In this document: positions 1 to 64,000 of the stretch, piece after piece | Layout of the letters: each line of letters begins with the position of its first letter | Position numbering within the stretch: position 1 is the stretch's first letter | Origin: Colwellia polaris | GTDB lineage: Archaea > Nanohalarchaeota > Nanosalinia > Nanosalinales > Nanosalinaceae | Length of the DNA stretch: 64,000 nucleotides | Direction of reading: 5' to 3' | Assembly: GCA_047617785.1 (NCBI GenBank) | Contig: JBLGBK010000001.1 | Coordinates: forward strand, 32,001-96,000 | Made by a program: the position numbers and the translations under genes | The notes under the pieces: generated by a model | What the model saw: the letters and a program-made list of their open reading frames with translations, nothing else | Database searches by the model: none | Told to the model about the DNA's origin: nothing

Positions 1-42
1 AAAGAAGAACTATGTAGGAGGGAATAGACTCCTCTCTAAAAT

Positions 43-336
43 TTAAGATTGTGATAGGTTGAGTTGGATGCTTGAAACGTTGAGCTCGTCTTCTTCGTCT
101 GTCTCAATCTGGTCGGTTCCTGTCTCGATGTTATCTACCTGAACATCTTCTAGGAAACGATTCTTTACGATCTCTACTACATCTACTGCACGGCTAATTG
201 CTTTTCCTCGTGCTTTAACGTGAACCGTTTCATGCCCTTCGGAAAACTGAGTTACTACAGCCAGAACGTAGCTGTAAGCAGGTTTAGAACCGACATATAC
301 TGTATTGTCATCGTCTTCTGGTTGGTTGTCTGCCAC
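43..336 (-). CDS. albA: DNA/RNA-binding protein Alba
   Basis: Alba motifs VYVGSKP..YV.AV and [17 protein letters not shown]; GTG start after GGTGA RBS. Confidence 0.95.
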
Positions 337-382
337 TACTAAATCACCTTAAACCGGGTTTATGATTTCATTGTTTTATATG

Positions 383-1609
383 TTAGTTGGATTCAGCATC
401 ATTCTGAAATTCTTGGAAATAGCTATCTACGCGAAAACTTAATCTCTTCCAGCCTTCTTCAGTAACCACTCTATTTGCTTTGTCAACCATTTCTATAGTA
501 GCTGTAGAATTAGTAGGTTCTATCTTGACTTCGATATCGTATTCATCATCTAAGCAGTGAGTTTCATCAGCGTCGTCACCATCGTGATCATGATCACCAT
601 GACAATTACAGTTACCTACCTCCTCCTGGCTGTAGTACGCAGAACCATCATAATTCGTGCTATATTCTCCGTAATCTAAATCCAGCGTATAATCTCCAAG
701 ACTAAAGTTGCCTTCGATCAATGAATCTCCAGGTATCCAGGGTATATCTACTCCTTCACCTACGCCTGAATAGAAACTGGAGGTTACGTTGGAATCTACA
801 TCATTTACTGTTTCAGACTCCAGAGAAGACCAATCATCATCGTCTGGCGAGCAAACGTTTTCCTCAGTGTTGGTAACACTTCCAACTGTTCTCCACTCTC
901 TCTGAATATCTTTGTAGGCCCTAATAGTCTGGTTAGCCATTATAATATAGCGATTTGCTCTAACCTGCTCTGTTGTAGCAAAACCTATACCTCCTGTATC
1001 AACGTATCGAGTGGAACCTGCAGTAAAATCGCATTCCACTTCTAAGGGTGCAGCTTCCGGAACCGGGAAACCAAACCCGCCTTCTGGAACCTGATAGTCT
1101 ATCTCAGACCCTATCTCCACAGGAATACTGTTTCTATTATCCTGCATCGCCTCAAATAAGTCGAATTTATCAGGATAAACGTCAGCGGTATATTGTATAT
1201 CCGGTATTTGACAAGTCTGGCTTCTTGAAGTTTGACCATATCGGTTGTTGAAGTATTGTGTAGTTCCTTCCTCTAAATCAGCTACAATACGATACAATTG
1301 AGAAGTATGGGATTTGTCAGCTGAAAAGGCGTCATAGTGCCATTCTATCTCCTCTCCACCACCTTCTTGTCCTAGTTCGTATGATTTCTGATTTAGAGAA
1401 TGATAAGCCCCCATAGGAACATAATTATAGAAATACATATCTGCATATGACTTGGTTTCAGAGACTCTGCTCACGTCAGTAAGGGTGTTAGAAAGTTCAG
1501 TACTAAATATTTCTGTTATGGGAAGTGAATTCATAGCCATTATTGCAGAAATAAGGAGAAGCACTATAAACGGTATTAATTCCTCACCGCTCATTGAACC
1601 TTTTTTCAT
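383..1609 (-). CDS. Pilin-like/pilus-associated surface protein
   Basis: MKKG|SMS + hydrophobic helix (class III signal-like); Cys pairs; last gene of pilus operon. Confidence 0.65.
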   Translation of the reverse strand: MKKGSMSGEELIPFIVLLLISAIMAMNSLPITEIFSTELSNTLTDVSRVSETKSYADMYFYNYVPMGAYHSLNQKSYELGQEGGGEEIEWHYDAFSADKSHTSQLYRIVADLEEGTTQYFNNRYGQTSRSQTCQIPDIQYTADVYPDKFDLFEAMQDNRNSIPVEIGSEIDYQVPEGGFGFPVPEAAPLEVECDFTAGSTRYVDTGGIGFATTEQVRANRYIIMANQTIRAYKDIQREWRTVGSVTNTEENVCSPDDDDWSSLESETVNDVDSNVTSSFYSGVGEGVDIPWIPGDSLIEGNFSLGDYTLDLDYGEYSTNYDGSAYYSQEEVGNCNCHGDHDHDGDDADETHCLDDEYDIEVKIEPTNSTATIEMVDKANRVVTEEGWKRLSFRVDSYFQEFQNDAESN

Positions 1610-2223
1610 TACGATGAGACACCTACATCATAAATGTTCTGCGAGGTTTGTGTCCATAAAGTTATCTCTGCAACTTCTCCTTCTGCAATACTCAAGGGAT
1701 AGGTAACCCGGGAAAAAGATCCTGGTTGATAATCCTCCGGCGCTCTCACTACTAGCGGTTCAATATCTTTATCTGCTGGACCCTGTATCTCAAGATAGTA
1801 ACCGATAGTATTAGGTCCTTTTCTCCAGTATTGATCCATCTTATATTCCAAGTAGGTTTCTATATCTTCTCTTACCTCTTCGCGAGATACTTCTACTGTG
1901 CCCGATCCCGAGGCGTCAGATATGTATATCTCATCTTCCTCACTTGAGAAGTACAAAGAGATAACTTCATAAGCTGTATAGTTGCCGTAAGTTTCTCCGA
2001 CCTCTCCTGAACGCCACATGTAATCGTTCATAGTTGTCGTTACGACCGATCTTTTTCGAAGTTCCGCTAATTGATAGCCTACATCCTCATCCACTTGGGT
2101 TTCAACAACGTTGTCTCCAGGTACAGTCATGATTAGATAGACAAAGATCGAAATCATTACAGCAGACATGAAGAGTATTGTTGAGACGAGTAATCCTTGT
2201 GCTTTCCTAGATTTCATAGACAT
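1609..2223 (-). CDS. Pilin-like protein (start 2223 or 2217)
   Basis: MKSRKA|QGLLVSTILF class III signal motif. Confidence 0.7.
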   Translation of the reverse strand: MSMKSRKAQGLLVSTILFMSAVMISIFVYLIMTVPGDNVVETQVDEDVGYQLAELRKRSVVTTTMNDYMWRSGEVGETYGNYTAYEVISLYFSSEEDEIYISDASGSGTVEVSREEVREDIETYLEYKMDQYWRKGPNTIGYYLEIQGPADKDIEPLVVRAPEDYQPGSFSRVTYPLSIAEGEVAEITLWTQTSQNIYDVGVSS

Positions 2224-2722
2224 ACAACCTCGCAGGTAGTAGAGGGTTGCCTCTAGCCTCACGTACTAAGAGAACAGGGCTGAATACAGCTTGATCTCGG
2301 TATTGTGTTTTTTCTTCATCGCAGTTCAGCTCCCTAACGTTAGTGGCTTTTTGGGCAGGGTCTTCAAGAGGCGAGATATAGAACCCGAATTCTTCGCCGT
2401 CCAGAGCTTCAACTCTCGGCAAATAGCAATGGCCATTATTCTTCTTGTATCCAATATCATCTTCGCTTTCTGCCTGCCTAGTAAAATATTCTACAGGCAG
2501 CATCGCTCTTCTTCTGTTATAGTTGTAATCAAGAGTATAATCAGAGCTTAAAGAAAGAGTATTCTCCATTATAGCTGATCTCTTAAAGTCTCCCTGATTA
2601 TAGCTATCAATATTTACAGAAACACTATTTAAACCGCCTAGATACATTTGAAGAACTATGGCTAAGCCTGTAAGGAGCATTATTGCCAAAACTATTGCTT
2701 CAGGAGCATCATAGGAAATCAT
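2207..2722 (-). CDS. Pilus-associated protein with N-terminal TM helix
   Basis: Single N-terminal hydrophobic helix, Cys pair, within pilin operon; no clear basic leader. Confidence 0.55.
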   Translation of the reverse strand: MISYDAPEAIVLAIMLLTGLAIVLQMYLGGLNSVSVNIDSYNQGDFKRSAIMENTLSLSSDYTLDYNYNRRRAMLPVEYFTRQAESEDDIGYKKNNGHCYLPRVEALDGEEFGFYISPLEDPAQKATNVRELNCDEEKTQYRDQAVFSPVLLVREARGNPLLPARLYVYEI

Positions 2723-2724
2723 AG

Positions 2725-3120
2725 CTAACAGGGCTCCGATTTAATATCAAGCACTGAAGACTCTTTACTCAGACACAAAACCGATTCCACTTCAGTATAT
2801 TCATTTTCACCGTTAACCTCTGTAACGTCAAGATTTTCCAGCGGAACGCTGCCCTCTTCGTCTTGATACTTTACAAATATTTCTCCATTTTCATATTTAT
2901 AGCTAAACCCGCTCATTTCTATCTCTATATGACCCTTTGGCACTGAATTTAGAACAAAAGCAGCATTAGCTATTCTTTCAGTGCGTAAATCCACCGTTTG
3001 CTCCTTAACATAATCGCTGGTATAAGTTTGAACACCATAGGCTATAGCAAAAAGGAACAGGGCTATAAACACCATCGCCAGTATAAACACAGGCTTATCA
3101 GACTGAGCCTTTCTAGTCAT
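2725..3120 (-). CDS. Pilin-like protein
   Basis: MTRKA|QSDKPVFILAMVFIALFLF class III motif; C-terminal Cys pair. Confidence 0.7.
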   Translation of the reverse strand: MTRKAQSDKPVFILAMVFIALFLFAIAYGVQTYTSDYVKEQTVDLRTERIANAAFVLNSVPKGHIEIEMSGFSYKYENGEIFVKYQDEEGSVPLENLDVTEVNGENEYTEVESVLCLSKESSVLDIKSEPC

Positions 3121-3577
3121 CAGCACGCATGAACACCGTCGCTTGATTATTTTCTACTTCACCTGTGATAGTTATTACCCATTTGCCCGAACCTATAGAG
3201 GTATCACCAGTCCTAGTATTTTCAAAAACATAATCGCAAGAACCCGAAAGCTCTGCTGAACCACTACTATTATCAGTCTGCCAGTTAAATTCGTCATTAG
3301 AAGGATCAAATGTCAATGTATCGATCTGTGTAAGCTCAATATCTTCATCCGTAGAAGTTGAAACAGTTGACCGGCTTTCAGAAGCCACATCCGAGCATTT
3401 ATTCTCAGCACTAGGTATCAAATTATCCTCAATAGCCGCCACATCTTCATAATACGCAGTTTGACCTCCTATTCCTGCGACAAAACTATTCAATACACCC
3501 ATACTTAATAGAGAAATGAACAAACCTATCACCACAAATACTACTGCCGCAGGACCAAAACCTTTTCTATACTGCAT
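3113..3577 (-). CDS. Pilin-like protein
   Basis: MQYRKG|FGPAAVVFVVIG class III motif; start reassigned to ATG at 3577. Confidence 0.7.
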   Translation of the reverse strand: MQYRKGFGPAAVVFVVIGLFISLLSMGVLNSFVAGIGGQTAYYEDVAAIEDNLIPSAENKCSDVASESRSTVSTSTDEDIELTQIDTLTFDPSNDEFNWQTDNSSGSAELSGSCDYVFENTRTGDTSIGSGKWVITITGEVENNQATVFMRADD

Positions 3578-3794
3578 ACTCTTCATAACTCTCTGCATCA
3601 TATCCTATATCGCATGCTTGATCAGGATTTTCTGGGTTTTGAAAAAAGCAATCATAACCCTGATTTAATTCAGAGCCCGTGCCATCTATATCTTCTCCAG
3701 CATCGCCAATTACCGAACTAACAAGACCAACAACTAGAGCTATTACTGTGAGACCAAGAACAAAAAGTAAAACAGTATATATAGATATCCTCAT
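3567..3794 (-). CDS. Small pilin-like protein
   Basis: 75 aa, N-terminal hydrophobic helix, C-terminal Cys pair, coupled in operon. Confidence 0.6.
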   Translation of the reverse strand: MRISIYTVLLFVLGLTVIALVVGLVSSVIGDAGEDIDGTGSELNQGYDCFFQNPENPDQACDIGYDAESYEEYAV

Positions 3795-3953
3795 CTAAAA
3801 AACACCTGTAGAGATATTTATTTGATCGGAACCGAAGGATTCAGCTCCAGAAAATCCATTTGAGACCAAAGATAGAATAACTGCTACCGTAGCAAGACCA
3901 ATTAACATTACCACCAAAGTTGTCATACTAAAATTGAAGCCCGGTCTTGACAT
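3795..3953 (-). CDS. Mini-pilin, 52 aa (not in ORF track)
   Basis: Manual translation MSRPG|FNFSMTTLVVMLIGLATVAVILSLVSNGFSGAESFGSDQINISTGVF; stop abuts next start. Confidence 0.7.
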   Translation of the reverse strand: MSRPGFNFSMTTLVVMLIGLATVAVILSLVSNGFSGAESFGSDQINISTGVF

Positions 3954-3988
3954 AGTAAACAATTATCTAAACCCAAACATAAGCGTTG

Positions 3989-4144
3989 TCATACGTCAGG
4001 AAATACTATAGAGTCAACAAATCCTGAAGCCAGCTCAGTAAACCACCCATTAAAAGCAGCGTAAACAGCTGCAATAATCAGTAGTACTAAAACTATTTTA
4101 GACATCGTTGATACAGACATGTTCTGTGCTTTTCTTGCATTCAT
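3989..4144 (-). CDS. Mini-pilin, 51 aa (not in ORF track)
   Basis: Manual translation MNARKA|QNMSVSTMSKIVLVLLIIAAVYAAFNGWFTELASGFVDSIVFPDV. Confidence 0.75.
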   Translation of the reverse strand: MNARKAQNMSVSTMSKIVLVLLIIAAVYAAFNGWFTELASGFVDSIVFPDV

Positions 4145-4151
4145 AACCAAA

Positions 4152-6341
4152 TCACGTTTCCAACTCTATATCTCTCACTTGAACTATAGGTTTTTCTAGG
4201 CCCGGATAATGGGCTGGCGTCCAGGTCTCAAATACTAGCCTAGTAAAGTCTCTATTGGTCTCCATGGTCTTTGTCAATTCCTGACCCCCTCCCTGAATAT
4301 TCCATACAATCTCACCAGAATTCTTAGTCAATGTTACAGTATATATCTCATCCCTCTCGTAAGTCATATCTGTTTCACTATAATCTTGGTTTTCGTAAGA
4401 GCTTCCATAACTAGAACCTGACTCACTTTCGAAGTACCATATAGGAGGTTCGCCCTGCGCATGCGTATTAATGTAAGTAACCGTTTCTCTTCCAGGTCCT
4501 TTCTGCGCATCTATTTGAAAATGCCCTCTCTCTTCAAACTCAAGTTCCATTGTAATAGTCTTTGAACCTTCTGGTATTTCACCATCCCAAGTTACATAGG
4601 CTTCTTGATCTACATTCTGCGGATTAAACCGGAAACCTATTCCAGAATCATCAATTAGACCATTTTCGCTGCTTGGATTTGGAAAAGCCGAGTCATACTC
4701 ATCAGTTATATCCCTCTTTGGATCGTAAGTCGAAGACCAGCTGTTACTTCCCGAATCACAACTGTAGGTATAGCCATTAATGCGAGTCTGTGTTTCTGCA
4801 TCCTCCGTACATGGATACCACATAGCATTAAACTGGCCAGACGGGTTAGCGCATAGCAGATCACCGTACATCTCATTGTCTATACTGCCATCCCGATATG
4901 AGACGAGTAGAGGAGAAGCCGACTCAATATTAGATCCGTCAAGATAGATATTGTTATAGAACTCTCTATTCTCCTCATTAAGATTTTCAGTGTATATATC
5001 CGTCGAATACAACGGCGGTAATTCGCCTTGAGCATTTATTGTTGCGCCTTTTTTGAACCTAACAGTACCAGCAGGATTCCCTATCTTCACATCACAAGAA
5101 CTCGCCATATTACCTTCAAGTTTTGCTCCCTGGAGGTCAAATACGCGATAGTTAGATGCAGTTCCCGTTATCCTCAAATCTTGGCCCGGCGCAGCTGATG
5201 ACGGCACAACGCCATTAAAGTCGATATTACCGTCTTCACAAGAGCCTTTACTGGTTATCTCTATATAAGGGAATCTTTTAGCCAGAATTAAATTTTCTCC
5301 AGCCTCGCCATCATTTGTTGGAGACTGCTTATTAGTCTGTATATAACCCTTATCGCCCGGACATAAAACGACATAACTCTCCATACTCCTTCTTGCCGTG
5401 TTCAAAGCAGAAGCATCAATATATATAGCGTCAGATTCTAGCGATTCACCGGTACGGTCAGTCCAACTACTGCAATATATACTATCTGAGAAATCGCCTG
5501 GCATGCTACCGGCGCCCTCTAGAAACATAGCTCGAATGTCTCCAACTTGAGGCTGGAAATAGAAAGTAAAAGCATCCCCGGAACCGATATACTCTGCATC
5601 AAAGGATTCAGAACCAGCAAACCATCCAATAGCACCTCCAACAGTGCCTCCAACAGCCCCTCCCACTATAGTACCTCCAATAGGAAGAACAGCCGTTCCA
5701 ACTGCGGCTCCAAGACTTGCCCCTGTATAAAATCCTACTCCGCTGGCAACACTGCCTACTACAGCTCCAGCGTCTCCATCTTCAATATCGGACTGAGTAC
5801 AGCTTTGGGAAATTCGATCTTCAAAACTTCCTCGCGCTGCACCTGCTATCCTGCCTTTTTCAAGCCAAACTTCACCAGCAGATTCATCAAGTATTATAGG
5901 TTCTTCAGAAGTTACTTCAAAATTTACTTTAGAATATTTGCCTTCCATATCGTTTCCGCTCTCTCCTGGTTTTATCTCTTCCCCAGGACGCGCCCACGTT
6001 TCGGAAGCTCCTTGACACTCCGGAGTTTGACCTAGATAAGTATGGGCTAGACCGGGATACCCTCCATCTTGGTTTTGCTGCTGTACGTTTTCACAACTCA
6101 CAGCTCTTTGATAAGAGAACTTAGCAGCATCTGATATAACCTCTTTAGCACTTGCCTGTTCCGTTTCTTCAACATCTACAGTGTAATCTACATTTCCTTC
6201 AATTAGGTTAAAACCTTCTTTTATAGAGCTTCCTAGACCTCCGCTTACAACCGTTGTAGAAACTACAGACAAAGTTAATAGGCCTAGAAGGATACCTCCA
6301 ACCATTCTAATACCTGCTCCTTTCTTTTTTTGCGTTAACAT
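4152..6341 (-). CDS. Large pilin-like adhesin with internal glycine-zipper hairpin
   Basis: Likely start MLTQKKKG|AGIRMVGGILLG at 6341; many Cys; internal GxxxG repeats; beta-rich C-terminus. Confidence 0.65.
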   Translation of the reverse strand: MLTQKKKGAGIRMVGGILLGLLTLSVVSTTVVSGGLGSSIKEGFNLIEGNVDYTVDVEETEQASAKEVISDAAKFSYQRAVSCENVQQQNQDGGYPGLAHTYLGQTPECQGASETWARPGEEIKPGESGNDMEGKYSKVNFEVTSEEPIILDESAGEVWLEKGRIAGAARGSFEDRISQSCTQSDIEDGDAGAVVGSVASGVGFYTGASLGAAVGTAVLPIGGTIVGGAVGGTVGGAIGWFAGSESFDAEYIGSGDAFTFYFQPQVGDIRAMFLEGAGSMPGDFSDSIYCSSWTDRTGESLESDAIYIDASALNTARRSMESYVVLCPGDKGYIQTNKQSPTNDGEAGENLILAKRFPYIEITSKGSCEDGNIDFNGVVPSSAAPGQDLRITGTASNYRVFDLQGAKLEGNMASSCDVKIGNPAGTVRFKKGATINAQGELPPLYSTDIYTENLNEENREFYNNIYLDGSNIESASPLLVSYRDGSIDNEMYGDLLCANPSGQFNAMWYPCTEDAETQTRINGYTYSCDSGSNSWSSTYDPKRDITDEYDSAFPNPSSENGLIDDSGIGFRFNPQNVDQEAYVTWDGEIPEGSKTITMELEFEERGHFQIDAQKGPGRETVTYINTHAQGEPPIWYFESESGSSYGSSYENQDYSETDMTYERDEIYTVTLTKNSGEIVWNIQGGGQELTKTMETNRDFTRLVFETWTPAHYPGLEKPIVQVRDIELET

Positions 6342-6523
6342 AATGATAAACTCGTTTGATCCGCCAATGTTGAGAAAAGGCCTTGTAAGATAGTGCAAAT
6401 CCCGTTTATACCTAAGCTTTCAAATATGGGACCTGATAAACCCAGCAACAGAAGACCGACTAAAAGCGCTAGTACTAGTTTAAGCACAGTATCTGTCGGT
6501 AGGCTGCTGGCACCTTTCCTCAT
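6335..6523 (-). CDS. Mini-pilin, 62 aa
   Basis: MRKG|ASSLPTDTVLKLVLALLVG class III motif. Confidence 0.7.
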   Translation of the reverse strand: MRKGASSLPTDTVLKLVLALLVGLLLLGLSGPIFESLGINGICTILQGLFSTLADQTSLSLC

Positions 6524-6566
6524 ATTAGTTTAGGCGTATCGTTCATATAAGGGGTTTTTGGTCAAA

Positions 6567-6710
6567 TTAACTGATAGCGCTATCAAGAGCTTGCTGATAT
6601 ATCTGCTCAACAACCCGATCTATGGCAAAAAGAAGAAGAGCGACAAAGGCAATAGCCACGCCGAACTTCACTAATTGATCTAAAGTAAATCCTGAGGAGC
6701 CCTTTCTCAC
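6567..6710 (-). CDS. Mini-pilin, 47 aa (not in ORF track)
   Basis: GTG overlaps the platform-gene stop (GTGA); MRKG|SSGFTLDQLVKFGVAIAFVALLLFAIDRVVEQIYQQALDSAIS. Confidence 0.7.
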   Translation of the reverse strand: MRKGSSGFTLDQLVKFGVAIAFVALLLFAIDRVVEQIYQQALDSAIS

Positions 6711-8872
6711 GATAAACCACCGCCTATACCCGTAACGAGTCCTCCAAACATTAGACTTATCATAAGAACTGTTATAGTATAGAAAACCATGCCAGAGATC
6801 ATGACTTTGCCAATAAAGAGATTCTTATACGTAGGATCTTCTCCATGAGTAATCTTCATGTAGAAAGTACCTAGTATATACAGAAGCTGTAGGAGATAAA
6901 TTCCTACAACAAACTGCAGTAGTTCTGGCGGAATAACCGAATCCAAGTTATCTAGGAAGCCCAAGCCCGCTCCCGAAGCTCCTGATTGCCCGGCAGGAAG
7001 ATTTCCTTGAGTCTGTGTAAAAGTCTCTCCCAGAGAATACAAGGCAGTAATTATTGTTTGACTCATTCCTACAGCAACACCTGAAATAACAGGAGCTAGC
7101 ATATAGGCAAGTAACTGTATTGTGGTGGTTGTATCCTCCATCAAATCATTTAGTTGTTCTTGCGTATCGTGTATATTCTTCAAATAGCGAGAAATCGTAG
7201 TCATCGCTGTAGCGGCCATTTTATTTCCTTTCTGAGAAGAAGAAAGGACTGCCCGCATTATTGTTTGAATGGTCTGGCTAGGATAATCTCGTATTGCTCC
7301 GTAGTCCTCATCAAAAAGCGATTCTTCAAAGGTCATACCCATTCTTCGGATATTGTTAGACGCATCCCGAAATAGATTAGAGATTTCCATATCCGAAGTT
7401 GACTCTGCAGCTTTCTCAAGAGCGAGTTCTACCGGAGTACCACCTGATATTTTATTCCCTAACTCGAAAAGCGCATTGGGGAACTGGCTTTCTATCTTCT
7501 CAATATCAGACTCCGCCGCTTTTCTTTCCGTATTTCCTAAAAGCTTAGAGACTCCTATACCAAGACCTAAACCTAGAGTTATAGACAAACTCCTGAGAAG
7601 CATAGGTAGCGGTGCAGCGCTTTCTCCTGAAAGAAATATCCCTGGTACTTGAGCAGGATCTAGATTATCCACGGGGTAAAAAGCAGGGAACGAGATATAC
7701 CCTACGATACCGTAAAAAGAAACTACGAGAAATATAGAGAGTCCAATACTCCAAGTTGGTATAGATAACTTACGGCCAGCCAACTCAAAATGATAAACTC
7801 CTCTTTTTGGCATCAAATTTTCATCTGAAGGCTTGGACTGTATGGTAGGAGGACGGCTGCTTAAAGTTTTCTGCATGAAAACATACAGGAAAACCGGCAG
7901 CAAGATATTAAATATTATTATTAGATGTAAAGGAGATATTACGCCTCCAAGAAAGGCTGATATAAGAGGAAGCATTATCATACCTAAAACAGGCAGCATA
8001 GCACCCATTGCGTTTATTATCATAACCGGAGTCTCTAAATTCTGAGCATAGTGTTTCATCTTCTCCTTTGTACCGCCTAATATATTATCAATAGCATCTT
8101 GAAGCAAGTTCTCTCTCCTATGAGTATTAGATTCATTTATAGCTACTTTAATCATATTTAAAGACTCTAAATAGTCGTCATTATAGTTCTTCCACCGCCT
8201 AGTATACTCTTCAAGCGATTCATCTACAGAGCTATATTTACCAACCTCTACATCCCACAAAACCTGCTTTAAATCATTTGAAATAGGGCCCTCTAGATTT
8301 AGAGCCGCGAACCTAATAGCACCTTCTAAATTAGGTGATTGCCTGAGATAAACCACCATATAAAGTACAGAAAATATTATATCACCACTACTACGGATAA
8401 CCTTGTTTTTAGCATCAAATATAGGCTTATAGAAAGTGTATACAGAAAGACCAATAGGTACAGAAAGCGCCACAACCATAAGAGATACAGGTATGATAGC
8501 GCCTAACATAATGTTTACTCCAAACAAAACCATCCAAGCAAAGAAAGAGATTACTGCAACACCAACAGTTGCAGATAAAACCATTCCCGGGGTTAAATTC
8601 CACCCTAGAAGACGTAGAGGAGGATTAAGTTTTTCCTGCATGCCTTCATCAGCACTCAAGCTTAGATATGAAGCCATAGAAGCACATAAACTCTCATACC
8701 GAGTTCTCTCCTTGGAATCTTCTTCCTCCTCCTTAAAATCTTTATACCGCTTTGAATAGAGACTATGACGATCGTAATCATAAGGAGGAAGCTCCATATC
8801 CTGATCTATATCATCCAGAATGTCCTTAATATCCTCCTTCTCGTCCTCACTAAGACCCTCATCATCTCTCAA
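6707..8872 (-). CDS. Type IV pilus membrane platform protein (TadB/TadC, PilC/ArlJ-like, two T2SSF domains)
   Basis: Two repeats of T2SSF-type soluble domain plus TM helices (PNLEGAIRFAA; FPNALFELGNKISGGTPVE); follows ATPase. Confidence 0.9.
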   Translation of the reverse strand: MRDDEGLSEDEKEDIKDILDDIDQDMELPPYDYDRHSLYSKRYKDFKEEEEDSKERTRYESLCASMASYLSLSADEGMQEKLNPPLRLLGWNLTPGMVLSATVGVAVISFFAWMVLFGVNIMLGAIIPVSLMVVALSVPIGLSVYTFYKPIFDAKNKVIRSSGDIIFSVLYMVVYLRQSPNLEGAIRFAALNLEGPISNDLKQVLWDVEVGKYSSVDESLEEYTRRWKNYNDDYLESLNMIKVAINESNTHRRENLLQDAIDNILGGTKEKMKHYAQNLETPVMIINAMGAMLPVLGMIMLPLISAFLGGVISPLHLIIIFNILLPVFLYVFMQKTLSSRPPTIQSKPSDENLMPKRGVYHFELAGRKLSIPTWSIGLSIFLVVSFYGIVGYISFPAFYPVDNLDPAQVPGIFLSGESAAPLPMLLRSLSITLGLGLGIGVSKLLGNTERKAAESDIEKIESQFPNALFELGNKISGGTPVELALEKAAESTSDMEISNLFRDASNNIRRMGMTFEESLFDEDYGAIRDYPSQTIQTIMRAVLSSSQKGNKMAATAMTTISRYLKNIHDTQEQLNDLMEDTTTTIQLLAYMLAPVISGVAVGMSQTIITALYSLGETFTQTQGNLPAGQSGASGAGLGFLDNLDSVIPPELLQFVVGIYLLQLLYILGTFYMKITHGEDPTYKNLFIGKVMISGMVFYTITVLMISLMFGGLVTGIGGGLS

Positions 8873-8879
8873 AGAAAGT

Positions 8880-11144
8880 CTACACCTGCTGTTCCAGCCA
8901 TTCTTCCCATCTAGCCATTATCCTTTCTGTTTCTTGACCGCCATACTCCTTCCTGACATCTTCAGCGATGGTATGATATTTCTGATTTGCTTTTACAACG
9001 AACTCTGCCTCCAGTAATTCATCATTACCGGTTTCGTCGGCTTTGTCCGCAATCTTCTGTTTCATGTCCTTCCGCAGTTGTATATTGTCCCAAACAGCCT
9101 CCCAGTTATTCTTCCACTCACGTATATTAGAAGCAATACGGTTCAGAATCAAAGATTCCCCATTTAGAAGTGTATCTGTCGGCACAAGTTCATCCTTGTT
9201 GCTGTCGTAACGCATAAGTTCGACAAAGGCATTTTCCTCTTCTGGATCATCCGTCCAAGATTTTCGAACCTCTGTAATCCCTGTTACGCGTCTATAAGTC
9301 TCCAGTCCATCTGGACTGCGGATCTTATTAACGGAGACGATGATATCTGTAGCCTTAAATGACGTCTTTGGCACACCAAGATCGTTAACAACACGGTCAA
9401 ATACAGAGTAAGCGTCTTCTCCGTGAATTGTTCCGCCGACAAAGTTTGCTACTGCTCCTACACGCATAGCCTCGTAAAGTGCTTGAGCCTCATCTGAACG
9501 CACTTCTCCAATAACAAGCGCAGAATCTCCTAAACGCAGCGAGGTACGAATTGCTTCATCAGCTCCTAGCTCGCTTTCATTCTGGGTAATTACCGACTGC
9601 GACTTCATACGTTCAACATTGTATCCCAAATCCTTCATCTGCGGTATAGGAAGCTCCAATGTATCCTCCACCGTGACTATTCTATGGTTCTTCATAATTT
9701 CAAGCATGGAAGCTGACAGTATAGATGTTTTTCCAGCTCCACGTGTTCCAGCAAATAGTACAGACCTGTTTCCGTCCACTATGAAAGACAAAAGCGCTGC
9801 TCCGAGAGAGTTTATCATACCGTTGTTGACAAAAAGCGGTAGCGTCCATGCTCGGGAGCGGTGTCGCCTGAAAGCAAACGCTAACCCCTCAGGCGAGAGA
9901 CTCTCCTGAATTACCGCTACTCGTGCTCGTCCTCCTTCAACCTCGGTCTCAGTATCCAGTACCGGGTTGGCTTCGTCAAGCGGCCGACCTGACTGTATTC
10001 GGAACCGGGTTGCCCACGACTCCGCCTCATCTCTCGTAGGTATCAGATTGGTTTTGCACTCTTCATAGTCCTGATGGCTGATATACATCGGCGAGTCGCC
10101 GATAGGCGAGTTGATGTATACATCCTGAACTTTTGGATCTGATAGAAGTAGCTCAAGAACTCCAAGCCCGGAAGTATAACGGTTTAGGATGCTTGTTAGC
10201 TGTTCAAGCTCGTCTCTATCCAATTGGATGTTCATCTGTGCCGCGATGTCTCGAAGCATATCCTTACCAATATTCTCGAATACATCACGCATACGATCCG
10301 GTTGTGCGAACTCTCCAGATTCAGGTTTGTGCGACGCCATATAGCGCCGTGCAGCATCCAGTAGCTTGTATTTCTCCTCTGAAAGGTTAAATTCCGGAGG
10401 ATCAATATGGTAAACCGGTCGTGTTTTACCCGGCACCCTGTAAACCGTGACTTCTACATCGTTGTGTGCTTCGTATCGGTCAATTTCTTCCCCTTTTTCC
10501 GGAGGCAGACTCATAAACTTCGTAAGCATAAAGTTTGGCCGGACTAGCGGATGGAAGAACTCTCTGTATACGTCTCTGTCGCCTATATGGAATCCTGTTA
10601 TGTAATCCTGTGCCTGATCTATTATCTGGCATTCTTCCAGTCTTTGTCTTATTGGATTTATAACATCCTGCACGAAGTATTTATTGCATCGCTTCTGTTG
10701 CGGATATCCATCTTCCATTTTCTGTTTCATATGGCGCTCTTTTCTCTTCAGTTTGACGTAGGCGCCTACTGGGTCTCTTCTTAACTGATCTAGAACTATT
10801 TTCTGTACTTCAGGCAGTTCGGATTGGTATAGTTCGCTGCATTTGTTTCTTTGTATGTCTTGTGAAAGATATCCTTGGTTTGCGATGTCTTCTATTGCTT
10901 TCGATATTTCTCTGAGCAGTTCTATCTGTTCTTCGGTGTATTCGTAGTCTCTAGATTCTGATAGTACTACTGATCTTGCTCCCGGCACTTCTTCCAGTAT
11001 ATCTACTACTCTACCCATTACTTCAGGATAGTCTTCTATTGAGGCGCCGTATACTGATCCGAGAGTGTTTACTTCTACTGTGCCGCTTTCTTCGTCATAT
11101 TCGTAGTCGAAGATGTCTTTGTCTGAAGGTGGCATACCAAGCAT
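8880..11144 (-). CDS. Type IV pilus/secretion ATPase (PilB/ArlI/TadA, VirB11 family)
   Basis: Walker A GTRGAGKT, Asp box VEDTLEL, Walker B VIGEVR, GTIHG. Confidence 0.95.
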   Translation of the reverse strand: MLGMPPSDKDIFDYEYDEESGTVEVNTLGSVYGASIEDYPEVMGRVVDILEEVPGARSVVLSESRDYEYTEEQIELLREISKAIEDIANQGYLSQDIQRNKCSELYQSELPEVQKIVLDQLRRDPVGAYVKLKRKERHMKQKMEDGYPQQKRCNKYFVQDVINPIRQRLEECQIIDQAQDYITGFHIGDRDVYREFFHPLVRPNFMLTKFMSLPPEKGEEIDRYEAHNDVEVTVYRVPGKTRPVYHIDPPEFNLSEEKYKLLDAARRYMASHKPESGEFAQPDRMRDVFENIGKDMLRDIAAQMNIQLDRDELEQLTSILNRYTSGLGVLELLLSDPKVQDVYINSPIGDSPMYISHQDYEECKTNLIPTRDEAESWATRFRIQSGRPLDEANPVLDTETEVEGGRARVAVIQESLSPEGLAFAFRRHRSRAWTLPLFVNNGMINSLGAALLSFIVDGNRSVLFAGTRGAGKTSILSASMLEIMKNHRIVTVEDTLELPIPQMKDLGYNVERMKSQSVITQNESELGADEAIRTSLRLGDSALVIGEVRSDEAQALYEAMRVGAVANFVGGTIHGEDAYSVFDRVVNDLGVPKTSFKATDIIVSVNKIRSPDGLETYRRVTGITEVRKSWTDDPEEENAFVELMRYDSNKDELVPTDTLLNGESLILNRIASNIREWKNNWEAVWDNIQLRKDMKQKIADKADETGNDELLEAEFVVKANQKYHTIAEDVRKEYGGQETERIMARWEEWLEQQV

Positions 11145-11177
11145 TATTATTCGGGGTTTGCTAAATTAAAAGATACG

Positions 11178-11588
11178 ATGCCCGATCAAAACTTGATCAA
11201 TCAGTTAGTCACTCGAGTGAATGATTTTAACCGGCGGATGAGAGATCTTGAGGAGAAAATTCGGAACCTCACTGCACGTGTCAATACTCTAGATGACACA
11301 ATCATGAATAAGACGAAGACATTAAACACCGACTTGCAGGAGTTTGAAGACGATCTAAGCGAGGTCAGAGACCGTATAGCGAACCTAGAGGTTGATGTAA
11401 AAGAGATTAACCGTGAAAAGAGGAAATTTGTCAGTAAACAGGAATTAGAAGAAATGGAGAACTACATGGATCTAATGAACCCTGTAAACTCGAATTTTAC
11501 AACTGAAAAGCAGGTCGAGCAGAAGATAGATGATAAAGCACTCAATAAAGATGAAGTTGAATCTTTAATTGAAAAGAAATTGAATTAA
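11178..11588 (+). CDS. Coiled-coil protein divergent from pilus ATPase
   Basis: Heptad-rich 136 aa ORF. Confidence 0.75.
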   Translation: MPDQNLINQLVTRVNDFNRRMRDLEEKIRNLTARVNTLDDTIMNKTKTLNTDLQEFEDDLSEVRDRIANLEVDVKEINREKRKFVSKQELEEMENYMDLMNPVNSNFTTEKQVEQKIDDKALNKDEVESLIEKKLN

Positions 11589-11647
11589 AAATGAATGATT
11601 TAATAACGGAAGAAACCAAAAATGTTTACCAGAGGTAGCCTTGATAT

Positions 11648-12529
11648 ATGAAGTTTGAACTATTTGGACGCCTAGGAGATAACAACGGCCAGCAAGATCA
11701 AGAGGAAGGCGGAAATAACGGTTTTAATGCCGGATTCGGAGAAGAAGATTTCCAGACCGGTGGAGACTTAGACCGTACAGTTCAAAACATGTTTGATCAA
11801 GGTTATTCTGAAGACGAGATAAAAAGCGAGTTACAGGGACAATATGCCGAAAACGAGATAACTCAGTCGATTAATCGAGTGGTTACCTCATCGGCCACAG
11901 GAAACAACAATAGTAATGATGGACCTGAACCAATGACACCATATCAAGGAGATGAAGGCGCAGTAAGTCCTATGGACGAAGGCTACAGTCAAGACAAAAA
12001 CGAAAATGGAGGCGGCAATGAAATGAATAACATTAACCAGAACACCCAAAATGATAATATGATGCAAGAACAACAAAACCCTCAGCAGCCGCAACAACCC
12101 ACACAGCAAAGCGGTAGGCAGGGCCAAGGTAACTATAATGCGTCAGGAAATGTTGATCCTGCTGTAGAGGAGTTAATTGAAACAATTATTGCTGAAAACT
12201 TCGAGAAAGTTGAGGCAGAATTCCATAACGTCTACGATGAGCTTGACACGTTTGCAGAAGAGATTGAGGATTTAAAGCAACGTGTTCACGATCTTGAGGT
12301 TCGTGATGACGAAGATCAACAGCAGTTTGTACAGAAAATTGACGAAGTTGAAGAACATATCGATGAATATGAGTCCCGTATCGGCGGGCTGGAAAAAGCT
12401 TTCCAGCAAGTCCTACCGTCGCTAGTCGACAATGTCAGAGAGCTTACTGATCTTGTACAAGAACTGAAAGATGAAGGAGAAGTAAGTGAAGGCGACTTTG
12501 AAGATATGGACGTAGAAGATCTCCAGTAA
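11648..12529 (+). CDS. Acidic protein with N/Q-rich linker and C-terminal coiled coil
   Basis: 293 aa; GAGGT RBS; T-rich tract after stop. Confidence 0.75.
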   Translation: MKFELFGRLGDNNGQQDQEEGGNNGFNAGFGEEDFQTGGDLDRTVQNMFDQGYSEDEIKSELQGQYAENEITQSINRVVTSSATGNNNSNDGPEPMTPYQGDEGAVSPMDEGYSQDKNENGGGNEMNNINQNTQNDNMMQEQQNPQQPQQPTQQSGRQGQGNYNASGNVDPAVEELIETIIAENFEKVEAEFHNVYDELDTFAEEIEDLKQRVHDLEVRDDEDQQQFVQKIDEVEEHIDEYESRIGGLEKAFQQVLPSLVDNVRELTDLVQELKDEGEVSEGDFEDMDVEDLQ

Positions 12530-12598
12530 AAACCCTCTACTCCAACTACTTCTTTCTGGATTTTATATTTTCTTAGCTAATTCTTTTACAGAAAAACT

Positions 12599-13117
12599 CT
12601 ATTCTTCTGAAGAAGATCTAGCTGTCAAAGCAACTACGCCTAGTATCAAACCGAGTACAAGAATAGGCATGACGAACTCTTCAAAGAATCGTTCCCAGTT
12701 CTCTATCTGAGGGATAAACTGGGATAGATCAAAGAAAGAGGCTATAATACTTAGAAGCGCTACTGAAAATATACCAGCTCCAAGAAGGAGCGGCATAGAT
12801 CTATCATTCTCCTGCAGCTTTTCAAGGTCGTAACCCGCAACTCCTAATACAATCATTAGCCCTATTACTGCAAAAATAGCAAAAGTTGTAGCTGCGACAA
12901 CATTAGTAAGCAGCCCTGCCGGTATGAAAAGATATGCGCCTCCTCCCGCCATAAAGGCTATTGCCAAGGATATAGAACCATTAACAAATTCGTCTTCGCT
13001 AATAAAATGGTATTTCTCAAGTACACCATAGCTCACAGCTAGAACAAGCAGCCATGGGAAGAAAAAGCGGAAAACCTGCATCTCTACCATCGACTGAATA
13101 ATCGATTCGAATGCCAT
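12599..13117 (-). CDS. Multi-pass membrane protein, paralog family member 1
   Basis: Start MAFESII; FFPWLLVLAVSYGVLEK..NGSISLAIAF. Confidence 0.75.
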   Translation of the reverse strand: MAFESIIQSMVEMQVFRFFFPWLLVLAVSYGVLEKYHFISEDEFVNGSISLAIAFMAGGGAYLFIPAGLLTNVVAATTFAIFAVIGLMIVLGVAGYDLEKLQENDRSMPLLLGAGIFSVALLSIIASFFDLSQFIPQIENWERFFEEFVMPILVLGLILGVVALTARSSSEE

Positions 13118-13118
13118 T

Positions 13119-13718
13119 TCACTCCCCTCCAACAGGTTGGAATAAATCGCTGAGTTTAGGTCCGCTACCTTCACCTGGATCACTTAATGTCCAGTATATT
13201 ATACCTGCTACAACTAGTATCCAGATCAAGCCAGAGTCAACCACGTAGGATATCATCTGTTGAATAGCCTGATTGTTTATGTTATCAGGTATAAACAGCT
13301 GTCCTCCTCCAGTTATGAAGAATGCTAGTATAACGATACCTGTTAATATTATGCCGTAAATTCCTTTGCCAGGATCATCTTTAGTTCCTACATCTAGACC
13401 TATAAATGCTAGTACTACAAGCAGACCGAGCAATCCTACAACAGTCAAAGCTATTGTGCCAAGATATTCAACAAAGAATTGCTGGTAAACAGGATTACTA
13501 ACTAGGAATTGCGCTACGAAGAACGCAAACACTACTGATAGTATAGCTGCGAAACGGTTATCATCTTCGTTTTCCTTGAAAAGAGGTATTCTCTTCAAGG
13601 TAAGAAAGAATAAAACATAGGTTACCACGAACGGCAGGAGACCTGAGAAGAATCCTTGTTCGCCCATTATTTGTAGAAGGTTGTTGAAGCCTCCTGTTGC
13701 CGCTTCGTGGCTGCTCAC
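13119..13718 (-). CDS. Multi-pass membrane protein, paralog family member 2
   Basis: LLPFVVTYVLFFLTLKR..NRFAAILSVVFAF. Confidence 0.75.
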   Translation of the reverse strand: MSSHEAATGGFNNLLQIMGEQGFFSGLLPFVVTYVLFFLTLKRIPLFKENEDDNRFAAILSVVFAFFVAQFLVSNPVYQQFFVEYLGTIALTVVGLLGLLVVLAFIGLDVGTKDDPGKGIYGIILTGIVILAFFITGGGQLFIPDNINNQAIQQMISYVVDSGLIWILVVAGIIYWTLSDPGEGSGPKLSDLFQPVGGE

Positions 13719-13723
13719 TTTAC

Positions 13724-13981
13724 TTATTCACCTTGCTGTTCTAGGTAGTGGCTTACTTTTCTGTTCATGAGCCATAGTTCTCTACCGATTATCATCAGTG
13801 CAAGCATTGTAATCCATGGCTGGATATCTCGTCCGAATGATACCAGTGTGTCTGCCTGTGATGAGTAGAGTGCAGTCCATAGTGCTGTTGCTATTGCACC
13901 TACTGACAGAATCACGATTACAAATTCGTCTAGTACATTTTCTACATTGTATAGGTAGTTTCGGAATCTTTCTAGATTCAT
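13724..13981 (-). CDS. Small 2-TM membrane protein
   Basis: 85 aa, two hydrophobic segments, tight operon spacing. Confidence 0.7.
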   Translation of the reverse strand: MNLERFRNYLYNVENVLDEFVIVILSVGAIATALWTALYSSQADTLVSFGRDIQPWITMLALMIIGRELWLMNRKVSHYLEQQGE

Positions 13982-13982
13982 T

Positions 13983-14120
13983 TTAGAAGCCTCCTCCCAT
14001 TCCCATGCTGTTCTTACGCATATTCATAACTTTTGCAATTACGAAACCGGCTGCCACTCCGATTAGAAGTACATCAGGATTGGCCATTGCGCCGCTCATT
14101 ATTTGTTCCATTAGTGCCAT
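13983..14120 (-). CDS. Small single-TM peptide, 45 aa (not in ORF track)
   Basis: Manual translation MALMEQIMSGAMANPDVLLIGVAAGFVIAKVMNMRKNSMGMGGGF; GAGGA RBS; stop 1 nt from next start. Confidence 0.7.
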   Translation of the reverse strand: MALMEQIMSGAMANPDVLLIGVAAGFVIAKVMNMRKNSMGMGGGF

Positions 14121-14171
14121 GGTTTTTCTTTTCCTCTAGTAATGCTGTTTATGTGCTCCTTGTTTAAATAA

Positions 14172-15215
14172 TTAAACCGGGGCTGCCTTTTGATTCATAG
14201 AACCCTCCATACCCGTAGAAGGCTTTTTCCCGGATTTGTTGGTCTGGGTAACTTCTAGATGAGAAGCATAGTCTTGATCGAGAGAATCATATTCAAAATT
14301 GTCTTTTGTTCTATAATGTATGTAATCGGCTATCTCTTCATTTATATCGATCTCAGTTGAATACTCTTCGTTTATTGCTGTACCCATATCCGAATTGACT
14401 TCTAATCCAACTATTTCCCCCTCGGAAGTCTTCATATAGTCAAATGCTGCTACTTCTAGTCCTTCCGTTGCATCTAGTGCGGCATCTATTTCGTAGTCAA
14501 ATATTTCCCCTGAATCTGTGTAATTTCCTCCGTTTGAGAGGTTATTCGCAAATCCTGCACCATTCTCTCTAGCTGCTATTTCTAGGACAGTTGCATCTTC
14601 TCCATCTCCTAGAACTATTGCCCTACAGTCCTTTACATCTTCATGGTCTATTGCCTCTTCTAATCTATAACTATCATTTTCTAGCTCTTCAATATAGGAT
14701 TCAAGATTGCTTTCTTCCTGAAGTTTTCTAACACCATTGCCACAGCAGTTACGAGAGGGCTTGGCAACTACCGCATTTTCTTCAATTATTTCGAATGCCT
14801 CTTCATCATTAAACTCTTGTGTCATTCGAACATTTTCATATTCCGAGAATTGTTGTTCTAAGTAGTCTGCAGTTCTGTTTTTGTCTTTATGATACCAAGA
14901 AACGTATGGATCTTGGATAAATCCTGTTTCCGTCTCATTTTCAATTCTCTTGAGATCTGCTACAGTTTTCTTTTGTTCTTCTTCATTCATGCCTGCAGTG
15001 AACATTTTATGCCTGTAGAAGACGGATTGGTCTTGCAGTTTATCAATTTCACCTGCAGATAGATCGGTTACTTTGAAGCCATCCTTATCTAGCTGGTTAA
15101 TTGTCTTTCTTCTTGTCGGCGTGTCTACCTGTCCAGCGTATAAAATGTCGGCATCTTCGGTATCGGTAGAAGACAGTATTCTATCAGACTTGCTTTGGAA
15201 CAACCAGCCAAACAT
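14172..15215 (-). CDS. RimK/LysX-like ATP-grasp peptide ligase
   Basis: KDK, VVAKP...GNGV, D.R..VLG, NNLSNGG, AFD...GLEVN ATP-grasp motifs. Confidence 0.75.
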   Translation of the reverse strand: MFGWLFQSKSDRILSSTDTEDADILYAGQVDTPTRRKTINQLDKDGFKVTDLSAGEIDKLQDQSVFYRHKMFTAGMNEEEQKKTVADLKRIENETETGFIQDPYVSWYHKDKNRTADYLEQQFSEYENVRMTQEFNDEEAFEIIEENAVVAKPSRNCCGNGVRKLQEESNLESYIEELENDSYRLEEAIDHEDVKDCRAIVLGDGEDATVLEIAARENGAGFANNLSNGGNYTDSGEIFDYEIDAALDATEGLEVAAFDYMKTSEGEIVGLEVNSDMGTAINEEYSTEIDINEEIADYIHYRTKDNFEYDSLDQDYASHLEVTQTNKSGKKPSTGMEGSMNQKAAPV

Positions 15216-15247
15216 AATTAGTTATTCGACAGTAAAAATTAAGTTGA

Positions 15248-16816
15248 TTATGAACCAAGAACTTCATCAACAGCATCAATCCCCTCATCTAATTTTTTCA
15301 GAATCTCTTCATCATCCTCAATCTTATGCTCTTCGGTCATTAACATGCCTTTAAGAATATTTACAGTATCATCTTTCACCGAATCAATACTATCTCGCAA
15401 ATTAGCTGAAGTAGTCAAGCCACCTACCTCGCTTGCAACCTCACTGCATATATCATCTATAAGATCGTCAACACTATCAGAGTTATTCTGAAGCATATCC
15501 ACCATATTTTGTATATCGCTAGGGTTCTCTATTGCCAACTCATGCTTAACTCTTCTCTTAGCTTCTTCCAAATTGTCCTTTATATCTTGTAGCTCGGATT
15601 TATCCTTCTGTAGGTGATTTTCCAAGTACTCTATGTGCTTATTCATAGTTCTGTGATGATCGAATAATTTACGATCCTCCACTTCCCTAGCAGCCTCTTT
15701 TATAACTTTTTCTTTGTCTTCTGCCTCCTCAACCTCTTTTAAAAGCTTCTTTAAGGCTTTTACAGACCTAACAATCTCTTTAGTATCAGCTATAAGACTA
15801 TTGAGCTCATCATCAAGCACAGCAACATCATGCTCATCCTTAGACTGTATTCTATCAGCAGCCGATCTTATTTCAGTTATATCGTGTAAAGCAGCTTTTA
15901 AACCGAAATTTTTGTACTTATCAGGTAAGTCTTTGCTTCCTAAGTCGGAGTTGCTATTCTGAAATAGATTCTGTCCATTAATCACATCGCCCTCAGTATA
16001 ACCAGAGCCCGTATTCGCTTTGTTGTAAAGTAGTTCTAGAGCATTTCGAAAGTTATTGATTCTTGCACCAACCTGTCTGTAACTGGCTGAACTGCCTCGC
16101 CCCGGATTATTTACCGCGTCTATAATAGCATTGATATCTGAATTAATATCTTGCTCAGACTGATGAATTGCCGGTTCGATATGACTGTAAGCACTTTCAA
16201 TATCGTCTACTGCCTCCTCCAAGTCTACTGCGTTTTTAGAGGCGTTACCCCCGTTACCGTTCCCGCCACCTCCTATATTATTTAGCTCTTGTCTTGCATC
16301 CTTTATCTCCTGTAGGCCCTGATTCAATGCTTTACCCGTCTTCCCAGTTGTCCAAGCCACTCCTGCTGCACCCCCTCCGAGAACAGAAATAAGAAGTGCT
16401 ATCACCCCAAAAACCAGGGCTACTACAAGAATCTGTTGGATATCCCAGATCAGTCCTAAAGGCTCTATCCAGTGGCCGGCCCCCATCATAGATATTATTA
16501 GGAGCAGTGATAGGACCGCAAGCAAGTTTCTTTTATTTTCAGCTTGACCTATGCCTCCAGATTCTAGATTGAACAGTTGTTGAAGATCAAACTTGACTAC
16601 TAGCTTCTTTAGAATCATGTAAACTGATACCCACAGAAGACCAAAAGTAGCTGCTATGCCGATATTATGCATTAAACTACCTGACTTAAGACCTACAAAA
16701 GAAATAATACCCTCAAATGAAGATAATGAAGTCTCTTGACCATGTGAAGCAGCGGTAAAAGACACCAAAAAATATGTCAGACCCGCAATTAAGGCAGATT
16801 TTAGTTTAGTTCTCAT
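15248..16816 (-). CDS. Membrane protein (family member 3) with long helical C-terminal domain
   Basis: Start MRTKLK; signal ending AASHG, TM core, Gly-rich hinge, ~350 aa coiled coil. Confidence 0.75.
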   Translation of the reverse strand: MRTKLKSALIAGLTYFLVSFTAASHGQETSLSSFEGIISFVGLKSGSLMHNIGIAATFGLLWVSVYMILKKLVVKFDLQQLFNLESGGIGQAENKRNLLAVLSLLLIISMMGAGHWIEPLGLIWDIQQILVVALVFGVIALLISVLGGGAAGVAWTTGKTGKALNQGLQEIKDARQELNNIGGGGNGNGGNASKNAVDLEEAVDDIESAYSHIEPAIHQSEQDINSDINAIIDAVNNPGRGSSASYRQVGARINNFRNALELLYNKANTGSGYTEGDVINGQNLFQNSNSDLGSKDLPDKYKNFGLKAALHDITEIRSAADRIQSKDEHDVAVLDDELNSLIADTKEIVRSVKALKKLLKEVEEAEDKEKVIKEAAREVEDRKLFDHHRTMNKHIEYLENHLQKDKSELQDIKDNLEEAKRRVKHELAIENPSDIQNMVDMLQNNSDSVDDLIDDICSEVASEVGGLTTSANLRDSIDSVKDDTVNILKGMLMTEEHKIEDDEEILKKLDEGIDAVDEVLGS

Positions 16817-16826
16817 AAATCTATCT

Positions 16827-17819
16827 TCAATTATTTTGTGCTGATTGAGATACCTTTTGCCACATTTCAGATAATTTGTTAATAGCCTCTTGCTCGCCCT
16901 GCTCTTCAAGAGTCTTAAACTTGATCATTTTCTCTAGTTGTTGATTTATAGATTTCATACCTTCTTCTAAAGTTTCTAACTCACCTACAATCTCTTCAGC
17001 TTCCTGGGATCGGTCAGTCTTACTTGCTCTTCCAGGTCCATCTGTTGATGTCTGTACACGTTCTTTTACAAGAGGTTCAAGCCGCTGTTTTATCTCTTTG
17101 AAAAGTTTCTTATCTTCAGTAAGATCTTCCTTCAGCTCTTGTATTTCCTCTTTATTCAACTGTGCTTCGTCATTTATAGCCGAGTCTACCTCTTGGAGTT
17201 CCTGAGCAAGTCTTTGCGCCTTATTGTCCATATTGCTGTAGTGCTCTTCTGCAGTACTCTCAGCACCATCTGCTTCTCTAAGTAGTCCAAGAACATCATC
17301 ATAACCTTCTTGCTGGGCTATAGTTCTCAGACCCTCCTCGATATTCCTTATCTTGTGAAGCTGATTCCTAAGTTGTGCCATAGACTGAAAAGTAGCATTA
17401 AGTTCAATTACGTCTTCAATAGCCTCCTCTACTTCAATCTCAACATCATACTGCTCCTCTTGAAAATTATCTTGAAAATCACTAAGAGCATTTGCAGCAT
17501 CACGTACTCTTTCAAGTTGGTCATGGAGATAGTTGAGGAGCTCATCTTGAGATCTGGATTGCGATTCTTTCTTTATGTCTTTGTTTATCGCTACAAAATC
17601 CTTATGTATCTCTTTAAGATCTCTTAACTCTTTATTTTCATCCTGCATAACTTGCTTGGCTGCTTGTTTTATTTCTTCAAGCCGTTCGATATCTTCTGTT
17701 ATCTCTTTTTCAATAAATTCTTCCATTTCTATATCTTTTTCCAAAGCTTGTTCTAATGATTCTGCCGCCTCATAAAGCTGCTGATGGATTTTCTCTCTAT
17801 TGGGATTATCTTCTGACAT
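16827..17819 (-). CDS. Acidic all-helical coiled-coil protein
   Basis: Start MSEDNPN; no TM; E/Q/K/L heptads. Confidence 0.75.
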   Translation of the reverse strand: MSEDNPNREKIHQQLYEAAESLEQALEKDIEMEEFIEKEITEDIERLEEIKQAAKQVMQDENKELRDLKEIHKDFVAINKDIKKESQSRSQDELLNYLHDQLERVRDAANALSDFQDNFQEEQYDVEIEVEEAIEDVIELNATFQSMAQLRNQLHKIRNIEEGLRTIAQQEGYDDVLGLLREADGAESTAEEHYSNMDNKAQRLAQELQEVDSAINDEAQLNKEEIQELKEDLTEDKKLFKEIKQRLEPLVKERVQTSTDGPGRASKTDRSQEAEEIVGELETLEEGMKSINQQLEKMIKFKTLEEQGEQEAINKLSEMWQKVSQSAQNN

Positions 17820-17827
17820 TATAACAC

Positions 17828-18565
17828 CTAAAGACTGTTTGAACAACCACTGCCATTACACGTTTTAGCACTCTGTGGATTTAATTTATAACAATTTGAA
17901 CACACTTTAAAGCCTAAGCTATTAGCTGCGCTCGCATATTTATTGCCTGCTTGATTTACATATTTATTGGCACCAAAAACGCTTTTTGCACTACTAGCAT
18001 ATTTTTTAGCTCCGTTGACTCCACGCTTAGCAGCACTAGATACTCCTGCTTTGTCTAGACCATCTTTAGCTTTTCCTCCGCCCCATGCAAGAGCCTTTCC
18101 GGAGGCACCCACGGAGGCTAAAACTCCTGCGCTACCGCCTCCGACGACAGCTATAACAAGTGCAACTATTCCAAACACTAGTGCTAGTAAGAGAACCTGT
18201 TGAATAGTCAGTAGGACGTTGAAGTATGTATGTGCGCCCGTCATCATGACTATCACAATTAAGAGAGATAGTATTGCCCCAAGGTTTCTACTACTTCCTC
18301 CACTGCTTCCTATTGTGCTGCTACTTCCGCCCATGTTGAACAGGCTTTGCAAGCCAAACTTGTTTACCAGCTTCTTTATAATTAGATAAACTGCGAACCA
18401 CATCAGACCGAAAGCTGAGGCAGACGCTACTAGTTGACGCCAATTTTCAGTAGGGAGCGGTATCTGTGTGAGAAGACCGAATAGACCTCCTGATTCGCCA
18501 TGAGATGCAGTTGCTATAGAAGTGAAGGAGATAAGAAGAGAGGTTAAAATGGTTTTTTTGTTCAT
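17828..18565 (-). CDS. Membrane protein (family member 4) with C-terminal zinc ribbon
   Basis: Signal ending ATASHG; clear similarity to 15248-16816 N-terminus; CSNC...C....C tail. Confidence 0.75.
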   Translation of the reverse strand: MNKKTILTSLLISFTSIATASHGESGGLFGLLTQIPLPTENWRQLVASASAFGLMWFAVYLIIKKLVNKFGLQSLFNMGGSSSTIGSSGGSSRNLGAILSLLIVIVMMTGAHTYFNVLLTIQQVLLLALVFGIVALVIAVVGGGSAGVLASVGASGKALAWGGGKAKDGLDKAGVSSAAKRGVNGAKKYASSAKSVFGANKYVNQAGNKYASAANSLGFKVCSNCYKLNPQSAKTCNGSGCSNSL

Positions 18566-18602
18566 GCAGTAGTTAATCAGCTCCTTCTTTAAATTAATTT
18601 AC

Positions 18603-19055
18603 CTAAAATACTGCTTTCACGATCATATAGACAACTACTAGCCCTGCACCAATGAATAGTATATATGTCAGCCCTCCAAATACGATGAAAATCAATTCGT
18701 TTATATCCTGGAAAAGCTTCGTAGGAACTAGCATCAATGTCACGGTCAAAGCTATAAGCGTCGCGTACTTGTTTCGCTGTTTCCTTTTAGCCTTTTTATC
18801 CTGAGCCCATTCATCATCAGGGCTTAAAGCAAATTTTAGCGCCTGCTTTAGTCCTATCTGGAAGATGAAAAATATTAGTAGAAACGGAGCAACTAGCTCT
18901 GTAAGCAGCTCAACATTCGATTCATAGTGAGGTATCTGAAAATTCTCATACGGATTGTCAGTTCCTGTCGAGCCATGAAAAGATGCTGCTGCTCCAGAAA
19001 CCATCAACATCAGGAATATGAGACTATAGAAGGCTTTAGAAGTCAAAGTCGTCAT
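18603..19055 (-). CDS. Membrane protein (family member 5)
   Basis: Start MTTLTSK; signal ending AAASFHG; VAPFLLIFFIFQIGLK..NKYATLIAL. Confidence 0.7.
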   Translation of the reverse strand: MTTLTSKAFYSLIFLMLMVSGAAASFHGSTGTDNPYENFQIPHYESNVELLTELVAPFLLIFFIFQIGLKQALKFALSPDDEWAQDKKAKRKQRNKYATLIALTVTLMLVPTKLFQDINELIFIVFGGLTYILFIGAGLVVVYMIVKAVF

Positions 19056-19302
19056 CTCCCATGTCACCTCCCATATCAGCATCCATACCGCCACCGCCGC
19101 TTCTGATATGTTGGAGATACGTAGGAAGCATCTCATCAATAATAAATCCTGCAAGCAAACCAGTAGCGGCTGCAACCGCATATTCTCCTGCAAATGGCTG
19201 TAATCCAACCATCTTTGCAAATGACTCTCCCGTCACGCTAGCAGCAGCTAGTCCGGATGCGGCGGAAGCGGGGAAGGCTAAGAATTTCCAGGGATCGTTC
19301 AT
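19036..19302 (-). CDS. Small Ala/Gly-rich membrane protein with acidic tail
   Basis: 88 aa; TGLLAGFII helix; GGGGMDADMGGDMGDDDFDF tail. Confidence 0.7.
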   Translation of the reverse strand: MNDPWKFLAFPASAASGLAAASVTGESFAKMVGLQPFAGEYAVAAATGLLAGFIIDEMLPTYLQHIRSGGGGMDADMGGDMGDDDFDF

Positions 19303-19386
19303 GTAGTACTATTCCCTTAACATAAATTTAAATATAAATTATCGACAGGTCTTCAAAGAAGAGATAAAGGAAACATGTAGGACTGC

Positions 19387-19929
19387 TTACTGAGGTGATT
19401 GCGTACCCTTCAACAGTTTCTTTATTGAGACCAAAGTTTGATCTGCTTGACTTTGGTGCTCATCTACTTGCTGAATAATCTTGGCAGTCTCCTGCATATC
19501 ATTTTCAGCGATTTTCTCATGCTCAATCTCTCCTTTAATACGTTTCTCAATATCAGAAATCTCGTTTTCTAGACTTTCAGCTTCTGATAATGCAGAATCA
19601 AGGTCCTCTCGCAGCCTATTTATCTCCTGCTGAACCTGATCATTATTATTTCCTCTCAAATCGTCCCATAGACTCTTAGACTGTTGTTGAGCTTTCTTCT
19701 CCTTTAAATCAGAAACTATCTCGCCAATTTCCTTTTCTTTCGCCTTTAAATCCTCAAGTTTTTGCTCGGCGTCTTCGGCTTCCTCAACAACTGTGTGATC
19801 CATCTGTATAGTCTTCTTCATCTCCTCGATTTCTTCCTTGGAGTCCTTTATAATCTGCTCTAATTCTTTTTTCTCTTCATTTTCTCTTCCTATTGCCGAA
19901 TTAATCGTACCCATAACATCTCGATCCAT
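19387..19929 (-). CDS. Acidic coiled-coil protein
   Basis: 180 aa heptad-rich; GAGGT RBS. Confidence 0.75.
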   Translation of the reverse strand: MDRDVMGTINSAIGRENEEKKELEQIIKDSKEEIEEMKKTIQMDHTVVEEAEDAEQKLEDLKAKEKEIGEIVSDLKEKKAQQQSKSLWDDLRGNNNDQVQQEINRLREDLDSALSEAESLENEISDIEKRIKGEIEHEKIAENDMQETAKIIQQVDEHQSQADQTLVSIKKLLKGTQSPQ

Positions 19930-19982
19930 AATTGTAACCTCTTAGTGAAACTTACCAAATCACGCCTTATAAAGATTTTCTA

Positions 19983-20219
19983 TCAAGAATTACGAAATTT
20001 TCCAAGTCTTTCTAGCGTTTCCAGAATACCCCATGCGTAGATTACCGATTCCCATGCACGTATATAGTCTTCTTCCTCAAGAAAGTGAGAGGTATCATCA
20101 CGGTAGGCGAGGACATTCTCCATCTGTTCTACATCTTTATCTCTGTCTTCAAGCCTACCTTCAAGGCGTTCCAACCATTTCTCTGTTTCTTGTTTAAGCT
20201 TTTCCTGTGTCTTGTTCAT
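19983..20219 (-). CDS. DUF357 family protein
   Basis: AYRDDTSHFLEEEDYIRAWESVIYAWGILE; usual neighbour of dph5. Confidence 0.85.
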   Translation of the reverse strand: MNKTQEKLKQETEKWLERLEGRLEDRDKDVEQMENVLAYRDDTSHFLEEEDYIRAWESVIYAWGILETLERLGKFRNS

Positions 20220-20914
20220 CGGAAGTCTTCCAAGTTTTCTTCTTCGACGTGCGAGGTTTCGCCTATTATTATAATTGAATGAGGAGGTTCACCGGAAGCA
20301 GAAAGTTCTCCAAGTTCTCCGACCTGAACCGATTGACTGTCAAGATTAGAGCGCTCAAAGAAAACAGCTTCAGCCTTTTCTAAGTCAGAGTCCATCTCGA
20401 TCAGTTTCTCCGCCGCTTCATCAGCAGAGTAATCGATATCAAGCAGAACCAGCGTGTGAAGCCCTATTGAATCGTTCTTCTCGATATAATCAGTTATAGA
20501 GCCTGGTTTCATGTTTTTAGGAAGAGTAACTGTTCTTCCAAACTTGTATATACTGAGGCCTGTTTCAGCAATACCTGTGAAGATTGACGGCGCGTGCACT
20601 ACATTTGTTTCCAACCCCTGTTTTTCTGCACGTCTTTTGATATCAAAGTGTGTTGTGGCGGTTAATGCATCGCCGGAAACTAGGAAGGCTGTTTCTTGTT
20701 CTTTCGCTGATTCAACTATTTTGTCTTCTTGCTCCACTTGCTCACGTGTAAGCTTCTCAATCTCTTTACCCTTCTTTTCTTCGATCTTTTGCAAATCTAC
20801 TGTCTCCGTGTTAGTATAGAACTCTGCAAATACTTTTTCTGAGTTTTCTATAGCATTCAGTCCTTTTACAGTTATTTCATCGTTGTCAAGCCCTAGGCCT
20901 ATGAGGTGGAGCAT
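20216..20914 (-). CDS. dph5: Diphthine synthase
   Basis: LIGLGL, AEFYT, LVSGDALTATTH, YKFGRTVT, GLHTLVLLD. Confidence 0.95.
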   Translation of the reverse strand: MLHLIGLGLDNDEITVKGLNAIENSEKVFAEFYTNTETVDLQKIEEKKGKEIEKLTREQVEQEDKIVESAKEQETAFLVSGDALTATTHFDIKRRAEKQGLETNVVHAPSIFTGIAETGLSIYKFGRTVTLPKNMKPGSITDYIEKNDSIGLHTLVLLDIDYSADEAAEKLIEMDSDLEKAEAVFFERSNLDSQSVQVGELGELSASGEPPHSIIIIGETSHVEEENLEDFR

Positions 20915-20974
20915 TATAGATTTAATCAGTTATGTAACTGTTTTTAATTAGTTGGAGCGAAGAGGTTTTACACA

Positions 20975-21994
20975 TTGAACCAGGAAAAAATTGAGGAAAA
21001 AGCAGCAGGACTTTTCGAAAGACAAGGATTCGAAGTCGAAAAGAGCAGTAATAGGTTCAGCGCTGTAAAAGATAAAAACAAATTAGAGTTTCAGGTTTTC
21101 TCCTCAGAAAAATACAGAATAGAAGATGTTGAAGAGAAGGCGGAGGATGTAAACACCGTTTTCGTTGATGAGGAATTGAAGGATATCGATGTTGAAGGTA
21201 AAGTATCAGTTCTGAAAGATGAAGAAAATAGTAAAGATTACGATCTGCCTAGTTTCGAGTTAATCGGCGATATAGCGGTTATAAACGATCTTGATGGGCG
21301 GGAGGAGAAAGACGTTGTTGAAGGTATCAAGGAGAATCACCCTCATATTGAAACTATGCTTCTTAAGGAGGAACAACTTTCTGGAGAGTTCCGTGTAGGA
21401 GAGTACAGAAAACTTTACGGAGAGAGTACAGAAACAGTGCATACCGAGTTCGGAGTTGATATCAAGGTCGATCCGACAAAAACATATTATTCAGAGCGTT
21501 TCTCAACGGAGAGAAGACGTGTAGCTAAGCAGATAGGGTCAGGAGATAAGGTTCTTGTAATGTTTGCTGGCGTCGGACCGTTCGCATTGATCGCTGCAAA
21601 ACATTCAGAAGCAGAAAAAATAGTTGCAGTTGAGAAAAATCCTGAAGCCTGCGAATACCTGAAAGAAAACATAGAGTTAAACAACTATGAGAGCAGGATA
21701 GAAGGCTATTGCGGAGATGTAGAGAATATTCTGCCAGAATTGAATAAGAAGTTCGATCATATAGTAATGCCTCTACCAGGAAAGGCCAATGAATTCCTAA
21801 AGATAGCAGAAAAAGCTGCCTCAGAAAATGCAACGATACATTACTATCGTTTCATGGAAGAAGATAGAGAGGAACAGCTAAGAGCAGAGATCAGCGATAT
21901 CCTGGATAGAGGTTTCAGCATCAAGGGAATCGTGGAATGTGGTGAGAAAAGTCCTTCTACCAAAAGAGTTTGTGTCGATATAGAACTCGAATAG
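20975..21994 (+). CDS. trm5: tRNA (guanine37-N1)-methyltransferase, Trm5/Met-10 family
   Basis: FELIGDIA, GEFRV, YYSERFSTER, MFAGVGPF, EKNPEA, VMPLP. Confidence 0.85.
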   Translation: MNQEKIEEKAAGLFERQGFEVEKSSNRFSAVKDKNKLEFQVFSSEKYRIEDVEEKAEDVNTVFVDEELKDIDVEGKVSVLKDEENSKDYDLPSFELIGDIAVINDLDGREEKDVVEGIKENHPHIETMLLKEEQLSGEFRVGEYRKLYGESTETVHTEFGVDIKVDPTKTYYSERFSTERRRVAKQIGSGDKVLVMFAGVGPFALIAAKHSEAEKIVAVEKNPEACEYLKENIELNNYESRIEGYCGDVENILPELNKKFDHIVMPLPGKANEFLKIAEKAASENATIHYYRFMEEDREEQLRAEISDILDRGFSIKGIVECGEKSPSTKRVCVDIELE

Positions 21995-22042
21995 AAATAA
22001 AAAGCTTGGCTCAAATAGTTGTTATCAAGAGGTAATTACAAA

Positions 22043-22618
22043 ATGGCAACTAGACGCGAGATTCTAGCCGGAGTAGGTTTGGCAGTCGGCGGAGGAACAG
22101 TGGCTCTTGCAGGCGATCACGTAGCAGAAAATTACAAGTTACAAGACCCAATTGACATAGACCTAAGATCTCCATTAACAAAGAAGCGAGATAATGGAAA
22201 AACCCCTGTAGATAACCACTCTGATTTTGAAGGTGGTGATCCACCAAGTAACGTCGAAGATGGCGACAACAATGGTAACGGGGAGCGCTACGAAGACGAC
22301 GACAGCGACTCTACTCCATGGTTCGAGACGTATGACGTAGGGGACTTCACAGAAGACCTGTATAACGAATCTGATTATTCAGTTGCAGTCACAAACGACT
22401 TCCTGCTTGATGCCTACGAAGAAGGAGGCGAAGAAATATACAGAGCATTAGTCGAAGATGACGAACTAAAAGTAAATGACAGTGGCCCAGCGCACCTCTA
22501 CAACGACACTCCCGGACTAGGATACTCCGAAGATTTTGGAGGCAAAGTAGAGACGCTAAGCAGAGAGGACGAATTAGAAGAGCTTCTCGAAGACTACGTC
22601 GAAGAAGAATTAGGATAA
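22043..22618 (+). CDS. Acidic exported protein with twin-arginine-like signal
   Basis: MATRREILAGVGLAVGGGTVALAG; GAGGT RBS before ATG 22043. Confidence 0.7.
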   Translation: MATRREILAGVGLAVGGGTVALAGDHVAENYKLQDPIDIDLRSPLTKKRDNGKTPVDNHSDFEGGDPPSNVEDGDNNGNGERYEDDDSDSTPWFETYDVGDFTEDLYNESDYSVAVTNDFLLDAYEEGGEEIYRALVEDDELKVNDSGPAHLYNDTPGLGYSEDFGGKVETLSREDELEELLEDYVEEELG

Positions 22619-22730
22619 ATTCTTCTGCACCACAAACATATTTTTACTACATTTTCTTTCCTTAATTTCTAGCCACTATAGACAACGAATATAAAATTTA
22701 GAGCCTGTTATTAGACTTGAGTGATAAATA

Positions 22731-23738
22731 ATGCCACTAGGTAGATTGATTTTTGGGCAAGGCGGATTAATTGCTATGGACAAAGCCGGGAAAGCTGCCG
22801 AAAGACTTGCAGAATATCTTGAAGACGAACAGTATGATTCTGTCAGAGTGGATAGACACACAATTGATAGACCTGGCTCTTCCGAGGAAGACTATAGCGA
22901 AACCAATCTAATACCTAAAGAAACATATGATACTGTTTTCATACCCGAAGGACAGGAGCCAGGTTTAGTTCCTGTAGAAAACTATACTATTTTTAGTCAA
23001 AACCCTGAAGAAAACAATAAAGGAGGTGACAATATCATGACAGAACTTGAAAGCGACTATTTCCAAGAACGTGGAGCATCCGCAGTAGAAGCAATAGAAG
23101 GCGACTCCGCAGACGATTACAGCGATGAAGAACTTGAAGCATACGGTGTTGCTCTAGATCTCTGGCTAGCAGAGAACGGACAAATTGAAGAAGTTTCAGA
23201 CGGAGACCTTGCAGCTTACGCTCAAGATCAAGGGCTTCTGACAGAAGTAATGGCTGCCAAAGAAACATATCAAGACCATCTCAACCTCGATGGAGCATAT
23301 GAAGAGCTCCTAGATCAGACGGAAGAACGAACAGGAGACGCTGGACACGCAGTAATCGAAGTACAGCAGCTAGAGTACTTTGTTGACCGTATGTCCGAAG
23401 GAACAGAAAGAGTAGCACAGGCTCACGAAGAAACAGAACCAACCTATGAGCTACTACGAGAAACTCTCTCAAGCGGTGCAGACACTATCGACACAGCTGT
23501 TGACCGACTACTATCCGCAGGAGAATCCAAAGGAGTAGACATGGGTCGACCAGAAGATTTAGAAACAGACATAGAGTATCTTCAGATCCTAAACCAGTCA
23601 ATTGACGATGCTGAAGAAGAACTAGAGAACAGACAGGAAGATGGAGAAGATATAGATTTTGAAAGACTCAGACGGCTCGAGGAGCGAACACAAGACAGAA
23701 AAGGAATGGGAGAATCTCTAGATCGACTTGAAGATTAA
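22731..23738 (+). CDS. Acidic helical hypothetical protein (strong internal start at 23037)
   Basis: 335 aa ORF; GGAGGTGA RBS before in-frame ATG 23037. Confidence 0.7.
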   Translation: MPLGRLIFGQGGLIAMDKAGKAAERLAEYLEDEQYDSVRVDRHTIDRPGSSEEDYSETNLIPKETYDTVFIPEGQEPGLVPVENYTIFSQNPEENNKGGDNIMTELESDYFQERGASAVEAIEGDSADDYSDEELEAYGVALDLWLAENGQIEEVSDGDLAAYAQDQGLLTEVMAAKETYQDHLNLDGAYEELLDQTEERTGDAGHAVIEVQQLEYFVDRMSEGTERVAQAHEETEPTYELLRETLSSGADTIDTAVDRLLSAGESKGVDMGRPEDLETDIEYLQILNQSIDDAEEELENRQEDGEDIDFERLRRLEERTQDRKGMGESLDRLED

Positions 23739-23839
23739 AAACCAGTTCTGCTCCTTTTTCTCTATATTTTTTACAAAACATTGTACCGGGAAAAATACCC
23801 ACACAAAAATAATTTAACTTTTACTACTCATGAATAACT

Positions 23840-24493
23840 ATGAGCTCTGACAATTCAGATCCTATAGACGACTTATATGACGAGACTGTAGATCAGACAG
23901 AAGAACGTGAGAGCTTAGCAGGAAGACTTCTTGAGAGATATAAAGGATACAGAGAAGGACTCTCCGAAGGCGGCATTAGCATCCAACAGACAGGTCTCAT
24001 AAATATTGCTCGAATAGGAGACGATAGAGAAGAAACAACAGAAAGTCAAGAAGAAACTGGAGAGACACCAACCCGAAGAGACTTTATGAACGGCGTCAAA
24101 AAGACAGGTCTTTTACTTGCAGGCGGTGCAGCAGCCGGAGGAGCCGGAGCAGCAGTATGGGAGGCTTTTGACGAGGACGAAGACACAATATATAATATAG
24201 TCAACAACTACGAAGACGGAGAAGATTCTCCTCCACCATTATACACAGAGTCCTTAGACTACAGAAGCGAACTTGTAGTAGAACAGTTCTTCCAAGATAA
24301 TGAGGGCGCTCTAGGAAGAGAACTCACTCCCGGAGATATAGAAATTGGAGAGAACTATTTCGAAGGAGATTTCGAGAACGGTGAAAGGCTAAATTATGAA
24401 GAAGAGAACAGCTTCAACGAAGAAGAAGTCAAATACATGAATTCTATTGAAGATGAAGAGGATTTAGAGCACGCATTCAACCCACTTTTCTAG
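23840..24493 (+). CDS. Acidic protein with internal twin-arginine-like motif and TM
   Basis: TRRDFMNGVKKTGLLLAGGAAAGGAGAAVW at ~aa 78. Confidence 0.7.
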   Translation: MSSDNSDPIDDLYDETVDQTEERESLAGRLLERYKGYREGLSEGGISIQQTGLINIARIGDDREETTESQEETGETPTRRDFMNGVKKTGLLLAGGAAAGGAGAAVWEAFDEDEDTIYNIVNNYEDGEDSPPPLYTESLDYRSELVVEQFFQDNEGALGRELTPGDIEIGENYFEGDFENGERLNYEEENSFNEEEVKYMNSIEDEEDLEHAFNPLF

Positions 24494-24577
24494 AGTTTTT
24501 ACTCACGAGTAACAAAAGGTATTTAAAGGTTGGCGCTCCAGTTAGTACTACAATACTACAACAGGTGAATAACTAAA

Positions 24578-25933
24578 ATGTCAACCAGCGGAAGCGGAAG
24601 TCCAGGATCTAGCAGCACAGGAAGCTCCGGATCCTCATCATCAATAAACCTAACAAGAAGAAAAGTACTTGGCGGGATCGGTGCAGCAGGCGGCGCAGCA
24701 GTCGGAGGATGGCTACTGTCTCGAGATTCAGATATACCAGGATATGAAGATCAATCGGAATTCGACGAACACACAAGAGTTCTTCAAGAAGCTGAGAAAC
24801 AGCTAGCAGAAGTAAGTAATGAATACGATAATATTCAGAACAAAGAGCTAAGCGATCTGCTTCAAGGAGAAACAATGCGTGTAGGCCAGTCAACAGAACT
24901 GAACAGCACCAACTTCTTCGATGCAGACAGTCATGACCTGACTTATTCTGAGAACCCCTCATCCACAGGAGGAGAACTACCTAACGACGTAGTCCAAGAT
25001 CCTGCGTACATGCTATCCTTCGAAGGAGAAGGAAGCACATTCGAGATAGTAAACGGTGATGGAGACACAGAGGCATCAGAACAGCGATTTACGGCCTTTG
25101 ATGGAACAGACATAGGCCTGGACTTCGAGAGCGATATTGTTGAAGAATACGGGATGCAGATTGAAAGCGACATAGAAGCAGCTCAGAACGCATTTAAAGG
25201 CGCACAAGGCGCAAGAGTGATGGTTCCAACAACACTCTCAACTCAACAGCCAGTAGTCAATCCGGCGACACTTGAATCAGCTCTAGACGATATAGAGGAA
25301 CTCGAAGAAGATCTAGAAAACACCTACGAAGAAGCAGTAAGCAAAGGAATGGAAATCGACCAATACCAGAATGAACTAACAAACGGTCTCGAAGATGCAG
25401 AAAAGAGAAAAGGAGTCTTCGGAGTCAGCGCATTCGGTGGCGGCGTAGAAGACAAACAACAGGCAGAACAGCTACTCGAAAGAACTAACGAACTCAACAC
25501 CGAGTACCAAGACTTCACCACCAATGTTGCAGCCAACCTTGCTGAAACCAGAGTAATGAAGGAAGCAGTAAGCAGAGCTTACAACCGATCTGAAGAGATT
25601 TTCAACAATTCAGAGTACAGCAGCATCTTCCAAGAAGTCGAAGTTGAAGGAGAAGACATGACCGGAGTCAAGCTCGGCGAAGTTAGAAACTGGGATTCAA
25701 TCGACAACCAAGCAATGGGCGACGACAACTATCTCCAAGGCGAAGCTGATGACCTAGGACTAGATGCAAACGAAACAGGAAAAATGGTCGTAGTCTACGA
25801 TGGAGAAGATACTTATCTCGCTAACCCAGAAAACGGCGAGTACACAGAATCACACCTACCAGACGGACCTGACGGTCAAGATCTGTTCGAAGACATCAGC
25901 GACGGCGTCTACGACGGATCACTTGAAGGCTAA
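24578..25933 (+). CDS. Acidic exported protein with twin-arginine-like signal and coiled coil
   Basis: LTRRKVLGGIGAAGGAAVGGWLL; AGGTGA RBS. Confidence 0.75.
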   Translation: MSTSGSGSPGSSSTGSSGSSSSINLTRRKVLGGIGAAGGAAVGGWLLSRDSDIPGYEDQSEFDEHTRVLQEAEKQLAEVSNEYDNIQNKELSDLLQGETMRVGQSTELNSTNFFDADSHDLTYSENPSSTGGELPNDVVQDPAYMLSFEGEGSTFEIVNGDGDTEASEQRFTAFDGTDIGLDFESDIVEEYGMQIESDIEAAQNAFKGAQGARVMVPTTLSTQQPVVNPATLESALDDIEELEEDLENTYEEAVSKGMEIDQYQNELTNGLEDAEKRKGVFGVSAFGGGVEDKQQAEQLLERTNELNTEYQDFTTNVAANLAETRVMKEAVSRAYNRSEEIFNNSEYSSIFQEVEVEGEDMTGVKLGEVRNWDSIDNQAMGDDNYLQGEADDLGLDANETGKMVVVYDGEDTYLANPENGEYTESHLPDGPDGQDLFEDISDGVYDGSLEG

Positions 25934-26010
25934 ACACCTTCACTCTACTTTTTCTTTTTTACGTGAATAAAACAAAATAATCTCTATCACAGCGCGGTGA
26001 AAAAATACTA

Positions 26011-29000
26011 ATGAAAAAACAAATTCTAACAATTCTAACAGCACTCCTTTTCGTAAGCAGTGCAACAGCAGCACAACTAACGGTATATCTAGAAGATAGC
26101 GGAGGCAGCCCTGTAGAACAGGGAACAATTACAGTTGAAGGTATAAACAACAATTTCTACGAAACAAAAGATACTGGCGACGACAGCTACTCCAGCTTCT
26201 TTGACCTCCCTGCAGGAGAAAAATACCAGATTTCAGCAGAAACAGATACATTATCAGGATCTACCGAGAGCGTGGTTAACGATGGAGATGGCGTAACGTT
26301 AACACTTACCGACGACGGGAGCGGTGGAGGAGATCCTGGAAACGAGGGTGATGTATTCAGCATCACAGAAGTAACAGCAAGCAATTTCGAGCCAGAGAAA
26401 GGTGAGGAAACAGAGCTTAGAGCAAATATACAGAACAACTGGGATACTCAGGAAGAAACAACAGTTCAATGGTATGCGGTCGGTAATGGTGAAGAAATTA
26501 ATCTAGGAAGTAGAGGCAAAGACATACAAGGAGGAGAAACAGAAACTCTTAGAAGATCAATATCATGGCAGCAACTAAAAGACAAAGGGCTAGAAGTAGG
26601 AAACAAATACGATCTCAAAGCAACAGCAGCAGACAATACAGGAGAAATCATAGATGAGAGAACAGGAGATACTGCTTACATTGAACTTCAGCCGTACGAA
26701 CTAGCAGATCTTAAGGTTTACGTAGATGATGAAAACGGAAATACGGTTAATGACCCAAAGGTAATCGTAAGCAGCGCAACTTTTTCAAAGACTATAGATA
26801 ACCAAAACAACCCTGAATTCGAAAATCTGGAACCAGGCTCCTACGGAATTGACGTTGAAAAATCCGGCTACCAGACTGTAGAGAGAACCGTAGAGCTGGA
26901 ATCGGGTCAGAACGAGGAACGCTTCACTCTTGAATCAACTGATAGCAATAACCCTGTAGAGATATCGGAATATGGTGCAGATTATCGTGGTTCCGGAAAA
27001 GTGCGTTTCAATCTGAAACTGAACCAGGACGTAGATAATGATTACAGCTGCAGAGTAAGCGAAAACAACCAGATTACAGAACGTGATACACAGGAAAACA
27101 ATGGCGGAATCATGGAAAAAGTTTCAGGAAGCAACAAACGTTTCAGAGTCGATCTATACTTCGAGGAAGGAGACTACACTCGATACCTAGGCTGCATGAA
27201 TGAGAATGGCGAACAGATTACAGACGCCAAAAAAGTAGAATTCTCAGTAGATTTAGATGATGACATATCTGTTTCACCAAACTACCCAATCAACAACGAC
27301 GAAGTCGAGAACCCTGTAGAATTCTCATGGAATGTAGACAACTCCCAAAACATTGATCTTGAATACGATCTTGAGATAACAGATGATAACGGAGACACCG
27401 TAGAAACAGTAGATGGAATAGATGAAACCACTCATACATTAGATAATGACCTGAAAACTGGAGATTACGAATGGAGTGTAGACGCAATTGATAACAACGG
27501 AGATGTAAGAGATAGTTCAAGCAAGGCCTCATTCAAAGTAGTAGACGATAGCGAGTACGAACTTGAAGCAGATTTCGACTACAGTCCTTCCAGTCCTGAA
27601 GAAGGCGAGGCAGTAGAGTTTGAGTCAACTAGTTCCGGAGATATAGAGGAATGGAACTGGGACTTTGACGATGGAAACGTTGATGAAGGAGAGACCGTAA
27701 CACATACTTTCGATGACGAAGGAGAGTACCTTGTTGAACTTGAAGTTGACGACGGAGAAAACACAGATACAGAGACAAAGCTTGTTGAAGTAGGTCAGCA
27801 AGCCGGTGCATGTAATATTGACGTCGGCGATCTGCATGTTGATCCGGAAAAGATTCCTACTGGAGCAGAAAGCGAAGTCTCAGTAACAGTAGAGAACAAC
27901 GGACAGGAACAAGATATCGTAGTAACCTTCGAAGTCAACAGCGATGAACATAGCGTAGAAGAAGACACTCTGGAAAGCGGAGAAACAGAAGAATACAGCA
28001 TAACAATAAGTCCTGAAGACGATGTTGGTCTCCGAGCAATAGTTGAAACTGATGGCAGCGGCGACAATCCTTGCAGCTACTACAGATGGGATCGAACGGA
28101 CTACCTACCCGTCTACCAGGCTGGTACGAACAACGATGCAACATTCAACTTCAACGTTGAAGATGATGATGGCGACGAACTTGAAAACGTTAGAATAAGA
28201 GGAGAAAATGGAGAAACTTTCACACGTTACACAGATGATGATGGTGAAGCTTCAGCTGACGTTGAAAGAGGTACATACGAGATAACAGCATCCAAACCAG
28301 GCTATGAGTCAGAGACAAAGACACGGACAATCGATAGCGGAGAAACAAAGACAGTTGACTTCACACTTGATAGAAAAGAAGATGCAGAAGACATCGGAGA
28401 ACTATCAATACTGACAGAAGACCTTGACGAAGAACCTATCGAAGATGTACAGATAACCGCAGAAAATGGAGATGATGAAACAGAGTATACTGACGAAAAT
28501 GGTAGAGCATTCTTCTACCTAGAAGAAGGTGACTACACAGTAACAGCAGAGAAAGACGGCTACCACACCCAGACCAGAGATGTAGAGATCGAGGCCGGTG
28601 AAAGAACTCCTGTGCTGTTCAAGATGACAGATGAAGACGAGGACAGCGTAAGGATAACCAACCTCGATTATTCCGATACAGTATGTAGAGGAGACACGCT
28701 AGAAGTAACAGTCTCAATAGCAAACAGCAGAGATTCCGATGAACTAGTAACCTTCCGGGGAGAAGGATTAGGATCAGACTCTAAAAGAAGCGTAGTCACT
28801 AAGAAAGGAGAGACAATAACTCGAATAATGAGATTCACAAACGTACAGGGTTCAGGCAACCAAGATTTCACAATATCAATCGATAACTCTGTACACGACT
28901 TACAGACAGGAACAGTTGAAGTAGAACGCTGCGGATTCGAAGAACCAGATCAGGAGGCCACCGGATTAACAGCCGAAGTAAGTCCACGAACCGTTCAAGT

Positions 29001-29832
29001 CGGCGAAACAGTCAGAGTACAAGGATTTGTCGATGGTATCAGAGGTTCAGCTGAAGTAAAAATTGAATCTAACGGAAACACTATTGCAAGAACCAGCACA
29101 GACAGATCCGGTTACTACTCAACCTACACTAGGTTCAACAGTCCTGGAACAAAGAATATTGAGGTAAGTTCAGGGGGGCTTACACGTTCAAGAACTGTTG
29201 AAGTACTTGCAACCGCAAACGTTGGAGGGATTTACTCTCCAAGACAGGTTTTCGAATCAGAAGAGTTCGAGATATGTGCAGACGTAAGTTCACAGGTTCA
29301 GGCAGATGTAGTACTGCTCAGAAACGGAGAAGTAATCGAATCAAAGAAAGGTAACGGTCGCGTATGCTTCACTACAGAAGCAGGTGAACCGGGAACAGCG
29401 ATTTACGAAATTAGAGCTCTAACAAGCGGAACAGGAGGAAGCTCAACTAAAAGCATCGAAGTGCTTGAGCAAGGTAACGAGGTCGAAAGCTTCCCTGATC
29501 AGTTAGCATCTGTTGAATCCGGAGGGAGTATAGCACGTGTTGAACTCTACAACACAAATGATGATCTGAGAACTTACGATTTAAGTCTTTCAGGTATCGA
29601 TGAGAGATGGTATTCGCAATCAGACGATACGGTGAAGTTGAGCAGTGGTGAGAGAGATACTGTTTACTTCTATCTGACACCACGAGCAGAGGGAGAGTAC
29701 CGGCCAACTCTGAGAGTAGATTCGAATGGAGAGACAATCTACGACAATGAGATAATCCTTGAAGCAGAAGGAACAGATAGACCGCAGAGGGTAGGACTTG
29801 TTCAAAGGATTATTCGTTTCTTTACTTGGTAA
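26011..29832 (+). CDS. Large Ig-like multidomain surface protein (carboxypeptidase-regulatory-like, PKD, CARDB-like)
   Basis: Sec signal; repeated G.Y.ITASK.GY; PKD motif WNWDFDDG..VTHTF. Confidence 0.85.
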   Translation: MKKQILTILTALLFVSSATAAQLTVYLEDSGGSPVEQGTITVEGINNNFYETKDTGDDSYSSFFDLPAGEKYQISAETDTLSGSTESVVNDGDGVTLTLTDDGSGGGDPGNEGDVFSITEVTASNFEPEKGEETELRANIQNNWDTQEETTVQWYAVGNGEEINLGSRGKDIQGGETETLRRSISWQQLKDKGLEVGNKYDLKATAADNTGEIIDERTGDTAYIELQPYELADLKVYVDDENGNTVNDPKVIVSSATFSKTIDNQNNPEFENLEPGSYGIDVEKSGYQTVERTVELESGQNEERFTLESTDSNNPVEISEYGADYRGSGKVRFNLKLNQDVDNDYSCRVSENNQITERDTQENNGGIMEKVSGSNKRFRVDLYFEEGDYTRYLGCMNENGEQITDAKKVEFSVDLDDDISVSPNYPINNDEVENPVEFSWNVDNSQNIDLEYDLEITDDNGDTVETVDGIDETTHTLDNDLKTGDYEWSVDAIDNNGDVRDSSSKASFKVVDDSEYELEADFDYSPSSPEEGEAVEFESTSSGDIEEWNWDFDDGNVDEGETVTHTFDDEGEYLVELEVDDGENTDTETKLVEVGQQAGACNIDVGDLHVDPEKIPTGAESEVSVTVENNGQEQDIVVTFEVNSDEHSVEEDTLESGETEEYSITISPEDDVGLRAIVETDGSGDNPCSYYRWDRTDYLPVYQAGTNNDATFNFNVEDDDGDELENVRIRGENGETFTRYTDDDGEASADVERGTYEITASKPGYESETKTRTIDSGETKTVDFTLDRKEDAEDIGELSILTEDLDEEPIEDVQITAENGDDETEYTDENGRAFFYLEEGDYTVTAEKDGYHTQTRDVEIEAGERTPVLFKMTDEDEDSVRITNLDYSDTVCRGDTLEVTVSIANSRDSDELVTFRGEGLGSDSKRSVVTKKGETITRIMRFTNVQGSGNQDFTISIDNSVHDLQTGTVEVERCGFEEPDQEATGLTAEVSPRTVQVGETVRVQGFVDGIRGSAEVKIESNGNTIARTSTDRSGYYSTYTRFNSPGTKNIEVSSGGLTRSRTVEVLATANVGGIYSPRQVFESEEFEICADVSSQVQADVVLLRNGEVIESKKGNGRVCFTTEAGEPGTAIYEIRALTSGTGGSSTKSIEVLEQGNEVESFPDQLASVESGGSIARVELYNTNDDLRTYDLSLSGIDERWYSQSDDTVKLSSGERDTVYFYLTPRAEGEYRPTLRVDSNGETIYDNEIILEAEGTDRPQRVGLVQRIIRFFTW

Positions 29833-29835
29833 AAT

Positions 29836-29860
29836 CATCGCTGGTTTTGAGCCAGCGGTG
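29836..29860 (+). terminator. Stem-loop after surface protein gene
   Basis: CATCGCTGGTT-TTG-AGCCAGCGGTG, 11-bp stem with GU pairs, followed by a T tract. Confidence 0.5.
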
Positions 29861-29920
29861 GTTAAATTTTTTCACTACTACAAATTGATATAAAAGATTT
29901 ACTCGATGTGTTATTAACAC

Positions 29921-31678
29921 GTGACAATTATGAACTCGAAAAGTTCCAAACTTGGAATACTATTCGCACTATTAACTCTTACAACAACAATGGCTGCAGC
30001 CAGTCCAGCCGAAATGTACATATTCCCTGGCGAATCTGACGTCAGAATTGATTCATTTACAGAATACGAGGTAGAACTTGAGAACACAGGAACCACAGAG
30101 GACGTTTACAGCATTTCATCATCTAGCTCCGAAGTCACAGTTGAACCTTCGAGAGCACCTACCGAAGGCACGTTAGCTCCGGGCGAAAGCACAACACTTA
30201 ACGTCTGGTACAATCCAGACACTGACAGAGAAGCCGGAGAGCATTCTTTCACTATTGAGGCCAAGTCACGTGCCTCAGGCGAGACATATACCGTACAAGG
30301 CATAGCAAACGTAATTAGAGGTCACGACGTAGCAATTACTGGCTCTGCAAGCAAGGTCGCTTGCCTCGGAGAAAAGGCTCAATACCAGTTCACAGTAGAG
30401 AACCGTGGAATGCAGCCTGAAGAATTCCAGCTAACAACAGAAAGAGGAGAGATCTCTCAGAGCAGAGTAAACCTTCAGGAAGGAGAATCGAGAACAGTCA
30501 TAGTGACAACTTCTTCAAAAAGCGAAGTCGACACAAACTTCAACGTAATAGCTGCATCAACAACCAGTTATGCACAGAGCATAAAGACTGTTAACTTCCA
30601 GGCAGAGACCTGCTACAATTCTGAAGTTAGCGTAACACCTCAGAACCGAGAGACAGCTGCTTACACAGAAGCAGAGTATGATGTAACAGTTAGAAACCTT
30701 GGAACAAAAGCAGACACATTCACACTTTCAGCTTCCAACGGCGACTTCAGCAGCAACCAGATAGAAGTCGGTGCAGAAAGCACGGAGACAACCACGCTCA
30801 GATACACACCAACAGAACTCGGATCACAGAGCATCAAAATAACTGCAGAAGGACTTTCAACAAGCAGTCAGACAGTACAGCTTGAAGCTTACAACGGAAT
30901 GGAAGTAGACACTTCCTTCAGTCAGAGCAGCTACACAGTCTGCGAGAATGAAGAAACAACTGCAGAAGCACAAGTTACAAACACAGGAGAGGCAACAGAC
31001 ACATTTACTCTATCAACAAACAAAGGTGCACTTCAGACAGAAGAAGTCGAACTAGCACCAGAAGAAACAGAAACAGTAGAAATTGACTTCAGCGGAAACA
31101 ACTATGAAGAAGGAAGCAGCACAACTGTAAACCTAGAAGCAGTTTCACAGACATTTGAAGAAACAAGCAGCACCTCAGAAACATCTCTCAACGTAGAGAA
31201 CTGCTGGGATCTAAAGATGAACGTTGTACCAACAGTACTGAGCGCAGGAGAGAACCGAAGCGCAGTATTCGAAGTCAAGCTGGAGAACACAGGTACAAAA
31301 GAGAACACCTACGCATTAGATCACGAAGGACCTGACTGGGTATCAGTAAGACCTGAAGAAGTAACAGTAGCAGCAGGAAAGACTGGAACAGCATATATCT
31401 ACGCAGGAATCCCTTACGAGAAGAAAGGACAGGTTCAGATCACAGCGGAAGCAGTAGGAACAAACGTCACAGAATCAGAAGACGTAACACTTGTAGTAGG
31501 TAAAGAAGTAGAAGATGCAATCCGGAACGGAGAAAACAAAGTAACAGGCTCGTTCACACAGAACCTCTCTGACACGGTCAAAAAACTTGGAAACTCCAGC
31601 TCACTGGTCAAACTGCTCGGAGCAATCCTAGCAGGGCTACTTCTCACAGGAATCATCCTTTACCGGGAAACCCGGTAA
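29921..31678 (+). CDS. Ig-like repeat (NEW3/CARDB-like) surface protein with C-terminal anchor
   Basis: Five repeats of (V/L).N.G...(D/E/N).(F/Y).(L/I); Sec signal; C-terminal TM + basic tail. Confidence 0.85.
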   Translation: MTIMNSKSSKLGILFALLTLTTTMAAASPAEMYIFPGESDVRIDSFTEYEVELENTGTTEDVYSISSSSSEVTVEPSRAPTEGTLAPGESTTLNVWYNPDTDREAGEHSFTIEAKSRASGETYTVQGIANVIRGHDVAITGSASKVACLGEKAQYQFTVENRGMQPEEFQLTTERGEISQSRVNLQEGESRTVIVTTSSKSEVDTNFNVIAASTTSYAQSIKTVNFQAETCYNSEVSVTPQNRETAAYTEAEYDVTVRNLGTKADTFTLSASNGDFSSNQIEVGAESTETTTLRYTPTELGSQSIKITAEGLSTSSQTVQLEAYNGMEVDTSFSQSSYTVCENEETTAEAQVTNTGEATDTFTLSTNKGALQTEEVELAPEETETVEIDFSGNNYEEGSSTTVNLEAVSQTFEETSSTSETSLNVENCWDLKMNVVPTVLSAGENRSAVFEVKLENTGTKENTYALDHEGPDWVSVRPEEVTVAAGKTGTAYIYAGIPYEKKGQVQITAEAVGTNVTESEDVTLVVGKEVEDAIRNGENKVTGSFTQNLSDTVKKLGNSSSLVKLLGAILAGLLLTGIILYRETR

Positions 31679-31953
31679 TCAATTTTTCTTTCTACATTCT
31701 CTTTATCTTCTTTCCTTATCACTAAACTATCAACTAGGCAAGACTAGAACTAGGTAAAGACACTTAGTCCTTAGAACCAACTCTTTGAAGTATAGAGAAC
31801 CTATATAGAAATAGAAGAGTCCTCTGAAGATGTGGATGCCTCTAAGGGAAAATAGCTTATTGTTCACAAACAACAATAGACTGTTAGATACATCAAGAAG
31901 ATCTAGTTTATCTAAAATACCTAGGATAAAAGAAGAAAAAAGAAAAGTCCTGA

Positions 31954-32883
31954 TTATCGTGGTTGTACCTCGACCACTAGACTATCACTAATGTAGTATC
32001 CATAATCTGCAGTGATTGAAAGAGGCACATCCTGACGGATTGAGAAAGATTCTCTGTTAGGCAAGGTCATAGGGAAGCAATGACTTCCTCTTGAACCTGT
32101 TAAAGGTACGTCTACTTCTTTTTCTTCTCCCATCTCAGCATCTTCTCCCGTAAATGAAACACCTGCAGTGTTCTGTACTGTCAAGGTTATTTCGTCTCTT
32201 TCTCCTGATGGATCAATCTCTTCAGAGTCGTCCATTGCAGAAGGATCAAAGGGTGTTCCATTACCTTCATTTCTAACCGTTACACATAGATCGGATTCTG
32301 GATCTTCTGAGTCCTCAAAGTATCTTACAGGGCTTCTAGTACTGACTTCAAGTTGTATAGGTCCAGCAGTATTGCTTGTCGATGGACGTGAAACCGAACT
32401 CTGTTCTTGAAGGAATTCATCCTCGTGAACAAGCTGAATCTGAGTGGTTGCCTGCGTTTGATATCCATAGTAGACACGTGCCTGGAAATTGTAATCTACA
32501 GGCTGACTCTGAACAGATGGCGCTTCAAGGCTCCACCGCTGCTGACGTGTCTGAGCAGGTATATTGCTGCTTTCATCAGCAGCTCTAACCTGTCCGATAA
32601 TCTCTTCTTCGCTGCCACTGGTTAAAGTGAATGAGCCAGAACCATCTCCAATAGGTGCATTATAAAGCCTAACCGCGGAGTTTTCAACGTTCATACCCCC
32701 ATTATTAGTGACACTTAGAAGTATAGAAGCACTCTGTTCACTGAAAGTACTGGAGGGTGTAGCTGTGAAGTTAGTTATATCCAGACCCCGAGTAGAGCTA
32801 GTTTCTTCGTTACTGGTATCTGTACAACCAGCTATTATTATCGTCACCGCTATAATTGCAAGAATTGTTTTGTTAGTTTCCAT
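31954..32883 (-). CDS. Putative lipoprotein, beta-sandwich family
   Basis: Lipobox IAGC; paralog of two upstream genes. Confidence 0.75.
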   Translation of the reverse strand: METNKTILAIIAVTIIIAGCTDTSNEETSSTRGLDITNFTATPSSTFSEQSASILLSVTNNGGMNVENSAVRLYNAPIGDGSGSFTLTSGSEEEIIGQVRAADESSNIPAQTRQQRWSLEAPSVQSQPVDYNFQARVYYGYQTQATTQIQLVHEDEFLQEQSSVSRPSTSNTAGPIQLEVSTRSPVRYFEDSEDPESDLCVTVRNEGNGTPFDPSAMDDSEEIDPSGERDEITLTVQNTAGVSFTGEDAEMGEEKEVDVPLTGSRGSHCFPMTLPNRESFSIRQDVPLSITADYGYYISDSLVVEVQPR

Positions 32884-32885
32884 GG

Positions 32886-33719
32886 TTATCGAACTAAGGT
32901 TACACCGAGGTTTTGTTGTTTCTGGTATTTATAGCCTGCGGAGACGAATAAATTCCGGGTAGCAGGAGATGAGACATCAAATGAGCAGGTATCAGTAAAT
33001 TCTGAACCTATCCTACCTGAAACATCATCCGTAGGACAGTCTTCTCCTACTATATTAGGCTGATAGCTAATATCATATTCCTGGTTGTTAACTACTCGTC
33101 CCGGCCCATTGTTCGAAAGAGCTATTTCCAAGCGGTTCCTTGTGGAATCCAGAGGCGAAGGATTATCAGTTCTTATTGTCATTTGTACTTCATTATTGGA
33201 GAATTTTCTCTCCACAGGATTTGAATCAGTTATTTGATCTCTATTTTTGAACCGTACCTGAAGAGCCTCCTGGTTCTGGATCTGAGAGTCATATGTTACG
33301 ATAACACTAAAGGATAATGGCTTCTCATCGAAAGAACCCATAGTTGAACGACTAGGTGCCTCTATTGCCCAAGTGCACTCCATTTGATCGACAATTTCTT
33401 CTTGAACTGCAGCCAAGCTTTCCTGATTGCATGGTTGCTCTTTCCCCTCTGCCTTAAGTTGCCCTAGATTGTCAAGCTCGATCTCAGGATCGACTTCCAC
33501 AGAGTGGTGATTAGTTAACTGCAGTGTAACTTCTGTTCTCTGTCCTCTTTGGCCATCACCGACTCTTAAGGTCTCATCAGCAACTGAAAGTTCGGTTACT
33601 TCGAGTCCTGCACCCGGATCAGGTTCTACACCTTCAGGAGAACTATCAGTTTGAACAAGATCAGCACAACCTGAAGCAAATACTACAGTGGCTATAAGAG
33701 CTATTATCTTTTTATCCAC
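32886..33719 (-). CDS. Putative lipoprotein, beta-sandwich family
   Basis: Lipobox ASGC. Confidence 0.75.
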   Translation of the reverse strand: MDKKIIALIATVVFASGCADLVQTDSSPEGVEPDPGAGLEVTELSVADETLRVGDGQRGQRTEVTLQLTNHHSVEVDPEIELDNLGQLKAEGKEQPCNQESLAAVQEEIVDQMECTWAIEAPSRSTMGSFDEKPLSFSVIVTYDSQIQNQEALQVRFKNRDQITDSNPVERKFSNNEVQMTIRTDNPSPLDSTRNRLEIALSNNGPGRVVNNQEYDISYQPNIVGEDCPTDDVSGRIGSEFTDTCSFDVSSPATRNLFVSAGYKYQKQQNLGVTLVR

Positions 33720-34611
33720 GATATTGCACCGTTATATGATCTTTCGAAACGGTTTTGGTAAAAGTATAATCAGCAGCAACCTGTATCTCGCCCTGACTAC
33801 TTGACTCAACATCCGGGATATTCAAGTCACAGGTAATAGTCGTTGAAGATTCTCCTGATACCCTAATATTATCAGGAGTGTTACATCCATCCTCAGGAAT
33901 ACTGAAATCATCTCCTAGAGCTCTAATCTCAGGATTCTCAATCTCTATAAGTCCGACGCCGTCACCTTCCTCAACATCGTTATTGATGAAGCGTATTCTC
34001 ACCTGCACATTATCCTGCGACAAAAAGATGGGGGAACCGTGTTCAGAACTGCTTCCAATCATCTGAATATGGATATCCATAGGTCCACTGGATGATGCAG
34101 AAGCTAAATTCTCAAGATCTGAAACATCTCTATCTTCCTTAACTTGAAACTGCTGGTATGATTCAACACTGTAATCAAAAGGTATCTGGAAAGCCATATC
34201 TATCTGTTGATCGGCATAAAACCTTACCCGGCTTTCATCAAACTGATGTAAATCCCAGCTCATTGAAAGACTGTCATCAGGCCTCAAATGATATTCTTTT
34301 TTAGTTTTAGAGATATTAGAGCTTGAAGCTGAGAAATCTTCAATTTTCAAGAGATCCGGCGTGTAGCTCTTGAGTATATTAGTCCCCTGATCGCCTACAT
34401 TTATCTCGGCTTTAGTGTTGCCAGTATTTGTAATCTGAAGCACTGCTGAAACATCAGATCCTGCATATATCTGCTGCGGAGTTACTTCAAAACGGTCTAC
34501 TGATATTGCATCGCCAGAAGATTGATCACTGGTTTCGCCACCTATAATCGAGCAACCTGAAACAGTTATTGTTATCGCTAGTATTAGCAAAATTACTTTA
34601 CTCTTCCGCAT
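33712..34611 (-). CDS. Putative lipoprotein, beta-sandwich family
   Basis: Lipobox VSGC. Confidence 0.75.
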   Translation of the reverse strand: MRKSKVILLILAITITVSGCSIIGGETSDQSSGDAISVDRFEVTPQQIYAGSDVSAVLQITNTGNTKAEINVGDQGTNILKSYTPDLLKIEDFSASSSNISKTKKEYHLRPDDSLSMSWDLHQFDESRVRFYADQQIDMAFQIPFDYSVESYQQFQVKEDRDVSDLENLASASSSGPMDIHIQMIGSSSEHGSPIFLSQDNVQVRIRFINNDVEEGDGVGLIEIENPEIRALGDDFSIPEDGCNTPDNIRVSGESSTTITCDLNIPDVESSSQGEIQVAADYTFTKTVSKDHITVQYRG

Positions 34612-34624
34612 ATAATAGTGTCTT

Positions 34625-35422
34625 ATGCTCGGCTGGATTAAAAGCTTTCTTTACAAGTACTATTGGCTGCCTATTATAGACGAGTCAGTATACTACAACC
34701 CTGTTAACACTATAACATACGCTCTGCTTTTCGGGGTTATAGCAGTATATTTTCTACCGTGGTTTATTGACAGACTTAACCTCAAGTTCGATAAGGAGCT
34801 TACAGTTGCACTCACTCCGTATATATTCCTAAGCGGAGCAGTACGCAGCCTAAAAGACGGCGCCTATTTAGATACAATTTTGTTAGAGACTCCAATAATC
34901 TACATAGTCATGATTGGATTCACGCTAACAACACTTTTCATATCAAGAAAAATAGAAGAAAGAATAAAGTATAGCTACAGCAATATCACCGCTCTAACCG
35001 GTATTTCAAGCCTAATTGTGATTCTGTCCCTATTCGATTATACTCTGTTAGAAGGTCTTTCGTGGTTCCTCATAACCGCATCTATGAGCCTAGCGGCAAT
35101 CTACGGCATTCTTAGATTGCTTGGCGCAGATATCACAAGTATTACATCTGTAGGTCCAATATTCGCTCATTTCTGGGATGCTTCTAGCACATACGTAGTA
35201 CTAAGTTACGGGGGCGTAGAAAAACATGTGCTAGCCGATCTATTCATAGAATTGCTAGGGCCAAAAGGTATTTTCCTAATGAAAGGCTTAGTTATTTTCC
35301 CTGCGGTACTGTATATAAACAAAGAATTTGAAGAAGAGGAAAGAAACTACTATCTTTTCATCATCGCAATGCTTGGATTTGCGCTCGGAACTAGAAACAT
35401 TCTATCTCTCATAACAGGCTAA
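34625..35422 (+). CDS. DUF63 family membrane protein (Ali-like candidate lipoprotein biogenesis enzyme)
   Basis: YNPVNTITYA, ALTPY, AHFWDASST, EKHVL, LGFALGTRN motifs. Confidence 0.8.
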   Translation: MLGWIKSFLYKYYWLPIIDESVYYNPVNTITYALLFGVIAVYFLPWFIDRLNLKFDKELTVALTPYIFLSGAVRSLKDGAYLDTILLETPIIYIVMIGFTLTTLFISRKIEERIKYSYSNITALTGISSLIVILSLFDYTLLEGLSWFLITASMSLAAIYGILRLLGADITSITSVGPIFAHFWDASSTYVVLSYGGVEKHVLADLFIELLGPKGIFLMKGLVIFPAVLYINKEFEEEERNYYLFIIAMLGFALGTRNILSLITG

Positions 35423-38226
35423 TAGTCCTCGTAGCAGACAAATTCGCCTTCTCTTATAGCGAAGACAGAGTTACAATCTTCTTTAACCTCCTTATATCTT
35501 TCTTTAGCAGAATCTATACCTAGTGCAGATCCCCATCTCTCTAGAAGACCTACAGAAGGCTCGCAGTTATCACTGACATTTCTAACTCGGACATAAAGTA
35601 TTTCCTCAGCTATATTTCTTTCAGCCCATATAGTACCGAATTCCTTCAGTAGTCCATCCCCGACGTTGCTTTCTTCCTTACACAATATTGTATCATCTAT
35701 ATTTTCGACTTCTACGTCTCTCTCTTCCCCTTCTCTATTTCTAACCGCAACAATCATCTGTTGCCGTTTCTCATCCTCATCGATCCGGCCTGCGATTTGT
35801 TTCCAGTCATCCTTAGAAAGCCCTATAACTGGTCGATCCGAATTATCAGTGGGGAAGAATTTCGCATCGCTGCTTTCATCGTGTACATCCTCTTTATTCC
35901 ATATATAGGCTGTCTCTCCTCTACCAATAATCTCATAATTGAAATTAAGATCGTTTTCTGAAGGATTTTCCCACCCATTTAGATCTCCGGAAACTTTTCT
36001 TACATCACAGCCCCCCGAGGCATCTGCTCTCTTAGAAGGCTCACAAGTACTTAAGAAGTTTTCAGAATCAGAAAGGTCTTGCCTGTCCTGTTCAGCAATC
36101 AAGAAAGGACAATTTCTGCCCGAACATAGAGTGTTCCAAGTTTGGAAGTCATAAGTTTCATCTTCCTTAATAACAGTATAATCTGCATTAACATCCATTA
36201 TCAGAGTCTCTCCCGAGCTACTTATCTCTTCAGGGTTCTCTAACTGAAGCGGACACTCCATAACGCTAGGACTGCGCGACATATCATACCAAAGACCATT
36301 AAGCTTTGATTCTCTTTTTATCTGTTCTCTAGCATCTTTTTCTAGCTTATAAGTGGTGAGAGCTTGATCCTCCGTACCTTCAACAGGTGTGAAATCACAT
36401 CTCGAGGTATCTGCTATCTCTGTAGCAGTAGAGGGAGTGAATCTTATACTATTTGCTTCAACCCTATACTTGATATCTGTCCTATCTGTTTCTAAACCAA
36501 CCTGGACATCAAAGGCACGCGGCTCACGCCCGCCATCGCCATATTCGTCAAATAGAACCGGCGCATAGGCATTTATATAGCTCTTAACAGGAGTATCAGC
36601 TGTTTCTGATTCTTTAAACTCTCTATCAATCTCTTTTTCATCTAAATTATCATAAGACATCGCTCGAACGTTCAAATTAGATTGTGAGCCATAATCATAA
36701 CGTACTTGCACTTCAGCCTCTCTGGCTAATTTAATTTGGCCAGGCTGTAGAAGATTACAATTTCTAAGAGTTAATTCTTCCCTAACTGCATCGCTGCTCC
36801 TGAAAGCCCAACTATCACCAGGCAAAATAGTATCAGGCTCTCTGTCATTACCATTATACAATTCTATAGGCATAAATCCGGTACCGCATAAAGTACGGCC
36901 ATCCTGGTCCTTTACACTCAGATTATACTCCACATTATTAGCTTCTATACCCTTCAATCCGTATCTCGGATTTTGTAGAGCAAATGAAACACTTAACGGC
37001 TGATCCGGACTCTTATAGGCCACATCTATAGTCTGACCATTAGCAACTTCAAAGCCATCGACAGTTAGATCATATTCTTGACCTACAGATTCTGAACTAG
37101 GTCTTTGAGTATTATTCATCTGCCATTCACTGAAGCACGCAGGCCCTTTAAAGAAACACTGCGCTTTTGCAATAGGGCCTTGCACCATCATAACCAAAGG
37201 TTCGGTATCAATTTCTGGCATATAAGGCGCTAGTAGTTGGCTTCCGTAGTTACCATAATCTATACCGAATCCGAACACATCACCAAATATGCCAGATAGT
37301 AGAGGCAAGTAAGCATAGAAAATTCCTCCTGCAATAGCCATAACCGCTACAAACTGAACTACAAATATAACAAGCCCTAAAAGAAGAGCTGCCAAAACAG
37401 CCACTATTGCCTCTGAACCCCCTGCCGCAGCCACACCGGCTTTTGCAGCTTTACCGGCCTTACCGGCTTTTGCAGCTTTACCAGCGTTACCGGCTCTTTT
37501 ACCAGCTGTTTTAGCTGCAGATTCAGAACTCATAAAAGGAATACTTCCTTTAAGTTTTGAAGCTGCAGAAGTCATGTTCTTCGGTATCCACGGCTTCTTA
37601 GATGCTTTTTCAGCGGCTTCCGCGGCGTCATATGCTGCCTCGCCTGCACCATACATATCTCTTACACCTTCTCTTGCAGCATTTCCAGCATTTCTTGCAG
37701 CATTCCCTGCCCCTGCAGTATACATAGGATCTAAAGCATTCTGTTTGCCTCCACCAGAACTCTTAAGATCTTTTGAATAGAATTTATCTGTTAAAGCCGC
37801 TAGTAATATAGTTATAAAGGAAGCTAGACCTATTATAATACCAAAGTTGGTTAGATTAGATGCAAGTGTATCGATAGATAGATTTTGAATTGATAGTGGA
37901 TAGAAACTGAACACTAATCCGCTTAAAAGAACCATTACTATACCTGCCTTTTTAGGCATGTTATGAAGTACCTCAGCCCCGTTATGAATCCCTCCTAGGA
38001 ATCTTTCAGCATAATGAGCGCCAATAAAGCCAGGTTTTATTATTAGCCAGTATATAGGCAATTGGATAAATACCGAGGCAATTAGGTATATAGTCCAGAA
38101 GTCAACCTTGATACACATTTCAATATACTTCCATAAGAACTTGATGATATAGTATGCCCACATAAGCTGGCCTATTATAGGAACAAAAGATAGGCCAATT
38201 ATCAAAATTACTTTAAGCCAGCCCAC
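35419..38226 (-). CDS. Large membrane-anchored surface protein
   Basis: N-terminal TMs, AGKAAKAG repeats, Cys-rich ectodomain sharing motifs with the lipoproteins. Confidence 0.75.
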   Translation of the reverse strand: MGWLKVILIIGLSFVPIIGQLMWAYYIIKFLWKYIEMCIKVDFWTIYLIASVFIQLPIYWLIIKPGFIGAHYAERFLGGIHNGAEVLHNMPKKAGIVMVLLSGLVFSFYPLSIQNLSIDTLASNLTNFGIIIGLASFITILLAALTDKFYSKDLKSSGGGKQNALDPMYTAGAGNAARNAGNAAREGVRDMYGAGEAAYDAAEAAEKASKKPWIPKNMTSAASKLKGSIPFMSSESAAKTAGKRAGNAGKAAKAGKAGKAAKAGVAAAGGSEAIVAVLAALLLGLVIFVVQFVAVMAIAGGIFYAYLPLLSGIFGDVFGFGIDYGNYGSQLLAPYMPEIDTEPLVMMVQGPIAKAQCFFKGPACFSEWQMNNTQRPSSESVGQEYDLTVDGFEVANGQTIDVAYKSPDQPLSVSFALQNPRYGLKGIEANNVEYNLSVKDQDGRTLCGTGFMPIELYNGNDREPDTILPGDSWAFRSSDAVREELTLRNCNLLQPGQIKLAREAEVQVRYDYGSQSNLNVRAMSYDNLDEKEIDREFKESETADTPVKSYINAYAPVLFDEYGDGGREPRAFDVQVGLETDRTDIKYRVEANSIRFTPSTATEIADTSRCDFTPVEGTEDQALTTYKLEKDAREQIKRESKLNGLWYDMSRSPSVMECPLQLENPEEISSSGETLIMDVNADYTVIKEDETYDFQTWNTLCSGRNCPFLIAEQDRQDLSDSENFLSTCEPSKRADASGGCDVRKVSGDLNGWENPSENDLNFNYEIIGRGETAYIWNKEDVHDESSDAKFFPTDNSDRPVIGLSKDDWKQIAGRIDEDEKRQQMIVAVRNREGEERDVEVENIDDTILCKEESNVGDGLLKEFGTIWAERNIAEEILYVRVRNVSDNCEPSVGLLERWGSALGIDSAKERYKEVKEDCNSVFAIREGEFVCYEDY

Positions 38227-39353
38227 TATTCCTTCACCGATTGAATTCTAAAGTCATTCATTTCGTAGACGTTTCTACTGCGAATACTTACCTGGTTTTG
38301 CAGTTCTAACACGTCTTCATCTATATTAACTGTATTGAGACCATTCTGAGGATTTAACTCGTACACTTCTTCATTAAGAGTGATATTCATTGGTTCGGTT
38401 GTTAGAAGGTTCTGGTACCTAAAGCTTAGCGTTTCATTAGTATCATCTCTTTGAACATAGTTGAGCTGAGATTCATTAAGCGAGAATCCTTCTTCTACTT
38501 CTTCAAGCTGTACAGCTCCACGGTATCTGACCGATAGAGCAGTACTTTCCAAAGTATAAGCTGAGTCAGAGTCGGTTTCAAATCTTATTTCATTGTAGCC
38601 CGGTTGCAGATCACTGTTCTGTGGAGTTAATTCAACATTGTGTTCTCCTCTAACTGTTGTCTGAGAGAATACTCTGTTGTCGTTTACATAGACTTCTAGA
38701 GGGCTGTTCTTTGTTGACTGACCTGGAGGGATACGGAAATTAAGTTGTGCTGTATCAAAGTCCTTTATTTCATATTCATACATCCTGAAACTGGTTTCGT
38801 AATCATGATATTTTCTATCATTTACAACAAGTTCAAAGTCTTCAAGAACATACTCAAGGCTTCCAAAGAATCCTGATCTTTTAGCCTCTATAGTAATAGT
38901 GTTTGTACCCGGATTAAGAGCGCCTTCCGGTATTTCTACTTCCTCTTCAGCAGTAGCTACAAGGTAATTATTGAAGACTGTTTCTCCATTAACCTTGACA
39001 GATATTCTTCCATCGCCATTCTTTCCTAGTACTTCAAAAGTTATATTTCCCGAACGAGGTTGTGTTGCATTATAATATATTGTTTCCTTCTGGCTTCCGA
39101 ATAGTTTATCCGAGAGAGTTATTTCCTCTCTGTTATATGCAGGGATATTACCTCTTGTTTCGCCGACAGTTATCTTTTCAAAGTTGATATTACGATAGTC
39201 TTCGTTCGCAGCACCTATTTCACCAAAGCTCTGATCATATAAAGTCATTGATTCAGCTTGCTGGCTGCCTGTGCCGAACTCGCCGCTTGCTAGGAAGAAA
39301 AGTCCGAAGATAGCTAGGCCGACTCCAAGTATCGCTGCGAACTGTTGAGCCAT
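38226..39353 (-). CDS. Surface protein with repeated beta-jelly-roll-like modules
   Basis: N-terminal TM; repeated (VK/VY)VN...VF...L.PG.N.I motif. Confidence 0.7.
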   Translation of the reverse strand: MAQQFAAILGVGLAIFGLFFLASGEFGTGSQQAESMTLYDQSFGEIGAANEDYRNINFEKITVGETRGNIPAYNREEITLSDKLFGSQKETIYYNATQPRSGNITFEVLGKNGDGRISVKVNGETVFNNYLVATAEEEVEIPEGALNPGTNTITIEAKRSGFFGSLEYVLEDFELVVNDRKYHDYETSFRMYEYEIKDFDTAQLNFRIPPGQSTKNSPLEVYVNDNRVFSQTTVRGEHNVELTPQNSDLQPGYNEIRFETDSDSAYTLESTALSVRYRGAVQLEEVEEGFSLNESQLNYVQRDDTNETLSFRYQNLLTTEPMNITLNEEVYELNPQNGLNTVNIDEDVLELQNQVSIRSRNVYEMNDFRIQSVKE

Positions 39354-39408
39354 ATAACAGGTTTTTGACTTTGGAGGTTTTTATTTGTAGGCCGGAAAAA
39401 CTCGTTAT

Positions 39409-40386
39409 ATGAAACTACTAAATCAAGATCGAAAAGAAGGATATGCCAAGATAGAGGTGGAGAATGAAGACGACCTATGGCGCTTGAAGGACTTCTTCCA
39501 CGAAGGCGACAAAGTAAGAAAATTCACGCAGAGAACAATGTTAGAGGGAAGAGAGAAGAAAAGCATGAAGCTGACGATAGAAGTAGAAAAGCACAGCTTT
39601 GAGAATGGTCGGCTTCGTTTAACAGGGGAGATAACCGAAGCTGGAGACGACGTAGAACTCGGATATCACAGCTTCAACGTCGAATCTGGTTCCGAACTGG
39701 AGATATGGCGTAATTTTTCGGATAAAGACTGGGATAACCTAGAGAAGTGGAGCGAAAAGGATCCGTATAGCGTGCTTTTCTGTCTAGTTGAGAAAGGTGA
39801 AGCAGACTTCTATATCGTCCGTGAATCAGGCATAAAGAGCCTTTCAGGGGTAGAGGAGAATCTTCCAGGCAAGATGTATGGTAGCGATAAATCCGAGGAC
39901 GAGTTCCTGAAACAAGTAGCAGCTACTATTCGAAGAGTGGAAGATGAAGCAGATTATGTGGTCATAGGAGGACCCGGATTCGTTAAGGAAAGATTAAAGA
40001 ATTTCTTGGAAATAGATAATCTTTTTGTACAAGATACCTCGGTAACAGGGAAGACAGGCCTGCATGAAGCGATTAAAAGAGGTGCATTGGACAAAGTTGT
40101 ACGTTCTTCACGAGTTGCAGACGAAACAACTATAGTTGAGGAGTTCCTGGAGAAACTGCGTAAGGATGACCCGGTTAGTTACGGTGAAGAGGTGGAAGAA
40201 TTGGCAGAGATGGGGGCTGTAGAGACGCTTATTATCACTCCAAAGAAGGTGCGTGAAAAGAAAGGACTTGTTGAGACTGTTGAACAACAGGGCGGAGAGG
40301 TAAAAGTAGTTCATACAGATCATGAAGCTGGTGAAAGAATTGAAGGCTTTACTGGTGTTGCAGCAATACTACGTTACCGTGTCTAA
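39409..40386 (+). CDS. pelA: Pelota (mRNA surveillance/ribosome rescue)
   Basis: EDDLW.L, LRLTGEI, GYHS, PGKMY, GPGF.KE, AAILRY. Confidence 0.95.
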   Translation: MKLLNQDRKEGYAKIEVENEDDLWRLKDFFHEGDKVRKFTQRTMLEGREKKSMKLTIEVEKHSFENGRLRLTGEITEAGDDVELGYHSFNVESGSELEIWRNFSDKDWDNLEKWSEKDPYSVLFCLVEKGEADFYIVRESGIKSLSGVEENLPGKMYGSDKSEDEFLKQVAATIRRVEDEADYVVIGGPGFVKERLKNFLEIDNLFVQDTSVTGKTGLHEAIKRGALDKVVRSSRVADETTIVEEFLEKLRKDDPVSYGEEVEELAEMGAVETLIITPKKVREKKGLVETVEQQGGEVKVVHTDHEAGERIEGFTGVAAILRYRV

Positions 40387-41498
40387 CCTATTTCCTGAGG
40401 TCTATCCTGAAGGGTTAGTTCTACAGACTTTCTTTCTCCATCACGTATAATATGTAGAGTTATCTGATCGCCGACCTCGGTTTTTCTAAGCAGATAGTCG
40501 AGTATATCGTTTATATCATCAACTTTTCTATCTCCTATCCCTACTATTACATCGCCTCCTAGAAGTACATTAGAATTGCTTTCCATCTCCGTCGTTCCTC
40601 CTCTAATCCCTGCTTCTGCAGCCGGGCCATCTTCAATTACACTTTGGATCAGAAATCCTGAAGCATTTTCTAGATTCATCGCGCCTGCGATCTCAGAGTT
40701 AACATTTAGACCTGTGACGCCCAACCAGGAATGTTCATAGTCATTGGTTTCTATTATTTCAGGTACAACTTCTTCGACAGTCCGCGATGATACTGCGAAA
40801 CCTATTCCGGAAAATGTACCTGTATTAGTCTGTATTGCAGTGTTTACTCCAACAACATTCCCTTTCATATTGATAAGAGGTCCTCCGCTGTTACCAGGAT
40901 TAATAGCGGCGTCTGTTTGTAGAACATTTGGAATGGAGAACCCTCCGCCTACACGTATGCGTCTTTCTTTCTGGGAGATTATGCCCGAGGTCATTGAACC
41001 GCTAAGACCAAAAGGATTACCTATTGCAGCTACACGCTCTCCTACTTGTACTTCTTCGGAGTTAGCTAGATCTAATGATTCTAAGTTTCTTTTATTTACC
41101 TTAAGAACTGCTAGATCTGTGTATTCATCGGCACCTATTATTTCTGCATTACGACTTGTGCCGTCAGTGAAACTTACACTTACCTGATCTGCGTCTTCTA
41201 TTACGTGGTAGTTTGTTACTATGTGTCCTCTTTCAGTATATACGAACCCTGACCCTTCTGCAGCCGAGGATCCTGATGTTCTTATTGAAACTACCGATTG
41301 ATCTGATTGTTGGAATACGTTAGATAGAGAATTATCAAAGCTAGAGTTGATAGTTACTGTTTTCTGAGACTGTATTTGTTCTTCAAGGCTAGATATGCGA
41401 TTATCAAAGTGTTGATAGGTTGTAAATGTTCCTATAAAGGCTCCAAAAAGCAATAAGGATGCCGCAATAAAGACATTAATCCTTGTTTCAGGCTTCAC
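40383..41498 (-). CDS. htrA: HtrA/DegP serine protease with PDZ domain
   Basis: TNYHV, DLAVL, QTDAAINPGNSGGPL, C-terminal PDZ. Confidence 0.93.
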   Translation of the reverse strand: MKPETRINVFIAASLLLFGAFIGTFTTYQHFDNRISSLEEQIQSQKTVTINSSFDNSLSNVFQQSDQSVVSIRTSGSSAAEGSGFVYTERGHIVTNYHVIEDADQVSVSFTDGTSRNAEIIGADEYTDLAVLKVNKRNLESLDLANSEEVQVGERVAAIGNPFGLSGSMTSGIISQKERRIRVGGGFSIPNVLQTDAAINPGNSGGPLINMKGNVVGVNTAIQTNTGTFSGIGFAVSSRTVEEVVPEIIETNDYEHSWLGVTGLNVNSEIAGAMNLENASGFLIQSVIEDGPAAEAGIRGGTTEMESNSNVLLGGDVIVGIGDRKVDDINDILDYLLRKTEVGDQITLHIIRDGERKSVELTLQDRPQEIG

Positions 41499-41540
41499 AG
41501 TAATTAGAACAGTTTCTAACGATTTTATAACTTTTCGAAG

Positions 41541-42338
41541 TCATGCCAAATCAATCTTATACAGGCGAAGACCTTCTTCAGCATCTAGTTCAACGTGGCT
41601 CCGTCCTTCATTCAGAGACATTAGATTAGTAATACCCGGCTGCTTAACTCTAACTTGCCTGTCAAGCTCTCCATCTACAGTAATCTGTATATCTCTAATA
41701 GATTCTTTGGGGTCAACAGTAGCATAGAGTTCTGTCTTATCTGTTGTAAAGGTTAGAGAAGAGTTTTCTCCTTTAGATTCTATAAAATTCTCTCCCTGCA
41801 GCCATCGACCTGACAGAGATATCTTCCTGTAAGTTTTTGTTTCTTCTACTTCTTTTTCCCCATAAAACCTTTGCTCAGGTGTTATACCCGAGTTCTTAAG
41901 GCCAAGATACTTTTCTTCGCTCGTATGAGGTGTCTCTAACGTAGTTTTTATTTCTAGAGGCTTCTCTAGACCTGTCAGTTTATGATCTCCTGTTGAGTGA
42001 TATTTTATTTCACCATCCTGAATAATTATTTTCTTAGGAGTATGTTCTGATCGCCATTTGTTTGCCTGCGGCTCATGTGCCGCAAAGCAAGTAATATTTT
42101 TATTTTCTAACATACCTTCCAAATACTCTTGATCTTCAAACTCATATCTAGGAGTGTTAAGAACTAGTATCTGGATATCCCTGTGTTTTGCTATCTCTGC
42201 AAGTATTTCTACTTCTGTATGACATCTAAGACAGCTAGGTGTCCAGAAATGTATAATATATTTTCCACTGGAAAGATCTGGTTTTTCAGTTATCCAACTC
42301 TCTGCTTCAATATCGTCAACAGTATCACCTACAAACAT
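41541..42338 (-). CDS. Thioredoxin-like (DipZ C-terminal-type) protein
   Basis: HFWTPSCLRC CxxC, TPRYEFE, E.YLG, LSGRW; start uncertain (42338 or 42362). Confidence 0.7.
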   Translation of the reverse strand: MFVGDTVDDIEAESWITEKPDLSSGKYIIHFWTPSCLRCHTEVEILAEIAKHRDIQILVLNTPRYEFEDQEYLEGMLENKNITCFAAHEPQANKWRSEHTPKKIIIQDGEIKYHSTGDHKLTGLEKPLEIKTTLETPHTSEEKYLGLKNSGITPEQRFYGEKEVEETKTYRKISLSGRWLQGENFIESKGENSSLTFTTDKTELYATVDPKESIRDIQITVDGELDRQVRVKQPGITNLMSLNEGRSHVELDAEEGLRLYKIDLA

Positions 42339-42415
42339 TTGCTTCTTGACCTCTCCAGTCAATACTTAATTGAAGATACGTATTAAATTTCACTATTTCT
42401 ATAGACTTATTATAG

Positions 42416-42781
42416 ATGTCACTTTTCCAGAAAATCGGCGATAAAATATTCCAGCTATCTCCTATAGGAGCAGCAGACCAGAAATTGCGATCGCACCTAG
42501 AGGGGGTAGAAATAGATTTGACCGAGTATGAAAGATCACTCAAGAGCTACAGACTCTCTCTAGCTGCTTTCAATATCAGCCGCATGCTTTTCTATGCCGG
42601 ATTGATCAATTCGGTCGCTAGCACATTCAATATCTGGGGAGCAGGGATAATACAGCAGATCGCATCCTATGTTGGTGTGACCGTTGTGTTAGCGCTTTAC
42701 ACTGTTACAAAACATATAAAACAGAGAAGAGAGGAACTCTATCGCGTGGAAAGAGAGCTAATTCTGAACAAAGCCGATTAA
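42416..42781 (+). CDS. Small 2-TM hypothetical protein
   Basis: 121 aa, two hydrophobic segments. Confidence 0.65.
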   Translation: MSLFQKIGDKIFQLSPIGAADQKLRSHLEGVEIDLTEYERSLKSYRLSLAAFNISRMLFYAGLINSVASTFNIWGAGIIQQIASYVGVTVVLALYTVTKHIKQRREELYRVERELILNKAD

Positions 42782-42793
42782 ATTCCATCTAAT

Positions 42794-43996
42794 TTATTCT
42801 CTGTCCAAAAATGTGTAGAGAAGTATTATTGTCAGTGTTGAGAACAGTACTGCTGGCGCAAAGACTTGTAGCATCTGTTCAGATAGAACTCCAAGATCTA
42901 TGGCGATTATGAGCACTACTAGTGTTTCTATGTCGAGGCTTAGCAGGGATGCTGCTATTGTCATTGGTTTCTCCATTTCATGGAGTTTGGACACTGCATA
43001 TCCGATCGCCAGTTTTGGCACCGTAGATAATGCGAAGAGTAGGAAGGCTGCGTCTATATTTGCTATCATTCCTGTGCTTCCGAATAATGTCAGTCCCAGT
43101 CCGAACCACGCGAAGAATATCGGTATGAATAGTCCTTCTGCTATTGCACTTATCTTTTCCTGAAATGCACGGCTATCTGTGAAGTCGCTTCTGGAAACTA
43201 TCACACCGGCAAAGAAAGCTCCTAGCACAGATGAAAGCCCTACGGTCTGGCTTATGTAGGACATGAACAGGAGCAGAGAGAACGTTATGGCGAACTGGGC
43301 TTCTGTCTCTTCAAACATCATGATGTAGTCATCCAACTTGTGGATAAACTCATGTAGTATGTAGAATACTGCGACAAATCCTAGTATCGACCCTACTTTT
43401 ATCGCTTTAGATGTTAAACCTTGGGTTGCGTATACAACAAGAACGGTAAGGAGTATAAATCCTAGTGTAACATTTATCACAGATGATTTAATCGTATACT
43501 TCCCTATCTCTGTTCTCAGGAGCCCTTTGGACATCATTAATTTTGAAGGAACTCCTATATCGACGACCGCATAGGCCAAGGCTATGAAAAGGAATGCACT
43601 CGCACCTGTCTCCGGGAGGAATCCTGGTTTCAGGAAATAGAGGGTGGCGAAAATCACAGCAAATGTTCCAGCAAGAACCGCCGTTCCCAACTGGAGTCCT
43701 TCCCTATGAGTGAATATATCTACTACGTTTTCTTCCTTTAGCCCAGCCTGGAAAAGTATGAGCGTTGCACCAACTGTTGCGAATCCCGCCACTGAAGAAG
43801 CTGATATCGCCCAACCTTCAGGTATTAACTGCGTATACGATGCGAAATTGGCTATTCCAGGTCCGAGAAGAACTCCTGCAAGTATATAGCCTAGTATTGA
43901 TTCAAGACCTATCCGCTCAAATAATTCTCCGATTATAAACGATACTGCAAGTATTATTCCTACAGAAAGCAGTGTTGCTCCACTTAGACTAGCCAT
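42794..43996 (-). CDS. Cation:proton antiporter (CPA2, Kef/NapA-like)
   Basis: LGYILAGVLLGP, LF.AGL, LS.VLGAF.AG, FIPIFFAWFGL. Confidence 0.88.
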   Translation of the reverse strand: MASLSGATLLSVGIILAVSFIIGELFERIGLESILGYILAGVLLGPGIANFASYTQLIPEGWAISASSVAGFATVGATLILFQAGLKEENVVDIFTHREGLQLGTAVLAGTFAVIFATLYFLKPGFLPETGASAFLFIALAYAVVDIGVPSKLMMSKGLLRTEIGKYTIKSSVINVTLGFILLTVLVVYATQGLTSKAIKVGSILGFVAVFYILHEFIHKLDDYIMMFEETEAQFAITFSLLLFMSYISQTVGLSSVLGAFFAGVIVSRSDFTDSRAFQEKISAIAEGLFIPIFFAWFGLGLTLFGSTGMIANIDAAFLLFALSTVPKLAIGYAVSKLHEMEKPMTIAASLLSLDIETLVVLIIAIDLGVLSEQMLQVFAPAVLFSTLTIILLYTFLDRE

Positions 43997-44411
43997 TATG
44001 AGCCTCCTCTATTAATCTGTCTTCATGCACAACCCCGATTATTTCGCCATCTTCTTTTACCGGTAGCGATCGAAGATCTTCCCTATCCATTATAAAAGCC
44101 ATTTCACCGGCTTCTTCGTCAGGCGGAACAGTTATATCATGATTATTCATGAGATCCTCAGCTGTATCCGGAGAGTAGGATCCATCAAAGCCGAACCCCA
44201 GTATTCCGACAACTTTTTCCTCATCCAATCGATCCTGCGGAATTATGTCCTTAAGAAGTGTGGCTTCATGTATCTCTCCTACAAAGTCGCCGTTCTTCGT
44301 TACAATCAAGGTATTTTCCGATCCGTGGAAGTCTTCGATAACTTGATCCATATCTGCGTCATGAGGAATATAGTCGGGTTCATCCATGATATCGCGGGCA
44401 GTAAGGACCAT
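43989..44411 (-). CDS. CBS domain pair protein
   Basis: ARDIM, AEDLM, LPVKEDGEIIGVV; overlaps antiporter start. Confidence 0.85.
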   Translation of the reverse strand: MVLTARDIMDEPDYIPHDADMDQVIEDFHGSENTLIVTKNGDFVGEIHEATLLKDIIPQDRLDEEKVVGILGFGFDGSYSPDTAEDLMNNHDITVPPDEEAGEMAFIMDREDLRSLPVKEDGEIIGVVHEDRLIEEAHNG

Positions 44412-44460
44412 AAACGAAAAAGGTAGTTAGCGGTATAAAAAGCATGTTATAGAATTTGGA

Positions 44461-44549
44461 CGCCGGGACTGGGATTTGAACCCAGGAGGGGCGGTATGCC
44501 CCACCGGTTCTCAAGACCGGCGCGTTCAACCAAACTCCGCCATCCCGGC
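44461..44549 (-). tRNA. tRNA-Ser(TGA)
   Basis: Acceptor GCCGGGA/TCCCGGC, anticodon arm CCGGT-CTTGAGA-ACCGG, long variable arm, TTCAAAT T-loop, G discriminator; no intron. Confidence 0.95.
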
Positions 44550-44630
44550 ACGTGCTATAGAACTGTTTTTTATGTTAAGTATCTTATAACCTAGTCCTGT
44601 TTGACGCTTCTGTATCTTTCTCTGACTTCT

Positions 44631-44771
44631 TCAAAAAGCTGTTTTTCCGGTCTCGGTGTTAAGACGCTGTTCCGTGTATTCGAAGAATTCGTCCATGTCT
44701 CGTTCAGGCGATCTACGTACTTCATCTTTTACGTTGTATGATTCAATCAGAAAGTCGATATCTTCAGGCAT
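44631..44771 (-). CDS. Small acidic ORF, 46 aa, possibly frameshifted
   Basis: Manual translation MPEDIDFLIESYNVKDEVRRSPERDMDEFFEYTEQRLNTETGKTAF, 9 nt downstream of cbf5. Confidence 0.4.
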   Translation of the reverse strand: MPEDIDFLIESYNVKDEVRRSPERDMDEFFEYTEQRLNTETGKTAF

Positions 44772-44780
44772 CACAATCAA

Positions 44781-45743
44781 TCACTGATTCCAGTTCTTTG
44801 GGTATGTTTGAGGATTCATGAATACTTTTTCCAGACTTGCTGCGGTACCGTCTTCTGCGCCATAAATGTCCTGTGCATTCATCTGAGCTTCCGCAAGCGC
44901 GACAAGTTCCCCTTTCAATGTCATGATTGCTACAGTTTCTTCTTCCTTGATTCCGTCCTGTAGTTTGCTGATGCCGTTGACACCGAGTTCCGCTCCGTTT
45001 GCTACTGCGTTTACTGCTGTGTCTTTGATCACCAGTTTTTTGATGTGATTTACTGCTTGTTCTATTGGCTGCAGGATATTTTCGAGTTCCTCGCCATCGT
45101 TGTCTTCAGCGTAGAAGTGGTATGCATCGACAACATCTTGAATAGTATGAGAATCCGAGATTTCAAGATCTCCCTGTTTTGTTCTACGGAGTTCCGTCAT
45201 CTCTGCGTCAGTATCTAGTTCTTCGCCTAGTTGTTGAGCTAGTACGCGTACATAGAACCCTGATTCGCATTCAAGACGTACAAGCATCTTTTCTTCAGCT
45301 GCTTCGAGAAGTTCTGCTTCGTAAAGTTCTCGTTCGCGTGGTTCTTGTTTTACTGCGCTTTTATCCGGCGGCGTTTGAGTATTTGTTCCTTCGAATTCCT
45401 TGAGTGTTGTCAGGATTTTTTCTTCACTTATTTCTTCTCTCAGTTCTATCTCTGCGATGTATTCTTTTCGTGCTTTGGATAGTGCGTCGGCTATTTTCGT
45501 TCCCTGATTTATTCCTACAGGGAGAACGCCAGTTGCGTTGGGATCTAGTGTTCCAAAGTGGCCTGTCTTTTTACAGTCTAGTTCTTCTTTTATCCAGTGG
45601 CTGACCTGGTTGCTTGTAGGACCGTAAGGTTTGTCAATTACTACAAATCCCTGTTCTAGAAGTTCTTCTGCTGTTCTACGGTGAGGAGGCTTGCCATATT
45701 CGGATTCTGGTTCTGCTTCCTCTTTAGTGTGCCACTGTACCAT
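44781..45743 (-). CDS. cbf5: RNA-guided pseudouridine synthase Cbf5
   Basis: DKPYGPTS, GHFGTLDP, QTPP.KSAVK, CESGFYVR, PUA domain. Confidence 0.95.
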   Translation of the reverse strand: MVQWHTKEEAEPESEYGKPPHRRTAEELLEQGFVVIDKPYGPTSNQVSHWIKEELDCKKTGHFGTLDPNATGVLPVGINQGTKIADALSKARKEYIAEIELREEISEEKILTTLKEFEGTNTQTPPDKSAVKQEPRERELYEAELLEAAEEKMLVRLECESGFYVRVLAQQLGEELDTDAEMTELRRTKQGDLEISDSHTIQDVVDAYHFYAEDNDGEELENILQPIEQAVNHIKKLVIKDTAVNAVANGAELGVNGISKLQDGIKEEETVAIMTLKGELVALAEAQMNAQDIYGAEDGTAASLEKVFMNPQTYPKNWNQ

Positions 45744-45778
45744 ACTTAGACTCTGATAAGAGACTTTTTAATTACTGA

Positions 45779-46507
45779 TTACTGTACGCCAAGTAGTTTT
45801 CTGAAAAGAATGCTCAGCGGCATCAGAATGATTATGTAGAATCCTAGCCAGTTCAGGGCAGTTCCTGCGAACGGTATTGAGAACGGTAGCTGGATGTACT
45901 CTGCAGATACTTTGAGACGGTATCCTTCAGCACTGGTAAGCCCTCCGCTCTGATACTTGAAATTATTGATTCTCCACTGTATACCATGTTGATGGAAAGC
46001 TCCGCCTTCACTGTATTCTTCTCCATCAATCCGTATCGATACATTGCCGGTAGTATTGTCAACTACTACGGGCGTGTTCTGCTGTGCGTACGTGAAGTTG
46101 CCTTCAAACACACCGGTATTGTTGCCTGTCTGCTGTAGTTCAACAGCTGGTGCGTATGTTGCACCAAGCCATGGGAATAGGAGTGCTACGAAGACCATTG
46201 TTGCTATTGATGGCTTGAAGTTTACCATCATGAATTTCCTGTTTAGCTCAAAGGTCTTCTTCATATGTTCGGAAGCGTCCTTGTTTTCATCTTTCTGTGC
46301 TTCCTTCATTTTTTCCTGCTGTTTGTCAAGCTTCTCCTTGATCTCATCTCTTTTTTCTTTGTCAAGGAATAACCAGTAGAGAAGTGAGAATATTACAGCC
46401 AGTCCTGCTGCTATTACTCCCAGACTAATGTAGGGGCCTTGCGCCAGTAATGGCTGGAAAATAGCATCGTAGAACCCGAATAGGGTTGTGAGTATTGAGT
46501 AGATCAT
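45779..46507 (-). CDS. DUF106/EMC3-TMCO1 (Oxa1 superfamily) membrane protein
   Basis: TM-coiled coil-FKP-TM..WLGFYII..LFRKLLG; conserved position after secY. Confidence 0.88.
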   Translation of the reverse strand: MIYSILTTLFGFYDAIFQPLLAQGPYISLGVIAAGLAVIFSLLYWLFLDKEKRDEIKEKLDKQQEKMKEAQKDENKDASEHMKKTFELNRKFMMVNFKPSIATMVFVALLFPWLGATYAPAVELQQTGNNTGVFEGNFTYAQQNTPVVVDNTTGNVSIRIDGEEYSEGGAFHQHGIQWRINNFKYQSGGLTSAEGYRLKVSAEYIQLPFSIPFAGTALNWLGFYIIILMPLSILFRKLLGVQ

Positions 46508-46548
46508 AAGGATTTTTTGGTGTGTAATGAATTAAGATGCGATGGTTT

Positions 46549-47946
46549 TTATGTCTGGAAGAAGTCTCCAAGTGCCGGATGGATTTCTTCCAGTTGTTTC
46601 TGTGCTAGCTGTTCGTACATTCTGTAGATAATCATAACTGTTAGCAGGATTCCTGTTCCTCCTCCTGCTGCCTGCGTCATGTTTGCTGATGCTGCTAGCA
46701 GCCCCATTGTTGCCCCGGATAGCACGGTTAGGCCGGGAATGTATCGGTCGAGTACTTTTTTGATGACTCTACTATCTTTTCTGAATCCAGGAACTTTCAT
46801 ACCTGTTTCGCTGATCTGCTCTGCTACGCTCTGTGAATCCTGGCCGCTTGTGCGTGCCCAGAAGATTGAGAATACTGTTGAGCCTACCATGTAGACTGCT
46901 AGGTAGAAGAAGATATGGAATACGTCCATTGCTCCTACTGCTGCGATACCTCCTGAGATAAGGTTTTCTATTACCCCTGTAGGTGCGTTCAGATAGGATG
47001 CGAATCCGGATTGTGCTTGTCCGTTGCTGAATGTTCCTAGGATACTTGTTCCGTTTCCGTTTACCAATGTGCTTCCTACAATCTGTACGTTTGCGATTAT
47101 TGCACCTACGAAGATGATTGGCATTACACTTGTGTAGAGGAATTTAAGCGGCCATTTCTGTCCGAACCCTCTAACATTTCCGAAGGTTAGTGGGATTTCT
47201 ACCCTCATTGACTGTAGGTATACTGCTACTGCGAATACGATCAGAGTAGCGAGCGCAGGTAGGAGAGCTGAAGGCTCGAGATTGACTGCGAAGTTGATTA
47301 TAGCTCCTACTGGGTTGCCGTCTACTTGCCAGAATAGGTCTTGGCTTTCTGTTAATGGACTGATTAGTCCTACGATTATCTGTTTAGATACTCCTGCTGC
47401 AATAAACAGGCTGACTCCCTGTCCGAATCCCCATTTCTTCACTAGATCATCCATCAATATGATGAGTACCCCTCCTAGTGCGATCTGGCCTGTGATAAGT
47501 GCTATTACAGAGGTAGATAGAGATCCAATGTTTCCAAAGGTCCCGCTTAGTACGTATCCTAGAGCCATGAAGAGTGTGAGCCCGTAGGCTAGTAGTTTCT
47601 GTGCGGACTGGAACTTGAGTTGTCCTTCATCAGTATTTGTATTCCATGGGAGTACATCACTTCCTACAAGCATCTGCAGGACGATTGAAGCAGTAATTAT
47701 CGGTGTAATTCCGAGCGTAAGTATTGTTCCGATTTGTGCTCCGACAAGCGTCTGGAATTGCTGTAGCTGGCCGAGTGCGCCCGATGCTATAGTGCTTCCG
47801 CCGGTGAATACAGGTATAGAACTTAGTAGGAAGTACAGGATAAGTACGATTCCTGTCCAGGTAAGCATTTGTTTAAGTGTCTGTTCTTTTTCTGGTTCAG
47901 TTACTGTTGGAAGATACTGTGCTGCTTTGACTAGTGTTTCAGACAT
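46549..47946 (-). CDS. secY: Preprotein translocase SecY
   Basis: LGITPIITASIVLQ, KWGFGQGVSLFIAAG, PLKFLYTS.MP, GTGILLTV. Confidence 0.97.
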   Translation of the reverse strand: MSETLVKAAQYLPTVTEPEKEQTLKQMLTWTGIVLILYFLLSSIPVFTGGSTIASGALGQLQQFQTLVGAQIGTILTLGITPIITASIVLQMLVGSDVLPWNTNTDEGQLKFQSAQKLLAYGLTLFMALGYVLSGTFGNIGSLSTSVIALITGQIALGGVLIILMDDLVKKWGFGQGVSLFIAAGVSKQIIVGLISPLTESQDLFWQVDGNPVGAIINFAVNLEPSALLPALATLIVFAVAVYLQSMRVEIPLTFGNVRGFGQKWPLKFLYTSVMPIIFVGAIIANVQIVGSTLVNGNGTSILGTFSNGQAQSGFASYLNAPTGVIENLISGGIAAVGAMDVFHIFFYLAVYMVGSTVFSIFWARTSGQDSQSVAEQISETGMKVPGFRKDSRVIKKVLDRYIPGLTVLSGATMGLLAASANMTQAAGGGTGILLTVMIIYRMYEQLAQKQLEEIHPALGDFFQT

Positions 47947-48033
47947 CGTTTGATTCGCTCCTTAATTTTATTGTTAGGACAGGAATAACAAAGAGTGTTG
48001 TGTTGTAAATAATTAATTAGGGGCGAGGGTTTT

Positions 48034-48462
48034 TTACTCCTCTGCCTTTATTGCTGTGCCTTCGCCATCTTCGATTTTTTCTTCAGCTCTGCTTGAGAAC
48101 TTTGGTGCGTGAATCTCTATATCTCTGGTGAGATGGCCTTTGGCTAGGACTTTCTCGTAGCCGAGATCTTCAAGATCGACTTTATAGCCGTCTTCGGTTT
48201 CTTCAGCTAGTCCTTCTTCAACCAGTCTTTCAATTTGCTGGTCGATATCTCGAAGGTTAATCCCTGTCTGATCTTCTTTACGAGAGTTAAATCCTCGTTC
48301 TCCTAGTTGGTGGACGCCGTCTTTGGTCATTTTTTCGTGCTTTGCTTTCTTTCCGCGTCCTGCGTTTCCTCGGCCTCCTCGGTGGCCTGCGCCTCTGTTT
48401 TTCTTGCTGCTTCCATGTCCGTGACTTCCGGACTTCTTCTTCTTGGATCTTCTGTTTGTCAT
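48034..48462 (-). CDS. rpl15: Ribosomal protein uL15
   Basis: HGHGSSKKNRGAGHRGGRGNAG. Confidence 0.95.
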   Translation of the reverse strand: MTNRRSKKKKSGSHGHGSSKKNRGAGHRGGRGNAGRGKKAKHEKMTKDGVHQLGERGFNSRKEDQTGINLRDIDQQIERLVEEGLAEETEDGYKVDLEDLGYEKVLAKGHLTRDIEIHAPKFSSRAEEKIEDGEGTAIKAEE

Positions 48463-48475
48463 TTGTTTATCACCT

Positions 48476-48823
48476 CTAGATCATTTTCTCCAGTAGTTCA
48501 TCTAGGTTTTCTCGCTCTCCAAGCGCTCCACCCTGGTTTACGTTTCTCTTAGTGTCTCTGAAGCCTCCGGATGGAGGTGCAAGGTTGATTACGGTTCCGT
48601 GTTCAACTTGGACTTCTTTGGATTCTTCGATTGCTTCTACTGTTTCATCGCTGATTTCTCCGTAGGTGATGAAGTCTTTTGCCTGATTGAACATTCCTTT
48701 GATCGCTTCTTCGTCTTCGTAGATTACGCACTGGTTTCTTTTTTCTAGGTTAAGGTTGTGCATTGTTGTCTGTGTCTTGTGAGGGACGTCGTGTGTTCCT
48801 CGTACTCTGATTGCTGCTATCAC
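48476..48823 (-). CDS. rpl30: Ribosomal protein uL30 (short)
   Basis: AIRVRG, ITYGEI, LAPPSGGF. Confidence 0.92.
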   Translation of the reverse strand: MIAAIRVRGTHDVPHKTQTTMHNLNLEKRNQCVIYEDEEAIKGMFNQAKDFITYGEISDETVEAIEESKEVQVEHGTVINLAPPSGGFRDTKRNVNQGGALGERENLDELLEKMI

Positions 48824-49491
48824 TGTTTTTCACCTTTGTATTCTCCGATCTTTTTGAGTGCGTTGAATGTTGCTTTGATCAGGTTTTCTCGTGTACGTGT
48901 CTGGCCTCTGCTTTCTACCCAGACGTCTTCGAAACCTGCTAGTTCCAGGATTTTCTTGGTATCGTCACTTGCTGCGATCCCAATTCCCTTAGGTGCTGGT
49001 TTGAGTTCCACTTCTACGCTTCCAGATTTACCTGTTATCTTGAATGGTACGCTGTGGTCGGTTCCGCATGCGCATTCCCAGCTTCCACATCCGCTGCTTA
49101 CTTCGATAAGGTTGAGCTTTGCTTTACGGTTGGCGTCTTCGATCGCTGCTCTTGTGTCATCTGCTTCCCCCATTCCTAGGCCAATGATTCCGTTTCTGTT
49201 TCCTAGCACGGTCATGGATTTGGTGTTGTATCTTTCTCCTGATTTGTGCATTCTGCAGGTTCTTTTGGAGACTGTTCTTCTTTTTCCTCCTCCTTTTCCT
49301 GGAGTTCCTCCGATGAGGATTACTTCTTCTTCAAGGTCGACTAATTGGTCGACAAGCCCTGTTTCCATGATTTCTCGGTCATGGTTGAGTGCCTCTCTAA
49401 TAGTAGTTACTTGTCCTTTTGCAACCTGTCGTCCTAGTTTGGTCTTTGGTTTCCAGACTTCTTCCTGTTCTTGTTCGGTTTGTTGTGCCAT
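48820..49491 (-). CDS. rps5: Ribosomal protein uS5
   Basis: WKPKTKLG, GCGSWECACG, PAPKGIG. Confidence 0.96.
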   Translation of the reverse strand: MAQQTEQEQEEVWKPKTKLGRQVAKGQVTTIREALNHDREIMETGLVDQLVDLEEEVILIGGTPGKGGGKRRTVSKRTCRMHKSGERYNTKSMTVLGNRNGIIGLGMGEADDTRAAIEDANRKAKLNLIEVSSGCGSWECACGTDHSVPFKITGKSGSVEVELKPAPKGIGIAASDDTKKILELAGFEDVWVESRGQTRTRENLIKATFNALKKIGEYKGEKQ

Positions 49492-49497
49492 CTTATA

Positions 49498-50007
49498 TCA
49501 CTCGTATTCGTCGTCAATGTTTTCAATGGTTTTATCGAACTGTTCTGGAACATTCTTTCCTGTCATTTCTTCGATGTGTTCTCCCCGGATTCGTTCTTCT
49601 GCTGGGAAGATTCCCTCGCCTGCTGGTACTTCAAGTCCGCCGTCGATCAGTCCTTTGAGTGCGGCGTATTCTCTGCTTCCTTGTTTCGGTGTCTTGAGAC
49701 CTAGGTCTAGGATTGCTTCGTTGCTGTCAGCTTTCTTTGCTGCTAGGTATCCTGTCAGGTATGCTGCCGGAAGGTTTCCTGTGTGCTGAGTCCATCCGTA
49801 CTCGCGGAGATGCTTGCTTGTTGTCTGTGCTGTGTTTTCGTCTCCTCCTTCGTTGTAATGTGCGAGTTGTACGGTTGTGTGTTGGTTTGATGTTCTTACT
49901 ACTGCTCGTGGTTTGCCTGATTTCAGAAGTTTTAGTCGCTGTTTGTAGTCTGTTTTCTGTTCTCTTCGTCTTCTGAAAGGAAGGTTAAAGTTTGTTGAAT
50001 CTGCCAT
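49498..50007 (-). CDS. rpl18: Ribosomal protein uL18
   Basis: FRRRREQKTDYKQRLKLL, GNLPAAYLTG. Confidence 0.96.
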   Translation of the reverse strand: MADSTNFNLPFRRRREQKTDYKQRLKLLKSGKPRAVVRTSNQHTTVQLAHYNEGGDENTAQTTSKHLREYGWTQHTGNLPAAYLTGYLAAKKADSNEAILDLGLKTPKQGSREYAALKGLIDGGLEVPAGEGIFPAEERIRGEHIEEMTGKNVPEQFDKTIENIDDEYE

Positions 50008-50014
50008 TATTGTT

Positions 50015-50458
50015 TCACTGCTCCATCTTGTTTGCTACATGGTTTTCTAGGTGGTTTGTGTCTCGGAAGAATCCTCCTTTGCTCATATCGTAGAGCTTAC
50101 GGTATTCTTCCTGTGTGATCTCGTCGTTGTCTCTCATTTCTTTGAGACGGCTTCTGATTGCCCGGATTTTCTCCATCCATTTGTCCTTATCGCTTTTTCT
50201 TGCGGACTTCTTTCCTTTTCTGCTTCCCTGGCCTTTTCGCTGTCCTTTCTTTTTCTGTTGCTTGATCTTTTTGCTTCGGGCGTTGGAGGTTCCTTTTTCG
50301 TCTCTTTTCTGGATTGCTCCTCCTTCGATCAGGTTTCTGATGTCGTTTCGTGTGATTGCTTCTGATACTTCTTCCTGTTCGTCAGGGTTGATGTAGATCC
50401 GGTTTTCTCCTACATCTAGGATTTCTGCTGCCATTCGTTTCTGGTTTTTGAGATCCAT
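50015..50458 (-). CDS. rpl19e: Ribosomal protein eL19
   Basis: LKNQKRMAAEILDVGENR, AITRNDIR. Confidence 0.96.
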   Translation of the reverse strand: MDLKNQKRMAAEILDVGENRIYINPDEQEEVSEAITRNDIRNLIEGGAIQKRDEKGTSNARSKKIKQQKKKGQRKGQGSRKGKKSARKSDKDKWMEKIRAIRSRLKEMRDNDEITQEEYRKLYDMSKGGFFRDTNHLENHVANKMEQ

Positions 50459-50790
50459 TATTCTTGGTCACCTGAGTTGAGGACTTTGATATCCTGTTCT
50501 TCTGCTTTTTCGATTATCTGTGCTTTTTTACGTCCGCCGACGGTGCTTGCGACTCGTGCTGCTTCTGTTTCTGAGTCTATGTCGTCAAGATCTGCTGGTC
50601 GGTTGACGAGTTTTTCTTCGTATCCTGAAGGATGTAGTCCTCTCTGGCTTTTTGCTGTTCTGCGTCCAACTTTTGGAAGTTTTACTGCTCCTTTCTTCTC
50701 TAGTCGTGCACGTGAGTGCTTTCCTGTTGGTCGTCTCCAGGAGGTGTTCTTCAGTTTGCTTTTCTTGTGTTTGTCTTCTCTATTTTTCAT
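50458..50790 (-). CDS. rpl32e: Ribosomal protein eL32
   Basis: WRRPTG.HS, RGLHPSG, VGGRKK. Confidence 0.95.
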   Translation of the reverse strand: MKNREDKHKKSKLKNTSWRRPTGKHSRARLEKKGAVKLPKVGRRTAKSQRGLHPSGYEEKLVNRPADLDDIDSETEAARVASTVGGRKKAQIIEKAEEQDIKVLNSGDQE

Positions 50791-51317
50791 TATTGTTCAT
50801 CCTCCACATTTGTGATGTAGATTCCGTCTTGGAATGTTCTTGGATCGCGGTTTCCTTTCTTGGATAGTTGTTCGATCCGTGCTGCTGTCTGGCTTGCTGC
50901 TTCTTTGCTTGGACTGGTTACTGTGATTTCTTCGCCGTCGATCTGTACTTCGGCGTTGTCCATGATTTCTGCTTCTCTTGGCTTGCGTTCTCCCATAAAG
51001 TTTTCTACTTTGACTGTGTTTCCTTCTTTCTTCAGTGTCATTGGGAAGTGTGCGTAAACAGCTTTGAGTTCGTATTTGTGAGGGTTTTCGAGTCCTTTTA
51101 CCATGTTCTGTACATGGCTTCTGAAGGATTTGACGATGCTTGTAACGTTTCGTTTGTCTGTTTCTGTGCTGATTTCTATTTCATCGTCTTTTACTTCGAC
51201 TTGTACTCTTGCGTGGCTTAGTTCTTTTTCTACTTCTGTGCCGTTCTGGCTTAGTTTGAGTACTTCGTCTTTGTATTCTGCGTCTACTGCTTCTGGTAGG
51301 TTGACTGTTTCTTTCAT
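50790..51317 (-). CDS. rpl6: Ribosomal protein uL6
   Basis: YAHFP, NFMGERKPR, DPRTFQDGIY. Confidence 0.96.
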   Translation of the reverse strand: MKETVNLPEAVDAEYKDEVLKLSQNGTEVEKELSHARVQVEVKDDEIEISTETDKRNVTSIVKSFRSHVQNMVKGLENPHKYELKAVYAHFPMTLKKEGNTVKVENFMGERKPREAEIMDNAEVQIDGEEITVTSPSKEAASQTAARIEQLSKKGNRDPRTFQDGIYITNVEDEQ

Positions 51318-51329
51318 TTCTGGATCACT

Positions 51330-51731
51330 CTAGTAGACATAGCCGAGGAGTTTTCCACCGTGGTTCTCCTCTATTGCTTTTTCGTGGGTTTTGATGCCTT
51401 TCGGCGTGGTGACTATCAGGTGTCCGAAGTTTCGGGCTGGCAGGTATCTTTTTGCCCATTTGTCGTATTCGTCTACCTGTGTTGGGAAGTTTGGTTTGAT
51501 CGGTCGGCATTGGTTGAGGTTGTTTGTTACTTCTACTCTGAATTGGTCTCCTTGGCCGTCTTCGATCAGTTCGAATACGCCGATGTAGTCCAGTTTCTGT
51601 AGCTGGATTAGTACTTGTTTGATGGTTTCTGTTGCTGGTTCGATTTTTGCGTATTCGCGATCTTGCTGTACTGCGTTGTTGATGCTTGATAGTGCGTCGC
51701 TGAGTGGGTCTTGCTTCATCTTTTTGGTCAC
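51330..51731 (-). CDS. rps8: Ribosomal protein uS8
   Basis: DPLSDAL, YLPARNFG, GGKLLGYVY. Confidence 0.96.
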   Translation of the reverse strand: MTKKMKQDPLSDALSSINNAVQQDREYAKIEPATETIKQVLIQLQKLDYIGVFELIEDGQGDQFRVEVTNNLNQCRPIKPNFPTQVDEYDKWAKRYLPARNFGHLIVTTPKGIKTHEKAIEENHGGKLLGYVY

Positions 51732-51956
51732 CTATTTGAGTTGTTCAAATCCTAGGTCTTCTGCGATTTCTCGGAAGCATTGTCTACAGTAGTCAAGTCC
51801 GTATTTGCTGATTACTCCTCTGCCTGTTCTTCCGCATCTTCTGCATTCTTTCTTGGATTTTCCGAAGTCTTTTTCCTTCGGTACGTTGTGTTTTTCGAAT
51901 TTCTTTCGTTTTCCTGCTTTGTGGCTGATCTGGTCGAGTATTTCTTCGTATCCCAT
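51732..51956 (-). CDS. rps14: Ribosomal protein uS14 (N-terminally extended)
   Basis: [16 protein letters not shown]. Confidence 0.95.
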
Positions 51957-52465
51957 TATTCTACCACCTCTGCGCCTAGTTCTTCTTCTACAAATTCTTG
52001 GGCGTCTTCTTCGTCGACTCTATGGTCTTTTCCTAGTTCTCCAGGCTTGTGGTGTCGCTGTTTGACTCTGTAACCAGGTCTTTCTAGCTTGACGTTCACT
52101 TCAAATCCTTTCATGCCGATGTCTGCGTCGTAGTCCATTCCTGGTACGTCGATGTATTCAGAGACTCCGAATCCGAAGTTTCCGTTGTCATCGAAGCTTC
52201 TTGCATCTATCTGGTTGTCTACTGCAGGAAGGATTTTTTCTAGGAAGTCTCGTGCTTCATCTCCTCTGAGTGTTACTTTGGCTCCTATGTTGAGTCCCTC
52301 TCTGAGCCCGAATGTCTTGCTTGTTTCTCCTGACTCTGTTCTTACTGGTTCTCTTCCTGTCAGTTTTTCGATTAGGTCGTATGCTTTTTCTACTCCGTCT
52401 CCGACCTGTCCTTCTGCGATGTTTACTGTTACTTTTGCGATGTGTACCTGCTTCATTTCATTCAT
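51956..52465 (-). CDS. rpl5: Ribosomal protein uL5
   Basis: [25 protein letters not shown]. Confidence 0.96.
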
Positions 52466-53118
52466 TGTGCATCACCTAGGTCTAGGCCTGTTGTTGCTAC
52501 CAGGTATTCTAGTCGTGTGTCGAACTCTTCGCCGTTGCTTACTGTGGCTGTGTCAGGGTTGATGCCCTGTCTGACTATATCTTGTAGTTCTCCTGTTTTT
52601 CCAGCGTGTTTTCCATCTGTTACTAGTACCTGTGCTCCTTCTTCAAGTACCGCTTCTTCTCCGTCGTTGAGCCGGAGTGTGTTTCCTACAGTGTATTCTT
52701 CACTTGTTCTGTAATTTTCTCCGTTGTGAAGATGGTATACGTATTCCTTCCCTTCGTCTTTCTTTCCTGTGATCTTTGCTACTAACTCATCACTTTCTGT
52801 TTCTAGGAACTCTAGCCTGTTCTTCTTTTTGACTACCCGGAATTTTTCTTCTGCGTCAGGTAGTTCGATGAGGTCTAGGTTGCCTACTCCTTCTCGGACG
52901 TCTCCTACTTCTTCGTTGTTTCTGAGTAGTTGTCCGTTTCGGATGATTTCTTTTGCTTCTTTTTTGGTTTCTGCGTAGTTTGTTACATCTCGTAGGAATA
53001 CTAGTGCCGGAATGGCATCTGTATTCTTTCTTGAACCTGTAATGGTTGTGATGTAGGTCTGATCCTTTCTCTGGATAGGATAATGTCGTGGTGCTGAAAG
53101 TCGTTTTTGATGTGTCAT
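52462..53118 (-). CDS. rps4e: Ribosomal protein eS4
   Basis: Start MTHQKRLSAP; GKHAGKTG. Confidence 0.93.
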   Translation of the reverse strand: MTHQKRLSAPRHYPIQRKDQTYITTITGSRKNTDAIPALVFLRDVTNYAETKKEAKEIIRNGQLLRNNEEVGDVREGVGNLDLIELPDAEEKFRVVKKKNRLEFLETESDELVAKITGKKDEGKEYVYHLHNGENYRTSEEYTVGNTLRLNDGEEAVLEEGAQVLVTDGKHAGKTGELQDIVRQGINPDTATVSNGEEFDTRLEYLVATTGLDLGDAQ

Positions 53119-53122
53119 CGGT

Positions 53123-53800
53123 TTACTTCTCCTCCTTTTCTTCATCTTCGTCTTCGGATTTTTCTAGTTCTTCTTCTGTCTCTTCAATTTCTTCTTCGAT
53201 CTGTTCGTCGACTTCTTCCTCTTCTTCAGTTTCTTCCTGCATCTGTTCGAGCTGTTCTTCATCAATTTCTTCTTCTAGTTCTTCAAGCTCTTCTTCGTCC
53301 ATATCCTGCATCTGCTGCGCTGCCTGCATCTGTTTCATCATTTCGTTTTCTTCTTCAGCTGCTTCTAGGACTTCTTCTACTTCTTCTTCGTCGACTTCAA
53401 TGCTGTCAAGATCTGCTTCTTCATAGCGCTTGATTCGTCTTTCATCTTCTATGCTTAGTGCTACTACTTGTAGGTTGGACGGTGGGAAGGGTACGTGTGC
53501 TTCCGTTCCATCCTGGCGATTCCTTGATAGGCCGTCAATGTATACTTTTTGTTCTTCTCTGTTGATGTTTCGGATAATACCTTCGCTTCCTTCGTATTCT
53601 CCGGTCATGACTTTTACTCGGTCTCCTCTTCGTAGGGAGATTGTCTTGGTTTCTAGTTCATCTCTGATCTCGTCACTTAGCCGTGATGAGAGAAGCTTAT
53701 CCTTTACATGTTTTGGAGCGTTTCTCTGGTATTTTCTCTGTTTGGAGGGTTTCTTGCTTGATTTCCATTCTTTGCTCCAATTTTCTGTTTTCTGTGTCAT
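53123..53800 (-). CDS. rpl24: Ribosomal protein uL24 with long acidic C-terminal tail
   Basis: SKKPSKQRK, RRGDRVKVMTG, PSNL. Confidence 0.95.
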   Translation of the reverse strand: MTQKTENWSKEWKSSKKPSKQRKYQRNAPKHVKDKLLSSRLSDEIRDELETKTISLRRGDRVKVMTGEYEGSEGIIRNINREEQKVYIDGLSRNRQDGTEAHVPFPPSNLQVVALSIEDERRIKRYEEADLDSIEVDEEEVEEVLEAAEEENEMMKQMQAAQQMQDMDEEELEELEEEIDEEQLEQMQEETEEEEEVDEQIEEEIEETEEELEKSEDEDEEKEEK

Positions 53801-53814
53801 TATCTGTTAAACCT

Positions 53815-54213
53815 CTATACTACCTGTGATGCGATTTTTCCAATTGGACTGTAGCGTTGTACTACTTCTTTTGCTATTGGACCTCGTGTTACTGATCCTT
53901 TTGGAAGCCCTGTTTCTTCTACTAGTACTGCTGCGTTGTCTTGGAATTTTACTCGGAGTCCGTCTGGTCTCTGGAATTCTTTTGCTTGTCTTACGATGAC
54001 CGCATCGAATACCTGGTGTTTGACTTCTTGGTCTCCTTTCAGGATTTTGACTTTGACTGTGTCGCCAATTCCTGCACTGTTTCTTCGGCTTCTTCGTCCT
54101 TGTCGGTGTTTTACCCCGATTATTTTGAGTTTTTTAGCTCCGCTGTTATCTGCGCATGTTAGTTCTGCGCCAATGTCTAGTCCTCTTGTGATGTTAGAAC
54201 CTATTGGTTTCAT
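53815..54213 (-). CDS. rpl14: Ribosomal protein uL14
   Basis: CADNSGAK, RPDG.RVKFQDNA. Confidence 0.97.
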   Translation of the reverse strand: MKPIGSNITRGLDIGAELTCADNSGAKKLKIIGVKHRQGRRSRRNSAGIGDTVKVKILKGDQEVKHQVFDAVIVRQAKEFQRPDGLRVKFQDNAAVLVEETGLPKGSVTRGPIAKEVVQRYSPIGKIASQVV

Positions 54214-54217
54214 TGTG

Positions 54218-54505
54218 TTACTCCTCTAGTTCTTCTTCGTCTGCTTTTTCTATTATTACGTGGCTTTTGGTCTTGGAAATAGGGCGTGTTTCGCCGACTT
54301 TTACTGTGTCTCCTTCCTCGACTTCGATGTCTTCAGGTATGTGGACGGAGATCTTAGTGTTTCGTCTTTCTTTTCTCTCGTATTTAGGCACGTTTTCTGC
54401 GTATTCCCATCTTACGGTTGCTGTTTTCTCCATTTTTGTGGATACTACTCTTCCTGTGAATTGTCCGCCTCTTACTGGGTATTCTGTGTCGGTATTGGTT
54501 GTCAA
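54218..54505 (-). CDS. rps17: Ribosomal protein uS17
   Basis: G.VVSTKMEKT, KYER, GETRPISKTK; TTG start after AGGTGA. Confidence 0.95.
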   Translation of the reverse strand: MTTNTDTEYPVRGGQFTGRVVSTKMEKTATVRWEYAENVPKYERKERRNTKISVHIPEDIEVEEGDTVKVGETRPISKTKSHVIIEKADEEELEE

Positions 54506-54537
54506 AGCTGTTTTGTCACCTTAAGTTTCTTTGTTTG

Positions 54538-54743
54538 TTCTTAGGTCGTGTGTTTTGTCGAGAAGGGGAAATTTCAACTAAACTGGATATTCCTTGACTA
54601 TTCGTGTTAGTTATCTGCCAAAAAACCAGTGTCTAGGATATGAAATACCTGTGATTTACGGGGTTTTTGACAGACCTAACCGAAAGTATCGAACCAAAGT
54701 GTTCGAGTTTCGTCAGGGAAATCGTATCCCTTCTCAGGTCGTA
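54538..54743 (-). ncRNA. Structured RNA / 5' leader of the uS17 (spc-like) operon
   Basis: Nested helices GAGAAGGG/CCCTTCTC, TTCCCTGAC/GTCAAGGAA, TCGAAC/GTTCGA, GTTAG/CTAAC, TCTGTCAAAAA/TTTTTGGCAGA; TATA upstream. Confidence 0.65.
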
Positions 54744-54763
54744 AGATTAGAAGTGTAAGTAAA

Positions 54764-54771
54764 TTTTAAAA
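54764..54771 (-). promoter_or_regulatory. TATA box for uS17 leader/operon
   Basis: TTTTAAAA about 25 nt upstream of the structured region. Confidence 0.55.
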
Positions 54772-54782
54772 GGGTGGTTTAT

Positions 54783-55028
54783 CTACAGGCGATCTTCAGG
54801 TCTTTCAAGAATTTCTCGTCCATCTAGTTCTACTTTCTGATTCTGTAGTTCGAACCGGAAAACACGTCCTTGTTTAGGCACCTGATGATTAGCAATTGTT
54901 AAAGTATTCTGTGTTTCGTCAAGGACTTCTCCTTTGATTCCTTCTTGAGAACTATCTGGAGAGTCTATCAGTTCAGCAGTTAAACCTATGAGTTCGTGTC
55001 TAGCCAGGTTTTCAGGTGTACGTGACAT
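54783..55028 (-). CDS. rnp1: RNase P protein subunit Rpp29
   Basis: HELIGL, GIKGEVLDETQNTL, VPK, RPEDRL. Confidence 0.93.
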   Translation of the reverse strand: MSRTPENLARHELIGLTAELIDSPDSSQEGIKGEVLDETQNTLTIANHQVPKQGRVFRFELQNQKVELDGREILERPEDRL

Positions 55029-55073
55029 AACAGAAGTAGATAGAAAGGATAAGAAAAGGAGTACTTAGGGAGT

Positions 55074-55382
55074 TTATCTCTGCACGTCGATTTGCTCCCG
55101 GTCAAATCCTTGGTCTACGAGGACATCTTCTATCCTATGTAGGTGGTTGCCCTGTAGCTCTATCTTGCCGTCTTTGGCTGTTCCACCGCAGGCAAGTTTG
55201 GATTTGAGCTTGGATGAGAGGTCGCCTAGATCTACTGATTCGTCGATTCCTTCGACTACTGTGACCTCTTTATTGTAGCTTCTTGTGTCGATTTTGACTT
55301 TTATGGTCTGGTCGTCTTTTGCTATATCGCCGCAGACGCAAAGGTCTTTTGGCATTCCGCATTTTGGACAAGTCTCGGACAT
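55074..55382 (-). CDS. sui1: Translation initiation factor aIF1 (SUI1)
   Basis: [30 protein letters not shown]. Confidence 0.96.
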
Positions 55383-55428
55383 TTTAAGTATAATTTATAA
55401 TGGAGAAAGGGAATTATTTAAAGGGATT

Positions 55429-55626
55429 TTATTTCTGTTCGTTGAGAACCGTCTTGATCCGTGCGATCGTTCTCTTCATTTCCTTGATCCGGCCAGGATT
55501 TTCGGAAAATCCTCCTACTTCGATCTGTCCTCTTTCTTCTACTAGTTCCTGTTTAAGGTCTGTCATTTGATCTTTGAGTTCTTCTTTATCCATTTCCCGG
55601 ATTTCTTCTGTTCTTAGAATTGCCAC
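55429..55626 (-). CDS. rpl29: Ribosomal protein uL29
   Basis: EIREM, NPGRIKEMKRTIARIKT. Confidence 0.95.
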   Translation of the reverse strand: MAILRTEEIREMDKEELKDQMTDLKQELVEERGQIEVGGFSENPGRIKEMKRTIARIKTVLNEQK

Positions 55627-55646
55627 TTTTTATTCACCTTGAAATT

Positions 55647-56720
55647 CTATTTACGGTTCCTCAACCATTCAAGTAGGGTTTTACGGCCTTTGCCTTCTTC
55701 TTCAGCCTCGATCAGTTCTTCTACTGGAAGTTCTTCAAGATCTTCTTCAATTTCTCTTACTTGTTCCTTTGCTTCCTTAACTGTGCTGGAAACTACTTCT
55801 TCAGTATCTAGATCTTCGAGTTCTTCTTCAGCCTTTTCAAGCTGTTCTTCAACTTCTTCGACTTCCTCTTCGAGTTCTTCCTCTGCTTCTTCTACAGCTT
55901 CTTCAACTTCTTCCTCAATTTCTTCATCAAGTTCATCTGGCTGGTTCTCGAAGGCTTCTCTGACTTCATCCTTTGAGATTCCGCCTGTTTCTACTTCTTC
56001 TGGAAGTTCTTCGATTGCTCTTTCCAGTTCTGCTGAAGTCATGTCTTCTGCTTCTTTGATGATTTGGTCGATGATTTCTGGTTTCTCAGCTTCGTCTGCT
56101 TCTGCGCCTTCTGCCTGGTGCAAGATTTCTTCGTTTACATCTACATTACGGTGCATGAACTCCGGTAGTTCTTTCATGATTCGGACTTTGACTCCGATTG
56201 CCCCTGGCTTTGTACGTGCTAGCTGGTATGCTTTTTCGACGTTGTCTTTGGATGTGTTTCCGCATCTCTTTACGTATCCGAAAGAAAATTTCTCTGTTCG
56301 TCCACGGTTTCCAGATAGCTTTCCTGTGATCTCTATTTCTGCTCCAATTACTCCTGCTTCCTTCATTCTTCGGATGTATGTGTAGCCGACACGTTTTGCG
56401 TGTCCTCCTTTTTCTAGCCATGAAGCGATGCTTTTTGCTACGATTTCAGCGTCGGAGTCTGCATTCTCTATCTCGTTTACTTCGATCTGTGGGTTCTCAA
56501 AGTCGAATTCTTCCTCTAGATCTGTAGTTAGTTCTTTAATTCGAGAACCTCCACGTCCAATTACAAGTCCTGGACGCTGTGCGTGTACTACTATCTTTGT
56601 TGATGTAGGTGTTCTGACAAGTTCGCTTTTACTGTATCCTGCTCCTTCTAGCTCTTCTTCTAGGAACTCGTGCAGTCTTACCTTGCGTGCTCCTTGTTGT
56701 ATAAACTCTTTTTCTTGCAT
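55647..56720 (-). CDS. rps3: Ribosomal protein uS3 with acidic extension
   Basis: RPGLVIGRGG, GAEIEITGKL, GAIGVKVRIM. Confidence 0.95.
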   Translation of the reverse strand: MQEKEFIQQGARKVRLHEFLEEELEGAGYSKSELVRTPTSTKIVVHAQRPGLVIGRGGSRIKELTTDLEEEFDFENPQIEVNEIENADSDAEIVAKSIASWLEKGGHAKRVGYTYIRRMKEAGVIGAEIEITGKLSGNRGRTEKFSFGYVKRCGNTSKDNVEKAYQLARTKPGAIGVKVRIMKELPEFMHRNVDVNEEILHQAEGAEADEAEKPEIIDQIIKEAEDMTSAELERAIEELPEEVETGGISKDEVREAFENQPDELDEEIEEEVEEAVEEAEEELEEEVEEVEEQLEKAEEELEDLDTEEVVSSTVKEAKEQVREIEEDLEELPVEELIEAEEEGKGRKTLLEWLRNRK

Positions 56721-56735
56721 TAGTATAACCTCTTT

Positions 56736-57146
56736 CTATTTTTCGCCCACTACGATTTCTACGTGAGCTCTTTTGTTTGTTCCCTGATGTCGTCCAGGAG
56801 TTCTGAATTCTCTTCCCTGATTGGTCACGAAGTCTTCGACATAAAGGTTTGAAGGGTTTAGTCCTTCGTGTTCTGCGTTGCTTTCAGCGCTTTCAAGTAC
56901 TTCAAGCACGTTTTCTGCAGCTTTTACAGGATATCCTCCTGAGTCGCCAGGACCACTTCGGTGTCCTGCGTCGCTGTCGAACTTTGTGTAAGGTACGGGC
57001 AGTTCTTTTTCGATTACTTTGTTGAGTTTTCTCTTTGCTTTTTCAACTGAGTCTCCTTTCAGGAAGCGACCGATTTCGGTGCAGTCCTTCCAGGAAACGG
57101 GCATGTTTTTGCCCTGTGCCTTTGCCTGGTGTGTTGTTGTTTCCAT
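56736..57146 (-). CDS. rpl22: Ribosomal protein uL22
   Basis: VSWK..EI, GYPVKAA, AESNAEHEGL. Confidence 0.95.
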   Translation of the reverse strand: METTTHQAKAQGKNMPVSWKDCTEIGRFLKGDSVEKAKRKLNKVIEKELPVPYTKFDSDAGHRSGPGDSGGYPVKAAENVLEVLESAESNAEHEGLNPSNLYVEDFVTNQGREFRTPGRHQGTNKRAHVEIVVGEK

Positions 57147-57155
57147 TTTTGATCA

Positions 57156-57533
57156 CTACTTGAGCGGTACGTGCTTGGAAGATCTTGTTGCTCCAAGTCC
57201 TGGTGCGCTATGTGAGACTTTCTTCCGGGTTTTGGATAGTTCTCCGAGGTAGTGGCCGATCATTTCTGCCTGAATTTCTACATCTAGGAATCCTTGGCCG
57301 TTGTAGACCTTGATTGTCTTGCCTACCATTTCTGGTAGAACAATCATGTTTCTTTCATGTGTCTTGGCCACATCGCTGTCTTCAAGTGTTTCTAGTAGCT
57401 TTTTCTCATCTTTGTTCAGTCCGCGGTTGAGTTTACGTCGTCCTCGTGCGTTGAGAAGTTCTGCGAACTCGTCGCGGCTCATTTCCTTGAGTTCCTCAAT
57501 AGTCTTGCCTCGGTATTTGAAGTCTTCTGCCAT
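57156..57533 (-). CDS. rps19: Ribosomal protein uS19
   Basis: FKYRG, KTHERNMIVLPEMVG, MIGHYLGE. Confidence 0.96.
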   Translation of the reverse strand: MAEDFKYRGKTIEELKEMSRDEFAELLNARGRRKLNRGLNKDEKKLLETLEDSDVAKTHERNMIVLPEMVGKTIKVYNGQGFLDVEIQAEMIGHYLGELSKTRKKVSHSAPGLGATRSSKHVPLK

Positions 57534-57545
57534 TATTGTATCACG

Positions 57546-58247
57546 TTAATTCTTTTTCTTGCCGCTTCTCTTAGCGGCGATGTTTCCGACCTTTCTACCA
57601 GGCGATGCATGCCGGGATACGGTCTTTGCTTTTCCAGGTTTTGCTGATCCACCGAATGGGTGGTCGACTGCGTTCATTGCTACGCCAGAGACCTTTGGAT
57701 ACAGCTTGCCTTTGGCTTTCATTGCGTGGTGCTTGTTTCCAGCCTTGACGAATGGTTTGTCCTTTCGTCCGCCTGCGGCAACCTTTCCTACTGTGGATCG
57801 GCATTTCTTAGATAGTTTCTTGAACTTGCCGCTTGGGAGCTGGATTCGTACGCCGTCTTCTTCGTGTGTTACGACGAATGCGTATGTTCCGCTGCTGCGG
57901 ACCATTTTTCCGCCTGCTCTCGGCTGTGTTTCTATATTATGTATTGGTACTCCTTCAGGTATTTCTGCTAGTGGTAGTGTATTTCCTTCTTCGATTTCTG
58001 CGCTTACTCCGATCTCTATTTCGTCTCCTACTGCAAGGTTCTCTGGTGCGAGGATGTTTCTTGTTTCTCCGTCCTCGAACTCTACCTGTGCTACGGGAGC
58101 AGTCCTTGCTGGGTCGTGCTGTATATCTGTGACTGTTCCTGTTGTTTCTGCGTTTTTCTGTTCTACAGTGCCTTTGCCTTTATGGCTGCTGGCTTTGTAG
58201 TTTGGAGATCCTTTTCCTCTTCGTTGTTGTCTTAGTGGACTTCCCAT
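57546..58247 (-). CDS. rpl2: Ribosomal protein uL2
   Basis: QRRGKGS, HDPARTAP, GVAMNAVDHPFGG. Confidence 0.97.
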   Translation of the reverse strand: MGSPLRQQRRGKGSPNYKASSHKGKGTVEQKNAETTGTVTDIQHDPARTAPVAQVEFEDGETRNILAPENLAVGDEIEIGVSAEIEEGNTLPLAEIPEGVPIHNIETQPRAGGKMVRSSGTYAFVVTHEEDGVRIQLPSGKFKKLSKKCRSTVGKVAAGGRKDKPFVKAGNKHHAMKAKGKLYPKVSGVAMNAVDHPFGGSAKPGKAKTVSRHASPGRKVGNIAAKRSGKKKN

Positions 58248-58263
58248 AGTTGATTCACCTTGT

Positions 58264-58530
58264 TTACATCATACCTAACTTGGTCGCTACATCCATCGCA
58301 TCGTCTGATTCGCTTAGTGTGACGAATGCCTTTTTCTTTGCCTGTGGAGTGATAGCGGTGTTTACTTTTTTAACCGTGACATCAAACAGAGTTTCAACTG
58401 CGTCTTCGACCTGTGTCTTGTTTGATTCTAGATCGACGATCAGTACTAGTTGGTTCTGTTCTACCAGATCCATTGCTTTTTCTGTTAGATGTGGATTCTG
58501 AATTATGTCCCATGCTTTTTCTTCCTGCAT
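58264..58530 (-). CDS. rpl23: Ribosomal protein uL23
   Basis: PHLTEKAM, KVNT.IT..KKKAFV; likely start MQEEK. Confidence 0.95.
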   Translation of the reverse strand: MQEEKAWDIIQNPHLTEKAMDLVEQNQLVLIVDLESNKTQVEDAVETLFDVTVKKVNTAITPQAKKKAFVTLSESDDAMDVATKLGMM

Positions 58531-58548
58531 CTTTTGATTAAACCTCAT

Positions 58549-59304
58549 TTATTGGAAGAGGTTTTCCTCTTCCAGTCTGTCAACTGCGTTTTGACTCCAA
58601 ACTGTGAGTCTTCCAGGCTTAATGCCTGAGGATAGCAGTTGTGCGTTCAGATTTTCTACAGATACTGCGTCTACGCCCGGGATGTTCTGGGCTGCTTTGA
58701 TAGCATCTGTTTGTTCGCCGAAGACCATCAGTGGTCCTGTGCGTTTGTTGTATTTTCGTCCTCGGTTGCTTCCTTGACCTGCTCTGAAACTTACGTCTGC
58801 TGCTCGTTCAAGTTCTTCAGCCATTCCTAGTTCTTCAAGTTTCTCTTGGACTTCTTTTGTTTTTTCTAGGTCTCCAATTCCTTCTTCTACTATTGGTACT
58901 TCGCCATCGTATCGATGGTTCTCTTGTACGAGGTCTTCTTTTGTTGTTGCTGTGATTGCAGATCGAATTGCTTTTCTTCTTTCTTTGTCGTTGATTTCTT
59001 CGTCAAATTCTTTCTCTGCTTTTGGAGGGTGTGCTGCTCGTCCGCCTCTTGTTGCTGGAGACTGTGCTCCTTCTCCGTAAATCTGCATTCCACGTGAGTG
59101 CATTACTTTACGTGGGATTCTTGATTGTCCTCGTCCTTTCCGGCTTCTGTATGCGTTGTTTCGCTGTCTCCATCTTACTACGTGTCGGAGACCTGCCTCT
59201 GGATCTGCTCCGTATGGCTGTCTATTCTTGGATTGGATTGAGAGGACTGCTCTCTTTACTATGTCCGGTCTTACTCGTTCCTCAAACTGGTTTGGTAGTT
59301 CCAT
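58549..59304 (-). CDS. rpl4: Ribosomal protein uL4
   Basis: RPDIVKRAV, GRGQSRIPR, GGRAAHPPK, PGRLTVW. Confidence 0.96.
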   Translation of the reverse strand: MELPNQFEERVRPDIVKRAVLSIQSKNRQPYGADPEAGLRHVVRWRQRNNAYRSRKGRGQSRIPRKVMHSRGMQIYGEGAQSPATRGGRAAHPPKAEKEFDEEINDKERRKAIRSAITATTKEDLVQENHRYDGEVPIVEEGIGDLEKTKEVQEKLEELGMAEELERAADVSFRAGQGSNRGRKYNKRTGPLMVFGEQTDAIKAAQNIPGVDAVSVENLNAQLLSSGIKPGRLTVWSQNAVDRLEEENLFQ

Positions 59305-59321
59305 TCTGTGTTAAACCTCGC

Positions 59322-60290
59322 TTATTGTTCTACGTATGTTATTTCTGGTTTTCCAGGGTTTTCGTCTTTTCTCAGAGGTGTTCTGAGTCTTATCAGGCGG
59401 TTGGATGAACCAGGAACTGATCCTTTGACCATTATGTATTCAGATTCTAGTTCTCCGTAGTTCTTGAATCCTCCGCTAACCTGTACGTCTTCAGGTTCTC
59501 CTGTTGAGAGGATTCTCTTGTTTAGTTCTGTACGGTTGTTGAATCCTTGCTGTCCTGGAAGCGGAATCTTCCAGCTTAGCTGGTCTGGATGCCATGGTCC
59601 AACGTTTCCGGCCTTTCTTCGTTTCTTCTGTGTCTTGTGGCCGAGTTTCTTGATTCCGTAACGTTTTACTGGTCCTTCCATTCCTTTTCCTTTAGTTACT
59701 GCAACTACGTCTGAATACTGTCCTTCTTCGAAGACGTCTGAGAAGTTGATTTCTTTTCCGATCATTTCTTCTGCGTATTCGAATTTTTCGTCTACTGAGC
59801 CTCCGATTGCTAGTTCGAAGTTTTCTGCTTTCTTTTTGGAGACTGCTGTTTTCTGTGGTTGTGTGTGGACTAGTAGTCGGACGTCTGTTATTTCGTCTTG
59901 TATTTCTTTTGCTGCTTCGAGGTTGTCCATGTTTCCTTCTTTTGGAGTGTCTACTGCCCGCTGTAGTTCTTTGGCTGGGCTTTCTGTCCATGCCTCTGTG
60001 AATACCTGCTTGCCAGAGTTCGGGTCTTCTGTGTAGAAGCGTGCTCCGTATACTCTGAGCGGTGGTGCTTCTAGTATTGTTACTGGTACTGCTTTTTCTT
60101 GTCCTTGTGTTGCTCCTTCTTGATCATCTACCATCAGGACTCTTGTCATTCCTGCTTTGTATCCTGCGTATCCTAGTGGTTTCTGTTCGTCGGTTTCTTC
60201 CCAAGAGTTGATTTCTGGGTAGATTCTTTCGGCTCTTACTTTGGGTTTGAACCCAAGCGATCCGCTTCTAGGTCTGTTTTTCTTAGGCAT
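59322..60290 (-). CDS. rpl3: Ribosomal protein uL3
   Basis: PRSGSLGFKP, GYKAGMT, TKGKG..GPVKR, KGSVPG. Confidence 0.97.
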   Translation of the reverse strand: MPKKNRPRSGSLGFKPKVRAERIYPEINSWEETDEQKPLGYAGYKAGMTRVLMVDDQEGATQGQEKAVPVTILEAPPLRVYGARFYTEDPNSGKQVFTEAWTESPAKELQRAVDTPKEGNMDNLEAAKEIQDEITDVRLLVHTQPQKTAVSKKKAENFELAIGGSVDEKFEYAEEMIGKEINFSDVFEEGQYSDVVAVTKGKGMEGPVKRYGIKKLGHKTQKKRRKAGNVGPWHPDQLSWKIPLPGQQGFNNRTELNKRILSTGEPEDVQVSGGFKNYGELESEYIMVKGSVPGSSNRLIRLRTPLRKDENPGKPEITYVEQ

Positions 60291-60432
60291 GTTAGTGTTT
60301 TACACCTCTAAATCAAATTTGCAGACGCCAAATACACTTGCTGTTAAGTGAACCTGTCACCTGCTGATTCCATTGGCCTCAAAGAGGCTTGGACTCCCAT
60401 AGAACAACCTGACTAACGTCGGGTGTTCGAGA
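60291..60432 (-). promoter_or_regulatory. Structured 5' leader of the uL3 (S10-like) operon
   Basis: Hairpins at 60402-60428 and 60369-60393; TATA box TTTATAAA at 60457-60464; GAGGTG RBS. Confidence 0.55.
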
Positions 60433-60500
60433 GTAAGAAAAGGATAGAAGTAAAATTTTATAAATAGGGTGTCCTATGCAAACCAAGCTCACAGCAGAGT

Positions 60501-60863
60501 TCATCTATCTGAGGGCTTAAGTGTAAACCTATATACACAGTACTGCCAGTATATCGAAGCTAAAGTCACTATAACCGCTGCTGAACGGTAAACATAAATT
60601 GCTGTATTTTGGAGATTAGGTACTGAAGTTAAAACCACAATCCTGAACATTGTTGCGACTATGAAAACAGCAGTTCCCGCCGCCAAGACCTTAAAAGCTC
60701 TTGGAGTTCCCTCACTGAGGAAAAGCGTCCTAGAACTGATCTCTGGATGCTCCTTAAAGTTATTATAGATGAGATAATACATAATTGCAATAGTAGACCA
60801 CATTAAAGCCAACACCGAGCCGTAGATAAGATTGTTCTCAATCACATGAATCTCCTCGCCCAT
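60501..60863 (-). CDS. Small 3-TM membrane protein
   Basis: 120 aa, hydrophobic; similar layout to upstream gene. Confidence 0.65.
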   Translation of the reverse strand: MGEEIHVIENNLIYGSVLALMWSTIAIMYYLIYNNFKEHPEISSRTLFLSEGTPRAFKVLAAGTAVFIVATMFRIVVLTSVPNLQNTAIYVYRSAAVIVTLASIYWQYCVYRFTLKPSDR

Positions 60864-61162
60864 TTGAAAAACACATAGGATGAAATAGCAACGTGAATAC
60901 CTCCTACCAATTCAGATGCTTCAATCAGAATTTGCATTTCTAGTACATAACTTGCTGCTACCATCACGAAAGCTGTGACCATTGATATACTTGCAATACC
61001 CAACAGCCTGAAATCTTTCTTAAACCCTTCTGGGTCAAGCTGGAAAGATGCTGTAGCAGTTTCTTCCTTAAAAGTCATAGCGTAGAAAATCCCCAAAGAG
61101 GCTGCTACTATGACAATGGCGGCCAGAAGATAACCGGCCATCACTAATAGCGTAATCATCAC
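60842..61162 (-). CDS. Small 3-TM membrane protein
   Basis: 106 aa, hydrophobic; overlaps next gene. Confidence 0.65.
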   Translation of the reverse strand: MMITLLVMAGYLLAAIVIVAASLGIFYAMTFKEETATASFQLDPEGFKKDFRLLGIASISMVTAFVMVAASYVLEMQILIEASELVGGIHVAISSYVFFKWARRFM

Positions 61163-61329
61163 CTATAGATTGCGTCGCAATAGTTTTTATATTTCGTTCT
61201 CTGACCGGATTTCTTTAGAGAAAACTTCACGAAGATGCCCTCAGTACTGGAGCAATCTAAAAAAATCTGTACCGGTTAAAAATAAGCGAAAAAGCCCTAA
61301 CCCCTGCATTAAGAAGTTGAAGTACTTGA

Positions 61330-61683
61330 CTAGTCTTCGATAAGTTCTTCAACCGTCTTTCTAAAGCTTGGAGAAAGCGCCTTAAGCACATTTTCCTTAC
61401 GTTCTTCAGATAAATTCCTCACACTCTCTACCGTATTTTCTAGTTGATCTTCAAACTCTTGATCTGACTTAATCTCCTTCCTATAGTTTTGGAAGATAAC
61501 TTGCTCAAGTATTTCTTCAGCACGCTCTCGAACTTCTGGAGATAGAACATGTAGCTCTTCAAGAACTTCCTTTCTGGTTTTAGAGTCTAGCAGATCTTCG
61601 ATTTCTTCCTGTAGCTGTTCATCAATTGCCTCATCAGAAGTATTTGTGTTGAGGAACTGATCGTCTATATCTTCTAGCGCCAT
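61330..61683 (-). CDS. Acidic helical hypothetical protein
   Basis: Internal repeat LHVLSPEVR / LKALSPSFR. Confidence 0.6.
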   Translation of the reverse strand: MALEDIDDQFLNTNTSDEAIDEQLQEEIEDLLDSKTRKEVLEELHVLSPEVRERAEEILEQVIFQNYRKEIKSDQEFEDQLENTVESVRNLSEERKENVLKALSPSFRKTVEELIED

Positions 61684-61708
61684 ATTATACAATTGTGATC
61701 TTTCTCAT

Positions 61709-64000
61709 TTATCCTTTGATGTTGACAACCGGCAGAAGTTTTGCAGCTTTCTGACCTATACCCAGATCATCGGAAACCTCAATAACCTCGTCAATATCCT
61801 TGTATGCATCAGGCGCCTCTTCTGCAACTGTTTCGCCGCTTCGAGCTTTGACATATATGCCTTTGTTCTCGAGATCCTTCTGAAGTCTGTCAGCACTATG
61901 ATCCTTTTTTGCCTGGTTACGTGACTTCAAGCGTCCTGCTCCATGCGCTGTGGATCCAAAACTTCTTTCTAGAGACCTTTCTCCCCCAATCAATACGTAA
62001 CTAGATGTTCCCATGCTGCCCGGCAGTAGTACTGGCTGACCGACGTCCTTATAGACGTCAGGTACCTCAACCCTGCTTTTTGGAAATGCACGCGTCGCAC
62101 CTTTCCTGTGTACAAGAAGATCCTTTGTTTCGCCGTCTACTTGGTGAGTTTCCTCTTTTGCAATGTTGTGGCAAACGTCGTAGAGAAGCTCCGTCTCTAC
62201 ATCGCCAAATAGTCGATCGAATGCATCTCTTACTGCTTCCGTAATCCCTTGGCGATTGGCCCAGGCATAGTTTGCTGCAGCGTACATAGCGTCCCTGTAG
62301 TCCTGTCCAAGCTGCTCATCCAGAGGTCCATACATGAGGTTTTTCTCTGGTATGTTCTCAGCTATCTCTGGATATTCTTTCTCGAATTCTCTTAGATATT
62401 CTGTACAGGTCTGGTGGCCAAGACCTCTGGATCCCGAGTGAATCATGATCACGACCTGGTCTTTTTCCAGTCCGTAGACTTCTTCATATATTTCTCCGAC
62501 ACGCTGAACCTCTAGGAAGTGGTTTCCGGATCCTAGGCTGCCTACCTGGTTTAATCCTCTTTTTATTGCGTCTTCAGGCACTTTTTCTGGTTTTCCTGGT
62601 AGCCGGCCATTTTCCTCGCATCTTTGTTTGTCTTCTTCTGTCGCGTAGCCGTTTTCTATCATCCAGTCTATACCCTTCTCCATTATTTCCATAAGGTCTT
62701 CTTCATCGGTATCGATGTAGCTCCCTCCTCCTAGCCCGCAAGGTACTTCGTTGTATAGGATGTTTACAAGCTGTTCTTCTTTTCCTCTGATATCTTCATA
62801 GGTAAGATCTGTTTTTAGCAGTCTTACGCCGCAGTTAGAGACAATAAATTGATTGGCCTGGAAGTTATGCTCTTTATGTGCAACGCCGATATCGTAAACT
62901 TTTTCTACTCCCGCTTTCTGTATGTTTTTGATAGCGGTTTTTATAGAAAAATCATTCTTGACTTCTACTTCTTGTGCGTATTCTTCATAATCGGGAAACG
63001 TCTTTGGAGGTTTAGAAATCGATTTCCTTCCGCTATAGATGCTTCTTTCAATAAAGCGTTCATTAATATCGAACTTCTTAATTTCTTTAGGTCGTGCGCC
63101 ACCCTCATAAAGCTCTATGCTCTCGCGGGCAATCTTTTCCTGTCTCTCAATAGCTTTTTGTTTGGTTTTAAGATATTGAACGGCTTTAATCGCTTCTTTT
63201 TGTTTATCTTTGTTGTATCGATACCCTATTTTTTGATAGAAGTTGATTAGGTTCTTTGAGTCATTTTTGATTCCCAATCTACACCTAACTACTCTGCCTT
63301 CATTGTTTTCATGTGTTTCAAATTCTTCAACCTTATTTGTTCTAATGCCTAATTCGGATAGAGCTTGCTTAATTCCCTCCATAAATTCTCGCCCATATTC
63401 TTTAACATATTCAGACTTATTCTGAGATATTTTAGGGCAGTAGAGGTTCTTTCCGCTCTTAGGAGAGGGTTTATTCATCTCAGCTCCAAAGAAGGCTGAT
63501 AGATACAGAGCCTTCTGCCAACGCGTTAAATTATCGAAATAATTAGGAAGTGTGAACGACTGATTCGTTTTCTTGCCCTTTGGAACGCCAAGCTCAATTA
63601 GAAGTTTCTGGAAGGCTCTAGAGGTCGATTTTAGACTTCCCTCTGTAACTTCAAAAGGTTCTTTTCTAACCTGATGAGTCCTATCTCTTGAACATATTTT
63701 TGAAGGACGGAACCCTAGTTTCTTGATATCTTCCTGTATAGATTCTAAGTCTTCTTTGTCAGCATAAAAAGTGGTGTCGCCATTATTATTGAAGCTACCA
63801 GCTCCTGTGTGGAAAGCCGCCAATTTAAGCAATATATTAAACTCTTCATCTGTAGATTTCAGCGGCAAAAGACCTCGCTGGTTAAGAGCGTCTACTAATT
63901 GGCTGTTTTCGTCCTTGAAATCCTTCTCTTCTATTAACGTAAATTCCTCAGGATCTTCGTCCTTTACTCCTTTAAAGGGTCTGATAACCACTCTTTCACC
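61709..64000 (-). CDS. rtcB: RNA ligase RtcB, intein-containing, 5' end beyond window
   Basis: CGVRLL, GSLGSGNHFLEVQ, HSGSRGLGH, HNIAK, HRKGATR, STAHGAGR, EEAP.AYK. Confidence 0.95.
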   Translation of the reverse strand, partial: GERVVIRPFKGVKDEDPEEFTLIEEKDFKDENSQLVDALNQRGLLPLKSTDEEFNILLKLAAFHTGAGSFNNNGDTTFYADKEDLESIQEDIKKLGFRPSKICSRDRTHQVRKEPFEVTEGSLKSTSRAFQKLLIELGVPKGKKTNQSFTLPNYFDNLTRWQKALYLSAFFGAEMNKPSPKSGKNLYCPKISQNKSEYVKEYGREFMEGIKQALSELGIRTNKVEEFETHENNEGRVVRCRLGIKNDSKNLINFYQKIGYRYNKDKQKEAIKAVQYLKTKQKAIERQEKIARESIELYEGGARPKEIKKFDINERFIERSIYSGRKSISKPPKTFPDYEEYAQEVEVKNDFSIKTAIKNIQKAGVEKVYDIGVAHKEHNFQANQFIVSNCGVRLLKTDLTYEDIRGKEEQLVNILYNEVPCGLGGGSYIDTDEEDLMEIMEKGIDWMIENGYATEEDKQRCEENGRLPGKPEKVPEDAIKRGLNQVGSLGSGNHFLEVQRVGEIYEEVYGLEKDQVVIMIHSGSRGLGHQTCTEYLREFEKEYPEIAENIPEKNLMYGPLDEQLGQDYRDAMYAAANYAWANRQGITEAVRDAFDRLFGDVETELLYDVCHNIAKEETHQVDGETKDLLVHRKGATRAFPKSRVEVPDVYKDVGQPVLLPGSMGTSSYVLIGGERSLERSFGSTAHGAGRLKSRNQAKKDHSADRLQKDLENKGIYVKARSGETVAEEAPDAYKDIDEVIEVSDDLGIGQKAAKLLPVVNIKG
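62834..64000 (-). mobile_element. Intein with LAGLIDADG-type homing endonuclease (partial)
   Basis: Splice blocks KVYDIGV..HNF.AN..IVSN|C; motifs LAAFHTGAG and YLSAFFGAE; FYQKIGY. Confidence 0.92.

Follow-up and report, generated by a model that had tools for sequence, protein, structure and literature searches.

We assign the 11 co-oriented genes at 12599-19929 of the window (the whole nanohaloarchaeal stretch of 64,000 nucleotides that was analysed), with moderate confidence, to an accessory module, specific to the lineage, of a type IV pilus-like (type IV filament) machine in DPANN archaea. The genes are real, five of their products are paralogous, and their pilus-linked order is conserved across two phyla. 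We infer that the products assemble physically with the motor and serve as a scaffold.

Gene content of the cluster and its neighbourhood

The original prediction described 11 co-oriented genes directly beside type IV pilus machinery, and the ORF list of the window bears this out: all 11 ORFs, with likely starts assigned, lie on the minus strand, alongside a T2SSE-type ATPase and a T2SSF-type platform protein. The intergenic spacing among the cluster genes ranges from -20 to 84 nt (1 nt each for D-C and B-A), which favours an operon. The features are as follows.

19387..19929, minus strand: K, 180 aa, acidic soluble coiled coil, first gene of the operon
19036..19302, minus strand: J, 88 aa, small and hydrophobic, its C-terminal tail acidic and Gly-rich (...DDFDF)
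18603..19055, minus strand: I, 150 aa, signal peptide and three TM helices
17828..18565, minus strand: H, 245 aa, three TM helices behind a signal peptide, and a tail that is short, basic and zinc-ribbon-like
16827..17819, minus strand: G, 330 aa, acidic coiled coil
15248..16816, minus strand: F, 522 aa, signal peptide, three TM helices and a coiled-coil tail of ~340 residues
14172..15215, minus strand: E, RimK/LysX-type ATP-grasp ligase, optional cluster member
13983..14120, minus strand: D, 45 aa, single TM, basic patch and GMGGGF-type C-terminal tail
13724..13981, minus strand: C, 85 aa, two-TM hairpin
13119..13718, minus strand: B, 199 aa, five TM, member of the DPANN-wide A/B family
12599..13117, minus strand: A, 172 aa, five TM, paralog of B, starting 1 nt past the B stop codon
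11648..12529, plus strand: CCP2 (cc293), acidic cytoplasmic coiled-coil protein, obligate neighbour of A/B
11178..11588, plus strand: CCP1 (cc136), small coiled-coil protein
8880..11144, minus strand: 754 aa, CpaF/ArlI/GspE-type secretion/assembly ATPase whose N-terminal extension is long
6707..8872, minus strand: PilC/TadC-type membrane platform protein (Pfam T2SSF)
383..6710, minus strand: about 11 pilin-like genes in a row (47-748 aa), read from translations

Ten of the 11 cluster genes (all except E) matched no family in Pfam and NCBIfam. As predicted, the cluster comprises three tiny TM proteins (C, D and J), two signal-less acidic coiled coils (G and K) and no named family save the RimK-type ligase, itself below its cut-off. 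The ATP-grasp protein, E, matches the NCBIfam RimK family (TIGR00768, 3.3e-14), but its 52.9 bits fall under the cut-off of 143.4; LysX is matched at 1.2e-6 and the Pfam ATP-grasp families weakly. E was found in nine of the 41 loci anchored on the ATPase ortholog.

The neighbouring ATPase matches Pfam T2SSE at 6.3e-17, its nearest PDB sequences are GspE (2oap), CpaF and FlaI, and it has an ortholog in all 70 of the 70 genomes of the phylum. The platform protein matches Pfam T2SSF at 1.7e-6 with 28.5 bits (cut-off 25.2). In their translations, the candidate pilins begin with a hydrophobic helix behind a short basic leader of the MRKG/RKAQ type, as in class III-type signal peptides, and a Peptidase_A24 prepilin peptidase is encoded at G000:C5. 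The presence of a full filament kit nearby, with ATPase, platform, ~11 pilin-like genes and prepilin peptidase, favours the pilus-module reading, and by their sequences these adjacent pilin-like genes are the more plausible source of filament subunits.

Both CCP1 and CCP2 occur in 36 of the 41 anchored loci. CCP1 has just generic coiled-coil matches, and 26 of 30 CCP2 members match Pfam FlaC_arch (best 1.5e-6) and 22 of 30 match DUF7310 (best 2.5e-5), the window's own protein being below the cut-off for both. Since these are weak matches of coiled-coil type, the hint that CCP2 resembles an intracellular FlaC-type coiled coil of an archaellum-like scaffold is weak evidence.

Paralogy and features of the cluster proteins

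The five proteins A, B, F, H and I are paralogous at the profile level. Pairwise BLAST joins only F and H (3.2e-32, 42.5% over 167 aa). Comparison of ortholog-built profiles with hhalign links A with B (99.5%, E 1.3e-22), and further profile comparisons link I with the N-terminal domain of H (95.1%, E 3.1e-8, 72 columns) and B with I (80.9%, E 1.3e-5); a deeper A/B profile of 135 sequences aligns with I over TM1-TM3 (91.9%, E 7.1e-7, 79 columns). Control profiles of unrelated membrane families (DUF2070, PilC) gave 0.2-1.4%. Compared directly, A/B and H reached no significance (1.5-8.2%), which leaves the five paralogs with a transitive link only and counts against our reading. The proposed five-paralog family withstood profile comparison, whereas the literal two-helix motif on which it had been based fits just loosely. 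A weak profile link was also obtained between D and J (55.9%).

I is a minimal version of the common three-helix module, in which P-F is invariant in TM1 and the YDSQxE motif, facing outward, is conserved (alignment A5); its AF2 model (pLDDT 80.1) has four helices. A and B belong to the A/B family (alignments A1 for B and A8 for A); for B, 2001 representative clusters were matched at E<=1e-3, and its AF2 model (pLDDT 81.5) is all-helical. B has no PDB match by sequence or by fold. The models of B and I matched no solved fold, including any component of a solved type IV filament machine, which also counts against the module reading.

F has orthologs of 500-950 aa in 23-26 of the 31 anchored loci of family f1. 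In C, the invariant residues are E14, N15, E19, L25, S26, W56, M63, I65, R67, E68, L69 and W70 (alignment A6), including R-E-L-W in helix 2, and the C-terminus is GE in 21 of 28 sequences and ends in Glu in 23 of 28 species. Conserved across the 23 orthologs of J are a DPWKY motif at the N-terminal end, the acidic tail and, without variation, D-E in helix 2. The 26 orthologs of D have no invariant acidic TM residue. A search for a TM segment in K found none; phmmer retrieved a same-genus ortholog of K (1.9e-74) and, more weakly, coiled-coil proteins of ~160 aa from loci L047 (7.9e-6), L034 (0.003) and L031 (0.013).

The genes H and G correspond to one gene elsewhere. H aligns with residues 1-191 of a 529-aa ortholog from locus L020 (9e-55), and G is colinear with residues 208-529 of the same protein (21.5% over 339 aa, E 2e-21 with composition statistics off). 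No alternative open frame was found in the H tail, and the H/G junction is the same and indel-free in contigs of runs X2, X14 and X16. Judging by this colinearity, H is the N-terminal half and G the detached C-terminal, presumably cytoplasmic, half of a second F-type gene.

Conservation of gene order

About 30 nanohaloarchaeal loci show the order PilC-ATPase-two coiled-coil genes-A-B-C-D-H-I-J. In the 31 anchored loci that form family f1, a count that leaves out five loci around H-like matches (L024, L025 and L027-L029), the arrangement is always PilC<ATPase<cc136>cc293><A<B<C<D<(E)<H<I<J, with A and B present in 30 loci each, C in 28, D in 26, and H (plus three long forms labelled I), I and J in 23 each. 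The A/B family was found in 59 of the 70 genomes of the phylum and in 27 of the 28 high-quality ones. In a second phylum, Aenigmatarchaeota-type contigs possess a core of ATPase, PilC, two coiled-coil proteins and 3-5 A/B paralogs. Among the 22 loci collected via non-halophilic A/B relatives (11 of them titled Aenigmatarchaeota), 18 have at least two tandem A/B paralogs; of the nine with at least 9 kb of upstream flank, all contain cc293 and seven the ATPase ortholog (E<=1e-230). Profiles of C, D, I and J found nothing outside Nanohaloarchaeota, which counts against our reading.

The expected linkage to pilus ATPases therefore holds across two phyla, and so does the expected restriction to DPANN, which are tiny symbiotic archaea: all taxon-named database matches are DPANN with one exception, the bacterial 'Paceibacteria' (P0229). 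This label and the contig title 'bacterium' of locus L065 are probably due to mis-binning. Neither a housekeeping family of free-living archaea nor a dispersed gene arrangement emerged from this comparison.

Predicted topology and proposed role

Topology was predicted from positive-inside K+R counts. For F, these are 0.2 at the outward N-terminus, 3.7 in loop 1 and 4.5 in the tail; for D, 0.2 before and 4.2 after the TM segment. By these counts, the long F/H coiled coils, the D and J tails and most loops, the odd-numbered ones among them, lie in the cytoplasm, whereas what is predicted to face outward in A, B, I, F and H amounts to N-termini of only 20-35 residues. Once the signal peptide is cleaved, an odd number of TM helices precedes each F/H tail, and K/R residues flank it; this likewise predicts a cytoplasmic location. 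Coiled coils and tails that are predicted to be cytoplasmic, together with dedicated pilin-like genes, argue for a membrane/cytoplasmic accessory (basal-body-like) module and not for a channel, needle or translocon.

In such a module, a polytopic set built on one shared three-helix unit, namely A/B (five TM), I (three TM) and F/H (three TM plus a long tail), would combine with the mini membrane proteins C, D and J and with the cytoplasmic coiled coils of the F tail, G, K, CCP1 and CCP2. The resulting membrane-embedded collar and cytoplasmic scaffold would encircle the PilC platform and the hexameric ATPase, in a function possibly comparable to that of ArlX or ArlC/D/E in the archaellum. The adjacent pilin-like genes would supply the filament itself, and the RimK-type ligase could act as an optional modifier. 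What ties the module to the motor is gene neighbourhood, a point that weighs against this proposal.

Alternative explanations

An autonomous membrane or membrane-skeleton complex, acting for example in envelope organisation, membrane shaping or transport, would employ both cc136 and cc293 independently of the pilus motor, its adjacency being inherited order in small, slowly rearranging genomes. We consider this possible but unlikely. The tightest linkage is indeed that of cc136/cc293 with A/B and not with the ATPase, and it persists in G010, G011 and G001, where the ATPase/PilC pair is on another contig and the cc136-cc293-A-B block is intact. However, the relocated blocks of G010 and G001 directly abut runs of genes with pilin-type N-termini, according to the neighbouring ORFs, and G011 has the same arrangement at the level of the gene map. 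In both phyla, the conserved neighbours of the block also include the unrelated housekeeping genes DUF357, Dph5 and Trm5, so part of the synteny could reflect inherited order and not functional coupling; in addition, a lone A/B homolog lies apart from pilus genes in the Aenigmatarchaeota-type loci L078, L080 and L081, and no known pilus-machine family or fold was matched. These points are opposed by the adjacency of the ATPase in seven of the nine Aenigmatarchaeota-type loci with sufficient flank and by the likeness of CCP2 to archaellum FlaC-type coiled coils.

The original prediction envisaged a hetero-oligomeric channel of the five paralogs with the coiled coils as an extracellular tube, needle or translocon that bridges to the host or injects into it, which now appears very doubtful. 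It would agree with the DPANN restriction and pilus linkage, with the fast evolution of F and H (38-47% within-genus identity, the lowest in the cluster, vs 95% for the ATPase) and with the attachment organelles of another DPANN archaeon, described in the available part of PMC11104419 as including a 7-nm tube into the host that is molecularly unassigned. However, G and K have no signal peptides, the coiled-coil tails of F and H are cytoplasmic by the K+R counts, and G is by colinearity the detached tail of an H-type protein. The predicted exposed portions of A, B, I, F and H have just about 20-35 residues, the pilin-like genes are available for a filament, and the fold matches obtained for the AF2 models of B and I include no pore-former, translocator or ESCRT-III protein.

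Least credible is an ion-driven stator-like motor (5:2 MotAB/ExbBD/ZorAB type) coupled to the pilus machine, with small TM proteins with charged intramembrane residues (R-E in C, D-E in J, and D) as the axle and the three-helix proteins as outer subunits, each running from an outside N-terminus through TM1, a cytoplasmic loop and the TM2-TM3 hairpin to a cytoplasmic tail, which in F is long and ZorA-like. The topology predicted for I, F and H matches that of ExbB/TolQ, R-E in C helix 2 and D-E in J are invariant, and F has a predicted long cytoplasmic coiled-coil tail, but Pfam MotA_ExbB gave zero matches in the whole genome at E<=10, cluster proteins included, the TM1-TM2 loop has only about 25-30 residues, and D lacks an invariant acidic TM residue. 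The fold matches listed for B and I contain no ExbB, MotA or TolQ chain, which says little either way.

Relation to known systems

The accessory-module locus is seemingly of the same type as the 'CCP' loci of Hamm et al. 2024 (PMC11291902), presumably their locus 2. As far as the main text of that paper goes, cluster-2 DPANN loci combine a CpaF-type ATPase and a TadC-type platform with one or two coiled-coil proteins, the latter detected by proteomics, and are conserved in Nanohaloarchaeota, Aenigmarchaeota and other cluster-2 DPANN. The same text names only CpaF, TadC, coiled-coil proteins and FlaF/PilA (locus 1), whereas the five-TM A/B family, the C/D/J mini-proteins, the three-TM I/F/H family and the ligase do not appear in it. 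It compares the CCPs with sigma-1, an attachment protein of viruses; in the present locus, CCP2 bears more resemblance to intracellular coiled coils of the FlaC type. The claim of an undescribed DPANN apparatus is therefore narrowed: the ATPase/TadC/coiled-coil core is already published, and the membrane module (A/B, C, D, J, I/F/H) was not found in the published literature.

Clade 4F type IV pilus systems of halobacteria and nanoarchaea with arCOG07564 (Makarova, Koonin and Albers 2016, PMC4858521) similarly combine ATPase, TadC and an intracellular coiled-coil partner, and their ATPase also occurs in nanoarchaea. In the available part of that work, cognate pilins were not found in nanoarchaea, whereas pilin-like genes are adjacent here, and five-TM or three-TM accessory families are not described. 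The DUF7310 matches of CCP2 add to this likeness, DUF7310 being a haloarchaeal coiled-coil model.

In the archaellum, scaffold coiled coils (ArlX in Crenarchaeota, ArlC/D/E in Euryarchaeota) surround an ATPase and platform of the ArlI/ArlJ type, and the module may function alike. ArlX is a membrane-anchored coiled-coil protein; F and H share this layout of TM anchor and cytoplasmic coiled coil in their predicted topology, and CCP2 has weak FlaC_arch and ArlX matches. Membership in the archaellum proper was rejected: the ATPase scores 140 bits on NCBIfam FlaI (cut-off 550) and no Arl family reaches its threshold. RimK/LysX-type enzymes extend or load the C-terminal Glu of small proteins. E resembles these protein-tail ligases over the ATP-grasp core, with scores below curated cut-offs, and C has a C-terminal Glu in most species. 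E is present in only nine of 41 loci.

The cluster probably represents undescribed inner parts of a pilus-like machine and not a needle or channel of its own, and the cells may use this machine for host contact.

Gene content of the cluster

The 11 co-oriented genes predicted at 12599-19929 were confirmed as minus-strand open reading frames and are designated here A to K, with start codons chosen to agree with ortholog alignments. The spacing between them ranges from -20 to 84 nt, and the D-C and B-A pairs lie 1 nt apart. The source genome (787 kb, 96.5% complete) encodes a strongly acidic proteome, and its database relatives carry the label Nanohaloarchaea, which makes the organism a nanohaloarchaeon (DPANN), of a phylum with only 70 species genomes in our collection.

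Genes of the cluster and the two adjacent coiled-coil genes
19387-19929, minus strand: K, 180 aa, coiled coil
19036-19302, minus strand: J, 88 aa, small hydrophobic protein with an acidic tail
18603-19055, minus strand: I, 150 aa, signal peptide and three TM helices
17828-18565, minus strand: H, 245 aa, signal peptide, three TM helices and a basic tail
16827-17819, minus strand: G, 330 aa, coiled coil
15248-16816, minus strand: F, 522 aa, signal peptide, three TM helices and a coiled coil
14172-15215, minus strand: E, 347 aa, ATP-grasp protein
13983-14120, minus strand: D, 45 aa, one TM helix
13724-13981, minus strand: C, 85 aa, two TM helices
13119-13718, minus strand: B, 199 aa, five TM helices
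12599-13117, minus strand: A, 172 aa, five TM helices
11648-12529, plus strand: CCP2, coiled coil
11178-11588, plus strand: CCP1, coiled coil

The original prediction that these genes belong to no named family holds for ten of the eleven in Pfam and NCBIfam, where A, B, C, D, F, G, H, I, J and K yielded nothing at E<=0.1 beyond chance-level matches, and no cluster protein matches any of the curated type IV pilus or archaellum accessory families of these databases. The remaining protein, E, has a match below cut-off to the RimK family (NCBIfam TIGR00768, 3.3e-14, 52.9 bits against a cut-off of 143.4, 190 core residues aligned), as well as weaker ones to LysX (NCBIfam, 1.2e-6) and to Pfam ATP-grasp_3/4 (E 0.013-0.048). 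Since E was found in only 9 of the 41 loci anchored on the neighboring ATPase gene, it is an optional member of the cluster.

Several of the small proteins have conserved C-termini. The last residue of C is E in 23 of 28 sequences, 21 of which end in GE, D carries a GMGGGF-like tail with F as the last residue in 12 of 26, J ends in a conserved GG..DDFDF, and W is the last residue of CCP2 in 19 of 36. The location of a RimK/LysX-type ligase beside C and D suggests tail ligation; however, the C-terminal GE of C is retained even in loci without E.

Paralogy of the membrane proteins

Pairwise BLAST among the cluster proteins connects F with H only (3.2e-32). We fetched 45 related loci, built ortholog alignments and compared the resulting profiles using hhalign, which links A to B (99.5%, E 1.3e-22), I to the N-terminal domain of H (95.1%, E 3.1e-8, spanning the signal peptide and TM1) and B to I (80.9%, E 1.3e-5); D and J were matched at 55.9%. 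An enlarged A/B profile of 135 sequences matches I at 91.9% (E 7.1e-7, 79 columns over TM1-TM3) and H at 5.7% only, in the correct register, while negative controls with other polytopic families (28 DUF2070 and 30 PilC proteins) gave 0.2-1.4%. The few small coiled-coil proteins and long H-type proteins that the iterated I profile picked up were excluded by length and TM filters before comparison. The five membrane proteins are therefore connected transitively, A/B to I to F/H, via one three-helix unit comprising TM1 with a conserved Pro-Phe, a basic cytoplasmic loop and a TM2-TM3 hairpin. The two-helix signature originally proposed for these proteins is real, and its literal motif is only a loose fit.

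A/B showed no profile similarity to DUF2070 (PF09843) in hhalign, in which the A, B and A4 alignment profiles matched 28 nanohaloarchaeal DUF2070 proteins at 0.3-0.9%. Weak Pfam DUF2070 matches below cut-off occur in 5 of 13 distant A/B relatives (1.5e-4 to 0.07), and a genuine DUF2070 gene is present elsewhere in the source genome. A class III signal peptide in A/B was rejected, given their five TM helices and the D residue that often stands ahead of their hydrophobic helix in nanohaloarchaea. Fused A/B forms, recognizable by longer lengths, were not found among 7999 candidates, which is weak evidence. In genus g18 (loci L024, L025 and L027), additional F/H-type genes of 254-790 aa form a second cluster apart from the ATPase locus, and therefore the three-helix family has expanded beyond the pilus locus in this genus.

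Fission of an F-type gene

Two sister species (genomes G044 and G045) possess two F-type genes of ~530 aa, the second of which occupies the position of H and then G in the window. H aligns with residues 1-191 of this second copy (9e-55), and G is colinear with its residues 208-529 (21.5% over 339 aa; E 2e-21 without composition statistics). G, one of the two signal-less coiled coils of the original description, is therefore the cytoplasmic tail that has been split off a membrane protein. A frameshift or assembly error behind the H/G split was ruled out: no other open frame exists in the region of the H tail, and the H/G junction is identical in contigs of three sequencing runs, one of which (X2) may represent the source sample.

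The last ~75 residues of H are basic and contain a CxxC...CxxxxC motif. This lysine/alanine-rich tail with its zinc-ribbon-like motif (17828-18050, minus strand) takes the place of the ancestral acidic coiled coil, is unusual within the acidic proteome and has a weak match to NCBIfam L40e (0.0077).

Predicted topology and structure

The topology was derived from column-wise counts of K+R across the family alignments. The counts are 0.5 for the outward N-terminus and 6.0 for loop 1 of I; 0.2, 3.7 and 4.5 for the N-terminus, loop 1 and the segment after TM3 of F/H; and 0.2, 2.1, 0.4, 1.4, 0.4 and 1.6 for the N-terminus, loops 1-4 and the C-terminus of B. Thus, A and B are five-helix proteins with the N-terminus out and the C-terminus in. 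D has 0.2 ahead of its helix and 4.2 behind, and the values for C are 2.2, 0.7 and 3.0. The coiled-coil tails of F/H and the GMGGGF tail of D are accordingly predicted to be cytoplasmic, with only short N-termini facing outward. The extracellular needle or translocon of the original prediction does not fit these data, as the counts place the coiled coils inside the cell.

AF2 models of B and I are confident and all-helical (pLDDT 81.5 and 80.1, respectively). Foldseek searches of the PDB with both models returned no matches at E<=0.001, and an exhaustive structure aligner revealed no related solved fold among the listed matches, the best of which (Z 7.7 for B and 7.4 for I) are helical hairpins of 57-59 residues, below the noise level of the tool for helical proteins. 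Both lists are headed by identical hairpin chains (9h6w_A, 8kgk_A, 3vr8_C, 6cc4_A and 4hyc_A), which fits a TM1-TM2 hairpin shared by B and I, though such a hairpin is generic. Sequence searches of the PDB gave only chance-level matches (best E 0.048 for the A/B profile and 0.52 for the I profile), and the predicted complex of B with A (score 0.01, mark 0.32) counts neither way.

The neighboring filament machine

The minus-strand ATPase gene at 8880-11144 encodes a member of the T2SSE/VirB11 family (Pfam T2SSE, 6.3e-17, 61.7 bits, cut-off 24.9), whose closest PDB sequences are GspE, CpaF and FlaI; its score against the FlaI/ArlI equivalog NF058587 (140.4 bits, cut-off 550) is below that of an archaellum motor. 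The protein at 6707-8872 (minus strand) is a PilC/TadC/ArlJ-type platform (Pfam T2SSF, 28.5 bits, cut-off 25.2). Downstream of it, ~11 genes at 383-6710 encode proteins of 47-748 aa in which a short basic leader with G, A or Q as its final residue precedes a hydrophobic helix, their class III-type signal peptides being judged by eye. A prepilin peptidase (Peptidase_A24, 33.4 bits, cut-off 26.5) is located on another contig (C5) of the source genome. Judged by gene content, the predicted filament machine beside the cluster is complete, with ATPase, platform, pilin-like genes and prepilin peptidase.

The coiled-coil protein CCP2 gives recurrent matches to the archaellum coiled-coil model FlaC_arch (Pfam PF05377), which hits 26 of 30 family members at E<=0.01 (best 1.5e-6; 17.7 bits for the protein in the window, cut-off 27.8), and to haloarchaeal DUF7310, which hits 22 of 30, with the protein in the window below cut-off for both. 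Several tiny pilin-like genes of 47-75 aa, consisting of little more than a signal peptide and a hydrophobic helix (6335-6710 and 3567-4150, minus strand), have large neighbors of 408 and 748 aa. In at least 12 genomes, the ATPase ortholog has an open frame of 1125-2013 aa with an interruption close to query residues ~491-496; in locus L063 (4680-8462, minus strand), the insert contains Intein_splicing (1.4e-26) and LAGLIDADG_3 (1.1e-11) domains, which identify it as an intein that carries a homing endonuclease. On the other side of the cluster, two large predicted surface proteins of 1273 and 585 aa with CarboxypepD_reg, PEGA, PKD and Ig-like domains are encoded at 26011-31678 (plus strand), preceded by several acidic open reading frames without any family at 22019-25933.

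Conservation and linkage to pilus genes

All 70 genomes of the phylum contain an ATPase ortholog (55-95% identity). Among the 31 ATPase-anchored loci of family f1, gene order is fixed, and A and B were each found in 30, C in 28, D in 26, and H (plus three long forms labeled I), I and J in 23 each, most of the misses being loci truncated by contig ends. Families f4 and f5 retain both coiled-coil genes and two to three A/B paralogs, together with neighbors of 275-289 aa that have weak matches to the I profile (5.6e-4 and 0.057).

Of the 70 genomes of the phylum, 59 encode the A/B family, including 27 of the 28 high-quality ones. HMMER run in full against 1.84 billion representatives identified 2001 clusters at E<=1e-3, with 592 remaining at E<=1e-10; the taxon-bearing matches belong to Nanohaloarchaea, Aenigmatarchaeota, Nanoarchaeota, Woesearchaeota and Pacearchaeota. 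Bacterial labels are limited to one Paceibacteria row and one contig titled 'bacterium', in both of which we suspect mis-binning. ESM Atlas matches, all scoring <0.9 and serving as leads only, fall in unnamed clusters labeled Woesearchaeota, Aenigmatarchaeota or Nanobdellota.

Among the 22 loci recovered via non-halophilic relatives, 18 possess at least two tandem A/B paralogs, with the gene order PilC<ATPase<CCP1>CCP2>A>A>B>. Where the upstream flank is sufficient, CCP2 is present in nine of nine loci and the ATPase ortholog in seven. The proposed DPANN restriction and pilus linkage are upheld, save for the single Paceibacteria row. In three genomes (G010, G011 and G001), the ATPase/PilC pair is on another contig and the CCP1-CCP2-A-B block is still intact; in G010 and G001, where the neighboring frames were read, it adjoins a run of genes with pilin-type N-termini, and the gene map of G011 is the same. 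The block therefore tracks pilus genes through rearrangements, and no other observation argues as strongly for a functional link. One reservation is that DUF357, Dph5 (diphthine synthase) and Trm5/Tyw2 also flank the block in both phyla (19983-21994 in the window; loci L020-L049 and L065-L086 from Nanohaloarchaeota and Aenigmatarchaeota-type contigs); for housekeeping genes, synteny this deep between phyla is unusual.

Possible functions of the module

On balance, we favor by a modest degree a cluster that provides a DPANN-specific type IV filament machine with its accessory membrane collar and a scaffold of cytoplasmic coiled coils, a role that would parallel that of ArlX or ArlC/D/E. Going by the ~340 helical residues of F, the cytoplasmic cage would measure ~50 nm. 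The new part is an accessory variant, and the known part is the type IV filament system. The genes, their paralogy and the DPANN and pilus linkage of the original prediction are kept, and its extracellular needle or translocon is not.

An autonomous membrane-skeleton complex, independent of the pilus, is a rather unlikely alternative when set beside the co-migration with pilin-type genes. We also regard as doubtful the broader proposal that the module and the adjacent ATPase, platform and pilins are the parts list of a DPANN host-attachment organelle. Under this proposal, a membrane collar, portal or 'barrier' at the base would consist of A, B, I, F and H together with C, D and J, an inner cage would be made of the cytoplasmic coiled coils, and the pilins would form the ~7-nm tube seen by cryo-tomography reaching into host cells, a pilus machine having been rebuilt into an intercellular conduit. 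A stator-like motor of the MotA/ExbB type, which shares the predicted topology of the three-helix proteins, is highly improbable, as Pfam PF01618 (MotA/ExbB/TolQ) has no match at E<=10 in the whole genome, cluster proteins included. Such proteins are absent among the listed fold matches of B and I, the best of which are generic hairpins, and this absence counts neither way.

The collar-and-scaffold reading can be set against earlier surveys. The text of Hamm et al. 2024 (PMC11291902) describes two type IV pilus-like loci that are conserved across cluster-2 DPANN and encode CpaF, TadC and coiled-coil proteins, the last of which were detected by proteomics, and that of Makarova et al. 2016 (PMC4858521) reports a coiled-coil partner for clade 4F systems and missing pilins in nanoarchaea. 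The membrane families of the cluster are unmentioned in the main text of either article, PMC11420986 has none of the pilus or ATPase terms sought, and our literature searches returned no paper describing the membrane paralogs. Cryo-tomography of another DPANN archaeon revealed an attachment organelle with a cone, portal, barrier and 7-nm tube; the authors describe the molecular identity of such organelles and thin tubes as unknown (PMC11104419).

Implications for DPANN host contact

Cultivated DPANN archaea depend on physical contact with their hosts. A pilus-type motor that all searched genomes of the phylum encode, that stands beside the same block in a second phylum and that has one set of unnamed membrane and coiled-coil proteins as its constant companions is the most obvious candidate for a DPANN attachment organelle. 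The cluster supplies a list of candidate parts for host contact in DPANN archaea, defined by coordinates and a predicted topology with the coiled coils inside the cell, and its three-helix module unites a DPANN-wide five-TM family with nanohaloarchaeal signal-peptide forms. In cultivated nanohaloarchaea, these proteins could be tagged, cross-linked and fitted into subtomograms. Should it prove independent of the pilus, the module would still represent a DPANN-specific membrane-skeleton system.
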